Below are positions 1 to 64,000 of a stretch of 64,000 bases of DNA, one piece after another. Position 1 is the stretch's first letter, and every line of letters begins with the position of its first letter. Below the pieces are notes generated by a model, which was given only the letters and a program-made list of their open reading frames with translations, made no database searches and had not been told where the DNA came from. The stretch is from Bigelowiella natans CCMP2755. Its lineage: Eukaryota > Protista > Cercozoa. The DNA lies in the NCBI GenBank assembly GCA_000320545.1, contig ADNK01001335.1:13846-77845 (forward strand). Direction: 5' to 3'. The translations under genes and the position numbers were made by a program.

Positions 1-148
1 TGCCCTAAATGTATTAAAGATTGCTCAAGGGGACACCGTTAAGATAGGAGGACAACGCATGGGCGGCACCACCTCTAGAAGGAGCATTCCTGGTACTTGG
101 TCGGTGTGCTGTGATGATATACTCTGCAACAGTAAAATATAAGCATAT

Positions 149-218
<70 letters not shown>

Positions 219-840
219 GTCAGTTGATTCTCGTATACGAGCTGTTTCGCGTCTGATGGCTATCGATGACCCATCTGAGATGAAAGGTCCGACAACAACG
301 TGTTCTCCTCTCATTCCTCCTGAAATGGGGGGGTGCAACTATAACCCGCGTCCTCCATCAGCAACCTAGTAGTCACACCACAGCTATGTATATCATCACC
401 AGGAGTAGCCGTGCAAGACCTGCAGAGCCTCGAGTTTGGGGATGGCAAGATCTCGGAGAAACGAATCGACCAAGAAGCACTGAAGACCATCGCGGTACTC
501 TGCCAAATAACAACAACAACAACAACAACAACAACATGTACGATAATGCGCGACGAGTATGAGAACACTGGCTGACAACGGCATGCGTTCTTCTTCCCAG
601 GGTGTTTCCGCGATGTGCCTGGGCCAGTTCCCTACCACCTTGGAAGAAGACCTGAAGTGGCTGGAGAAGCATCATCATCATCATCATCATCCTGAAAACA
701 TGGCTGCTGCTGGGTCCTCGTCGGATTCAGAAGCAGCAACTGCGAACATGGTTTTGGCAGTTCATTTTCGGGTTGCGAAGAAGCGGTCCCTTGCTAGGGT
801 TTTGGAAGTAGTCAAAGAAGAGATAAGGAGTCTTGAGTAA
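1..840 (+). CDS. 3' exons of a SET-domain methyltransferase-like gene (Rubisco LSMT substrate-binding C-terminal domain), 5' truncated
   Basis: Spliced reading ...DLQSLEFGDGKISEKRIDQEALKTIA|GVSAMCLGQFPTTLEEDLKWLE...NMVLAVHFRVAKKRSL matches the 'L..YPTT.EED...L...A..FR..KK.IL' pattern of SETD3/LSMT C-terminal domains; GT-AG introns; stop at 838-840. Confidence 0.6.
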
Positions 841-1539
841 GCTGGTAGGACACCAAATATGCCATAGTAGTAAGACGTAACCGCGCTACTGTGGTAGTCT
901 TGCCGAGTCCTGAACGTTCCTTATTTACTTAAGCAAGTTGCGAATATGGCAGCATATTACAATCTATTCGACCCTCCTGCGCAAGAGACACGTATATACT
1001 TGTATATACTTGGTCTCTGCTATCTATCATATTTTGCAAGGAGATATGAGCAGTGGCATTGAGCCAATGGCGCACAGTATAGGTGCTTTGTATCGTCTTG
1101 CCTATTGCAACGTGCCTGACTGCATTGTTAGGTAAGGTGTGAACACTAAGCGTACGTACCGTGTCATGCAAGCTGTGCACTGAATGCCGCAATTTATAAA
1201 TTTAGCTATAGTGAACATATACATGTCGTCTTGATTTGATCGCACGTATCGATCAAGTCTCGGTGTGCAAAGCTCTAGAAGTTTCATGGAAATAGCTAGA
1301 AGCGAGTCCGTGCGTGAGCGCGTGTCATGTCAACATGCATAATTCGATCATTGGCGATCAAGTATATGTCATATGCTGGCGTGCACGGCCACGCATTTTA
1401 TGAATCACATATGGATCACGGTGGAAGCCTTGCAATTATTCAGCTTGTACGTTTAGGTCATGACGTGAAGTCACTGGCAAATAGATACACAATATAGTGA
1501 GGATGAAGTTCTGTGCCAGCAGTCGCCAGCTCCCGATTT

Positions 1540-1811
1540 CTATTGTTTCAACCTTTTGTTCGCGCTACGTATTCCTGGCCATCTACTTGCAACCAGACCC
1601 CCCAGCTTGGGCTCGATAGTATGGATCCAGGCAGTATCTGGAGAATCATAAACGCCCCACTATCAAGCACGGAACGCTGTAACAAAAACAACAGAAACTA
1701 GATCCTGTTTTCTTGCACCCACGCTGGCCTGTCGCCCGCAGCCTTGATAGCCTGCTCCATGGCTTTATCCTTTATAGATTGGTAGATTCAATTGAGGGGG
1801 TGTATTAGGTG

Positions 1812-1851
<40 letters not shown>

Positions 1852-3787
1852 CAGATCTAGCATTCTCTTGTTATGCAGCAGCAGCAGCAGTAGACAACGT
1901 TCACCATTACTTATTCATATAACATCAGTTAACATGGGGATCGAACCCACCCGAGTATCTTGGTCAGGGCTTTTAAGCTGCTCTAGAAACGATGGCCGCG
2001 TGGTAGCTCTCGGGTCTTCGACCTTGCTAACCTGCGAACGAAATCATAAGAATCTTTCTCTAGGCCCGCGACGTGTCGCTTTTCCGCTTGGCATAGCGTA
2101 TTACCGTGTTGAAGGAGTTTGCAGATACGAAGAGGGCCACAGCAAATGCGAGCAGAGAGCTCTGGATTCGCTGCATCGCGGGCGCTACCTGTTCCAATAA
2201 TGCAACGGTAAACGGCCATTCTCATGTCGAAAGTGTATATGGTTCTCCTAGTCGTGACCTCTGAGCTATGCAAAAGCCTGTCGCGAGCCACCACCTGTCG
2301 CCGCAATGGAAAGTGTAAAGGAGCATCCGGGTGAGGGGTAGGACGACGACGTTGGTAGTGTGACGAGGACGACTACTACTAATAATAATAATATTACCTG
2401 TGGAGGCTTTTCCCACACATCTCCATCGTACCACCCAGTTTGCTCATACTCAACCTTCTCGGAAACCTGTCGTTTAGTCATTTAAAGCACGGTCTTATTT
2501 TGATGATGATGATAATGAGGAGGGGGAGACGGTACCAGCCGCTGCCCGATATAATCCCACGAAACAAAGAGCCGAAGTAACAGCAACTCGAGCACCCCAA
2601 GGGCTACCTGCGTCCAACACGTTAAACCAGCTGAGGACGATACTTTAAGCGATGTATTTATTATTTAATCATCGTTCGATCTCTGTTCGGGCTACTACCA
2701 TGTTGCTGGTTATAAGCTCTGCTTTGAGGTCTCTCCTGCGGAAAAAGCACACAACTTTGCTCAGCGCAGTAACCAAAACACACTCGGCCATTTCCTTGAT
2801 ATATGAATCTAAAGGATTCATTTTTTTGGAGATGGTACGTACCCATCGAATCCAGATTGGGAGAACGGAAACGAAAGCGCTGCTATAGTCTTTGTGTAAA
2901 ACATAAACAAATTGTCAGCGGAAGAATCATCGTATTTATTGGTATCGTTAGATCATATCACCGCATATAATGTTCCAATCCTAAGGAGATACTTCGGCCA
3001 AGGCAGAGAAGGCCAGTTGAACAACAGCCCATTTTTCTTCGCATTTTCCAATTCCTTTGTAGGCTGTTGTGGCCACATGCAGTAATGAGGAGGATGGGGA
3101 GAACGCACACATTATTCTAATCACTCTCTCAGTACTCCTACACCCACGTGCATAAATTCTTTGGAGGAAGAAGAAGAAAAGAGAGAGAGAGAGAGAGATC
3201 AATGATGAGCATAAAGACTTTCAGCCACAAATAAGAAGTGGCGTGTCCCATTTTAGCTTTTCGACAGAAATCTAACCTGCTGGGCAGCAGGAACCCCAAT
3301 TTCGTCCGCAGAGGGCAAGCTTGACTTATCTAAAAGGAACAGCAAAGGCGTTCGGCTAAGCCTCAAGGCAGCAAATCGACGCAAGACAGCAAATCAACGA
3401 CTAGACTCTTCATTCACCAGAATCGTTGAGGTCGTCGGCAAGGCTTGATGCTCTTTCATCTTTCATTCGCTCTACCCTCCTTTATAAAATTATTTCATTA
3501 GCTTCTCCAGTTCACGGACTAAAATGTAAGCCTAGATTTACTCACTTCTTGAAGTCGTCGGAAAAATCATTTTCAGCCCTCACCAGTAGAGGCTTGCTTG
3601 TGCGATGGTAATTGAACTTGGAGCGAAAACTAACCGAAGGCGTGATTCGAGCCTTTTTTATGATACCAGTAAATTATAGTCGACTATCCTTGAAAATTCG
3701 TGCTACCTTGACATGAGAATTGTGGAGCCTTGCCTGAGTAACTATCAGAGGAAGGACCACTGCAGTAAAGCAGATGAAGCGTGCCAT
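1540..3787 (-). CDS. CGLD27: CGLD27/Ycf36 (DUF1230) family plastid membrane protein, multi-exon, with bipartite leader
   Basis: Spliced exons give GVPAAQQ|PTKELENAKKNGLLFNW, LLLRLFVSWDYIGQRL|VSEKVEYEQTGWYDGDVWEKPPQ|VVARDRLLHSSE|VAPAMQRI and C-terminal DRPA|YCLDPYYRAQAGG, the hallmark motifs of Ycf36/CGLD27. N-terminus MARFICFTAVVLPLIVTQA (ATG at 3787). 3' end approximate. Confidence 0.85.
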
Positions 3788-5699
3788 TGTATGATGGAAT
3801 CCTCGACTCAGCGCCGGAAGCAAAGCTTGAATAAATCAACAGCCGATATGCCTTAGCAAAACGCCAGTCCGCTAACTCCCTTAATAGCTAGAAGGTACTG
3901 GCTTCTCAACGACGTCTACACAAAATCGCACAACCACAGCATATGAGCAAAGTTAAACCTGGTTTTTAAAAGCATGATTTGCTGTTATGCATCTTCCACG
4001 TAAATGGCTTACATTCAGCCTCACGCTATAAAGCGTGTTTCTAATACTCTGGTATGTAATTACGCCAATTCGAACCGTAAGCAAAAGAGGGATGGGGACG
4101 AGTCGAGTATGGTCCTTAGGCCACGTGGCGTCGACGACACTTCTTGACTTTATTATTACGACAAGCAGTACATGGTATCCAATGGCGTAAATCCCATCCA
4201 TTCGTATTCATTTTCAATGACCAAGAATTGTTAATTGCTATTCTTTTTGCCATAGCGACAACATAATTTCGTGTAAGGCTATGGAAAATAGAAATAAAGA
4301 GGACGTAGAGTCAGGGCGACATGGTTGTGAAGTTGTCGTAATAATACATTCAGGTAAAAACGAAACACCACCCCGCCATTTATCATCATCAAGCACTAAG
4401 GTCCTTCCCTATGATTACGTGTTGAGCCTCCATGGTGGGAATCGGAGTTTTGTTTCAAATTGTTCCGATGCCACCAGCTATCTACCTTTCCTTCCTATCT
4501 CTCTGACTCGTCTTGTTTCATCCTCATCCATTGTTCTATATGCGTTTTCAGAGAAAATGATCTACAAAGTCTCCGATCCATATTACCTAAACTTTTTCGC
4601 GATGGGGAAAGAGGCCAACAAAGAAAGTGCGAAGAAGTTTAAGAACGTACAGCAATACTTTCCTGGCAATCGCTAAGGCAGAGAGTAGAAGAGATTGAGA
4701 CACCTCATTAAGGGAGAACATGTGGATGTTTTACAAGACTTTATACACACAATGATTACAAATATAGCTAGCATCAGAGCCTTCATGCATAACTGAGTCA
4801 TCCTTAAATATCCACCTCCTCCCCTCTCCGCCCCGGCCCGCGCGCAGCGCCAGCAGCTAGAGCTAGCTGCTTGGCATTATAGCTCGCTATCCGGGCTCTC
4901 TGAGAAATTGTAGCCACCGTGTACATCATCTCATGTGTATACAACTAATATATATTAGTCATGTATATACAACTAATATAGATTAGACTATTCCCGTTCG
5001 TTCTTTAATACAAACAACAAGTAGCATCTTAGCCTGTGGCACCACATCTCAGATCCCACGCTAGCACGGTTACGTGTTGTACCGTACCTGTCTCAGGTGT
5101 GATATCTCATATATCTAGTCAATAGCGCACGCCTCACATGATAGTGGCTGTGTCATTGATCATGCTGAAACGCCCTACTACGCACGTGGACGTTGTTACA
5201 ATGCGCCTGCGATGCGATCTTTGCATGCGGCGCGATGCCCAACACAACAAAGTGCTACTATGACACATTTCATCGCGCATCGCACTTGCAGGCAAGCTAG
5301 CTAATTTATGTTCTAATGCACAAAAAGAAAGGCAAATGTCCAGCTACGTATGCATAGCACATTTAGATATGTATACCTTAGCGTAGGTGACACTGATCTA
5401 TATCTAGTTAGCTTACAAGATGATGAGGAACTTGCAGTATTACTTGCTAGCATGCACCGCTTCTAAACGATTTTGCACGTCAAACTAAATTAAATATTTT
5501 AGACAACCTAGAATTTTTGCCTTTCTTTAATTTCCTTTGAATGTTCATTATGATTGTCTACGGGGGGCCAAACATTTCTGTAATACTTCGTCGAGCCGTT
5601 CCGATATGGTGGTTCTAAAGTAACCCAAAAGTTTAGGTGATTATGCTATTTTATAATTTAATTAACTTACATTCTGCGCGGAACATTAGAAGGAAGGAG

Positions 5700-6031
5700 C
5701 CGCAACACGCCATTAAAGATCACTTGAATAATCCTAAAAAGAATCGTGTGGGTGTCAATATAAAAGAATGGCGCAAATACTGTACTAGCTTACTTGTTAA
5801 TGCCCGGGTGGGCGCCCTTTTCCTAATTTACCATAATCACATAAGCAAATGTACAATGCTTTTGCCGAGAAGGAAAACCCGGCAAATCAGCATGATCTGC
5901 TGGCAAATGGGAGAGAGGAAAATAGATAGCAGTAATTATACCACCACGCGGGTACCAATGAGAAGTTCAATTGTGCCATTCTGTTCGTGTTGTAGTCCGG
6001 AGGGATTTGAGCAACGATTACAGGGTGGTGC

Positions 6032-6073
<42 letters not shown>

Positions 6074-6570
6074 TATGTGTTTCTATTGTGGTCGGGAATA
6101 GTGATTGATGACACTATATGTTATCAAAGCATCGCCCAAGCATGCAAACTCTAAAAGCATCAAGTTCTGCCTCACAAAAGGATGTGGATGCCAATGGGGG
6201 ATTTTGTGTAGTTTCAATGGATAAACGACAATACAAACAACGCAATCGATAACTTCCATCAATAACACAAAAAAAAATAGTAGTTACGGTGTGTTTTTCA
6301 ACGTCAACTTGAATCCACCGGTGGTCGCAATGGGTTCGATCTGGAATATTGCAAGGATGGACGGTAGTGACCGATAATGACGCGTGGTTATATCAAAGAA
6401 GAAGAAGAAGAAGAAGAAGAAGAGGGGTTGTGCTTGATATTAATTAGTAAGGGGGAATGAAAAATGTTCTTTTAGAATTCTATACTAATTGTTTTCCTCT
6501 TCCTCTTCCCTTTCCTCTCATTTTTGCACATTCACATTTTTTGAGTAGGAATTTATCCTCAATATTAAGT

Positions 6571-6610
<40 letters not shown>

Positions 6611-6618
6611 GCGCGCGC

Positions 6619-6649
<31 letters not shown>

Positions 6650-6729
6650 ATGTACCTCATATTGCTGATTAGGGTATTTTTTCTTCATCATGTTTAATTC
6701 TTGAGCCAAAAAGCTATGCAGAATGACCT

Positions 6730-6781
<52 letters not shown>

Positions 6782-7122
6782 GCACATAATGTAGTATAAT
6801 GAGCTGCGCACGAGTGTGAGTGTTTGAAATTTATGCATTAAAATTGCTAATAATATGGTAAATCCATCCCTTCTTGTCGTTGCTATCATCATCATTGTTA
6901 TCATCATCATCATCATCATCATTATCCGTGAATACCTGCTGGCTCTGTTGTTGCTTTGAATATTGCTGCTGCTGCATGAGGTACCTTGGAGGATGGGTGG
7001 CGAATATACAAAAATGATGATGACCTCAACACGGATTCAATAATCATGTTTTCACACACATTTAAACTGCTTTCTATGGCGGCATATGCATCATAAAGAA
7101 TGCAGGCACTCTCACCATTTCT

Positions 7123-7162
<40 letters not shown>

Positions 7163-7945
7163 TTGTCACGTTTTAAGGTATGTTTACTGCTGCTGCTGTG
7201 GGCCAGTCGATGAAGCAGGTTTCCTCTGGTTGTGAAAATCATATTAGTGCCTCGTGGACACATAAATGTTGATGGACGATTCTTATCTCCCCGCCCCCTC
7301 CATCTCTTCTCTCTCCGTCTATTTTTCAAAGCGTGCCTGGGCCTCCTTCCCCCCCCCCCCCCCCCCTTTCTTCCACTGATCTTTCTTTCGAAAAGCAAGC
7401 GACCGTGATCATAGCTGCTCTGTTGTACGATGGGATATTGGATGTTGCCGTGGCCATGCCTGTAGATGTGTACAGGAGGAGTGGGAGAAAGAACAGAAAT
7501 CTATAAAATTCCAACACCAACATCACAGATGCGTCACGCACCCAAACAAGCACCACACACACACACACACATACACACACCTATGTTGGTGATGGAATGG
7601 AATATTCTTCATCGTCACTACTACTAATTTATCGTTGTATCTTTACCGATCGAGTGCGGGAATGGCTTCCTTCCTCCCTGAGAACACACACCCACGCACA
7701 CAAGCAGGCGTTGGAGCACAACGCTAAAAACCATGATCACACCATTCATCGCAGCATAAACAATACCGGATTTTGCTGCTTCTGTATGGCGCTTCGATTT
7801 AAATTTGCAGTAGAGGTTGGAGCTACGGCGGTGGCTGCTGTCCTAACAACATTCCTAGAGGTGCTTGTAGCTGCCGCCGACGCCTTTAATATTTAGCAAC
7901 CAATTTCAAAAACTGCTCAAATATCGCTCGTACCTTCCTTAATGT

Positions 7946-7992
<47 letters not shown>

Positions 7993-8666
7993 CGCGCGTG
8001 AGTGTGTTGAGAAAATGTGGGGGAAAGAACTGAGGAGAAGGAGAGCGAGGAGAGGGAAAGTAATGGAGTTAGGGGAAAACATAGAAAATATGATAATGAA
8101 ACGAAAATCCACAGTTAATGACCACGTGCTGATTTTGGTAGTTCATGGATGTAAACAAAGAGAAAGAAACTTGATGATACAAAAATTCGTTTCTTACACT
8201 AGCCATCCTGTTTCTTTGCCTGACAATATTAAGAGAAGGCAGACGGAGGAGATGAACATTATAAGGAGAAAGAAAGCAGCTAGAGCAGTGGTGCAGGACG
8301 CACAACGGGGATGGTGCAGCTAATAATGCAAAAAGGGTAATGAAACAATAATAACGCTATTATAACGCCATATACAGCAGCTGATATAGTGCAATTAATA
8401 GTAGATGTTGTTGTTAAAGGGGTCAATACCTGGGATGTATGTAGGGTTGAATGAGACTATGCACAACCTTACTGGATTCCCATAAATTCTTGGGATTTGC
8501 TGCGGCCTCACCTATCGCTCGGATGAACGAGTCTAGCCCTTTGTTATCCGTTGGCAATTGGGACAACGCTTGCTTAACTTTCTGTAAGGGTTTGTGATCG
8601 AAGGAGGCATATCTAACGACTTATCCTTATGAATGAACGAACAGGGTGCCATGATATGCTTTTGAC

Positions 8667-8743
<77 letters not shown>

Positions 8744-10200
8744 CATTCTTTGTAATGAATATTGTGTATGTAAAATTCTCCTTTACACTAAGGATCCTCC
8801 ATTGCTCCCTCGCGTCTTTGCCTGCTAGTTTTTCCTGATCGCATATCATCGAAGGTGATGTTAGCCAGTAATGATGATAATGAGCGCGTACTATCATGGC
8901 GTGGTATTTCCAGGCAATAGATAGGCAAGATTGAACATAGCTGAGCTTGAAGAATGTCAGGACAGTGGCTCGTACGTACTTCTAGTCCAACTAGGTATTT
9001 CTCGTAGAATGTTTTCCACGGTGGAGTGCCAGCCTGATGATGCATGATGGATAAATGGATGAATGAAAGAATGAAGAAAGATTCTGCCGGGGGCGAGTTC
9101 TTATACATTATTACTCTGATTTTGTTGCCCAAACTTTTGATAATTCGTCTCAGATTTGCCACCAGGATTTTGCACAGCCTGAAATCACGTATATGTAGCA
9201 CACACCGTAACCCTTAACACAAATGAAGCGACTTGTTCAATAATGTCAGCAGTCCTGTTACTTTCCATTCTGAATTCTTTCTTAAAACATAATAGAATAA
9301 TTACAAGTCCTGTATCTTGGATCGGTATTCAGATCCCAGTTGTTCTTTAGACTTGGAGGAGGCTTCCTTGAATCCGGCGTTCTCGACCATTTTCGCGTAC
9401 TTACAAACAAAAGATCCTGTGAGATTTTGCGATTCGGCTTCTCATCAAAGTTATAGAAACACTTACATATTCTGCTCTTTCGACATTGTTCTCCTTGAGG
9501 TGCTTATATCTGTTGCAGGCGTAGAGCAAGTATGTTCAAAGTGAGTACTCGCACACCAGGAGCACCACCACTAGCAGCAAGAACATGTGTCAACAAAACT
9601 ATTTTTACGGTGATGACAATACATCTGCTTGCTGATGCGAATACTTACATTTGAGTCATCATCTTTTCTCTGGTTTCGTTTATCTGATCGGCATTCCGCA
9701 TCCGAGCGTTCGCCATCTGTGCTGGAGGGGTGTGTCTCCTGGAATATTACTTCGGTAATTTCCTGCTGTAAAAAATGGTTCATAAATTCATCATTCTGCA
9801 ATATAAACAATAACCTCTTCGGCCCTTTTTGTCATTGTTATCCAACAGACACACGGGTTAGCAACAGCTTAGTAGGTAAGTCCTAGTTCTTCCAAAACCG
9901 GAAAGTTATTGTCCTGAGAATAACCGACACAGTTTGAAACATATTGAGGATTCCTTGAAAAAAAGTGTGGACAGCTGAAGAAGTTTTGAGGCCGAAGTGG
10001 ACGGATGCAGGATAGATATGTAGAGCAGAGATTATACTGAAGACTTCTTGGGAAAATTTACCTTTCCGATTTTTCCTGCTGCGATCTTGATCCAAATTCC
10101 AAAACATGTGCAACCTCACCGCTTCAAGATTCCTGCAACACTCAGCGAACACTTCCCCAGCAGCACATATCTCATCATTCGAAGGGGGGGGGAATCCCAT
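5700..10200 (-). CDS. Probable multi-exon hypothetical protein gene (boundaries uncertain)
   Basis: Protein-like exon fragments between microsatellite-containing introns (MGFPPPSNDEICAAGEVF..., NDEFMNHFLQQEITEV..., AGTPPWKTFYEKYLVGLE, YASFDHKPLQKVKQALSQLP...). No family recognised. Confidence 0.35.
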
Positions 10201-10332
10201 CTCTACATTGGCGTGCTAGTAGTGGGAGGGGGGTTGGCAACAATGTGCTTCGACGACGAAATACGGACTATTTTGGCTGGCGAGCATTACGGGTAGATTG
10301 CACGCCCGAGGCCCTGTTCACTTACGAGGAAA

Positions 10333-12809
10333 ATGGAGGAGAAGGGCAAGGAAAACGGAGAGGCCGCTGTTGTGAAGGATCGGCGTGACGAAGATACGAA
10401 CCAAGCATTATTCAACGCAATTCAGAGAAAGGATGAAACCATTCAAAAATTGCAAAATGACTTCGATAAAGTGGTGGAGCGGCTTGCAGAAAAGGTGACG
10501 AGCCACCAAGTGCACAAAAAATATCAATCGATATTGATTTACTATGTTCCTTTACAGAGTCTCCTCTGTGAGCGCTTGGCCGGGGAGCTTGAGGCAACGC
10601 GTAGATCGTTACGAAATTATACGTCTACAAACATGTACTTCCTTAGTTAGAGCTTTTCAGATTTCAAACTTCTGATACGTTTCTTTGCACACATTTAAAA
10701 AGAGTATCCAAGCTGAAAGGAGCATTAATCGAACCCGCCAGCGTCCGTGGGAACTCCAAGACAAAAACATCACAATCCGGCATGGCGTCGCCGATGTTAC
10801 CGCCGCCGCCGCCTCCTCCCAAATCGCCCATACCGCCTTCGCCTTCATCCTCCCCCTCCGCGTCACAAGCCGCAACGATTTCGCCGTCGGACCAGAAAGA
10901 AGTATCTTCCATCTCCACACAAGTCCTTATTAAAGAGACTCCAATATCCGAAGATAAGTCTACTGGTGCTGACACTCAAGACTTAAAAGAGAATCTCCAA
11001 CAACCGAACAGCAACTTAACCAATATTGAATCAGGACGCTTACAAACTTCGCGACACCGAATGAGAAGAAGCTCACTGCCGCCAAGATCCCCGCCATTTT
11101 CGCCCCAGGCATCTGAAATAGCGGCTATTACCCTGAAGGCGAAAGAGGATGCTCGTATAAATAGAGATAAACTAGAGAAAGACTCGCTTGTAATACAGCT
11201 CAGAAGGGAGGAGGCAGCACTGCGGCGCTTGGTTGCTGAAAAAGAAGCTGAGAGAGAGACTATTGCTGCCAAAGCCGGTAAATTGTCCCGAGATCTCGAA
11301 ACAGTAACTACTCGTTTCACCAGCGTCTCTGCTGAGATATTTGACGTAAAGTCGAAAGCAGAGGAGGAAAAGAGTATTTGGGAAAGGGACACTAAAAGAT
11401 TCCAAGCGAAGATGGCCTTACTCCAAGAAGAGTTGCAAGAATCTAAAGTCCTGACCGAAGACCTTAAAAAACAACTCCAAAGTGCTGCTACCGAGAGGGA
11501 AGAGGCACGCCAACGAGAACAAGAGATTGTTGAACAAATGAAAAAGCAGAAAAACGGAGACGTAGGCCAAACCGCGGAGTACCAACGAAAATGGCAGGAG
11601 GAGAAATGCCGAGCGGACGATTTGGGGCGGAAGCTGAAGCAATGTGAGGAGAAGTATCGGGAGGAAATACAGGCTATAGCAGACTCGATGGAGCTCTTGA
11701 AGCTCGAGAGCAAGATAGGGGCCAAGAAAAGTGTTCGTATGGTTGCAGAGCTGAAGAAAGGATTGCAAGAGAGCGAGACTTCAAAAGAACTTCTCAAGGT
11801 TAACATGGCCCAGCTACGTATCTCTTACGAGCAAGCCTGCCTCAAGCTGAACTCTCTTAGAGCACGTAAGCCTCCAGCGTCACTTCCCCCTCCCCCACCC
11901 GCAGCAGGCCGAGACGAAGCCACCAACTCATCCCCAGAACACAACAAGAGTGGACAACACCTCTTACAACACAACGCCAACCATGCAACTAGGGGAAACA
12001 CGAGATCTCTCTCTTTCTCAGCAGGGTGGAATAGCAAAAAGATGATGGGCGTTGGCTCTCCAGATTGGCAAGAAGTGAAGACATCAGATCCAGTAAATAC
12101 ACGGAATCGGAGGAAATCAGCTGGGTTCCGTGGGCGGCCACCATCCCTATCTTTGATGGCCCCCGGCGGTGCTCTGCTCTCATCACACACACCAATCTCT
12201 ACTCCTACCCCCTCCCTGCCTTCATCGCCATCGGCTTCGTTATCAAAGCCACCGCCCCCCCGCTGGAGCAAAGAAGCAGAGAGTGAGTATTTCTTGGATG
12301 CAGGTAAGAAGCTTCAGGACGCAGTGGAAGTAAGCTTTTCTCTGAAGAAGAACAACAAGCACTTAAAAGACCGAATACAGGAGCTTGTGCAGAAACTTTC
12401 GGAGAAGGAAAGGCTGATAGCAAGCTTCAACTCTCCTAAAATCGCAGAAAAGATGCGCAGGCTTGGGGATATGGAATCTGAAAATTTGCTTTTAAGAGAG
12501 TCCCTGAAGAATATGGCGATTGAGGTCAGAGAATTGAGCGACAAAGTCAACCTTTACAAGAATGGTATTTACGGGAGCAACGGAATTGGAGTTGAAGTTA
12601 AAGGAGAACAGGAACAATCGAGAGGATTCTTCCAATCTTCTTTTTCTCAGCCTGATCAAATGAATATGTCAAAAATACAAGGGCAAACTTTGCCCGTTCA
12701 CACATCAAAAACTAGTGGTGCTGATGATGCTCGTGAGGGTGGATCGCCGCTGAGCAGCACAGAATGTGTTGAAACTGAGGCTACACAATTCACCGAGATA
12801 GAGGTGTAA
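10333..12809 (+). CDS. Coiled-coil, proline-rich hypothetical protein (two short 5' exons plus one long exon)
   Basis: 675-aa ORF 10782-12809 is open upstream to an AG acceptor at ~10660; E/K/Q-rich heptad-like segments and poly-Pro tracts; 5' exon MEEKGKENG... at 10333. Confidence 0.7.
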
Positions 12810-13569
12810 GAAGGAGCATGGAAAAAATCATTTTCAAATAAATTTTCTGGTAATTGGCCATGAGTTTCCGTTCGTGTGCATTAATTTGCGGCTGAGATAC
12901 ATTACTTATTTAGTTATCATAATTGTGCTCCGCGCGACGAGCATTTATTGTTACATGCTTCCATACCCTGTCAATATGGTCAACTTTTATTAAAAACTAT
13001 GTGTAATCCGGGCGGTACAATGACGTCAGATGCATTGAAAGTTGAGAGATAACTAACGTTTTGCGGCAAATTTTATGCATAACACTTTTTGCCGCGCGCT
13101 TGCCCAGTCGGGGTCGCGCAGGGGGTACATATGCGCTTGTATCCTGCTGCTAGCTTATAAGCTAGCCCGCAATCTGCCTTGTTAGCTTGCACGACGTGCA
13201 TGGCGCACGCATACCGACTCTTTGTGTAGCACCACACGCATTCTGTACGCTAGCTACACTATCTAGCTATGTTCACGCATAGCATGACAGCATGACTAGC
13301 TAGCTAGACGTAGGCTGCAATGCGCAATAATAAATGAATTCCCGTGGATGGCTGATGCACGCTCGCATGAACCCCGCCGCGGCTGTATTACTAGAGTAGC
13401 AGATAAGAGGTGGGCAGCTGCCAACCACTAGACGATGGCAAGCAAGCATGATTAATCCCAGTGAGTCGTCTGATACCCATGACAATGTATACACCTGTTT
13501 AACTTTGCCAGTTGGGATATAACATCTAGAAATATCACAGACAGCAATTTTTTTGGGGATCTGCACGAT

Positions 13570-14655
13570 CTAAACGACCGTGTGCGTGCTTTTGAAGTGT
13601 TGCATGTAGTCCGAAGCCTTTGATAGTATCATGAAAGTGGGCACCCCACCAACGACCACCTAACAAAGAACAGCATCAGCGTTGGATTTATGTGTTAGTA
13701 TTGCTTGTTTAGTACCCCTTTCTGGATCAAAGCCTCAGCAAGAGGGTCTTCCATGTTTATTTCTCGAACGCTATGTGGCTTACCGCCGTTCTCCACTTCA
13801 ACGTATACCGCAATATTTTTAATAGTATAATGTTTCTTCTTATCCCACTGCGGCTGTGTTCCTTTGGGTGGGAACATTTGCCCCAACTGCTCTTTGAAGG
13901 ACCGTAACTCATGCATATCCTGGACGAAATCTGTCACATAGAATTCCGGATACATGAAAACTACAGGCCAGTGGAGACAGCCGTTTTTATCGAGCATTGG
14001 CTTATGATCGCCACTTAATGTATCAACCGTAGTCCTAATTTTCCTCAACTTGATCGATTCGGCCAGTAAATCAGCAAATTTCCGGTCAGCATCCTTTGAA
14101 CAAAGATACATATTTGGATGATGACTGGCGCAACGCGAGCAACACACTGAACTAACCTTTTTCATAGCCTTCACGCGCTCGCTTTCTTTCTTTTTCTCCA
14201 TTGAGATTTCCAGTTTTTTGATGAGATTAGCGACATAGTTCCGCTTTAAAAAGTCGTCCTTGGCCCATTTCAATGCATGCTCATACCACTTCATCGCCTG
14301 GGAATGTCATAACAAAGGATTGCATCGCAGTTTAATCATCTGGTACTTGATGAATTGCGCACAGATTCACCTCTTTGGGTTTCCCTAGGGCTTCTGAGGC
14401 TTGCCCAGCACGACAATAAGCTTTAGAATTCTTGTGATTGAGTTTTAGTGCTTCCTGAGTATAATGGCAGCAGTGAAGGTGTTTCACTCACTTTGTCTTC
14501 TTAGAACAACAAAAGCGGGCACTTTGTTAGATATACTACTTTACAATCGTCGATAGCTCGTCCGTAATTTTGTCTGTGATGGTGAATGAGAGCTCTGTTG
14601 GAGTAAACCTGCAATGAACGATTATAGATTTTAGATTTTAGATTATAGATTATAG

Positions 14656-14733
<78 letters not shown>

Positions 14734-15670
14734 TCGCAATTTAGTTTTTGCTTAGTGATTGGTTACTTGGCTCTCTAATCGAAGATCGCCACATTCGCAG
14801 TCGAGCGCCTGTTAAAGTAAGAAGAAAACCTACTGAGCTCGAGAGAAGTGCGTGGAACGCATCATTACAGCAATTTCAGGTACTCATAAACCTGTTGGTA
14901 GAACGTCAATGCATCGTTCCACCTGCGTTTCCCAGCTTTGTAGCACTGATGCATGCAACAACACAGAATGAGTAACTTCGCATGAAAGCCTCTGCCGACA
15001 ATGTCACTTTATCTCTCTATACAATATCAATAAATTACAACACATTGTTACTGCTACATCGTTTCCATTCTGCTTGCAATTTTTGGCCTTCTCTTTGGGA
15101 TCCTGGCCAGCTTCGATAGCCTAAGAATTGTGTTTTATACGATACGACCAAGGTTGATTCGGCTTTTACAAAGATGATCACCAGCAATTACCATTTCGAA
15201 CAACAATATATGTCAATACCTCAATCATTTTCCATGCGTCTCCTTGATCTTCCTTTCGAGGTCTTACCTGTCAGTGTTTCGTATCATTACCGTGTAGATA
15301 ACCAATGCTGCACGAACTTTACCTTGGCGAAAAGAGGAATCTGGTTCAAATACTTATCAATCTCGTCAGGATCATCAGGAAATCTTTTCCTATGAGGTAA
15401 CATATATGAATTTGGTGAGGGACAAATCCATCTGCTGCAGAATTAAAGTTTTGTGCCAGCCCTTGCTGTTTCATATTAGATTAGAGCTGATTACGGGTCT
15501 CTCGACGGTGGAATTCCCATTGATACCCTCTCCAGATCATCTTTGATTTTTTCAGCTTCCTCTTTCGAAACCTTTTTCGATTCTTTGATTTTTTCAGCTT
15601 CCTCTTTCGAAACCTTTTTCGATTCTTTCACTCCAGATTCCTTCGCGGGAGGTGCCGGTGTTGTCGACAT
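13570..15670 (-). CDS. TTC4: Cns1/TTC4 family TPR co-chaperone of Hsp90/Hsp70, multi-exon
   Basis: TPR exons (CYKAGKRRWNDALTFYQQ; VYSNRALIHHHRQNYGRAIDDCK; EALKLNHKNSKAYCRAGQASEAL) plus wheel-domain motif LHWPVVFMYPEFYVTDFVQD; last exon VVVGGVPTFMILSK...TVV*. Confidence 0.85.
15540..15628 (-). repeat. 42-bp in-frame tandem duplication in TTC4 exon 1
   Basis: KESKKVSKEEAEKI is encoded twice by identical 42-bp units. Confidence 0.9.
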
Positions 15671-16722
15671 CCGTAGGTGACGATGGGGCGGAGAAAGGTG
15701 AAATTTCGTTATTGAATTCTGGTTGACGACATGCAATATTCGTTGTCTCCCAGTGAAAACTTAATCCAAATTTATTTTACGAGGTACTAATCCATAGCAC
15801 GATGACGACTTCAGATTATCGAAGTTTCTTATAGATTTATCGAACCCAGCGGATAATTCCCAGAAATAGGTGTGGGGGTACGTGGCAAGTAGGTAAACCG
15901 CCTTCCGCTTACTTCCGAGGCAAGTTTTTGACGTAGAATTAGGTAAAACAACCAAAAAAACACCTTATTTGCTGGCAGAGCTTTGATTTAAATGCGAATT
16001 TGGGGAATACGTTAATAAAATTGTTGTCGGAAATGTACGATGTGTCTATTTTCTTGTGATAATGTATTTTTGATCCCAGGCTTGATTTTGGAAGAGAGAC
16101 ATAAAAATATTATTGACGCAAGAAAATATTTATTGAGTCATAAAATCGTTTGTCACTTGAACATTCCTCCCCCTTACTTTGGATGTGAAACACGGGTTGG
16201 GAGTTTTGGCGCTTATAACAACTTGAATCATTATTCTCGGTAAAACGTACCGAATAGTAAATCATAACTTCGTGCTTTGGAACAAAGGTCAGGTCAACAA
16301 ATAACTGAATGGTGTCGTTTCGCAGTCAGAAGTTCACATTTTTTTTAACTTGCATCATGTGTCCAAAACCATAGTTTTCTCTTGCTGATGGCATTAAAAA
16401 AATCTCTTTAGAAATGTAAAAGGAAAACATAGTGAAAGTAAAACTTTGTAGGATGAGGAAATGTAATTATTTATTATCCAGTCTCAACGAGAAGGCTTTG
16501 TCTTGCAGCTACTCAGCATCGACAAATACACTCCTAGTCTAAGGAGGTCTTCGTAATCGTGCCTCTGATCCCGAGGAGTGCAACAGGTGCTTTTAAGAAG
16601 ATCTGTGTGTGCAAATAATCTTAGCTTGCAATTTTAATTAGGAAATCTAAGAGGAGGTTGCACAAGATTTTTGGCAAGATTAGCGACCGTTTGCCTAATT
16701 CCTTAAATAGAGGCATAAGGGA

Positions 16723-17405
16723 ATGACAGGAGGCATGATATCGCAATACGTTTCCACGCCGTCTCTAATTATTTACAAGGACCAGCGGTACCTCATTATG
16801 GACGCTCCCACAGATGCTAACTTAGACGAGTACCTAAAGGTAATAAATATAATTATCTAGATGCTGAGTAGCGTAGTGGGTTTGAAGGATTACTAGAGAG
16901 GACAAGGGTAAATCTATGAGAAACACTGAAAATATTGATTTTAACCATTGAAGGAGTTGAAAAACGAGAACGTAACGGTTCTCGTTCGAACCTGCGAGCC
17001 TTCATACTCGGTGGAAAAGCTTACACGGGCAGGAATCACAGTCAAAGTAATTATATGATTGATGCATATAGTTTTGCTCTAAGAATCAATTTAATAACTT
17101 AGGAATTGCCCTTTTCTGATGGGGCGCCACCGCCCACTGAAGTTGTGAACAAATGGCTTGGGATTGTAAAGGACGTTTTTGAGAAAAAAGGCGAGAAAGC
17201 AACCATTGCCATCCATTGCGTTGCTGGGCTCGGAAGAGCACCTGTTTGCGTTGCAATAGGACTGATTGAAAGAGGAATGGATCCTGAACTTGCTATCCAA
17301 GAGATTCGTAACAAACGTAGAGGCGCAATCAATCGGCGCCAAGCAAAGTTCCTATTCGATTATAAGCCCAAAAATCTGGCTCAAGGCTGCTGTGCTGTCA
17401 TGTAG
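16723..17405 (+). CDS. PTP4A: PRL/PTP4A-family prenylated protein tyrosine phosphatase (exons 16723-16839, 16954-17046, 17103-17405)
   Basis: YLIMDAPTDANL, VLVRTCEPSY, FSDGAPPP, catalytic HCVAGLGRAPV, RRGAIN and C-terminal CCAVM CaaX box; phase-0 GT-AG introns. Confidence 0.95.
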
Positions 17406-17970
17406 TGTGAAGTAATCAGAAGGTAGCAAGTTGCACATAGGGTTCACCAAGAGGAGTATGTCATCAGAAGAGTATTCTCCAATAAGGAGAAAATATACTG
17501 TTGTGGGAGTCGCTGATTTTTGCAGGTGATCTTCTAGGCCTTGGGCATGGGGCATTGACGACTTTTTGATTATTTATATATTCATTCAATTTTGGTCTAA
17601 TTAATGTTGCGGCAACCGATGATTATAATCAAATGCATCACCACCGTTCTTGGCTGACGCAGCGTTTATTACATGCGCATAGCGACCCCTAGGACCGCAC
17701 AATATATATGTATATATATACATATATACAGGGGGGTTCCACAATTTGGTGCGGATTCTGACTTTTTTCTGAGAAATTTTGTGCAGTCTCAGGCGGTGGC
17801 GCTTGCGCCGCGCGAGCAACGTGACAAGCAACATGGAGCCCCATGAGGCTGCACAGCGCGTAGTTGGGATGCACACTTTGTTCAATTCTGTGTCAGGTGT
17901 TGGTGACACACATCTTCTAGATTTGTTTGCCCACATCTGTTCACATCCGCACACTTTGCCCACAATCGTG

Positions 17971-19925
17971 TCATTCGTAATCGGTGCTGCTGCTGTCACT
18001 GCTAGCAAGCTCATCGCCAACCTCACGCACTGCTGCGTCAATCGCGTGGTCTCTTTCCGACAATTTCATGAGCTTGTTCTTCATCGTCATTGCCATGATC
18101 TTGTGAAGTTTTTTCCGCTTGCGAGCCTTTCGTTTCATCTTGCGGTGCACCTGTTTGCGCAACTGCTGCCTGGTCTGTGGATGCCCTCCGCTGCAACAGC
18201 ACCTGATGCAGCGACCGCATCCGATGCAGCGCTTGCAGTTCTTGTGACAGCTCAGACCACACGTCCCTGTGTGGCAGACCTGCTGCGGCGGCGGGGCATC
18301 TGTGCTGTCGTCCGATCCACACTCAAAGCCATCAACATCGTGTGCAGCGCTTTTGCCGCCTCGACGGGCATTTTTCTCACCGCGAGCATTGGGCCCCGCC
18401 TTGCTGACCTGTGTTGCCTTCGATGTGCCCAGCTTGGGCGCTGGGACGCTCTGCTCAGTCGCGTTTTCTGCAGATTGCGTCGATTGTGCCTCCATGGCTG
18501 CCACTCGCGCCAGCAGTTGCTTCACCATGCGCCCACTTTCAGCACAACGCTCGTTCGCTGCTGCCAGCTTCCTCTCGCACTCCGCCTTGATGCGCGCGGC
18601 GCTTTCGTGCTCATCATCCTCACTCTCAGTGATGTCGCATGCCGATTCCGACTTTCGGCTCGCCGCAGCTGCTGATGCCCCGCCACGCCGTGCAGCCCTT
18701 CCTTTTTTTGACCTCCTTGTGTTGCGTCCTCCGCCATTCCTCCTCTTCTTGTTCTTCTTCTCTGACGGCTGGTGGACCACCAAAATTGGATCATTCTCGC
18801 TGTCGCCCTCGCTAGGCACGCTTTCCACCTTCTTTGTCGCGTCCTGACTGGTGGCTGCTGCGTCCGGCTTGCGCAGCTCGTCCACCCAATTTCTCAGGGC
18901 GTCGTCCACAACACTCAGGCAGCTGCCAGACACAAATGCGGGGGGCTGGTTGCTGTGACCTTCGAAACTGGCGCCAGTTTCCTGAGACTCCCATCCAGAG
19001 ACAGCATGGCAACTTGCAGGTGGGCACTGGACCTGAACGTCTTTTTTCGATCCATGAGAATTGATCCCATCACCCACTTGTTTCTGATGTCGCCCTCCTT
19101 CGCCATCATTGCCTTGGTCGGCTTCTCAAAGGTTGCGAGTTGGCATCTTGACACAGAGACAGCGTTCTCTGCGTGTGCCACGCCGGCAAACAGAACGCAC
19201 TTCCCCACTGACCACCCGCCATTGCCATCGTGCAACCGAATCGTGCGGCTTCTTCTGGCACACGAATTGCAGTGTGCCAGCACTTTGCCTTCGTGGTCAC
19301 GCAGAGAGTCTGGAAGATTGTGGCTCCGCCTCCTTGCTGCGCAGACACGGTGATGAATGATGATGAACAATGAACAATGAACAATGAACAAAACATGGTC
19401 ACACACATCACGTGTGTGCACATGTGCACACGTGTGCACACGTGCATGTGCGCATTGCACACCTTGACTTCCCACAGCCGGCGCCGACTCATCATTGCTG
19501 ATCTTCTCATGCCCCTCGAGCCACATTTCAGCGCCTTCGATGTTTCCGATTGAGCAGTCGATGAGCGATTCGTCCAGTTGAAGCTCCTTCGTCACCTCGA
19601 CAGGTGCTTTTTTCATCTCATCATCCGGAAACAGCCAGCGAATTGCCTCAGGTTGCCTGCCATTTCCATCGTCTTCAATGAACTGCTGCATCGAAACATT
19701 GCCCCACTTGAGCCCAAGTCCTGCCTGGGTGAGGCTTTTCGTCGCCACTGTTGCCTCGAATGGATTCTCTCGGACCGGCTCTCCCAAAAACTCAGACCCG
19801 AAGGCCGTGAGTTCATTCGAAATGCGCAATCCAGCCCCGATGATGCGCCCGGTGTCCTCTTTCAGCAGCACAGGGATGAAGTTGTCGCCCACAATCTCAT
19901 CATCAAAACAGATTCCCGCGGACAT
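17971..19925 (-). pseudogene. Second, divergently oriented gene of the element (unknown product; Cys-rich and acidic/basic C-terminal part), TpA-hypermutated
   Basis: Overlapping protein-like frames 18915-19925 (MSAGICFDDEIVGDNFIPVLL...) and 17971-19077 (with C..C-rich CHTGTCGLSCHKNCKRCIGCGRCIRCCC); an intron-like mutated microsatellite at ~19340-19462. Confidence 0.45.
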
Positions 19926-20030
19926 TGGCCACGATTTTTCCCGCGCTTTTCGCGGCTGAAGCCGGCTTTTGTCTGCCCAAGCAACAAGTGCAACAACTTC
20001 TGCTCAATGTTGCCAAATGCACTTTGTGGT

Positions 20031-20190
20031 TTTGGACACAATCCATCAACAGTGAAGTCGCAGGAAAATGATCGCAGTCAGAACAGTCTTGCGACCCTGC
20101 GAACACAGTTTCCACATGCAATCCATCCACAGCAGAGTCGCAGGATGACAATCGCAGTCAGAACAGTCTTGCGACCCTGCGAACACACTC
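20031..20190 (+). repeat. 80-bp-period direct repeat (2 copies) in the element's intergenic region
   Basis: ATCGCAGTCAGAACAGTCTTGCGACCCTGCGAACACA is identical at 20071 and 20151; flanking parts align with TG/CA swaps. Confidence 0.9.
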
Positions 20191-20622
20191 ACAAACACCT
20201 GTTCGACCCCTTTCGTCTGCCACGGAGTGTCCACCCTGTGCCGCAAATTGAGGGACCAACACGAGGTGCCCAAAAAATCAAGGGGGGGAACCCCCCTCTT
20301 GGAGGGGGGTTCCCCCAAGCCTTGAACCCAAATGCTGATCTGCTCGCATTGGTGATTTGGGTCAAATCTCGCTTCCCAACCCCGCTCGAGTGGTGCAGGA
20401 CAATCACCATCAGCTGTGCGAGTGGCCACCTTGCTCCACAAAGGGAGTGCGACGGAGTTGCAAAAAAAGTTGAGGGGGGAACCCCCCTCCAAGAGGGGGA
20501 AACGCGCCCATTGGTGATTCACCAATCTCGCTTCCCAACCAAACCCGCTCGACAAGGGGCGTGGGCTCTCTGACACTGACGCGAATTCCAAGCCTCCGTT
20601 CAGGCTGATCTGACTCGAACAC

Positions 20623-23406
20623 GTGCACAGGATGAGCGCATCGTGCTGGTGGGGCGCGGAGATTCCACGGCGCGGTCGTGATGTCGATGATCGACCTGCT
20701 CCAGGGAGCTGGTGGGGAGGCGTGAAGCATCTAGCTGATGCCAGGAAAAAGGATCCTCTCCCAAGCGACGTTGAAGTGCTCGAGGCGGTGTCAGAGCCTG
20801 TGGGCAGCTGGTGGGGAATGGGGGGGGGTGGTGATGGCACGGCCAGTGGCAATGCATCCTTGGTCAGCACACGTGTGCATGCGCATGGACTCGCAATGCA
20901 GCATGTGCAATCATGTGTGTGCATGCATGTGCACACACGTGCAGGTGCGTGTTCATCATCTTCAACGCCGCTCGTCGAGACGCCAGCTGACGACGACAGC
21001 AAATGGCAGTGCGACAGGTGCGGGCCAGAGTTTGTGACAAGGAGCGGGTTCACGCGTCATCCTCGGAATGGCCCTTTGTGCACCGAGCGGAGGACTGGAA
21101 AAAAAGCACATGAACGAACCAGAACTCGCCTCAATGGGCAACAGACACTCAAAGTGGCGCGCGTGTTCGTGCAGAGAGTGTCTGAAGGCTTGACCCAGCA
21201 CGAAGCTGCCCTTGCGGTGGGGCATCGATCATCACAGTGCACAAAGTGGATGCAACAGCACGGATTGGGTTGGCGGCCGAGCGAGAACACGTGTCTCCAG
21301 CCGCTCTGGAAGCGGCTGGGCCGCACTCATCGAACACCTGCGACAAAAACAAAAAACCTTCGTGGCGGCGCTGGGCGGCCATTGGGAGAGCCCCTGTCCT
21401 CCCACGGAGCCGTCCTCCTCTCCGCAGACAGTGAGGTGAAGGCCTGGCCCTCAAAATGCAGCACACGACTGGTGCTCGACCAGTTCGAGCACACTCTTGC
21501 GACTCAATGCGGCTTCCTTTGGCACGGCGCAACCCACGAACAAAAGATTGCCAAGGTGAGGCGACATGTGTGTGGCCCAGAGAATCCGTCCAGCTCGATC
21601 GAAGGAAAAGTTGTGTCAAACGAGATGCAGCGCTTGCCACGCGTTGCAACTGCCGCACATCTTCAACAAGAGGCGGTGAAACGTGCAGCGAGAGAAGCTG
21701 GCACAACATCCTGGCGGGATGGACTGGATGGAGTGGCCGCAGTGGATGAGTGCGTGATTGATCAATCGGGCTCTGTGAGGAGAGAGAATTCCGCTTGCAC
21801 GCGGGGGAAATTCGTGTTCTGGACTTGCATGACAGGCGGCTCGGGAGGACAAACCGTTTTCGTGATCTTGGTGCCAACGCAAAACAAACGCTTGCAATGG
21901 ACACACGAGCAGATTCACGAGGGAGCAATGCTCCACTGCACCGATTGCAGATTCGTGAACACCAAGATTCACAGTCGATTCATGCTGCACTTTTGCCCAG
22001 TCACAGAGCGGAAGGAAATTTTGCTGCATGACAAGGCGTCGTGTCATTCGTCGAAGCTGATTGAGTTGATGACAAGATCAACTGGACGCGCACCGGTGTG
22101 CCCTGACATTGGAGGTGCAACAGCCTGCGCTGCGCCACCAGATGGACCCAAAGCACATGGAGCTTTGAAGAAAAAATCGACATCTCATTTTTGCAATTTT
22201 TTTGCGAAACTCTTCCGCGAGGCGAAAGCCAGGGGTGAGGAGCATTCGCAACTTCCAACCATGACCGCGCAGAACTTGGCGGACTTCCTGAGCTCAATGA
22301 TCAACAGAGAATGCACTCCGAGAGTGACGAGAGACGCAACATTGTCATGCATGCCGATCACAAACCACCGCGTTGACTGTGACACTCGCCACAAAAATTT
22401 GCGTGAGCTTGTGGATGTCACACACAGGGAAGCGGTGGAGAACAAGACTGCGCTCGAAATCAAGGTGAAAAGGCACACGTGCAGCAGATGTGGACAACAG
22501 CACTGCTCTCCGGCCAGCATTGCCGCCAGGCAGCACGAGAATGAGGCATTGGGTGAGTGCCACATGCTTTTGAAGAGAATGCCTGTCCCGTCTTCTCGGT
22601 TGGGAGTGACAATGGTCCCGCCATTCAAGGTTGTGTGGTGGGAGAAAACCGACGACGAGAGGAATGGCGAGCTGGCACGCAGATCAGCAGTGCATCAGAG
22701 AGAGCTGAAAACAAGGCCGGGTCATTGGCGCGTGAAGCACGAGGGCGAGGCAAAGTTCCACACACGCAAATGGACGTGCAAATTGAGGCCACCAATCACG
22801 TTTGAAATCATCTCCGAGGATGACAACAGCAGCAGCGCACACAGTGACGACTCCTCAGACGCACCACCAGCTCCACCGCGACCTGCAGCAGAGCTCGAAG
22901 CCGGCAGCAGCAGCGATGGCGACAGCAGCGACGAGCCACTGGTGGCTAGAGGCAGGGGCAGGCTAGCAGCAGGAAGACGCATCGCAATTTCCAGCAGTGA
23001 CGACGAAGAGGGATCGGAAAGTGAGAGCAGTGCCCCTCCCGAGTGCACTGAAGATGAGCTAGACTGGGATTGGCCTTCCCCTGACAAGCTTCCAGACGGC
23101 GAGTTCTTGACCATTGAGGACGCTCGCGGCGCATCCACTTGGGTGTTGTGCGCTGCGAAGGAAGATGAAACGTGCGCTTGCGTGGCTGCGAAAGGCCGAA
23201 GAGTGCCAAACAATCCAAACGTGTCGAAGGAAACCGTGCTGAAATTGAGCGTGGACGTGAACCCTGCGTGCGCTAGAGCCACTTTGAGATCCAGGTTTGC
23301 TCGCAGCACGATGCTGGTCATCGTGTTCAGCAGAGCATGCTGGAGCAGCAAACTGACCAATCACCCTTGGATTGTGTGCACGTGCAAGAGCCCTGCATGC
23401 ATGTGA
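20623..23406 (+). pseudogene. Hypermutated pogo-like DD36D transposase with C2H2-like zinc fingers and HTH
   Basis: KWQCDRCG..F.TRSGFTRH (C2H2-like); HTH-like QTLKVARVF...EAALAVGHRSSQCTKW; AAVDE (first Asp); ILLHDKASCH (second Asp); GGATACAAPPDG (third Asp, 36 residues later, cf. pogo 'GG.T...QPLD'); second finger RHTCSRCGQQH. No Tyr in 927 codons. The ORF probably reads through a former intron. Confidence 0.75.
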
Positions 23407-23873
23407 CATGCATGGACTCTGCACGCAACACATGCATGCACACTCAGGCTCTTGGCGTGCGGAACCAATGGATGAAATGATTTGCAAAACCCATCACTCA
23501 TGCACAGATGACTTCAGGTGTTGGGTTGGTGTGATTCGAATTGCGGGTTCATGAGAAGCATTGAATGATGCATCCTTGTGTGCATGAGATGATGTGTGCA
23601 TTCTCAAAATTCATGTTGTGCATGCAAAAAACAAGAAGAATGCATGCCCGATCTAGAAAGAAAACATGCAAATGCAAAAAAAGCCAATTGTGTGTCATGC
23701 ACTGTCTGTCCATGTGAGTGCGTGCATCTCAGACATTGCGGACAATGCACATGCTTTGCGATGCTTAGGAGCATGTGAGTGCACTTTGTTCAATGTTTGC
23801 TTTGGCGGTACACGTGTGGAAAACGCACATGTCAAATTGGTGGGTACGTCTGCAGAAATTGCTTCCACATCGC

Positions 23874-23924
23874 AAATTTTTCTGAAAAATTTTTGCACAT
23901 CGCAAAAATTTTTCAGAAAAATTT
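23874..23924. repeat. Perfect 23-bp inverted repeat with 5-nt loop near the right end of the element
   Basis: AAATTTTTCTGAAAAATTTTTGC-ACATC-GCAAAAATTTTTCAGAAAAATTT. Confidence 0.95.
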
Positions 23925-24049
23925 TCCGCGTCTGCACTGTTCTGTAGATCACACATCGTATACATATCTACACACAGAATCAGGCTTCATAGCGCAGGGC
24001 GCACATTGCAATTATGCAGCGTATGGCTGTCATTAGAAATCGTGCAGCC

Positions 24050-25260
24050 AACAGCTAGTAAGCCTAGAAGCTAGCTAACAGCGGTTGAAGAGATTCAGAG
24101 CTCTCTGTAGCTCAGAGAGCACTGCTAGACTGTTGACTCTCTATCGTAGCATCGCTAGATCGTACGGCACATTTATTTGATACGTTGCGTTTCAACACAA
24201 TTTCCATGCTAGCACATCTGACACAATGAGTGCTGTAGTCGCGGCTTTGCACAACCATGTTAGGACTAGCTAGCTAGTTAGCTAGAGGATGACAATTGAA
24301 CAACTTTCAACTCACATCTGCTCAATTCATTAGTGTTCATTGCATCCTTCTCATTGTTCCCATCTAGCCATCTAGCTATAGCTAGCTAGCTAGCTAGCTA
24401 GCCATGCTAGCTGCATAGCATGCTAGCATGTATGCTAGATCTGGAGAGCGTAGCTAGGTAGCCATACAAAATTGCACTGCATTTCATGGCTAGGCGGCTA
24501 GCTAGCTCCGTCACAGAGCTCTAGAGCTAGCAGGCCTGCTAGCTTGCTCACACTGGCTAGCTAGGCCTGCAGACGACATGTACGAAGACTCATATCTTTA
24601 GATCTGCATGTATGTACATCTGCCCCACGCGCACAGCAGGCACAGCAGCAAGCTACTGCAGCTGTGCGAGTGTCTAGACATGCTAGCACACAGTAGATGT
24701 ACGTAGATGTGCTAAGATGCGCGTGCACACCTGCTACTAGACTACTACTAGACCTAGCTAGCTAGCCTACATGCTAGCATGCTAGTAGCGTGCTGCTAGC
24801 TAGCATCGAAACCGAAACTCGCTCTACGAGTACATCGTAGCTCTAGCTAGCTAGCTAGAGCTAGCCAGAGCTACTAGCTAACAGCTCTAGAGCTAGACAG
24901 ACGTACAGCTAGCTAGCTAGATGCAGAGCTAGAGACTGATTGCTAGCTAGCTAGACGACTGCACATATTCTAGCAATGGCTAGCAATGCTGGAATGCATG
25001 CAGCACAACAGCACACATCTAGCTAGCTAGACATGCTGTGGACATCGCTAGTCATAGCAAGCTAGATCGCCTGGTCGATCTGTTACAATGTGGAAATGTG
25101 GACTACGATACATGCTAGCATGCAGACCTAGCTAGCTAGAGACATCTAGACGTACTGGCGCGTGTGCATTGCGACTAGCTAGCTAGCTAGCTAGAGCATT
25201 CTACGTTACTAGATCTAGCTAGCTAGAGCTGCATTGGACAACTGAAGCTAAGATGATTTA
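24050..25260. repeat. CTAG/AGCT-saturated low-complexity tract
   Basis: About 70+ CTAG counted by eye in 1.2 kb, with (GCTA)n runs; no ORF. Confidence 0.9.
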
Positions 25261-25586
25261 CGTAACACTTCGTTTATGACCAGTATCGATGAAGTAGGTT
25301 TGAACTGTATGTGGCATGCCACTGGCACATACACCATAAGACTTCTTGGCGCGCAGCGTCGCGTCACTGTCAGGTGGCGACCAAGCATGCATGACTAATG
25401 CGAAGTTCGTAAGAAACACACGTCCCAAGCAAGACGAGTTCACAAGTTCTTACTTTCTAAATCACAATTGTCAATTTAATTTCAGGGAAATAAAGAGTGA
25501 TCTTTAGTGTACAATTCAAGTGGTAACTGAATAAATAAGTCTGACGAATGAGTGAAACTAAATATCGGCGATAATTGTTGTACATC

Positions 25587-28500
25587 TCAATTATAGTATC
25601 TCTGAAATTCAGAATTCGTATCGTACATAGGATTCGCATTCTGGTTTATCTGAGGATATCCACCTTGGTATTGGTTTTGACGATTCCATTGTTGCTGCTG
25701 CGCATGAGCAAATTCTTGCTCTCTTAATAATAGCGCTTGTCGCTGGATTTTATCTCTTTTGTAAAATTCTTCTTGGCCTTTCCCGAAATCGAACTTCAGT
25801 TCGTTTGGAATGTTCCATTGGGATGTCTTTGTTTCCTGATTATAACAAGTAATAAGGATAGGACTTATGAACCGAAATGTATTATAATGGCATTACCGTG
25901 TTAAAAAAGAAGATTTTGTAGTTTCCGTCTTGAGTCATGTGCAATTGATACATCTTCAGTCTTTCATTGCCAGCCATCACGTAATTCATGAGAGTGTAGA
26001 GAAATTTATTCCTCAAAACAGACGGTAAATTGCTCAATTCAGGAGATCTGCCATGCAAGAAGAAGAGCTGGCCACCAGCTACAATTAAGTGTAACCATAT
26101 ACTCTTTAACATTGGCATATTGATGCTGTCTAGGAATTGGAAGATTTGTGGCTGCTCCCATTCTAACATTTCTGGGATGCGATTGTTTAATGGCCAATTT
26201 TCTGGAGGGCTTGCTGCAATGATATAATCCTCTGGTGTGTTGCTGTAAAAAGCATTAATTTGTTGCTGCTGTTGTTGCCGGATGTCTTCCGCTCGTTGTC
26301 GCTCCAAGTCCTTCTCGAAATTCTCTAGCGCCCGTTTTCTCTCCTCCTCATTCAACGCCTCTGCATCTATGTGCTCGAGAAGTAAATTGGGCATATGGAA
26401 GCCATTCATCCAGTGGTTTGGTTTCAGATCGCCTTTTCTCTTCATGGCCATCTTTGCAAGGGCAAGTTTCGCCTTCCATATTTCTTGCTTCCGTAGATTT
26501 TCGTTTCGAGTTTCTTCATCCTCTTCTTCTTCCTCCTCCTCCTCCTCCTCCTCCGATTCCTCCTTCATTTTCCCCTTTCTACTCGATCTTCTAGAAGACT
26601 TTTTCTTTTTGCCGGCCTTGGACTTGGACCGAGTTAGTCTCCTGCGTCTGGGCGTGGATTTCAGTTTTTTCTCCATTCTAATGTATGATTGGTATTTCTT
26701 TAATGCGGCCAAAGCATCTTTTTGTTGCTCCATGTTTCCATAGCGTGCTAGAACAAACCACATAAGTGATCCTTGCGGAAGCTCTTTCCGACAATTTTCG
26801 TATGGGTTATAGACAGAGCTCTTTGCATCAGGTCCAATTCCGGCTGCAGCGCTCAATGCGGCTATAGTTTCTGCTGACAGTTTAGATCCTGACGGCGAGG
26901 ACTTTTTATCGGCACCCAAAACCTCCCCGTCGCCACTTTTCTCTGCCTCTTTCTTACCGGTCTTGCTCTTCTCGTCTTCCATTACCATTTTATTTTTAGA
27001 GATTTTTACGCTAATTGAAGCAGATTTGTCGTTTTCCTGACCCGGTTGCCAAGCCCCGTCAGCTTCTATTTTCTCCATTTCATCTAAAATCTTTTGCTCG
27101 CTTTTCGAAGCAATCGCCTCCAATGTTTTCTGTTCCTCCTCTGTGACTTCTGCATCTTTACTGCTTTTTATTGCGTCGTATTTAGTCATCGGAAACTCAC
27201 AGCGGTAGAGATCTTGCAAGTCGGTTGTCTGGAATACGCGCTGGACTTGTTTCTCATCCACGACCCGTAGGGCCAATCCACGCTTCGTCAGCTGCCTTTC
27301 ATATATTTTTTGCTCCATCGTGTCGTGGGATACGAGTCTGTAGACATACACATTCTTCTTCTGCCCAAATCGATAAATTCGGAATATTGCCTGCAAATCA
27401 TGCGATGGGTTCCAGCTGCTGTCGAAAATAATTGCGTGATTCGCACCTACTAGATTGATTCCCAAAGAGCCGGCCTTCGTAGACAAGAGAAATACCTTCT
27501 GTTCACTATCAGGCTTATTAAATTCATCGATGTCCTTCTGTCTGACATCACACTTGATGGAGCCATCGATTCGGAAGAAGTTTTCATTTTTATAATAATC
27601 CAAATGCTTTTCCATCGCCGTTTCCAAGAGATCGAGTGTGAGTAGACTTTGAGAGAAAATAATGACTTTCTCTCCTTGAGCTATTATTCTTTCCATAAGT
27701 TCGATCGCAACTTGAAATTTGGGCCCTGTTGTTATGTTGAGATCCAGGTCTTCTTCATCTTCGTCTTCATCCTCATTTTTTGGTAGGATGCTTTTGAACC
27801 AGTCGTGTTTCAATCCATTTTTCGCAACACCATGCATAATTGCGTCTATCTTCTCCCTTTTCTTCTGCAGCTGCAGCTTACGTTCTTCTGCTTTTGTTTT
27901 CTCACGCACTTTATCTAAATCGTCATCGAGCATAGCGTCTTCATCCTCGTCTTCGTCATCATCATTGATAAAAAGATCCAGCATAGCCCTTTCCTTCTTT
28001 TGATTTTGCGTACGATACCATTCCTTGTAAGCCAATCGAATTATTTGTGGATGATTCCATATCTTATTGAGTGAGTGATAGTCTTGGAACAGAGACCTAA
28101 AGTTACTAGAAATCAGACGATGCATTCTGGATGTAATTAACCAATGCTATTATTGTGTTAGTGTTCAGTTGGACCTTCTCGTAATATTTCCCAAGTAATG
28201 TGCATACAGCTGTTTTTGAAGAGGTGAGAGTGAAACAAACAACGTATAGACGCTTTTTTCTGGCAATTCGTGGGCGATGTCTCTATACCCTCTCCTATGG
28301 ACAAATGCCTGAACTTTGTTGTGAAGAACAAACGCTCGTTCACGCATAAGCCTAACGTCATCTGCATTACTATCTACACATTGGCCATTGAGGATCGGAG
28401 ATTCAAAACGATTACGGAAATCCTTCGGAGTCCCCAAGAAGTTTGGTCGTACAAAGTCGATCATGAAAAAGTACTCCATCAAATTGTTCTGCAGTGGTGT

Positions 28501-30480
28501 GCCAGTGAGAATGACTCGCCGCTGTGTTCCGATTTGGCTCAGGACTTTCGACAGACCCGTCTTAGAATTTTTAATTCTGTGTCCTTCGTCAACAACAACC
28601 AGATCTGCCATTTCTAGGAGTAAGGACTGGAATCTGTCTCTCATTTTCTCTTGCACTCGCTTGCCCTCGCACAAGTTTCGAATCATTTCATAACCAATAA
28701 TTAAGACCCCCCCTTGCCTTCGCCACTTTTCAAGAGCTCTCAATCTAGCCTTGTTTGAACGCATAACTTCTGCCATACTAACGATGCTTGGACGTTCATC
28801 TTCGTCGAGCCATTTTTCAAACTCAGCTTTCCAGTTTGTGAGGACATTAACAGGACATATTATCATCGCCAATCGGCCAATTCCACTAGCCAGAAAAGCT
28901 TGAATAATTGTTATGGATTGGAGTGTCTTTCCTAGCCCCATTAAGTGGGCCAAGATACAACCAGTGCCTTCTGAGAGAGTAACTACGTTTTCCTCCTCAT
29001 CTTCTTCACTCGAGTCGCTATTTCCATCTTCATCCGTTCCCTTTGTTTTCTAAATTGCATAGAGTTCAGGCTTTATCTAGGTCCTATGAACATAAAAAAT
29101 ATTGCTGCTACCTTTTTGTTGTCTTTGATATCGCATATGTTGCTCCAGATGAACCTGGTTCCTGCAATCTGATGCTTCTTGAGTAATTTTCCTATGGTTG
29201 CCGCTGCGAATACGGGCTCTTCAACTTTGGAGTGGTATGGGTTCAAGCACATCTTCTGTTTGTTCTTATTGTACTTTGCCCCTTGAGCCTTGTACTTCTC
29301 CTCCCTATCTTTTAATAATTCCTGCCGATACATCTGAAGCTTCATAGCCTAAATTTGATTTCAACTTAGGGTACAACTTTAAACAAAATTTGCTGAAACT
29401 GACCTTTTTCGTCTCCTCGTTCAAATCTTCGTCGTCAAGTATCTTATTGATATTTCGTCTGTACTTCCCCTTCGGTTTGTTCACATCTGATTTTCTCTCC
29501 TTCTTCTTTTTTTTTTTCTTCTTCTTTCCATATTCTCTCCAATCTTTCTTGAACGAATCCAGCTGCTCCGGAGCACATACAAAGCATTTCCAACTCTCAG
29601 CATCTTCGTATTTCTTGAAATATTTTTCGCCCATGTTCCTGCGGATAATTTCCGGCTCATATGCTCGAGGGCAAGTATCACAAACCCACAAGTCATCACC
29701 CTTCTTTGCAGACCAGCGGCAATAGTTATCATGGCCGTCCTCGTCTTTTGGCCATTTGCATACGTTATACTTTTTAATACAATTTCTGCATATTGCCGTT
29801 TGGAGGAGAGGATGCTGGTACATGAATTTGTCGGTGTATTGCTTGAAACAAACTGTGCACGGGTATCTCTTTTTTTCCTCCTTGACCTTGACCTCAGATT
29901 CTTCACTTTCTGCTTCAGATTTCTCCGCAGAATCTTCCCCAGAATCGCGATCATCATCATCATCATCATCGTCAGATTGATCTTCCGAATCTTCTTCATC
30001 GGAATCAATTCCAGATAGACCTTCCGAGTCTTCTTCATCGGAGTCAATTCCAGATAGGCCTTCCGAGCCCTCTTCATCGGAGTCAATTCCAGATAGACCT
30101 TCCAAGCCCTCTTCATCAGAGTCAATTCCAGATAGACCCTCCGAGCCCTCTTCATCGGAGTCCTTGTCATCGCTCTCACTGTCGAAAACTTTATCGTCCT
30201 TATCTTTGTCCTCTTCCCATTTTTGTCCTTTACGTCTTGTCATCGTTAATCGCTTAGGGGCCTTCTTCTTTCTGCCGGATCTCCTTGGTTTTGCCTCACT
30301 ATCGTCCTCGTCGGAACTATCTTCCGAATTATCTTCTATGTCCTCTAGCCTATCGCCTTTTTTTTTCTTTCCGCCCTTCTTTCGATGCTTTTCCTTTGAC
30401 TCAACCTCTGATTCGTCGTCAGATGCCTGACAGGATATTGCTTTCAATTTACAAACGTTGACCTTGATGATTCCAGCACA

Positions 30481-30522
<42 letters not shown>

Positions 30523-30644
30523 TACACACTTCTTCTGCCTAATCAGCTGTGTACTGTTCAACGTTATTGAGTAGATTTCAACATTTTTTGATAACGATGT
30601 GTCTATGCGTTAATGAAATACATATTTTATGGATATATGTATAA

Positions 30645-30680
<36 letters not shown>

Positions 30681-31585
30681 CAATATCGTCGTCGACATCG
30701 TTGGATCCGTCATCTTTGCCTTTGTGACGCCGTGTCTTCCTTGATATCTTCTTCCTCTTTTCTCTTTTTGAACGCTCGGCTTTTTTCCTTTCCTTTGACT
30801 TTTTTGAAGTTTTACGTTTCTTTGACTTGCTTCCATCGTCATCATTATCTCCTTCATCATTTTTATGTTTTTCTCCCTTCTTCTGTCGTTTCTTCGATCG
30901 CTTTGGTTTCTCTTCCTCTTGCATGCTGCTGTCGTCATCAAATATGTCTTCATCGTCTTCGCTCATTGCCTTACCGGTGAGCTTCATCGTTCTTTTGCGC
31001 AACTCCTGCTGATATTTTCGTTTCAATTCTTTCTTAATTTGCTCAAGCTCTCTTTTGCCAAATCCCTTTTTCTTTTTGGATCTTTTGGGCTTCTTGCGCC
31101 TAACTTCGAATTCAAAATCACTTTCATCCCCCTTTCCATTTTTCTTGCCTTTCTTGCTTTTCTTGGGCCTCATTATTATTCGGTAACCTGAGTCAGAACC
31201 AGAATCCTCGTCTGAGTCCTCGTTTTTCCGTTTACGTTTCTTTTTCTTGTTGGTAGTCTTGGTCTCCTCTTCAACGCTATCATCCTCAATTCCATCTTTC
31301 TCTTCGTCATCGTCCAAATCAAAATCCAATTTATCACTATCATTATCGTCGCTATCATTGTCAATCTCATCGTTGGATCCATCACCACCATCATCATCAT
31401 CGTCGCCGTCGACATCATCTGCTTCATCAGCCTTTCCTCTTTTTGAACGACGTTTCTTGTTGCTACTCGCCGACTTATTGTCATCATCCTCATCATCTTC
31501 TTCATCGTCATCTGAGAGCTTAAATTCCTCGAAGAAAGCATCGTAGTCGAAATCGTCCTCCTCGTCCTCTTCCTCTTCCTCTTCT

Positions 31586-31616
<31 letters not shown>

Positions 31617-31806
31617 TTTTCCCCTTCCTCTTAGAACGCCTTGACGATGTTACAGCCTTACCCCGAGCAGGTTTTGGAGTGCTGGATTGTCTTTTCCTGA
31701 TTGACTTCCGCACGAAAAGTGGACCACGCTGTTTCTTGTCATTAGAAGATTCAGAATTTTCTCGGTTCTTACTCTTAGCCGCCCGGCGAGGGACACGCCT
31801 CGGCAT
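25587..31806 (-). CDS. ATRX: ATRX-like SNF2 chromatin remodeller with ADD domain, multi-exon
   Basis: ADD-like CTVC...HPLLQTAICRNC...DEDGHDNYCRW...VCDTC...RNMG...WKCFVC; ATPase motifs GCILAHLMGLGKTLQ, VVVDEGHRIKN, LTGTPLQNNLMEY, FSQS, FRIDGS, LLSTKAGSLGINL, WNPSHDLQAIFRIYRFGQKK; acidic/basic N-terminus; last exon ETKTSQWNIP...QRYYN*. Confidence 0.92.
29990..30161 (-). repeat. 39-bp in-frame tandem repeat (~4 copies, DSDEEGSEGLSGI) in the ATRX-like gene
   Basis: Repeated TCTTCATCGGAGTCAATTCCAGATAGACC-like units on the + strand. Confidence 0.9.
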
Positions 31807-32664
31807 GAATGATTTTTCCTTCTGAGTACAGACATGTCCGTGAGGTTAACCCTCTCAAAAAAAAGCGCAGAAAAATATTAAAAGGTTGAACCATCCCTTC
31901 CCCATTCACTTCTGTCAACCAAACATCTAAGACAGGACCCCACCAAAGGTACTAATAAAAAGCTTTTAAGTCTTTGTAGTGTGTACCGAAGAGGGAACTG
32001 GTATGGGAAAGTCGAGTGAATTAAGGAGGGAAGGTGTATTTGGGTTTGGGTGTGTGGTTCGTTGCTCTGTACTCAGACTAAAACCAAATTTTCCTAATGT
32101 GGCCGATTTATGTGAACTGAACAAAGTCTTCAAATAGGCTAGTGCGACAATAAATGTTTGAAGTCGTTTCCATATAGAAAGGATATCTTCAATCTTCCCG
32201 TACTCATAGAAAGTGATGATTGCTCTGGTAATCTGTAAGTCTTACTGGTGTTATACTTTCAGATTCAAATACTCTGAAGCCAAAAGATTAATTTTGTACC
32301 GGCTGTATTTTATTTAAGAATTATTCCTAAACTAATTTACATTTCAGTAAATGTAGGCCAGATTAAGCCGAAAAATATTTGAATAATGAAAAGAAAGGCT
32401 GAAGATTTCCCTTGTCGTTGGGCGCGGCTGAGGAATGTGGCCGACTGACAGATTCGAGGGGCTCTCCAGAGACTCCCTTGTGTTTCTTCTCATCAGAGAA
32501 CCGAGGGGACAATCAGCAATCAGGAAAAACTAGAGGTTGGGGAGAATGTGTGAACATCTCACTCGAAGCAGGCAGAGGAAATCGCGAGCTGAGCATGGTC
32601 TCGTCGTCGTTGAATATCTTCTCCATGCATTTTCTTTCGAATACATGTGCACGTACATTTTCAG

Positions 32665-34302
32665 GAGATACAAATGCCGATCACCAATACGAAGACCTTA
32701 GCTCGAGAAGAATGGCCGCCCGATGCCAAGGAGCAAAAGTTACATGAGAATGCCTATTATAATTGCGTCTCTGAGTCACAGGTGAATTTCTGGTCCCCCC
32801 CCTCCAACCGAACACCCATGTGGGCGATGGAGTTCTTACTAGAATATGTATACATACCTCTTCAGGAGACACAACCACCAATTACTACTGCGAATGTGGT
32901 AGTCAGAGAAGGGGGCTCGCCCGATGAGAAAGAGGAGAATCTACGTGAGGAGGAGAACCCCTATTTGCATTGTGTCCCTGCTCCAAAGGTACAATTCTCA
33001 ATATTAAAAATGACGGTGCGTCTTTTGAACATGCCCCACCCACACGCACTCACACACGAACTTTCATAAAATATTTATTCGATACTGCTCATATTGAACT
33101 CGAACGTGTCCAGGTGTATACAAAGGAACGGAGGAAAGAGGCGCAACAAAATGAGGAGGAGAAGAGAGGCCGTTTTGTTTATCACGTTGACGAGGTCTTA
33201 TTAGGCAAGAGTCTCGGGGGTGGCAAATTCTCAACGGCAATGGCTGGTGTGATTAAATCTACCGGTGAAAAAGTCGCTGTAAAGCTCCTGAAGAAGGACA
33301 CAGGCTACAACGATTATAAACGGGAGATGCGAAACCTGCTCGACGTGGACCAGAATCCGCATAGAAATATCTTGAGATTTGTCGGGATCATGCCTCTGAA
33401 TGGTATGCAGTGTTTCATAACAGAGTGGTGTGAGCTTGGGAGTTTGGACAAGCTGCACAACAAGTTCGATCTGACGGAGAAGAAAATGTTCTTCAAGATT
33501 GCGCACGGAATTTTCTGCGGAGTGGGACATCTCCACGCCAACAACATGGTAGCAGTGAGGATTGGGAGAGAGAGGGGGGGGGGGGGGGGGGGCATGGAGA
33601 GGGGGCTACAAAAAAGATAAAAAGCCTTGATTTATATTTATCGAATTGTCTTCCTGCTTGAAAACGGCGCATATATATAAATACATACATACATATAATA
33701 ATAATAATATATATATATATATATATATAGATTCACAGAGATATCGCCTGCCGCAATTTGCTCGTGAAAAACGACTTCGAAGTCGTAATCGCCGATTTCG
33801 GCCTCACCGTGAGGGCTCCAAACAAAACTTACAAAGCTAGTCTCGCAGAGCGCCTTCCATGGCGCTGGACGTCCCCCGAGACCATGGCGTCTGGAATTTT
33901 CCGCTTCTCTTCGGATGTGTGGGCCACGGGGGTGACGCTATGGGAGCTCCTGAGTAAGGGCTCAATTCCGTTCCTGGCCGCACGTGGACCGCAAGAATTC
34001 AGGGAACTGTGGCAGTCTGGAAAGATAAAGATAGAAGTGCCACCATCCCTTGGCTGGGCGCTCGATGTGCTCAACTGTTGCCTTCATCCTCTTCATACGG
34101 GGAGACTCAAGCTGTCGGAGGACACTTGGCTGGACTTCGTAGCTGTAGCAGCAGCAGAGAGAGAGGATGGGGGTAGTGATCAAGCGAAAGCTACCAACAG
34201 CAGTAGACGGAATATTTTCACCGAGGAAGATGTTGATAAGCGTGCGAGCCAGGCGGTGATTTTAGAGAGAAAGGTTAGAGCATGTTTATATCTGCTACAT
34301 GG

Positions 34303-34339
<37 letters not shown>

Positions 34340-36389
34340 TTGAGTTCACGTACGTGGTTCGCTTGTACCTCTGCATGTATACCACAGTTCACGTACGTGG
34401 TTCGCTTGTACCTCTGCATGTATACCACAATAACATAATAGTGGTTTTGTCCACAGCTGTTGTATCCATCCATCATCGTTTGTCCTTCCTCTGTAAATAT
34501 TAGAAGGAGAAGGAAGAAGTGATTAAAATCGGAGGTGAACGAAACGGAAACTTTAGCAGTAATGCCGAGAAAAAAGAGGGGAAGCAAGAAGGTGGAACTC
34601 TATTATCCAACCGGCTTGATGAGCTCAAAGAGATCCAAAAAAAAATTAAAAACCTTAAGAAGTCCGACTACTCGCTTCTCGCTTCGATTCCCAATCCCTA
34701 CTCCAAAAATATCTACAATATGGCGAGCGCTGTTTGCATATTGCTCGGAATACAACCGACCGTCAAGACTGACAGTACGGATAAGACTCTCAGAGATTAC
34801 TGGGACGCTATCAGGCCGAGAATCAATCTCACGGAAGAACCCAGCCTCGTCTTTGCCCGGGTACCTGGTCTCAAATATATGATGCAGGAGCAGCTATCGA
34901 AATATCATCTCGGGGTACTCATGTATGCATTAGATTGGAAAAATTTGTCCCCCGCCACAATTAAGGCTCTTAGGCCATATGTGGAGGGGGGGGGCGAGAA
35001 AAATATTTCGATAGAAAAATGTCGGCAAAGCAACCCCTTGGCTCATTTATGCTCCAGATGGGTGTACGCTATGTATAGAACTGCAGCAGCAGATACGACG
35101 ACGATGCAGAGCAGCTTTGGTACTACTACTCAAATACTAATTTGATATATTCGAAATCATGGATGATACACAAGTAGGATCAACATTACCCATTACTTTA
35201 CTTGGAGGGCGGGGCGAGGGGGTCATGTGTACCTGCGCGCTCGTACAATGTTCCGACGCCAAAGTTAGAATGATCATGGGTCTAACTCTTTCCTCTTTCT
35301 CTTCACTCTTCGCGTCTTCTTCTTCTTCTTCTTCTTCTTCTTCTTCTTTTCCTTCTCCTCCTCCTCCTCCTCCTCCTCTTCCTTTTACATGAATCCACAG
35401 GTGAGATTGATGACCATTTCATCGGTCCCACGTTAAAATACGTCCCCGGTGGAGATGTGAACGGGCTATGGCCTCGAATCAACCGCTTCTCAGCAGCGAG
35501 GAAGGCTAGCTTTAACAATGCGAAGATGCACATTGTCAGATCGGGAATAGGAGCTCTGAAAAATCTTGAAGCCCTCGATCTTACCGGAAATAACCTAGTT
35601 AGTTTACCAGCTCAGATCAGCTTACTGTCCATGCTCAAGGTTCTCAACCTAAACAACAACTACTGTCGCCACCTCCCCCCGCAAATCAAATCGCTGTCCA
35701 AGCTCACAACGCTCCACCTCCAGCAAAATAAGCTTTTAAGCCTGCCGCTCGAGATCTGCACCATCCCCAGCCTGCGGGGTCTATACCTTCAAAACAATTG
35801 CCTTCAACAACTACCTGCTGACGTGCAGGTGCTCCGTAACCTCGAGCGGTTGAGCCTGGAGAATAATCAATTGAGAAGCCTTCCGTCTGAGGTCAAGGTT
35901 CTCTCGAAACTACACTGGCTTCAACTAGACAACAACTCCTTGAACAGCCTCCCATCGGAGGTTGGATTCTTGGAGAATCTAAATGTATTAAGCGTCGATG
36001 GAAACCGCCTTACAAGCCTGCCAGAAACTTTCAAGTTACTTCAGAACCTCAGAGAACTCAGCATCGCGGACAACAATCTGCCAACATTTCCGCTGCCGTT
36101 GCTTTCCCTCCATAAGGTCAGCCATTTATGTCTCGATGGAAATCGGATTTCAAGTATCCCAGCTGAGATTCGGACTCTCACTTGTCTGCAAAAACTAGCT
36201 TTGGAGAGAAACCTTCTCGTAAGCTTGCCTACAGAGATGAGCTCTTCGCCAGATTTGATTTTGGGGGGGATCCATGTGGATGGGAACCCGGCTCCGGAAA
36301 AGGAGCTCACAAAAAATATATCGTTCAAGCTTGCCAGGCAAAGATTAGGAAAGCTGCTGGAAACTAGCTCAGACGAGGAGGAAGATTAG
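32665..36389 (+). CDS. Tyrosine kinase with dynein-type microtubule-binding domain and LRRs (probably one spliced gene; 5' start uncertain)
   Basis: LGGGKFS, VAVKLLK, IHRDIACRNLLV, IADFGL, LPWRWTSPE, SDVWATGVTLWE. Phase-0 intron 34274-34503 joins the MTBD-like exon (AVCILLGIQP...DYWD...LCSRWVYAMY). Phase-1 intron 35120-35400 joins the 23-aa LRR exon (LxxLxLxNNxLxxLP). Confidence 0.75.
34343..34427 (+). repeat. ~43-bp tandem duplication in an intron
   Basis: AGTTCACGTACGTGGTTCGCTTGTACCTCTGCATGTATACCAC occurs twice. Confidence 0.85.
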
Positions 36390-36399
36390 CCGAGGATGA

Positions 36400-37950
36400 A
36401 TTGATGCAAGACGACGATCACATGCAAACACGACACTTGGCAATGTGCATGTGGGTAACTGCAGCCATTTCAGCTGTCAAGTGCACAAACATGCGAACAC
36501 CAACAGCTCAGATTGCGAAACCAATTGAATGCCATCATGAATCGAAATGATGAGATGACATTGCTGACTGTGCAGCTGAAAAAGAAGCAAGGACAGCTAC
36601 GCGCACTGCGTGACATCGACTGTGGAACACACGTGCTTTCAAGCGCATGAGACGCATCGCAAAAGACTTGATTGCTTCATTGTATCCGTCTCACACGTGC
36701 AGAGCCAGCGCATCAGTGAGGAACATTGTGTCCAGGTGCACCTAGACGTGCGTTGGTGCGCCGCTGTGCCAGTGACAACCCGCAACAATGACATCTCGTG
36801 CAAGTGCTGCTTGGGTGACTGCAAACGCTGTGTGTTCCGTTTTTGTTTGAGTCAACAAGAGTGTGGAACGTGGTCGACGGAGCGACCTCGTTCCCAGCCG
36901 AACTCCACGCGTGCAATGCCCCATCAGGAAGCGGTCTTGTGTCTGTGATGCATTGGAAGTTGTGATGAAAAACAATTGGTGCAACAGCTGACAGCGCCCA
37001 CAATGACGCAAGCTAGCTTTGCAAGGAAAAATTTTCAGCACGATTGTTTTTGTCAGCGCTGGAGCGGGTCGCACATTGATGGATTGCACACAGATGTGCA
37101 TCTTGCTCAACTCCTTTTCAAACCTTCTTCGCAATGTGTGCCATGACGTTCATCATCGCGCTTTGCAAAGTTTGGAGAAGCCTCGAGCATGTTGCATCGG
37201 GGCTGCATGCAACAACGAACAATGATGATGGTGGTGGTCTCAAACGCAAAACTTGCCCTTCCTCCATTGCATCTTTTGCACGTTCTTGTGTTGTCAGCGG
37301 CACACATGAGTGTGTTGCCATGCGTCAGATCCAAAGATGTTGACCCAAGTTTTCCGTGCCAAGACATGCATGCATTTGAGGTGCGACAAATGCCCTGAAA
37401 GGTTGTCGTGAGTTTCATGCGGCCACAAAGTGGGGCGTGCCACGTTTTAGCGGCTGCAGTGATGCCATCCATGGCCATCCATGCGATTTCTAGATGACCA
37501 GATGAGCACATCATGCATCATGAAATGACCGAATGCGCAAGTGCCTTGCTTCTGTGGATCATGTGCTAGTGTGGCACAATCTAGCAATTGCTAGCTGCGT
37601 GCGCGCGGAAAATGAATCGAATCAAGCATGAGAACCAACAAAACCAGAGTCCCCTCGCAATGTCATTTTGCAGCGCAACATCTGGAACATGTGCTGAACT
37701 ACGTGACGTTTGCGCGGACAGTCGAATCGCAAAATGAGCAGCCAGAAGCGGGCATGCTGTTTTGCACACGCATGGCAGCAGCGGACATGCAGTGCTCTGG
37801 ATGCATATGTAGATGCACAACAGGGACAAAGCTAGACGCACAGACGGTGCCGTGTGCCTACATCAGGTTGGACAAGACATCATGCAAGCCATGCCTCTGG
37901 GAGTGCTAAGACACGTGCAAGAATCGAGCTCGGCTTTGAATAGAAGCTAA
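36400..37950 (-). mobile_element. Degenerate TpA-depleted transposon relic, possibly MULE/Mutator-like
   Basis: Strong TpA depletion with CTAG retained. Minus-strand fragments HLEIAWM, PTLW and ICRTSNACMSWHGKL resemble the 'Y.E..W...P.LW...RTNN..E.WH..L' region of MULE transposases; frames are broken. Confidence 0.5.
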
Positions 37951-38099
37951 GCGCATAGCGACCCGCTGTAGTGGCAATGATCATAGAATAAGCATGAAGA
38001 TTGATTCACATTACAAGACCATCTTCATGTATAAATATCATCTTTGACGTAACGGCAAGGACTCGGTATCGAATCTTAATTAATTTTCTGACTTTGTTA

Positions 38100-41000
38100 T
38101 CACGATTTTTTCTTCCTACCGAACAACAGCCCCCGCATTATCCCCGAGAAAGACCTTGAACCCCGCCTATTGCCGCCAACAATTCCGCTCCCTTTCGATT
38201 GTAGCTCGCCACCGGACGTCGTATTGATCTCTGATGAATTCTCCAGAACGGGGCTTAATAGACTGGAGTGTTTAGCTCTGGCTTCTCTCTCATGCCGCAA
38301 AGAGACCCCCGTCTGCTGCAACGCGGTGACAAACACTGAAAACCCGGCTAGAATATCGGCTTGGGGAAGCAGAAACAATTTGACGTCGCCGGTAGAATGA
38401 GCAACTAAGCAGTACTGTTGGTTCTCTACAAACGCCAAAGCCGTAATTTCAACCGGTGCTGCTGCTGCTGCTTCTTCTTCTCTATCCGACATAATACCTA
38501 ATTGGGATGATGCACGAGACAAAACCACAATTGCATACCGAATCATTCGAAAGCATAACCCCATTCTCACCAGTATGACATACCGGCGTCTTCTTCCTTG
38601 CCAGCGCCCACCTGTCCACCATCGTTGTCACCACCAGTGGGCTTTGTTGCTCCTCTGTCCCCTGCCCCTCCGCTGTCACCAACCCCTTCCCTCCCGTCTG
38701 TGTTGCTTTTCGCTGACTGCTGGCCTGCTCCATCAGAACCAACCATGAGACCTTGTTTTTCCTCAATATCAAAATCCTCAATCTTTTCACCCCAAACCAA
38801 CAATCACGAATAAAATCACAACTTCTCTCAACCCCCACCCAACTACCTGATAAGGGCTGCTCGCGTTTAGAGTCCGAAGCACTGCTACCATTTAAGGAAG
38901 ATTCTGGTGACGTCGTTGCTATAGCTTGAACTATGGAAAGATCCCAGGACTGAACAGCGACAAGAAAACACACAGTAATTGGGTCGGATTCTCAGGGCTC
39001 CTTCCCCACATTTTGTGCTATAACCCCACCCCCCACCCCTCGTCCACCCCCCTTTTTTTTCTTGAAGGAAACGGAAAAAAAATCACGAAGCTCTGTCGAA
39101 GAACGACAAAATCGTCGGCGCGTGCTTGTGTGTCCGGTTCTCATGCATTTTTGAAAACGTTTCCTCCATTACACATTACAGCAAATTGAGGAAAATTAAG
39201 TAAACGACCGATCGGATGGATTGCATACACGAATGAGAGAAGGAACGAATACATGGATAAACGGACAAATCATTACCCGGAGGAACACCAATTCCCCTGC
39301 TGGCATGCCACAGCCGATGAAGTCTCCCATTGGTGATATTTCTAGGGTGCTAACAAAGGCGCCCATCCCTCTCGATGCGATTTCATCACCCGCAGGAGAG
39401 TAGAGCACCAGTGTTTCCTCGGCGCGAATATTGCTGCTGCTACGGCTGCCGCTGCCTTCCTCCTCTTCTAAGCGCTCCACACTACTACCGGTGCTGGTAT
39501 CCGGGGCGGCGATCGGGACGTATGATACCAAGATAAATGTAAGGTTGTTCCTTGTAGAAATCAGCCTAACCTTCATCGCAGTGAGGGTTTGGGACGGCGG
39601 CCGCACCAGCCGCATGCAGCGCCCTTGATAGGTGGAGTAAATGGCGAGGCAGTTGCGAGAGTAGGACGAGACGCAAGAAGAATCATCACCACCACCTGCA
39701 TCAGTACTACCCGCCCACCTCTCTCCACCCTCCTCCTCCCTCCCTCCCCCCCGGTCCTCCCACACCTCCCGCTGCAGCGCGCGAGAAACGCCTATGCTCA
39801 CGCCAATACCAGCCCTCATGTTGATATCGCAGTCGACTACAGGGCCTTCATGCACTCGAAATCGGGCGAAGGGCTCCAAGCTGATGGGACTCCGTCGCCA
39901 CTCGTGCTTCTTCACAGCGGTGTTCCACAGGCACACACACCCCGCTCTATCGCCAGAAATGATAGCGTTTTGCTGCAAGGCCAGCCTGAGCGTGGAGACC
40001 ACGCCCAGGTGCTGATTGACCTGTGACAGCAGCATTACCCGCTTGCGATCGTTGAGATAGCAGCGGAAGCTGTGGTCACGATACCCACCGACGAATAAAA
40101 AACGCGAGTTTTTGCTCAGCGCCACGCACTGGGATAGGCGCGGCGTCGGAGATGGTCCTGATCGCGTCGCGGCTGGGGAAAGCCATGCAGGACACGGCAG
40201 CAGCCTGTCGCTGCCCTCCATAACGAGAGGCCTAGCTTCAGAACTCCTGCGGTTTTGCTTCGTGATTAAGCTGAACAGGCCCGCGACGGAGAAACGCGAC
40301 GACGATGACGAGGAGGACGCGGACGATGATGATGGCGACATCATGCTGCCGCTGCCGAAAGCGGAAGCCCTCCTCATGCCCCCCGGGGGGGTGGGAGCCA
40401 TCACCAAGTTGCTGTTGTGCGCGAGCATCGGAGAAACAGCTGATGTGTTGGTGCCCGTCTTGCTCTTTTCCGGAGTGCTAGGACCAACAGCATCACTATT
40501 ATCCCGGGTGCCGCTGCAGTCATTATTTCCGGACCTCGCCACCGACACCGGATGCAACGAAGAGCGCTTAGCCGCTGGCAGAGGAGGACTGCCTGGCGAG
40601 GAGACTGAGATCGCTGGCGAGGCCGATGGAGACAGCATCATCCTCCTCCTTTGTGGCTTCACGGGGGTTGAGGCGCGCGGCTTGGAGAATCGTTTCGGGT
40701 TCCTCGGGATGGCATTCGGTAGTATACTCGAGTGCCCCAACGACGGATTTCCAGTGAGATTGACCGCCATCTCAACGCACGCATCCAACATCCCTGACAA
40801 CTCGACGCGTCTCACTCTCACCGCTAAGCAGCTCGTTTGGTGAGTCACCGAGCCAGGAGGCGCAGGAGGGGGAGGGAGGGGAGGGGGGGGAGTGGGGAGT
40901 AGAGTAGTAGCTGCAAGGGTGCTGCTAGTGCCAGCTGCAACTCTCCTAGAGGAAGAGGAAGAAGAAGAAGAAACGCTGCCGTTCTTGCTATGATCCCCAA

Positions 41001-44000
41001 TACCACCACCCCCCCGAACATTTTCATCATTATCATCATCATTATCATCATCATTTTTTCGCGGTGTCGTGAGATCGCGCTTCTTCTGCTTCTTCTTTCC
41101 CTCCTCCTCCTCCACCCCCTTCTTATTCTTCTTCTCCGTTATTCGAAGAATATCAGTCTCTGTGACGATGCACAGGCTACCTAGTGCGTCTACGGCCAGC
41201 CCGCACACCCGCTTCCTCCTGTTCACTTTGAAAACATTCACGGAGCCGTAGTGGGGGGGCATAACGAACGGCAGCTTGAGGCTGCTCTGCTGAGCTTGCT
41301 GGGTCATTATCGCGGCTGCATCCTTCTCTGGGTGGGGGGTGGTGAAAACCTGGCTGGGGGTTTGGCCGAACGAGGAGATTTGAGCTAGCGTCGCCTCCCT
41401 CGTCTTGGGCTCTGTGATCAGAGATACGTCCACCTGCCCAGGGTAGGTCAGGTAGTAGAAGAGGTTCTTTGCGTCCTCCGCCCTGTGGCCTTTCTGCGAG
41501 GCGCCGAATATGAGGTCGATCCACAGGTGCAAGCGTCGAGAGACGATGGGGCTCTCCAAGGCCTGCCGGTGCAGCCGAACGAACCGCTCTGGGCAGCCCT
41601 TCGCCCACGGCGGAAGCACCACGTCGCCCACGGCCTCGCCGTTCTGCTTCACCCCCAGCCGCAGCCGGTTGCTGTTCCGCAGGAAGCGCGCGTTACAGAA
41701 GAACTCCGGGATGAGCTCCTTGACGTCGGAGAGCTGCGTGTAGGACAGGTGCCAGGCCTTCTGCACGGAGTCGAAGAGGCGGTCGGGGAGGTCGAAGCGC
41801 CCCCCCTGCTGGGCAAGAGCCAGCGTTGCGTACGGTTCCACGCGGACCAGGAAGTAGTTGACGATCCCCGGAGATGAATAGTGCGAGCCATAGTGGAATG
41901 GCGGCACGTCAGGCAATGGGTTCTCGAATCGCTCATCGATTGCCTCAAGCCTGTCCGGGTTGAGGGCGCCCATGGGCTTTGAAAGATCGCGATAAATACC
42001 AGGGTTGCGCAGATCCAGGGTCTTTGACGTGAAATCGTGAATCACCCAAGGGAACACCGGGTACTGCGACACGTCGTTGTACGTGCGACCCGCGATTGTG
42101 TTGACATGCATCAGGTACTGGAAGTTGGAGATCTCGCCGCGTTTCCATTGGCTGACGATGCCGGACTCTTGCAATCGCCGGGTGGGCGAGATCTTGAAAG
42201 GCAGCCGAAGGTTCTTGCAGAGCCGCCTGTAGATCTCATCGCGCCCCCGCTGGCCGCCCGTGTGGAAGTTGAAGAAAACCGAGGTGTGGTCCTTGAAGAA
42301 GAGCTCTATGGCCGTGTTCTGCAGGTAGAATAGCCGCGGCATCGCCTGCCTGATTTCCGAGGACATCATGATCACCTCTACGTTGACCTTTTCTCCCAGT
42401 ACCCGCCCTCCCTGATCTCCTCCACTCTCGTCTCCACTGACTTCATCGGCTGCAGCACCAGCATCCATACTGGGCACGTGGGGGAATCCGAGTAAGGCGC
42501 TGTGGGACACGGAGACGGTCTCATAGCCAAGACTATAGTTCTCGTACACGAACTTTGCCTTGAAGATAACGTGGCTCTGCGTAATGTACATAACTCCCGC
42601 CACCTTCTTCAAAGTGGTAATCATGATGCATTCGGCCTGCATCTGGACTTCCCCGTACGTGTGCAGGTCGTTGGCCCCGCCCATGCCGCCATCGACACCG
42701 CCATCTCCGCCAGCCCCCCCCCCCAGGTCATCGTCATCTTGTTGCTGGTCCATCATACCGGATGCTTCATCGGCGTCGACAACGTCCCAAGCGCCACCTC
42801 CTGTTTGATCATCATCGTCGTCTGCTGCGGCATCCACACCTGCAGAATCTCGCTTATTCTTCTTCTTATTCTTCTTATTCTTGCCGTCATCCGTGACCTC
42901 ACTGTTGTCATCGTCGTTATCACCCTCCTTTGCGCTACCCCCCTCATCTCGCACGACCCCGGCGGTGGAGAACTTCTTCACATCAATGTTCTTCTGCCTC
43001 TCCGAGTGGGCCGGCGAGGTGGGGCCGGAGGCCTGTTTCCCGAGTCGTTGTCTCTTTAAGCGCGTTCGGAAGAGCGTCCTGGATCGAGAGGAATCTTCGA
43101 CGGCGGCCAGGCACCACACCTCGTTCTTCTGCTGCGCCTCGAGATCCCTCTCAAGAAGCAGCTGCCCGCCCGTGTCAAGAAGGCTATCCTCCATCACTGC
43201 ATCACTATTGCTGCTGCCGCCACTGCTGCTGCGGGAAGTAACACTCGCACGGCCTCTCCTTCTCGCGCGCTCCTCGCATGTTTTCATAAGATTGATCATG
43301 GAGTCTAGGTAGACAACGCTTGTATTACTGCTGCTGCTGCTGGTGGTGGTGCTGGTGGTGGTGCTGGTGATGCTGCTGTTGACAGTGTCGCTAGCTAGTG
43401 GAGGCTTGATAGAGAAGCGGTGGCGCCGACGGCTTCTCCTGGCAGCTTTGGCTAGTTTCACGTCATACTGCGCACAGAAGGACTGCACGAACCGAAGTCC
43501 TGGATTACGCCCACCCCAGTCCCACTCGCCGTCGCCCGCTAAAGCAAGACCAATCCCTCCTTTCCCTGCACCGGGGGGGGCTGGCTTGGTGATGTCGCGC
43601 TTACTCAATCTTATACGCCTTCTGAGGCACGCACGCTGTACGATGTAGGTTGTGTTGCTCCAGCTGTTGAAGATCTTTCTAACGGGGTCGTCGAGGACGT
43701 CACCATCATCGCGTTCACCACCACGATCAAATTTATTATTAAAAATACTAATATTGCTGTCACCCCTCGCGCTGCCATTTGCCCCGCCGTCAATGTTTTG
43801 TGGGGATTTGGTAATGACGGTACTACTAGTGCTGGTGCTGGTGTCACCGTCAGTAGCTGATGCAGCCGACTTATCCAAGATCTTGCTTTCCTCTTTGTTG
43901 CCCTCCCCCTCTTCCTCGACACCGCCTCCACTACCATCAGCGCTAGTATTTTCCTCTGCCCGCGCTTCGGTGACGCTAGCTTTGTCGCCCCCTTCCCCGC

Positions 44001-46680
44001 TCTCCCTGCCACCTACCATTGGTGTCGCAGCCGCTGGAGCTGCGACGACGGGAAAGCGCCGAGTATGTTTAGAAAACAAGCTCCTGAGGGACTTCCTTTC
44101 TTTATAGCGGCGCTCGCGCATGACCCGTTGGAACCAGGCCTCATGATCTCTGCACAGCTTCAGGTAGGAGTTGTAGAAATTCGTAGAGCGGAGTGCGTCG
44201 ACGACCTCGAGAGCCTCTCTTACCGCGGCTGCTGAGAGATCCTCGCCCAGCTTTTTAGAGGTCAAGGCACTTGACTTGACCGCAGCCTTTGCTTCGGGGA
44301 AACAGGCCAGCAACGACCCACGCCACAGCATGAATAGCTCGGTGATGCTCTGCTGCATATCCAGAAGATTCACCATGTGCTTGTCGTCCTCCAAAGGTGA
44401 TGATGACCCGGCAGCAGCGGTAGCAGTAGCAGCAGCACCTTTTTTGGATGGTGATGATAACGGTGAGAGCAGCGACGATGGAAGCCGTCGTTCGCTACTG
44501 GGGATAGAAGTGGTTGCACTGCCGTTCTCGTCTCCAGAAGGTAGAGAAGCACCAGTCGCCGACGCATGTTTATCACCGCCCTCTCCTTCCTCCTCCTCCC
44601 CTTCCTCATGAACACCACCTTGCCCCTCTTCCGCTGATTTCTTCGCTATCTTCTCCTCCGACCCCCCTCCTCCTTCCGCCTCCCTTTTCTGTTTCTTTTG
44701 GTCTAAATTCTCCTGCAGCACCTGCAGCATTCCGTCACGCACGAGACACAGCACCATGGCAAGCGTTCGTATGTTGGCGTGGCTGTGTTTGGTCAGGCGC
44801 AGCTTGTACAGCTGCCGTGCGTAGCCTAGCAAGTGGGGCACGATGCCTGCGTATTCTCTGAACGGCAGGAGGTAGCGGAGGTACCGCAGCAGGATTCGTA
44901 GGACATCCTGGCGCCTCGACGGCATGGGGAAGTGCTCCATCACACCCACCAGCAGAATCAGCAACAGCCGCTTGCGTACAAACAAAGGGCTCGCGGTGCT
45001 TTCAATGCTGCTCCTGCGCCGCCGCTTCCGCTCTTTCGTGCTGCCACTGCTTCCGTCCGCCACGGCTGCACCCTGCTTCCCTTTGCTTCTTCTCTTCGCC
45101 GTTCCACCGTCCTGGCTTGCAGAGCTGCTCTCGCTGCTGCTGCTATTGCTGCTGAGAGGCCCTCTTGGCTCCTTCTTCAGGTCGGGCAGTCTTCCAACCT
45201 CGAATGACACGCCTTGGTTGTGGAAGAGTGCCTCCTCCACGAGGTGCATCGTAGGCACCAGGTTCCCCTTGATGAGGCGCATGATCTTCTCGCTGTGCTG
45301 TCTCCTGGAGGATGACGAGGAAGAGGAGGAGGAGGAGGAAGAGGAAGAGGAGGAGGAAGAGGACGACGACGATATGGAAATGGAACCCTTGTATTGACCA
45401 GAAGTTGGGAGCAGGGCGGATAGGGTACCATAGAGCACTTGCCTCCAAATAAGGAGAGAGGTCTCGGATAATCTTCCATTTGCATCTTGCGCTATCAACT
45501 TCTTGTCGTGCCTTTCCGCCTTGCTTCGTCGCCCTCCCTTTCCCACCGGAGTGGTAGTAGGTGTGGCGGTGTTGTTGTTGTTGTTGTTGTTGTTGTAGCC
45601 CAACAAATCGTCCCAGATCTTTATGCAGTAGCGCATCTCGCTGAGAGCTAGCCATCCGTTCTTGAACGTCGTGATGCAATGGCGCAGGGCGTGGTGGGTG
45701 ATGTGGAGGGCGAAAAGCCCTGCATGCGTCTCTTGGTACAAATACGGCGCCACCGCCACCTGCCAGAACTGCTCGCTCACAAGCCGTGTGAAGCAGGACA
45801 CGTGCGCTCGCAAACATGTGAACGAGTCTAAGAGCAGCTTTTCCTGCGTGCCCCCCCCCGCCTGGGCACCGATGGTCAATAGTGCGGTCAGCATGGAAGG
45901 AGAGTGCATGCGCATGCGTTCGTGCACCTCCACCATCATGTCCTTGTCTGCAACCCTATTCGATCCCATGGCCCACGCCATCAGCGTCTCCCTTACTTGC
46001 CCATCTAGTGCCGCCTTGTTGCTCCACCAGCCCCCACCCCCTGCCTCGCAGCAGAGCAGCAGCTTGGTAACGTGGCTCGCGAGGGAGCTGGTCATCGCGT
46101 CTTCGACCGTCGATATCCGCAATATGGGGTAGGGGCTGCCCTCCAGCTCGGAAGTATCGACTGCCTTGCTCGCGTCCCCCCCCCTACTACTATTGTGCTC
46201 GGGGGTTGATAGTGACCACATCATCACTATGCGGAGGGCCAGGCCCCTTGTCTGCGTGTCGGGGTAGGAGAGCAGCCTCAGCACCATTGCGATGCCGCCG
46301 TTCTCGATGACCTTCCTCTCAGGAACGTGCATACCACCGTCTTGCTCGTCGCCACCCTCATCATCCAGCAGGCCAAAGATGCCCCCTAGCCCAGCCAGCC
46401 CCAGGCGTGCGACAGTAGACACCACGCCACTGCCCGTGGACACAGCGTCCCCCAGGATCGTGCTGTTACCGGTGGGATTGCTGGCGGTGGTGACGGTAGT
46501 GAGCACTGAGGAGCGCCGCATCGGGGCAGATGGGGAGGCAGGGAGCGGGCTGAGGTAAAACAAGGACTCTGTTCTCGCTAGGCTGAAGAGCTTCAACAGG
46601 GTCCTGGTCACCTCCCTCACCACAATTACATTAAGCTCGCACGGCGGTGGCGCCGAAGAAGCGCCAGCACCACCAGCGGC

Positions 46681-46714
<34 letters not shown>

Positions 46715-48250
46715 GGAGTGTTTTGACCCTTGCATGTAGTGGTACTAGGATTAGCAGTAGGAGTATTGTTATTTGGACCGATGGTTGGACTTGTAAGGGA
46801 GTCTAGCAAGTCTACCAGCGTCTGCACTACATGCAGCGTCTGTACGTCTGGCTCCAGAGGAGGAAGAGGAGCTGCAGCCCCTCCCTTCTTCGCTTGGCTG
46901 GCGGCTTTAGCACGGTGGTAATTTCTTTGTTGCTGGGTTGCTTTCACCATGAAAACGACCGCGTTCAGCAGCATACAAGCGGCCGATATTTGGCGTTTGA
47001 TCGCCAAACGATATGAGGATAGCTCGGTTTTCAACTTCCCATTCGCCTCCCCCCCCTTCTTGTAATCGCAGGAGGTCGTGGTCGCTCTTTGGTTAGCTCC
47101 TCCTTCTCCTGCAAGAGAAGTAGGAACAGCGCTGCTGCTTGGATTGAACGCCCATGGGGCAACGAATCGCAACCAGTCCAGGGTGCGCACAGGGCCCAAA
47201 CTGTTGGCGAATGCCTAGGTCATCCCGGAAGAGGATCGGACATAATAGATACAAAACAACACGGAACAAACACGGAAACAAGATCAACCAAATTCACGGG
47301 AGAACGAAAAGTTAGAAGGATCCTCTCCTCCCCCCCCCCCCCCCCCCCTCCCTCTCTCCTCTCTCTCTCTCCTTCAGAATTGTGCATCTTCTTCTTCTTC
47401 TTCTTCTTCTGCTTTTTCTCCTTCTACAAGTGCGTCTTGTGTTAAGTATCGTTCACACCACATAAGTCACCTTCGGATATCGTTCCACGAGGCTTTCGAA
47501 TAAACGAAGCAGCCGCAGGACCGACTCGGAAGCCACAGAAGAGGAAGAAGCAGCCCTTGACGCCCGTCCTTTCTTCATCTTCTCACCACTCTTCGTATCA
47601 CCTCCCCCTCCTCCCGTATTGGCACTGGTTGGTGATGAAGTCTTATCTGTCGTGTCAGTAGCGACAGCAGGGTCCTCGCCATTCGCTGGCACCATGCTTA
47701 TCCCTCCTCCTCCTCCTCCTCCTCCTCCTCCTCCTCCTCCGTTGCTGGCGTTGTTCGTCCAGTAGTACATATCGAGGAGGGATATGGCAGCCTCGGTGAC
47801 GTGCACCTTGCTTGGTGTCATATCAAGGGCCTCTATCGCCATTATTAGGGAGGCAACTCCATGAGCAGCAGCCTGGGGGTGAGAAGGAGGGGGGGGGGGG
47901 AGGGGAGGGAAGCAAGATGAGTGACGCTGCGGAGGGAGGGGGGATAGACTGCAAGGCATGATTTCTCAATATTCTACTTTCACACTCCTCCTAGTACTAC
48001 GGCCACTAACATTACTACATATTGCTACTACCTATTACTACTACTACTACTACTACTCCCGACTACTACTACTACTACTTCTCCCTATTACTACTGCTAC
48101 TCCCTCATATTGACCATTGAAGGCTTTGTGTAGTTGAGGAGGGCGGTGCGTATCGGCCTCGGTCCCATGCAGAAATACTCCGTTTGGAAACGAGCATCGT
48201 ATGAAACCAGATCGGATATTAACGATATAGCCTCGCCTATTATGTTCCGC

Positions 48251-48290
<40 letters not shown>

Positions 48291-48568
48291 TATAATAAAC
48301 TCAAGCCACTCAACCTCTCATGTCTTCATTCGCACATAAGTACGTTGTCGCTGGAGCTGTTTGTATTAGTGTTTCTATTATAGCTCGATCTTCTCCTTCT
48401 GGCCCTGCTACTACTACTGCTACTACTACCTATGAAGATATCAGCAGACTTACAGCTCCTCAAAAAGTCGCCGATGATGATGGCATTACTCGACTTCCCT
48501 CCGCCATTCTTCTCATCATCCCCATTCGCTAGAATGCCTCCTGAGAGAACCAAAACACCCAATATGTA

Positions 48569-48608
<40 letters not shown>

Positions 48609-48879
48609 TGAAAGGTCGGGAGATGTGCTCTTCAGACTACGATACATAAGATTTACGCGAGTTATGTGGTCCAATGGCATATGTTTCCGCGGTGCAGCAG
48701 CAGTAGCAAAAGCAGCAGCAGGAGCATCTCCAAATTGCTTGTGTGACTAGTTCACAAAACGAAACTAGTGCTAATGTACAACCTGGGGAAGTTGTGTGTA
48801 ACAAGAGACTGAGGCCGCCTAGTCTCGCCAGCGTCTGCTCGACCAGCATCGTGATGATGCGTGAATCAAGAATAAGAGA

Positions 48880-48912
<33 letters not shown>

Positions 48913-49238
48913 AGTGCAAAGACAACTATGGGAAAATATCCATAGGTAACGATATGCAGAGGGGAGAGGAGGGGGGGGGACGCAAGCTTCTAAACTTAGG
49001 AAGAAATTCATGTTGAAAAGGACTATCCGAACAGTTGTTTTGGTGTCCCCTAACCCCTCTCCTCCACCACTCTCTTTTCCCTACCGTGTGGATATTAGGA
49101 GAAAAATGCATCCTGACGCTCCCAACGCCAGAAGCCTGGTCACTCGCGTCTGGGATAATGATTTTCAGAAGGGGGGGGTTCAAAGAAACGACATTCGTAA
49201 TTAATTATTCTGGGAGCTCTTCAGCATTGTAGCATCAC

Positions 49239-49269
<31 letters not shown>

Positions 49270-50904
49270 ATGGGACCTGGGGCCAACAACAACTTCTGTC
49301 CGCAGTGCTCCAAGGACTCCCACCCAATCTGCGTTAAAGTCATAATTAAGCCATGATATCATGTCACCAACGGCCCGGTAGCGCCCCCCAACACCACCAC
49401 CATCACAGCTCCTTCTTCATGCGTTGGTAATACTATTATAATCACAGCAATCCTTTCCTCCTCCCCGCACGGCTATTACCGGTGCGTAGCTGCCACCGTC
49501 CTCGGAGAAAAGGTGAGGGGAGATACCGAAGACGTAGCGAACAAGGATTCGCGTGGGCGCACGGCGTAGCATCTTGGAACCGCGCTTTTGAAGACCCAGC
49601 AAGGACGGTATCTGGATGTGGACATATATGCATATATCGGCATGTCAGCTCCCCTTCTTCATCGTCATTATCATCTATAAAAGCAGCAATAACATCAACA
49701 ACAATATCCTCCCCACCACCCCGGCTCTTTTCGTATGTATCTTGTATCCCCTTCTCCTCATCATCATCATCGTAAACATCGCTTTCGCTACGACGCCCAG
49801 CTATCACAACATAGCATAACACAGCACAAACAGCAGCAGCAGCAGCAGCAGCAACTTGTTGTATGAGCGCCACTGGTCCGTCCTTGAGGGAATGAATGTC
49901 AGGCACTCTGTCGGGCCCTGCAAAGTGCAGCTGCCTGATCTGATAAGGGATGGTGATAAATGATGATGATAACGATCTTGATACTTGGCTATAGGGGGGT
50001 GGTAGCTTCAAATCTGGGTTATATTTGCACTCGTTTTCACAGTTTTCCCCATGTTTCACTGCCCTTCTTTCCTCCCCCTCCCCCTCCTCCTCCCCCTTCG
50101 CTCTCAAATATCCAACGGCTACCTTCAGCTGCGAGAGGCACTGATCAAAGACGTGGAAGTTTGACATGCATCCGTGGAATCCTCCCACGGAGTACTGCAC
50201 CTGTGTTGTTGTTTTGAGTAGTGTTATTGTTGTTTATCATCATGTCATCATTATAAAACGGTAGTGTTAGCAGTGACCACATTTTGTGTCAAAAGTAAAA
50301 AATGGCGTTAGGGTCCACTCGAATAAGCGACGAACAGCAGGTATCCGAAGGTATCCGATAAGAATAGACCGTGCCGTCACAACAACTGCTGCTATCACCG
50401 CTGCTGCTGCTGCTGCTGCTGCTGCTAATTTCTACTACTACGATTCCCAACCTGTCCATGGACTTTGGAAGGATAAGGGAGCTTCTTTTGATCTGTGAAC
50501 TCCCCGTTGCCATACACCCTCACCTTGTAGTAGTTGTAGTAGTAGTAGTAGTAGTAGGAGGAGGAGGAGGAGGAGGAGGAGGAGGAGGAGGGGGAGGAGG
50601 GAGGACGGATGCAGAATGTCAGGACATCGGTCCGTAAATTGAAATGATGATGAACAAAGAATGTGGTACAAGATTGGAAGTCGGAAATACTTCTTCCTCT
50701 TACTAACCCCACCTCCCCCCTGTGCCGTTGTGCGCACGCAATCCCCCTTCTCGTTTTAAACAGCTTTTCAGTTATATTATATCCTACATTTCCGGTAGGA
50801 GAGTGTACGGCTCCGAGAGAGTACCAGCGTCCCTTTTGGAACACGAAGTTGATATCGGCAGGCTTTACAGATCCCGTCACCAGAGTATGGGCCTTGGAGA
50901 AAGA

Positions 50905-50935
<31 letters not shown>

Positions 50936-51135
50936 AAGAAGAAGGGTGAGTAGGGCGGTGAAGGAATTGTATCAATGGAAAGAATCCTAAAAGATGGTAG
51001 ATTGATGGTCTACGTGAAAGACTGTGTTGGAAAATTGGCAACCATCCCCCCCCCCTCAATAATGCTGCTACGATTCTTCGATAATTGGAGAGAACTAGTG
51101 CTAGAGGGTACATCTTCGGAATTCTATCATCTTTA

Positions 51136-51174
<39 letters not shown>

Positions 51175-51369
51175 CTATCTACCTATCTATCTATCTATCT
51201 CTTTGTGCGGCTGTTATGTACCCCAAGCATCTAGAAATAAAAACAAGCTATGGTTGGACTGTTATTACCCTTAGGGTGTTGTTTTGGATGTAGTACTGCA
51301 CTCCAGTACCGGACTTATCCACGAAGGAAAATAACATGTACTTACCCTGATTAATATCCACAATACGCA

Positions 51370-51406
<37 letters not shown>

Positions 51407-53330
51407 GTGGCATCAATCGTCTCGTGAAGAAAGGAGCTAAGGAGGTAAAATAGAAAGGAGAAAACTCGTGAAAAACCAACGAGAGTGTGAGGAGCGGAAA
51501 AGTCGAAGCTAAAGTTTCAATCCAACAAAAACCATTTAGGTGTGCGTGATGAATGCACTTCAAGCAACCGTCACGATGCCTCACGCCAATCAGATATAAC
51601 CATCTTTCGTCTGAAAAGATTTTTACCAGTTTTTCCTCCTCCAAACGCACCCAAGTAAACCAAGAATATCCATCCTGATGATAAAATAAGACAATTCAAT
51701 CGACCAACACCGAGAATTTTTCGAGGCTTCCCAATCCCGCTTATCGTCAACGACGGGAAGGGAAGCATTGTATTCTCCTTCTCACAAACAAATACAAAAC
51801 ATATAGCACGAACCTTCCTCAAAACCCGTTTGACTTTCGGATACAACGGCTTCCCAGCAAATAATATGTACCTAGAGGTGCAGGCAGCCTTACTAATAGG
51901 CAACGGACGACGAACATCACAATTGGTCGAATACTTGAATGAAAAAAGGGAATTTTTTTTGCGATCTTTTTCCGATAAAGTGATCAACGTACGAGTTGGG
52001 ATGCCTCCTCGGTCTGAAAACACATCTCAATGCTTTCAGTACGGAGACACCAAGACTGCAGGCCTTGGCTCTCTCGGTTCCGCTGTCGCTAAGAAGCTCG
52101 AACAAGTGCGAAACTCCATTGAGTGTGTCCAGTTTCCTATGAACAGATAGTGAACAAATTGACATCAATCACCATATATGGAGTCTCCCGTTGCTTCACA
52201 AGCACCAAAAAAAATAAGAATTTGAAGTATTTGGTCAAGATAGCTCAGCACGAAAGGGAGAATTATTACGGCACCGTATGGCCAGCACGCAAAGCCTGAG
52301 AGCGAAATCTATGAGGTTGTTGAGGATATGTCCCTCCTTCACTGCAACCAATTTCGACCCCTCCATTGAGCCACTGCTAGTTTCCTCATCAACAGTTTCA
52401 GCATGAGAAGGGGGATCGGTTAACAATTGCTGGCTATTCGTCGCCGCAGGAAAAACCGAAACTATGTCGCGGATTACTTCGACCATAGAGCTCACAAATC
52501 CATCGGCACTGCCCTTCCACTGATTTCGAGCTGAATGAATAAGGAATAAAAAGAAAGGCATGACGCAAGAATGTTGGTACCATGTGTGAAAGCGATTGTT
52601 TAAGAAGAGAGAGCGTATATCCTAAACTTGAATGTGTTGTTCTACCATAGGGTGCTGTGTGCTCGTGCAAATTTCCCTCTAATCCGGTCAAAGCAATTTT
52701 CTTCTCGCCGAGTAACAACTCCTAATTTGGACGCATGGAGACCGGAGTCAGTATCATATCATACGCACACGCTGAATGATTAAATACCTTCGATATTTGC
52801 AGGAACTTCAACCTCCATTGGGCTTGTTGTTTTAGCGATGCAGAGAAGGCATTTCCATTTCGTACGGAGGCTTCCAGGGACGAGAAGAAGCTATCCGTCA
52901 TCCCTGCATAATGTAATATTAGAGACCTATTTATGAGAAGACATTTCTATCTAATATTGACCCGATTTAGAAGACTCGAACTGTAAAATGTCTCTGTTCG
53001 CCAATATCTACGGTTTTCTGAACCGTGGACTATTGTTGAAGCGCGATCTCTAGGTCCTACGCACAGAATGAGATATTAGGCACACACATACTCACTCACT
53101 CACTCACTCACTCACTCACCCACACTACTGCAGCACAACAGACAAAAGAAACTATCTCTTAGTAAGGGGTACAAAAGGTTCGACACCACGTGGTATCGCT
53201 GATGTGTTGTTGCTGATGCGATGCATCTAGGAAGGACCTGATGATGGGGTCCTCCTCCTCCCCTCCCTTCTTCTTGTTCTGAGGAGCAAGATCTTGCTGC
53301 TGTGCTTTCTTCTTAAGCAAGAAAAAAAAA
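38100..53330 (-). CDS. Large BEACH-domain protein (ConA-like, PH, BEACH, WD40; neurobeachin/Lvs-like), multi-exon; 5' end uncertain
   Basis: 2667-aa ORF with TAIELFF (PH), [66 protein letters not shown] and WD40 repeats. Upstream exons FVFQKGRWYSLGAVHS and VGGFHGCMSNFHVFDQCLS are ConA-like. Confidence 0.92.
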
Positions 53331-53735
53331 AGTAGAAAAACAACAAAACGCCATCCTTTTCTCAGATACGACTTCATCAAGATGCTATTTTTTAAAGTAT
53401 GGAAGCTCCCGAGTTCTTGATTGCAGGGAGCACGATCTCTTTATACTTTCTTAGATATTTTTCGGTATATTTCTTGTCAAAGACTTTACTTGCAAACCGT
53501 ATCGCGGAAGGGACGACTGACTACCCCGAACTCCACGTGCTTGTGGACCGCTTACTCTGGGGGGGCTACTCACCGAGGGCTGTGAGGGAGGGGAGGAGGA
53601 GGTAAGCGATTGAGCAATGTCAACCCGGAGTTCTAAGGCCGGGAATAAGAGCGTTTTTTCTATCCTTGATTACATTCGCTCAGGCCCACCAACCAGACGA
53701 GAGCAGCAGCATCCCCTTGGAAGCTGGCGTCGAAG

Positions 53736-55793
53736 ATGGACGCCGGCCGGCAGGTTAGCGAGGAAGACCGGATTTGCAGGGCAGCCGTGAGCTTGTTCCG
53801 AGCGGACTATTTTATGGTTGGTTTGTGCCTGTGCAGTTCACTCGGTGTTTGACTATTCTACTTGGCCAGGTCGCAGCAGGGGCAGGGTTCTCTGCCGACT
53901 CGGGTCTCCCAGTGTACCAGGACGTCGCAAGGTACATCTGATCTGATGTGATCATGCTCTCGTTCGTAGCAAAATATTTTCGATTCATGATTATGTGATT
54001 ACTCTGAGCAGGGACGCAGTATACTTGAAGATGGGAGTCGATTACCAGGAATTGGCCAATGAGCGCTGGTTTTCTGAAGATCCCGAAATAGCGATAGGAT
54101 TTTGGGGGCACTCTTTCAACCTCTACAAGGATACTGAACCACACGCGTAATGAAACAAACTAAAATCCTTGCAAGTTAGAGGCATGACCATGACTTCCTC
54201 CCTTCAAAATCTAGATCTCACCCAGTTTGACAACAGGGGTTACGCAGCTATCCGCGATTGGATTGGATTCATGTTCAGAAAGAAAGCCTTCGTGTACACA
54301 TCGAATGTCGATGGCCACTTTGCAAAATCTGGGTTCAATGAAGAACAGGTAATACAGTCAGGGAGAGATGGGCGTGTGATATATACGCAATGTTTGCACA
54401 CTTACACCTCGAAGGTATACGAAATACACGGCTCCATAGACCAGTGGCAATGCAGTGCAAAATGCTGTCAAGCGAGGCACAACGCTCCGACACGCTTCAG
54501 ATTTACTGTAAGGCCCTTGCATTTGAGCTCGAAATCCCGAGAAAATGTATTGTCTGTGTACAGATCGATGAAAAGAACAAGAGAGCTTTTGCAAAGGAAG
54601 AGCCTCAAAGCCCTTCTGGAAAAGTGTACGAAATTTGTGCATTCTAACCTACATTGTGGAAATTCAATATCTATTCCATCAGGTTTGTACAAAATCATCC
54701 CGAGTGTCCGAAGTGCTCGAGAATCCTGCGGCCGAATATTATGTTGTTCGGTGACAAAAGCTACATTCATGATTCTGTAAGTGACTAGAGCACGATTTAA
54801 TATTTTGCGAATCATCTTAAGTCGGTGTTTTATGTAGGAAGGAGAAAGACGATACGTTGATTGGGAGGAAGCAATGGAATCCTCTATGTCAAACTCGATC
54901 GACTCGAACGTCAGACTCTTTCTCTACACACAGATATATTTTGTATCCAGCTGAAAACCCACGATTTTGATCAGCTCGTGATTTTGGAGCTAGGATGTGG
55001 AGTCAAAGTTCCGACAGTGAGAATGGAAGTGGAAATGGTATTCACAACCTATAGAACGAAAATCCCTCTCGATTCTATTACCATATGCTGGAATAGGTCG
55101 CGAGAGACACGATATCGAGGATGTCAGAAGGGGTTGAGAAGAAAGCTAGGAAAGCATGGCTACTTCCAAGAGTCCAAGTATTCTTGTTTTTCTAAACCTT
55201 TTTCCTTTACAGAGTGGGATCAACAAATTATGCCAACCGTAGGTGCTACGAGTGAATCTTCAGCATGCAGAAGAAAAGGACACAGAGCAGACAGGCTTTT
55301 ATGGCGACGCTGTGAGCCATAACGCGAAGCTGGTGGGCAAAGGGGCTATAGTCGGTCTGCGCTCCAAATGCGAGCCTTTTGTACTTACTGTTGATCGGCT
55401 TCTCAAAAGGTTCGCCGAGTTTGTCGATACCATCTTACATTCATTACCGCATTTAAGAAATGTGATAATAGGCTTCGAGGGACAAAACTTCTATGCTTGC
55501 TGTTCAATCCGAACTATTTGGATGAAAACAGAGGTAATATTAATACCAAACATCAGGAGGAAATGAACCCCCCCTGCTTCAATGTAGGCCCTACTCAAAA
55601 CTGCCAGAATAAAGATGCTTTCGCCAAGCGTCTCATTCCGTTCTTGGATTCTCCAGAGGTGGGCAACATATGGACTCACTCCTATAGACGCAAGCGTGGT
55701 GAAGTGATTATGGTGCGTGGTCAGATTTGTAATTTCGGGAAAACTTGCAAGATATTGAATTGGTTTGCGAAAGTACTCATATCAAAAAGATGA
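53736..55793 (+). CDS. Sirtuin (SIR2 family NAD-dependent deacylase), multi-exon
   Basis: VAAGAGFSADSGLP, FVYTSNVDGHF, VYEIHGSIDQWQC, PECPKCSRILRPNIMLFGD, VILELGCG..VPTVR, VLRVN; 3' exons approximate. Confidence 0.88.
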
Positions 55794-55894
55794 CGCCTGG
55801 TGACACCTGGTAAATTCAGAGAAAGCATAACTACATTTAGAGAAACCATCGGTGTCGATTTAGCACTGCAAAGTCAACCATGACCTCATTCTCA

Positions 55895-55967
<73 letters not shown>

Positions 55968-57414
55968 TATGAATGTACGACAACTGCTTGATATAGACTG
56001 CGTGACTGGCGGTCGCAGATCAACAACGCAATATGCCACGAAGCGACCTTCAATGTGTGGTTACTCGTAAAATGCCTAACACTCTAGCAGCAATCAGCAG
56101 AGCAAATTCGCCGCACCAGCACCACATGCTACGCTCAGGATGCATCGAGATAATTTACAGGCAAACACATATATAAGGATGACAATTGAACAAATTCAAT
56201 TTATTCATTACATCCGTCTCACATTAGGATGACCGCTTTGAAAACATCATTTAATCCCTTCATTATTATTACACCCGCGCCTCACAAGTATCGCATCGAA
56301 AGCGTGTTCTTGCTTTGAATGTGCGACTAGAAGCCAATGCGTGCACACCGTACTACAAATGCACGCACGCGCTTATTCACAATCGATGGCCGACTTGCTC
56401 CATTTAGTCATGCGCATGATCGACAAGCATCGCGGTAGCAAGCATATAATTCCAGCAGGATTACATATTGGGGGTGTGAACACAGGATGTGTGTGTATCA
56501 CAATTAATGCTCTGAATTGAGGCCCTCGCTGGCGCAAGTAGTGCTCACAAATTGTGCAGCGTAGCTTAATGGCCTTCAAGATTTGTTTGTTGCATGCTTG
56601 TTCATTGCACACACACACACGAATGGCGTACGTGTGTGAATCTGCGATTTTAGTTCATCGATCTCAATTTACATTTCACGAGCAAGGTTGGTAGTTACGC
56701 AACAAACATATAAGTACGCAATCAATCTTTGACTACTCTACAGATCTTCTACATGTAATGGAGAATCCCTTTCTGAGTCTGATGCATGGTCTGATGACAA
56801 TACCGATGCTGGAGACTCGGAACGCTCCCCCCTACAGATAACAGACGCTTTAGATCCGAGCAGAGGGGGGATGGTTTACCATACATCACGTATGAGGATT
56901 AAATTTTATTGCACATGTTTGAGAATAACCGATAAGCAGCCTCCTCGGCGATGCTGACAAGCTGGCCACGAAAGTCATCGAGTAACCGCTGCACTAGAAG
57001 GCATCTCCAGCTGACAAACAGAACAACACATTCGTTCATGTGACACATAGTTTTCAATACAAAATGCATTGACGTACAAGCTTCCAATCGCGTTTCTGGT
57101 GCTGTTCACGCGTCTGCGAACCAGCCAAGCAGGCACTTTGTTCCTGCAAGTATACGCCATAGTTAAGGGCCTCGGATGAACGACTGGCAGGTAGATTATT
57201 CGTTGATCATGAAAATAACTCGATACCTCTTCTCTTCGTCTGTCTGCAGCTTCATAAAATCCAGAGAATTATCCGTCTGAAGTGATATTATAGCGAACAA
57301 AGGCCTCACATCCGTCCCTTGCATCAAAAGTATGAGCTACACGTTTATTACCATCTGGATTGTATCGATCGCGCTCATGAGACGAGTTGTGGTCGCCTGA
57401 CAATATATCGTTCA

Positions 57415-57457
<43 letters not shown>

Positions 57458-58495
57458 GCCTCGGTGCGACCGGTTGATTAAAATACATATATATAAAATA
57501 TATATATATATATATATATATATACTTTATAAAAATAGTCTTTGTAATATAAAAATGAGTTTGTGTTGCGTGTATCTAACTCTAATGTATAAAGACATCT
57601 CTTGTCGTGACTACCAGTATCGTTAGCCAATTTTTCGCGAAGCGCTTCTGCTTTCTATTGGGCTGTTATATTGAATGTCATCTTAAACCAAGTGTTGTTA
57701 TTGTCTTTGTCGTTGTTTAGTTGTTGCTAATAGCGCGAGCAAAACAGCAAGCAATGACTATATATCATTTGCAAAGAAGCGCGTCAATGCCTGCAATTTT
57801 CGAAAGTTTCATTCTTTGTCGGGTAAAGATAATAAATTGCACGACCACGCAATTGGGATCCATCTTCACTGCTAGCTTTGCACGCATCTCTTTTATCTCT
57901 TCTTCCCGTTTCTGAGCGAAGTGTAAAAACCATCACTACCGCCTCCGTTGGTTACAGATATTATTCACTATCGCCTCACCAAACCTGTTCGAGCTCGAGC
58001 TTCCGCATCCTCACAAGATTGCCATGCTTCGTTTTACTATTTACCATAGGAAAGACTGTAGGAGCTTGCTTTCGACAAATTTGGGCTGTCTCGTAGCAAA
58101 TGAGATCACGTACTACCTTAATCGCGACTTCTTACAGGTACTCAAATACTCCTGCCACTGCTTTCGTCCTTCGTATATAACGGCGAAAATTCAAATGAAT
58201 GTCTACCCCATTCATTCCAAACCCGTAGTTACACAACAAGAAATCGTAGGCAGCATTTGTGTCTGCATTCCTCATCACTCGCTTGTGTATTTAATGTTAT
58301 CCTTACCAACAGCTTTCTTGTTACTCCTGACATACTCTTGCCCCACACTCTTGGCTCCCATGTGGGATTCTATGGCACAACGAAAAGATGCGTTTAAGAG
58401 TCACACAATGTCATTCATTCCTTCACGCTACCCACAGACAACTAAAATGCATTTATTGCAATATTTTGATCGCTAAAATCGCTTCTATGTATCAT

Positions 58496-59800
58496 TCGTT
58501 TAGATCTGTGAGCGGCTTTTTTCTTGCGTCTTCATATCGCATTGTACCTGCTCGAGACTTGAGCTCCTTCCTAGCTTGTTCATTTTCCCTGTATTCCTGG
58601 TTGCGAAGCGAGGGTTAGGTGTAAGGTATGTCCTTGAAACGCCGTAATATTTTCAAAGTTGAGTAACCTCCAACTGCTTCATGATAAGTTTTTGTGCACT
58701 TGATTTTCCAATCAATCTAGGGTCTAGATCTGGTTTCTACAATTAGGACACAAATTGAGAATAGTCCAGAAATCGTAGTGTAAATAAAATTGATGAACGA
58801 TATAAACACCTTCGTTTTGCCCTTGCTAGAGCGAGCTTTCGGAGATTCCGGCCTGTGAAAGAGGAATATTTACAATCCTGCAATTAAATGGTCACCTGAC
58901 ACATACTGTATTGCAGTGTAGGGTAAATTGGGCTTCGGATTACCTCACTTGTTCTAGCTTAACCCCACTAGCGATTCTCGACATCTCCTTTGAAATCTCT
59001 AGAAATTCTTCTCTCTTTCGTGAAGATGAAGCCTAATGTATCACAGTCCACCTTTTAAGATCTAATCAGAAGGGTCAGGGAGACATACATGCACTCCAAC
59101 AAGAAAAACCTTCATAGTCGCTGCGGATCCTTTATTAGCAGGGACTTGTGATGCTTCCGTTGGCATTTTCAGGAGAAGATCGAACTGGTTTTCTAATAGA
59201 AGGAGGAAAGGAAGAAAGTAAAAATATTCATCAATTCTGTGACAAGATGCGATCGTAGGTCTTCTAGATGCCTGGTACCCATCTCTCTATGGCCATTTGC
59301 TAGGGCATAGCTGGTAGCCGTTGGAGGTCTCTCAGGGTCTGATTTACGCTGAGATGCTAATTCTAACCACCGACTGATAAAAACCATAATATATTATCAC
59401 GGCATTAACTTTTGTTGCGGCATCTTAGTGGAGTAGAAATCTTTCTCTTCATTCCAACATCTCAATCGGGAATTCAAAGTATCAATCGTAGAGAATTTCA
59501 AACCGGATGTCACGTTGGCTCCCTTCGAGGAATCTGAATTGCACAAATTACATACATAGCTTGAATCACCCAGGATCTCCAAGCAGCAAACGTATTTTTG
59601 TATGTAACTACTTTTGGGGGACATGAATCCTTGGAACGCGTCCAGTAGTCCGGCTTGTCCTACTAGTTCTGCTTGTCCTCGTGCTCCTGAGAGAGTGTCA
59701 TATTCCAAATTTAGGCTTGTGCCCATTTTTGAGATCTGAGAATTGTTTTTCCTATCGGAAACCTGTGCGTTCGTGACATTGTCTCTATGTGCACCCCCCC
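58496..59800 (-). CDS. Probable multi-exon hypothetical protein gene (low confidence)
   Basis: Protein-like exon fragments (FIFTKEREEFLEISKEMSRIASGVKLEQ; RPESPKARSSKGKTK; RENEQARKELKSRAGTMRYEDARKK) with GT-AG borders. Confidence 0.35.
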
Positions 59801-60304
59801 CCCCGGTAGAAGCAGTTTCTCCGAGCAGTTACTCAACGACTATCCCGTTTCAGATTTTGCTACGCTATGTACATAATTAGATAAATATTTTGAGGTTTTT
59901 TAGGGTTAAAAAATACATACATTCTTGGATATTAGTCTCAGATACTGTACACGTTTTGATGGGACCCTTTACGGATCCTAAAAATATTGATACTAAAGTA
60001 TCCTAATGAATGTGGCCAGAAATGCCATGAATAAAAGCTTAAATCATGAGAAAAAAAGCGTGTCGTCCTGAAACAAACGTCCTGCATTTTTGTTTCGACA
60101 AACAGTTTCGGCAGCGACCAACATGGTAACCGACACGAGGGGACCTGCCATTCGGCTGCATCGATACCACTCGTCGATGCTCGTAAACTACTTATCCGAG
60201 TGGAAAGAAGGTACAAATCGAAAGACTTTTGACGTATGCCTTCTGAACGTGTACTCTCTCGAAAAGGCAATAAATAATGCAGCGGGAATAAGCCTTCAAG
60301 GAAA

Positions 60305-63300
60305 ATGAACACCTCAGACGAATTGGTTCTATATCCAATCCCCCCGGAGGTGGGGCGGAGTTTCGTTCTTGTTCATCGGTCCCGTCCTGTAGAGCCGAAG
60401 ATATTGCTTCCGGGAGCATACTGTGAGCCACGTCGTGATGTTGAAGATTCTTTCCACGCTCTGTTCTCCGAGCTGAAAGAGAAAGCAAGAACATTCATCT
60501 CTTCCGAAAACGATGCCCCCGATGAAGACAAAGATGGCGAATTATTCACGACTTCTTCTGATCGCGTAGATCTGAAATTTCATTTCGAAGGATCCCCCAA
60601 CTCAGATACACCGTACTATCAGCAGGGAGATACCTCGATCGATACACCGCGCACCATGTGTGTGAGAAAGAGTTTGATCAATCACAAGGCGGTGACGAAG
60701 GTCCTAGATATGTACTATTCGACGTATTTAAAGGATGAACAGGGGAGAATATCATATGACGAGTACATAAATGTACATATAAACATGGCGAAGGCCCTGA
60801 AGGAAGGATTCGGTAATGATTTGGAAGATGGTATGCTAATTGAGGGAGCAAAGGAGGACTGGAACAAAGATATTGCTTCGCAAATGTCGGATGAGGAATT
60901 GAGGACATATCTCGAGAATCCAAATATGCAGCACTTATATTCGATGAATCGGGACACTCTCTATCATAGCCTGTTCGAAGTAGCGGACGTGTGGACGGAC
61001 GAAATCGATCCAAACAGCTACGCAAGATTTCTATTACAACTGTTTCATAGGATTACGAAAGCGAAACCACCTGTAATACATGAAGAGGAGGATGAAACGA
61101 AGGAAAAAATTAAATCTGAATTGGATGCAGATTCTGCTGAGACTTCTAAACTTGGAAATAATAATTCAAAATTCGAATGGAAGGAGGTGACAACTAAGTC
61201 GAAGAAACGAAGAACCAAAACGAGATCTCTTAGGCTAAAAAATAAAGTTAATTCTGTCATGGCGTTTGCACGCGCAACAAGGGCATTCAGGCCGTTCAAG
61301 AAAAGAGAAATTGCCGAGCCTGTGCCGTTTAAATTATCTGAGAATAAACTTCAATCTGAGATCGTAGGATACTTGAAGAGTACCATGGGACCTGATCGGG
61401 ATATAAGCTACATGGGAGCAGTCGAAGTAAAGAAATATGGATCTCCCTTTGAAAAGAAAAGTCTGTTGAAGGAAGACCAGGAAAAATCGCTCCAAAGAGA
61501 GGAGAATGTCGCCACTAAGCGAAAAATATCTTTTAGAGACAAGAACTTTGCCAGTGCAGTAATAGACGCTCTCGTCCACTCGAAGGAGGTGACTGATGAG
61601 CAAAAGAAATCACCAAATATGGGGAGAGATACATCTCTACCTTCTGACGTCAGTAGCTCTCCTCTTGCAGTGCAGAAACTCGAGAAAGTTCGACGGAGAA
61701 CTAGTCAGCGTAGAGCACACAAAAGAAGACCGCAGAGCTCGGAATCATCATCTAGAGGTGGGGATGCTTCCTCAAGCTCGACAGAGCGTTCGCGTAGTCT
61801 TAGTCGTTCAAGGAGGCTCTTGTCAATTGGAGCAAACAGACAAATTCAAAATGAGCCAGCCTTTAGTAACAGTATTCCAAGTAACCGTGAAATACATTCT
61901 CCCGTCAATTTGTCCCCAGACATCATATCTCTAAAGCACACAGTCGATGCTGAAAAGGCAAGACGCAGATCCCGTTCACCAACATCAAGATCTATCCAAT
62001 GTGATTCGATGCCTTACCCGCGGGAGCGGCTAATTCAAACCCCAGCAAAAAATACAGAAGAACGATCCCGCTCTCCTCCCTCTAGATCTATTCGCAGTGA
62101 TTCGAAAGCTCCACAGCAAAAACCTTCACCCGTCATTGCTGCTCAAATTAGTACTCCTGTAACAAATTCACAAAAGCGATCCCGTCCTACTTCCTCTACA
62201 TCCATTCTTAGTGATTCGAAAGCTTTACTGGGAGAATTTTCACTCGTTATCGCTGCTCGAATGGGCACTCATGCAAAAAATACACAAGAACGATCCCGTT
62301 CTCCTCCCTCTAGATCTATCCGCAGCGGTTCGAAAACTTCACAGCAAAAACCTTCACCTGATAATAGTGTTACACAAAAACGATCCCGCTCTCCTCCCTC
62401 TAGATCTATCCGCAGTGGTTCGAAAGCTTCACAGCAAAAACCTTCACCTGTCAATGCTGCACGAATTAGCACTCGTGCAAAAAACACACAAGAACGATCC
62501 CGTTCTCCTCCCTCTATATCTATCCGCAGTGGTTCGAAAGCTTCGCAGCAAAAACCTTCACCCGTCATTGCTGCTCAAATTAGTACTCCTGTAACATATT
62601 CACAAAAACGATCCCGTTCTCCTCCCTCTATATCTATCCGCAGTGGTTCGAAAACTTCACAGCAAAAACCTTCACCTGATAATAGTGTTACACAAAAACG
62701 ATCCCGTTCTCCTCCCTCTAGATCTTATCCGCAGTGGTTCGAAAGCTTCACAGCAAAAACCTTTCACCTGTCAATGCTGCACGAATTAGCACTCGTGCAA
62801 AAAACACACAAGAAACGATCCCGTTCTCCTCCCTCTATATCTATCCGCAGTGATTCGAAAGCTTCGCAACAAAAACCTTCACCCGTCATTGCTGCTCAAA
62901 TTGGTACTCCTTTAACAAATTCACAAAAACGATCCCGTTCTCCTCCCTCTATATCTATCAAAAATGAATCTAAACCTCATCAGCAGAAGCATCAAATTCA
63001 AAATACCGCTGAAGATACAATACGTCCCTCTTATTCGCCTTCATTGAGACGTGTTCGAGTTGAACCAGAAAATTATCAGCGGGAGCGTCAAATTGATACT
63101 GCAGTGGAAAATGCACAAAGTAAGTGCGATCTCCCAACACGAAATGCTCAGGATTCCCCCTCACGTGATGCCGGACTCGAAATATCAACTCCTTTGCTCA
63201 AGAATGCTGAAAACAAAAAGAATAGCACCATACGATTCCCAAGCTTTATGGGAAACAAGGCGGTGATGGATGGTCTTATGTCTGCAGCAAAGGAACACGT

Positions 63301-64000
63301 TCGCTTGGAAGTAAGCAGAAGCAATTTGGCTTCTGCCGCATCCACATCTATGGCCCCACTTACCGAGGAGATAGATGAGACGACCAATCGCATCTGTGGC
63401 AAAAATGGAGACCCGAAGGACGAAGATCATGAAAGTCGGTCGGAAATCGTGAGAACAAAGACTGTAAATCAAAGCAGCATCAGAAATAACCATCAAGTAG
63501 AAGCATTAGAGTCGTTCAAGCTTGAGCCAGCGCGTGCCCTCGAGAAGCCAATTCATGTAAGAAAGATCTTGCAGAATGAATGGAGTTCTTCGCGGTATCC
63601 TACGAAAAAACAAGGGAGGCTGCTGGGGCACGAGAGTCTTCAGACTAAGAACGTAAAAATGATTATAAGACAATCCAAAAAGCAGGGTATCAAACAGCCA
63701 GCAGTGCGGAAAGATAGTTTTCCTAAATCCCGCAATAGCCTATTTTTGCGTAAGTCTGGAGTTGATGTGGTTCTCCGTAAGACCTTTACAACGCCGCCTC
63801 GCAAAGTCATAAAGCATTTGAGGAAGATGAGCGCAAGTTTGATGAAATCTGCGAGGTCTCTGGAGAGGATTAGAATCAAGGTATCATGCGAGTACGTATG
63901 CGTTAAACCCCCCCCCCACCCCGTCTTGATTATGTGCTGGGTGGGGGGGGGAATTACATCATGCAGGAAGCCAGGCGGGGGCAGGCTTTCACAAGCCAGC
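60305..64000 (+). CDS. EF-hand-like domain protein with Ser/Arg/Pro-rich tandem repeats; open to the window end (absent from the ORF track, apparently because no stop is reached)
   Basis: Manual translation from ATG 60305: ...KDEQGRISYDEYINVH...AKEDWNKD...LYHSLFEVADVWTDEIDPNSYARFLLQLFHRIT..., then RSRSPPSRSIRSGSK repeats. Probable splice donor at ~63881. Confidence 0.7.
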   Translation, partial: MNTSDELVLYPIPPEVGRSFVLVHRSRPVEPKILLPGAYCEPRRDVEDSFHALFSELKEKARTFISSENDAPDEDKDGELFTTSSDRVDLKFHFEGSPNSDTPYYQQGDTSIDTPRTMCVRKSLINHKAVTKVLDMYYSTYLKDEQGRISYDEYINVHINMAKALKEGFGNDLEDGMLIEGAKEDWNKDIASQMSDEELRTYLENPNMQHLYSMNRDTLYHSLFEVADVWTDEIDPNSYARFLLQLFHRITKAKPPVIHEEEDETKEKIKSELDADSAETSKLGNNNSKFEWKEVTTKSKKRRTKTRSLRLKNKVNSVMAFARATRAFRPFKKREIAEPVPFKLSENKLQSEIVGYLKSTMGPDRDISYMGAVEVKKYGSPFEKKSLLKEDQEKSLQREENVATKRKISFRDKNFASAVIDALVHSKEVTDEQKKSPNMGRDTSLPSDVSSSPLAVQKLEKVRRRTSQRRAHKRRPQSSESSSRGGDASSSSTERSRSLSRSRRLLSIGANRQIQNEPAFSNSIPSNREIHSPVNLSPDIISLKHTVDAEKARRRSRSPTSRSIQCDSMPYPRERLIQTPAKNTEERSRSPPSRSIRSDSKAPQQKPSPVIAAQISTPVTNSQKRSRPTSSTSILSDSKALLGEFSLVIAARMGTHAKNTQERSRSPPSRSIRSGSKTSQQKPSPDNSVTQKRSRSPPSRSIRSGSKASQQKPSPVNAARISTRAKNTQERSRSPPSISIRSGSKASQQKPSPVIAAQISTPVTYSQKRSRSPPSISIRSGSKTSQQKPSPDNSVTQKRSRSPPSRSYPQWFESFTAKTFHLSMLHELALVQKTHKKRSRSPPSISIRSDSKASQQKPSPVIAAQIGTPLTNSQKRSRSPPSISIKNESKPHQQKHQIQNTAEDTIRPSYSPSLRRVRVEPENYQRERQIDTAVENAQSKCDLPTRNAQDSPSRDAGLEISTPLLKNAENKKNSTIRFPSFMGNKAVMDGLMSAAKEHVRLEVSRSNLASAASTSMAPLTEEIDETTNRICGKNGDPKDEDHESRSEIVRTKTVNQSSIRNNHQVEALESFKLEPARALEKPIHVRKILQNEWSSSRYPTKKQGRLLGHESLQTKNVKMIIRQSKKQGIKQPAVRKDSFPKSRNSLFLRKSGVDVVLRKTFTTPPRKVIKHLRKMSASLMKSARSLERIRIKVSCEYVCVKPPPHPVLIMCWVGGGITSCRKPGGGRLSQAS
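62063..62959 (+). repeat. Coding minisatellite, ~8.3 units of 90-117 bp, with a higher-order ~318-bp duplication
   Basis: Units start CGATCCCG at ~62063, 62177, 62291, 62381, 62495, 62609, 62699, 62816 and 62930; the 90+114+114 pattern is repeated. Confidence 0.9.

Follow-up and report, generated by a model that had tools for sequence, protein, structure and literature searches.

Within the 64,000-nucleotide stretch of Bigelowiella natans DNA analyzed here (the window), one block of about 6 kb has lost almost every TpA dinucleotide, while the DNA on either side keeps them. The locus raises the question of what removed these sites, and by what rule. The block is very probably a dead mariner-type transposon in which the TpA hypermutation known from B. 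natans has run to saturation and left its scar. The process itself is already described: TpA>TpG/CpA hypermutation has been measured in a mutation-accumulation study of B. natans lines (Mettrop et al., bioRxiv 10.64898/2026.01.13.699255; our statements refer to its main text and to the supplement before Table S10). A first-pass annotation of the window had proposed a candidate system while knowing of no described pathway with such a signature; its candidate is the system of Mettrop et al., reported in the same species.

Extent of TpA loss and the surrounding DNA

Between positions 18001 and 23760, we counted eight TA dinucleotides (observed/expected ratio, o/e, 0.03), where approximately 314 are expected at host density. 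All eight lie within CTAG, at sites from 18002 to 23656 (TA at 18003, 18813, 20732, 22947, 22964, 23060, 23274, and 23654), as the first-pass annotation had described in reporting eight CTAG sites where hundreds of TpA were expected. CTAG makes up 4.4% of host TAs, and the chance that eight of eight survivors would be CTAG is p ~1e-11; at host density, 12.6 CTAG sites would be expected in the core versus the 8 present. Over the same interval, the o/e values are 1.59 for TG, 1.48 for CA, 0.84 for CG, 1.00 for AT, and 1.16 for AA. The non-coding parts of the element are as stripped of TA as the coding parts. The 927-codon frame at 20623-23406 contains no Tyr, again as first reported, and none of the six frames of the core retains a TAA stop.

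The borders of the stripped region are sharp. An intact (TA)n tract occupies 17703-17728, and TA density is normal again from 23959, in line with the earlier remark that the flanks keep normal TpA and (TA)n. Several TAs outside CTAG are kept in the terminal 200-250 bp (17861, 17978, 23766, 23809, 23845, and 23945), mostly in contexts that change slowly. As judged from these base counts, the TA change is shown to cover the length of the element and to stop close to its borders.

To the left of the element lies a PRL-type protein phosphatase gene (16800-17405) with a CAAX-like tail at its end, and TA is normal up to the element. On the right, 2 kb from the element, an SNF2 helicase gene occupies 25882-31806 on the minus strand; it encodes acidic repeats and a cysteine-rich finger, and we take it to be ATRX-like. 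A kinase followed by an LRR region (32970-36389) and a BEACH-domain gene of 2667 codons (39196-47199) both have ordinary TA. After the LRR gene, at approximately 36400-37750, there is a second TA-poor island whose survivors are mostly CTAG, TTAG, and CTAC; it gave no Pfam match and no match to the other sampled loci at E 1e-4. Beside the right end of the element, 24040-25260 is a CTAG-rich tract: CTAG accounts for 76 of its 126 TAs, and the remainder lean to slow contexts. This tract, which likewise had no match to other sampled loci at E 1e-4, could represent either a zone in which mutation is incomplete or just a simple GCTA repeat. Clusters of CTAG, smaller than this one, also lie beside the islands L031, L032, L033, and L034.

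Identity and parts of the element

The element extends from 17729 to 23958. Contig C474 carries the sole other copy, which has the same two ends but an internal deletion: it matches the window element over 1.5 kb on the left and 200 bp on the right (85-93% identity) and skips 4,514 bases. A TA adjoins each end: the left target-site copy (17727-17728) is the end of the unmutated (TA)n, and the right one (23959-23960) lies where the right-end motif common to L031, L032, and the outside homologue L038 stops. The left end given by the first-pass annotation (17729) holds, and its right end (23944) moves to 23958 on the basis of this common motif. The left terminus (17729-17800, plus strand) carries a subterminal TTTTCTGA-AAATTTT motif with an imperfect inverted match to the right end. 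The right terminus (23856-23958, minus strand) contains a 23-nt perfect hairpin (23874-23924) that is conserved in L031 and L032.

The plus strand carries the transposase. Its main coding part (20947-23406), recognized by homology to the protein P0011 and by a fold match, comprises an N-terminal C2H2-like finger and a predicted DD36D catalytic domain without Tyr, with the Asp codons at 21745, 22030, and 22141. Identity to P0011 is 49% over 823 columns. Because homology is limited to residues 109-904 and TAA stops have gone from all six frames, the 927-codon frame, which is indeed open, overstates the extent of the protein. Relatives of the plus-strand protein (37-61% identity) were found only in marine samples and in one MMETSP transcript.

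Homology to P0011 begins only beyond a CA/TG mosaic at 20868-20946 (plus strand), probably a former (TA)n tract in an intron that is now read through. Such mosaics occur at 19409-19454, 20868-20943, and 23373-23442, and their composition suggests that they were once (TA)n microsatellites within introns or untranslated regions; intact TA-rich tracts are similarly placed in the homologue L039. The left part of the element (17971-19925, minus strand) contains one or more divergent genes of unassigned function, delimited by open reading frames and one short match (E 4e-6), with the mosaic at 19409-19454 and an AATGAAC repeat at 19356-19392. Minus-strand genes upstream of the transposase, in the same layout as in the window, are present in the homologous contigs L039, L043, and L045. 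A repeat search also revealed an internal tandem pair (20039-20187, plus strand; 69 nt, 88% alike), in which two of the differences are TG/CA swaps, and two G-run/C-run hairpin repeats in the central spacer between the divergent genes (20261-20530). The spacers of the outside homologues L039 (approximately 2290-2400) and L043 (approximately 1490-1900) have telomere-like TTAGGG/CCCTAA runs, where the window has G-run/C-run hairpins. The AATGAAC repeat corresponds to the beginning of a dispersed ~110-bp repeat that is 85-98% alike between loci (L009-L030); the dispersed repeat has a read depth of more than 100-fold, and most of these loci lie within TA-free islands.

Since Pfam gave no match for the window open reading frames, including the left gene(s), or for the homologues, the identity of the element rests on fold. 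The full-length protein model was poor (pLDDT 49), and the catalytic-domain model of a homologue (pLDDT 72) was used for the fold search. It matched the Mos1 mariner transposase at E 1e-5, and also Metnase and Sleeping Beauty; the profile match to Mos1 reached only E 0.25. The element has a TA on either side (17727-17728 and 23959-23960; no empty site was seen) and a DDD triad with an RNase H-like fold, as modeled for the homologue. On this predicted fold, it is an IS630/Tc1/mariner-type transposon of the DD36D class. It shares the TA target site, the DDD triad, and the catalytic fold with Mos1, Sleeping Beauty, and SETMAR. It differs from the norm of this group in its DD36D spacing, its protein of ~800 amino acids, its zinc-finger-like parts, its extra divergent gene(s), its weak terminal repeats, of which only short, imperfect matches were found, and the lack of a Pfam transposase match.

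Membership of the pogo group was rejected. Neither the window protein nor ten homologues had a DDE_1 or CENP-B-type HTH Pfam match, and the spacing is 36 versus DD30-35D; the only pogo-related trace was a sub-threshold zf-POGZ match in P0001. The first-pass annotation had read the catalytic motif GGATACAAPPD as reverting to a more pogo-like GGATAYAAPLD. That reading is not upheld: a tyrosine-rich homologue also has PPD and carries Phe at the supposed Tyr, and the closest folds are mariner.

Direction of change and the flanking-base rule

Comparison between the copies of the element showed that 19 of 32 two-base differences are CA<->TG, the pattern expected if ancestral TAs are resolved on either strand, copy by copy. 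In other TA-free repeat families, CA<->TG accounts for 98 of 267 such differences, counted over pairs that are not independent. The outside homologues keep TA (o/e 0.46-0.93); they are relatives of ~50-60% identity, not the ancestor, and all comparisons with them are pairwise. When L038 is aligned with the window, its 53 aligned TAs correspond to CA in 23 cases, TG in 15, CG in 3, and TA in none. At the protein level, 20 of 27 aligned Tyr residues of L038 are replaced by His (13), Cys (6), or Arg (1). Where both flanks are conserved, an A after T is changed to G in 31 of 36 cases, versus 12-27% after other bases. Within the reach of such sequence comparisons, ancestral TA is shown to have become TG or CA, on one or the other strand at each site and independently in each copy.

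These results bear out the earlier proposal that a both-strand TA>TG/CA mutator acted on transposon DNA. The copies are 85-93% alike rather than near-identical, and the element is nearly silent, with 13 RNA reads falling on its 6 kb among 625 million letters (6% of one RNA run), which does not fit a family of uniform TpA-free copies with an active transposase. Inter-copy differences are enriched at ancestral TpA, and TG/CA traces to TA, not to CpG.

The preprint provides the corresponding measurements in living cells. For two viral inserts the mutation rate is ~6e-7 per site per generation, 1000x background, and the changes are almost only TpA>TpG/CpA. Hypermutation was reported in 11 of 15 lines and arises de novo in mitotically grown, clonal lines; the larger insert, the main target, is single-copy and silent. 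Mettrop et al. further list 324 TpA-depleted CDS, among which DDE and reverse-transcriptase domains are overrepresented, and 124 TpA-depleted clusters, leave DNA transposons as targets at "potentially", liken the process to RIP, and propose an ADAT2-like deaminase with Bn78255 as the candidate. The window element has in common with their system the species, the TpA>TpG/CpA change on both strands, the long-term scar, and the enzyme hypothesis. The active regions of the preprint are viral and far from saturated, whereas the window element is a saturated transposon. By the preprint's measure of TpA depletion the element qualifies over 5.8 kb, with TA at 0.03 and CA+TG at ~1.53 overall, the latter near the cut-off; TA is changed to both TG and CA on both strands, and the target is mobile DNA, by its predicted transposase fold, with single-copy read depth, as suits a system whose targets need not be multicopy. 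With viral inserts as the active targets in the preprint, the term "transposon-restricted" used by the first-pass annotation is unsupported. One NCLDV capsid gene is present in the B. natans genome.

TA survival by context was sampled from ~40 kb of TA-free islands at ~25 loci, which were reached via a common repeat, not at random, and differ in dose. Survival was 0.6-1.0 for CTAG, 0.12-0.19 for CTAC/GTAG, 0.13-0.17 for CTAA/TTAG, 0.06 for GTAC, and 0.01-0.03 for the others. Graded flank models outperformed CTAG-only protection by 35-48 log-likelihood units, and the latter was rejected. In the best graded model, a 3' G slows the change and a 3' T speeds it, with the 3' G effect inseparable from a 5' C effect in the survival data. 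Some window CTAG sites are CCAG or CTGG in the C474 copy, and CTAG is therefore slowed, not immune. Survival counts of this kind show that flanking bases grade the rate, CTAG being roughly at least 10-fold slower. Copy pairs and composition lean towards TAG as the slow strand.

Table S2 of the preprint was counted by hand. On the A strand, scaffold 10 has 67 events at TAT, 67 at TAA, 52 at TAC, and 20 at TAG; de novo TAG is ~0.45 of expectation, with availability taken from only 3.5 kb of viral region plus host DNA, whereas the fossil data point to a more severe slowing (0.05-0.06). On the same scaffold, A>G at TAG occurred 3 times versus 17 for T>C at CTA (p 0.003). Of the 210 de novo A:T>G:C events that we counted for the large viral region, 206 are at TpA and the other 4 at ApT; transversions are absent. 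The preprint text puts all events on TpA; the four ApT events (T>C at ATG/ATT) compare with 0.04 expected. In our homologue comparison, A>G before T reaches 31%, versus 13-16% before other bases. These counts point to ApT as a weak second target. The main text of Mettrop et al. does not discuss ApT events or flank effects, and neither it nor the supplement before Table S10 mentions CTAG and sequence context; the graded flank rule and the ApT target are a modest refinement beyond that main text. Many of the de novo insertions listed elsewhere in Table S2 are short ACA-rich pieces.

Candidate mechanisms and comparison with RIP

In the explanation that we prefer, a host TadA/ADAT-type deaminase would turn the A of 5'-TA into inosine. 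Chromatin or RNA marks, not repeat pairing, would guide the enzyme to silenced foreign DNA, and replication in the host, which is haploid (PMC12730881), would fix G. A single hit would remove TA on both strands and lead to saturation. The predicted outcome is the loss of all Tyr codons and TAA stops, a rise in GC, and an inactive transposase. A>G and T>C are indistinguishable from sequence. The chemistry of the enzyme is something that we infer, and the whole adenine deaminase route stands at about even odds when set against a modified base and an error-prone polymerase. The genome contains six matches to the cytidine/adenosine deaminase family, which speak for the presence of the family only. 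Since ADAT2 is a universal tRNA enzyme, its presence adds little to the case for deamination. ADAR acts on RNA and favors a 3' G, whereas the B. natans process is slower where a 3' G follows. TadA/ADAT, ADAR, APOBEC, and the B. natans process all share transitions of the deamination type with a preferred 5' neighbor; for ADAR and TadA the favored neighbor is a 5' U/T, as Mettrop et al. also state.

A modified base could leave the same scar. The A at TpA would be methylated and then deaminated or miscopied, or the T would be oxidized and mispair with G, and CTAG would carry another mark or a bound protein. RIP follows the logic of methylation and then deamination, which such a route would mirror. 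The ApT events and the A>G excess before T described above fit this explanation, as does the survival of CTAG above the prediction from the de novo TAG rate in the preprint. However, protection of CTAG alone was the poorer fit by the 35-48 units given above, and a Tet/JBP search of the genome, run with no positive control, returned no match. We regard a modified base as unlikely.

An error-prone Pol eta-like polymerase might also misinsert at TA while copying or repairing silenced foreign DNA. Pol eta causes A>G at WA, with TA favored, and in the homologue comparison A>G is slightly in excess after A (0.27 vs 0.12-0.15). The WA signature, with A>G at AA as well as TA, is not what we found: AA is not depleted (o/e 1.16), and the de novo events counted from the preprint are confined to TpA and, in four cases, ApT, with no transversions. 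A polymerase origin is distinctly improbable.

Fungal RIP produces block-wise, dinucleotide-specific transitions on both strands that cripple mobile DNA, and its features include the RID methyltransferase and premeiotic timing. The process seen here resembles it as a block-wise, dinucleotide-specific, both-strand transition hypermutation of mobile DNA. The chemistry is opposite: RIP changes C>T and creates TpA, whereas the B. natans process removes TpA and raises GC, and C:G>T:A change raising TpA was not found in the element. RIP requires paired duplications and a sexual cycle, whereas the B. natans process hits single-copy DNA in the clonal lines of the preprint.

A true mirror of RIP would have pairing between repeated copies as its trigger. 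Some repeated DNA occurs in every TA-free island sampled, and a second copy of the ends of the element exists; the island-repeat association is, however, built in, as the islands were sampled through a repeat. The central 4.5 kb is fully mutated, with no second copy in the assembly (91,405,885 bases, 3,736 contigs) or in the reads, and searching the genome at the protein level turned up no further copy of the transposase. Read depth over the transposase is single-copy in three DNA runs, and the main target of the preprint is single-copy as well, which leaves the "repeat-targeted" action proposed by the first-pass annotation unsupported. That a single-copy stretch has been mutated in full speaks against pairing as the trigger, although copies may have been lost, and we consider such a trigger very doubtful. 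In the three DNA runs no new change was seen at the residual TAs, only paralogue differences; few target TAs are left.

Virtually no weight can be given to intrinsic composition, to the arrival of a TA-poor element by horizontal import, or to CpG decay: TA is mildly scarce in most coding DNA, homologues included (0.46-0.6), but the homologues keep Tyr and TA, non-coding DNA is equally stripped, CpG stands at o/e 0.84, homologue TA, not CG, maps specifically to TG/CA, and the CA<->TG doublets between copies together with the TA and Tyr comparison to L038 led us to reject both composition and CpG decay.

A defense role for the deaminase-type process that we favor is plausible. The process would be a eukaryotic genome defense with the reverse chemistry of RIP, already reported with direct mutation-rate data in B. 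natans by Mettrop et al. To that report the present locus adds proof, from its copies and from homologues, that the process truly targets DNA transposons, and it shows the saturation of single-copy DNA. The flank rule is something that a candidate enzyme must reproduce in vitro. More tentatively, and with some doubt on our part, B. natans may have a dedicated DNA adenine-editing defense that acts on all silenced mobile DNA without the need for copies. The flank rule, under which TAT changes fastest, a 3' G and probably also a 5' C slow the change, CTAG is nearly exempt, and ApT is a weak target, would then be the fingerprint of some deaminase, or some base mark, distinct from the housekeeping ADAT2. 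If true, this fingerprint could be used to identify the enzyme, and a natural DNA adenine deaminase would interest base-editing work.

Follow-up and report, generated by a model that had tools for sequence, protein, structure and literature searches.

Within the core of a DNA element carried by a 64,000-nucleotide stretch of Bigelowiella natans DNA (the whole of which is referred to here as the window), every TpA dinucleotide that has survived mutation lies inside the palindromic tetramer CTAG, and CTAG is very probably mutated more slowly as a whole tetramer, by a factor of at least 3, a lower bound to which the data set no upper limit. The evidence base for this consists of one window with two TpA-depleted islands and 16 CTAG altogether.

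An earlier note on this DNA, made from the sequence alone, had placed all TpA of positions 18,001-23,660 in CTAG, and a motif count of the window reproduced this observation, with eight of the eight TpA found within 17,979-23,765 being part of a CTAG and with start positions exactly as listed there (Table 1). The resulting run free of non-CTAG TpA is 5,788 bp in length and is bounded by TpA at 17978 and 23766, whereas the next-longest such gap in the window, located in the second island (36-38 kb), measures 765 bp. Based on the background share of CTAG among TpA sites (133 of 2,972, or 4.5%), the probability of all eight survivors being CTAG by chance is P = 1.6e-11, or P = 8e-7 for the post hoc version in which all eight may belong to any one of 10 strand-merged classes. 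Across five windows covering 18,001-23,000 the TpA rho value is 0.00-0.05, while mean CA/TG rho is ~1.55 in 18,001-21,000 and ~1.47 in 21,001-22,000; the host genes flanking the element contain TpA at a normal level. Host DNA was used as a stand-in for the ancestor of the element in all expected counts, and by this proxy 8 CTAG remain in the core versus 13.9-16.3 expected originally, as compared to none of 73-103 half-site TpA (CTAH, DTAG) and none of 153-209 TpA of the remaining classes (neither CTAG nor half-site). For individual tetramers, 0 of 12-14 expected TTAA and 0 of 15-25 expected CTAA/TTAG are left.

Table 1 Features of the window (positions are those of the whole stretch; a dot indicates that no strand applies)
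Feature	Position	Strand	Remarks
Putative pogo/Tc1-like DNA transposon, 6,216 bp	17729..23944	.	Ends TA/CAG ... CTG/TA; boundaries inferred
Left TA, candidate target-site duplication	17727..17728	.	End sequence; lies where an intact (AT)n tract ends
Right TA, candidate target-site duplication	23945..23946	.	End sequence
Left terminal zone, partly mutated	17729..17979	.	3 TpA; background density would give 13.7
Right terminal zone, partly mutated	23766..23944	.	3 TpA; background density would give 9.7
Saturated core	17980..23765	.	TpA rho 0.03; CpA/TpG rho 1.54; 8 TpA, all CTAG
Surviving CTAG 1	18002..18005	.	Motif count
Surviving CTAG 2	18812..18815	.	Motif count
Surviving CTAG 3	20731..20734	.	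Motif count
Surviving CTAG 4 and 5	22946..22966 (starts 22946, 22963)	.	Motif count
Surviving CTAG 6	23059..23062	.	Motif count
Surviving CTAG 7	23273..23276	.	Motif count
Surviving CTAG 8	23653..23656	.	Motif count
384-codon open frame, Cys- and Lys-rich	17971..19125	-	No Pfam family
362-codon open frame	18915..20003	-	No Pfam or Atlas match
CA/TG/CG alternating tract	19409..19461	.	Likely fully converted (TA)n microsatellite; origin inferred
930-codon open frame, 0 Tyr	20614..23406	+	Zinc-finger-like N-terminus; likely pogo-type DDD transposase domain; agrees with JGI model Bigna1/74500
CTAG-rich tract adjoining the element	24040..25240	.	76 CTAG in 48 runs; CC/GG rho 0.32; TpA not depleted overall
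Second, less saturated island	36400..38000	.	No identifiable ORF

The probable identity of the element is that of a pogo-like DNA transposon. A 583-aa query derived from the core ORF is 100% identical to eukprot:jgi/Bigna1/74500, a Bigelowiella natans gene model, which places the core in the nuclear genome of this species. In the Atlas, the clusters nearest to the 930-codon frame are all DDE_1/pogo, at a feature score of 0.78 and TM values of 0.26-0.34, which fall below the Atlas bar; a Pfam search of the same frame gave no DDE match, and the quality of the AlphaFold model of the core protein (pLDDT 33) did not suffice for a search by fold. Three Asp motifs, identified by eye, are common to the 930-codon protein and its homolog P0122, and these were read as belonging to a pogo-type transposase by means of the DDD motif pattern of that group. 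The 362-codon frame may be an exon that lies upstream of the 384-codon frame in one minus-strand gene. Inverted similarity between the two ends of the element is weak, patchy and subterminal only. Self-comparison of the window revealed no second copy and no empty site was seen; searches for further copies elsewhere confirmed none of the 257 and none of the 88 pattern matches obtained in JGI metagenomes and 0 of 170 in viral contigs, and none of 6,452 candidates proved to be a shorter homolog.

The direction of the mutational process can be read from the 930-codon frame. The 21 aligned Tyr residues of the unmutated protein P0122, which is the sole homolog behind this comparison, correspond in this frame, with its complete lack of Tyr codons, to 9 His, 3 Cys, 1 Arg (CGC) and 8 other residues; since 13 of the 21 stand opposite His, Cys or Arg (CGC), the change is from TpA to TpG/CpA. 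The top strand contains 552 CA and 544 TG and thus shows no strand bias, in support of the strand-symmetric mutator that the earlier note implied. Such TpA>TpG/CpA hypermutation has been measured in B. natans by Mettrop et al. (bioRxiv 10.64898/2026.01.13.699255), whose preprint reports de novo changes of the A>G/T>C type, all at TpA (210 of 211 and 20 of 20), arising in chromosomal DNA, also within a region that is transcriptionally silent, and puts forward an ADAT2-like enzyme as candidate on the basis of sequence and structure. The core has likely lost its TpA by this published process, which acts at the level of DNA; the rho values given here may deviate slightly from those computed in the preprint.

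In the second island, CTAG is again the commonest surviving class, as had been claimed, though it is not the exclusive one. It accounts for 9 of 35 TpA in 36,001-38,000, a range that takes in ~390 bp belonging to an LRR gene that is unmutated, and for 6 of 11 in 36,400-37,800 (Fisher p = 3.5e-6 versus background), the other survivors in the latter interval being GTAA, CTAC (2), GTAT and TTAG. Within 36,390-38,000 the survivors comprise 7 CTAG, 11 half-sites and 4 others. A Fisher test on half-sites (14 vs 7) yields p = 0.002, a value that hinges on the inclusion of 37,801-38,000, the boundary having been picked post hoc. In the partly mutated zones 12 of 33 expected half-sites survive versus 6 of 94 expected other TpA, or 4 of 29 versus 4 of 85 when 37,801-38,000 is left out. 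Half-sites outlasting other TpA in these zones is a hint of a graded influence of the flanks, such as is typical of enzyme preferences.

Whether the exemption belongs to the whole tetramer or to one of its flanks was assessed from the products of editing. A strict one-flank block predicts an odds ratio of 1.0 for the TGG or the CTG product. The observed ratios are 1.30-1.56 in the core and 2.3-2.8 in the second island for TGG, and 1.22-1.69 and 1.38-1.90, respectively, for CTG, the enrichment of CTG being weak when compared to a GC-rich coding background (p = 0.05 and 0.1). Both products being enriched, neither flank alone blocks editing and it is the whole tetramer that is spared, so that a strict single-flank rule is rejected. 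In fits to the survivor counts, a model without context (67-73 AIC units worse than a CTAG-only model) and a model of G/C-flank stability are likewise rejected, as is a YTAR survival rule, which trails the CTAG-only model by 26-33 AIC units; a simple multiplicative two-flank model is 4.5-9.9 AIC units worse. The strict palindromic rule formulated in the earlier note therefore stands as regards the sparing of the whole palindrome, while strictness would go beyond the data, with 8 of ~14-16 expected CTAG remaining.

The likely mechanism behind these observations involves a mutating activity that is probably a DNA adenine deaminase, the rival options for its chemistry being a T-centred lesion or a polymerase error. 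Every TpA would present two target adenines, one on each strand, and the activity would handle an adenine poorly only if this is preceded by C two bases upstream and directly followed by G. CTAG would be the only tetramer in which both adenines occupy this double context, and for that reason would alone escape, whereas half-sites (CTAH, DTAG) would be edited on either strand; judged against host DNA as ancestor proxy, at least roughly half of the CTAG first present would have been kept. That the exemption is intrinsic to the preference of the mutating enzyme is a proposition for and against which we see the balance as even, though we rate it above each of its rivals. An engineered deaminase, TadA8.20, is reported to work best on UAG among eight contexts tried on RNA (PMC12027372), and because of this preference an enzyme of the TadA/ADAT kind does not readily suggest itself.

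Also counting against an intrinsic preference is the weaker fit of the multiplicative two-flank model, the form that such a preference usually takes; from a methyltransferase or a bound protein, an effect on the palindrome that is all or none would be expected. A mark on the palindrome, or a protein bound to it, may have shielded CTAG, one example being N6-methylation of both adenines through a CTAG methyltransferase from the host or a giant virus, which would block a deaminase; we consider this explanation somewhat unlikely. It is in line with the requirement for the full palindrome seen in the TGG and CTG products and with the poorer performance of the multiplicative flank model; moreover, m6A is reported to resist deamination by TadA8.20 (PMC10625715), ~59% of CTAG adenines are described as methylated in an algal giant virus (PMC12700378), and partial methylation would match the partial survival (8 of 14-16). 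Against it, the sources returned by a literature search held neither B. natans methylation data nor a CTAG methyltransferase, CTAG has 0 occurrences among motifs in the main text of the report on chlorarachniophyte giant viruses, CTAG in host DNA is neither over- nor under-represented (Markov O/E 0.98-1.16), and half-sites seem to be somewhat slower too, which a tetramer mark would not bring about. A more elaborate form, in which B. natans marks CTAG (probably as 6mA on both adenines, in a manner resembling restriction-modification) and thereby shields it from its own DNA adenine-deaminating defence, CTAG then being the end state of old silenced DNA such as the adjoining tract, is speculative and in our estimation unlikely. 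If instead one flank decides, such that the adenine of TAG (or of CTA) is unedited, CTAG would be blocked on both strands and half-sites edited on one. This gives the best fit to the survivor counts, which taken alone place it ahead by 1.9-4.0 AIC units, with a half-site rate of 0.51-0.63 of the full rate versus 0.5 predicted and a CTAH to CTGH share above one half (0.56-0.68). It is nevertheless improbable, since the odds ratios for TGG, TGA, TGC and TGT versus the whole background are 1.30, 1.26, 1.30 and 1.25, where a TAG block predicts 1.0, 1.44, 1.44 and 1.63, with CTG being similarly discordant, and since the bootstrap intervals of the CTGH share exclude 0 and 1 for all five backgrounds, one of them reaching 0.97.

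CTAG could also have been re-made rather than spared, if C>T changes at CCAG, CTGG or CCGG offset its removal. The second island holds 6 CTAG versus 2.9-3.3 expected, lacks CCGG and has a CC rho of 0.57 versus at least 0.77 in a simulation with the TpA mutator only, and the tract adjoining the element is full of CTAG (63 per kb, or 44 per kb with runs collapsed). Point-mutation simulations fell short of the latter density, with a maximum of 3.3 per kb among 60 runs and of 24.5 per kb among 45 runs to which AA>AG and CC>CT steps had been added ad hoc; a 17-mer common to 24,286 and 56,176 had an alignment score of 206, within the range of shuffles (165-222). Together, the low CC of the island and the CTAG-rich tract point to further processes outside the enzyme-preference model. 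For the core, however, re-making would require 12% C>T at 67 sites, yet 0 of 33 codons one transition away from TGA have become a stop (P = 0.015), and at published background rates ~70 indels would be expected in a frame that is still open; re-creation at background rates is rejected on these two expectations. CCAG/CTGG is undepleted in the core (76% of the family versus 59-65% in background), fast-mutator simulations without an exemption hold CTAG at no more than 0.3 per kb versus 1.4 observed, and in the large region of the preprint no more than 1 of the 211 de novo changes departs from A>G/T>C (bioRxiv 10.64898/2026.01.13.699255), leaving this explanation very improbable. Editing of an RNA intermediate by an ADAR-type enzyme, later fixed in DNA, would have the 5' U/T preference in common with the mutator (discussion of bioRxiv 10.64898/2026.01.13.699255). 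It is contradicted by the strand symmetry, by the occurrence of both Tyr to His and Tyr to Cys within one frame, by the resemblance of the element to a DNA transposon and by the reported appearance of changes in chromosomal DNA, the silent region included; we regard it as hardly conceivable, and its dismissal in the earlier note is upheld.

The sparing of CTAG runs against the UAG preference reported for engineered TadA on RNA. A spared tetramer represents a filter whose outcome every enzyme candidate for this A/T-to-G/C genome defence would have to reproduce in vitro, and if a mark should be the cause, the nucleus of a eukaryote would carry a palindromic modification of 4 bases. The CTAG rule refines a published phenomenon on the basis of one window.

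RIP in fungi creates TpA. Its C>T changes run in the opposite direction to those found here, where TpA rho is 0.03 and CpA/TpG is raised, and neither methyltransferase chemistry nor homology pairing is indicated by the present data; RIP is likewise a hypermutation by transitions that is directed at dinucleotides, is sharply confined in extent and ruins mobile DNA (discussion of bioRxiv 10.64898/2026.01.13.699255). TadA/ADAT and ADAR enzymes are described as converting A to I/G with a 5' U/T preference, TadA8.20 being blocked by N6-methylation (PMC12027372, PMC10625715), whereas their natural substrates are RNA and TadA8.20 edits UAG best on RNA, unlike the spared CTAG. In the Aureococcus anophagefferens virus, a giant virus of an alga, CTAG is methylated on the very adenine that would need shielding, though in another host and, in that account, without a connection to either B. 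natans or hypermutation (PMC12700378). The hypermutation described by Mettrop et al. has TpA alone as its target, and the main text of the preprint has no occurrence of CTAG, context, flanking, trinucleotide or tetranucleotide, so that the mutator itself is already published and the CTAG context rule is apparently unreported. Their viral regions still contain 3.3% and 9.2% TpA, whereas the island analyzed here is saturated. The two systems have in common the species, TpA>TpG/CpA changes on both strands and islands of kilobase size; among its TpA-poor genes the preprint also reports an enrichment of DDE endonuclease domains.

All eight TpA dinucleotides remaining in the core (17,979-23,765), the TpA-depleted part of a putative pogo-like transposon, lie within CTAG, and the claim of the earlier note to this effect was borne out site for site (8/8). 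CTAG accounts for 133 of the 2,972 TpA of the background (window 1-17,700, 25,400-36,380 and 38,050-64,000), and the probability of eight survivors falling in any single strand-merged class is 8e-7. In the less saturated second island (36,400-37,800), CTAG contributes 6 of 11 TpA, the other five being GTAA, CTAC (twice), GTAT and TTAG. CTAG-only survival in the core is real and highly non-random.

The query derived from the core's plus-strand ORF (583 aa) is identical to eukprot:jgi/Bigna1/74500, a Bigelowiella natans gene model, and its sole further match among 7,995 scored candidates is the ENA protein P0122, which shows 34-38% identity along most of its sequence. Pfam gives no DDE match for either protein, and P0122 is closest to pogo/DDE_1 clusters in the Atlas, yet below the Atlas's own bar. 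The left island edge falls between TA and CAG at 17,729, after an intact (AT)n tract, and the right edge can be closed between CTG and TA (23,944), giving an element of 6,216 bp; because the two ends align only patchily, the island is likely, rather than proven, to be a transposon. Depletion is partial at the element ends (3 TpA against 13.7 in ~250 bp on the left, 3 against 9.7 in ~180 bp on the right), and TpA is ordinary in the flanking host genes (PRL-type phosphatase, ATRX-like helicase and LRR gene).

Tyr is absent from the 930-codon frame of the core, as against 25 in the 790 residues of its unmutated homolog P0122, and the 21 Tyr of the well-aligned part face His (9), Cys (3), Arg(CGC) (1), Phe (3), other residues (5) and Tyr (0), the His, Cys and Arg(CGC) being the expected products of TAY. 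Since His and Cys products occur in one frame, both T>C and A>G took place on the same strand, and the Tyr replacements together with the near-equal CA and TG counts on the top strand (552 and 544) therefore indicate that TpA was lost through mutation, on both strands. Occasionally both bases of one TpA may have changed, to judge from CG units in CA/TG tracts and from the codon at 22087, a Tyr>Arg(CGC) replacement.

Ancestral counts were estimated by multiplying the total of each XTAY/XTGY/XCAY/XCGY family, within which TpA and its products remain, by the host TpA share, the proxy being either the coding or the whole background. On this host proxy, 8 of 13.9-16.3 estimated original CTAG are left in the core, along with 0 of 73-103 half-sites (CTAH/DTAG, carrying one flank of the tetramer only) and 0 of 153-209 other TpA; neither TTAA nor CTAA/TTAG is left there. 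By the point estimate CTAG mutates at least 6-8-fold more slowly, and in the worst case at least 3-fold, with no upper limit. The rule had been called strict, with which the 16 CTAG left in the core plus partly mutated zones, against 17-20 expected (P = 0.2-0.4), are compatible; strictness is not demonstrated, the core alone having a mild CTAG shortfall (P = 0.02-0.07).

A block acting on one flank only (TAG or CTA) would likewise leave CTAG alone, because TpA is itself palindromic, and on survivors in four data sets this model has the lowest AIC (78.1, 48.7, 82.0, 50.5), followed by CTAG-only (82.1, 50.6, 85.0, 53.0) and multiplicative two-flank models (87.9, 60.5, 89.5, 59.7), the core exposure having reached the fit bound in the best models, so that only exposure x CTAG rate is determined. 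The YTAR context model (113.7, 83.8, 111.3, 79.8) and the no-context model (155.4, 123.6, 152.2, 120.2) fail. Product counts discriminate better between one flank and tetramer than survivor counts: in simulations, new TGG does not arise under a TAG block, nor new CTG under a CTA block (odds ratio 1.0), whereas the observed odds ratios are 1.30-1.56 (core) and 2.3-2.8 (second island) for TGG and 1.22-1.69 and 1.38-1.90 for CTG, level with other flanks. As both products are enriched and the share of CTAH converted to CTGH is intermediate (0.56-0.68; bootstrap intervals within 0.35-0.97), it follows, with host DNA as proxy for the ancestor, that half-sites were edited on either strand and that the full tetramer alone is spared, which upholds the proposal that the whole palindrome is refractory. 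Were CTAG instead freshly created by C>T, 12% C>T at 67 CCAG/CTGG/CTAG sites would be required, but none of the 33 codons that a single transition would turn into TGA has become a stop (P = 0.015), ~70 indels would be expected from published background rates to have struck the frame, and CCAG/CTGG are not depleted. Targeted C>T is compatible with the second island, where CC/GG depletion (CC rho 0.57; CCGG 0 against 11 expected) exceeds the simulated TpA-mutator effect and a second, C-directed process may have acted.

Other features of the window
Feature	Position	Properties
CTAG-rich tract	24,040-25,240	directly right of element; 76 CTAG in 48 runs, 35 runs single
Intergenic patches	13100-13330, 4760-5460, 1000-1460, 55960-56720	CA/TG 1.24-1.51, GC 1.6-2.0 (raised), CC 0.54-0.68 (low), TpA normal; CTAG enriched in 13100-13330 (30 per kb) and 4760-5460 (11 per kb)
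CA/TG tracts with some CG units	19409-19461, 20867-20950	resemble converted (TA)n repeats
80-bp tandem duplication; G/C-rich hairpin motif present twice	20039-20187, 20225-20552	between the two divergent ORFs; may act as a promoter common to both or as binding sites
ATRX-like SNF2 helicase gene	25882-31845	minus strand; adjoins element
Single 2,672-codon open frame	39196-47214	GC 57%
Degenerate tandem repeat family	62053-63005	periods 114 and 318 bp

The CTAG-rich tract has CTAG at 63 per kb (16 times expectation; 76 of 105 YYRR tetramers), strong CC/GG and AA/TT loss (CC rho 0.32, AA rho 0.45), no CCGG and no overall loss of TpA. None of the point-mutation simulations attained this CTAG density, and our guess is that CTAG repeats slipped in DNA that is old and was once silenced. 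The intergenic patches may be what decay has left of old islands or of microsatellites. The 2,672-codon frame, which presumably includes a BEACH-like region (recognized by eye), is a host gene, because its TpA is just slightly reduced, with an even distribution across contexts.

We read the island as a mobile element hypermutated by its host at the DNA level, probably through adenine deamination; by sequence alone, this is indistinguishable from damage to the partner thymine or from polymerase error. As to how CTAG escapes, an intrinsic preference of the mutating activity, to which we give about even chances, is ranked first because half-sites seem somewhat slower too and no CTAG modification mark is reported for B. 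natans in the literature searched. Protection of CTAG by a mark is a close, tentative second: the effect is palindromic, multiplicative flank effects fit CTAG survival poorly, TadA8.20 deamination is resisted by m6A (PMC10625715, in excerpt), and methylated CTAG adenines are known from an algal giant virus (PMC12700378, in excerpt). On RNA, UAG is the best-edited context of TadA8.20 (PMC12027372, in excerpt), by analogy a poor fit to a plain TadA-like enzyme with intrinsic preference and a good fit to protection by a mark.

The mutator itself is already published for B. natans and not new. According to Mettrop et al. (bioRxiv 10.64898/2026.01.13.699255), mutation-accumulation lines carried A>G or T>C in 210/211 and 20/20 changes of two viral inserts, all at TpA; there are 124 TpA-poor clusters, DDE and reverse-transcriptase domains are in excess among TpA-poor genes, and an ADAT2-like deaminase is proposed as the cause. 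The main text of this preprint holds zero occurrences of CTAG, context, flanking, trinucleotide or tetranucleotide, and its Table S2 or Fig. 2B logo may show flanking bases; a full-text literature search, most subscription papers being outside its scope, returned no other paper on the subject. PMC13196603, PMC4738411, 10.64898/2026.07.28.741278, PMC12695648 and PMC5890265 have no direct bearing on the exemption, the last two making no mention of B. natans. The CTAG exemption is likely an unreported context rule of this published mutator.
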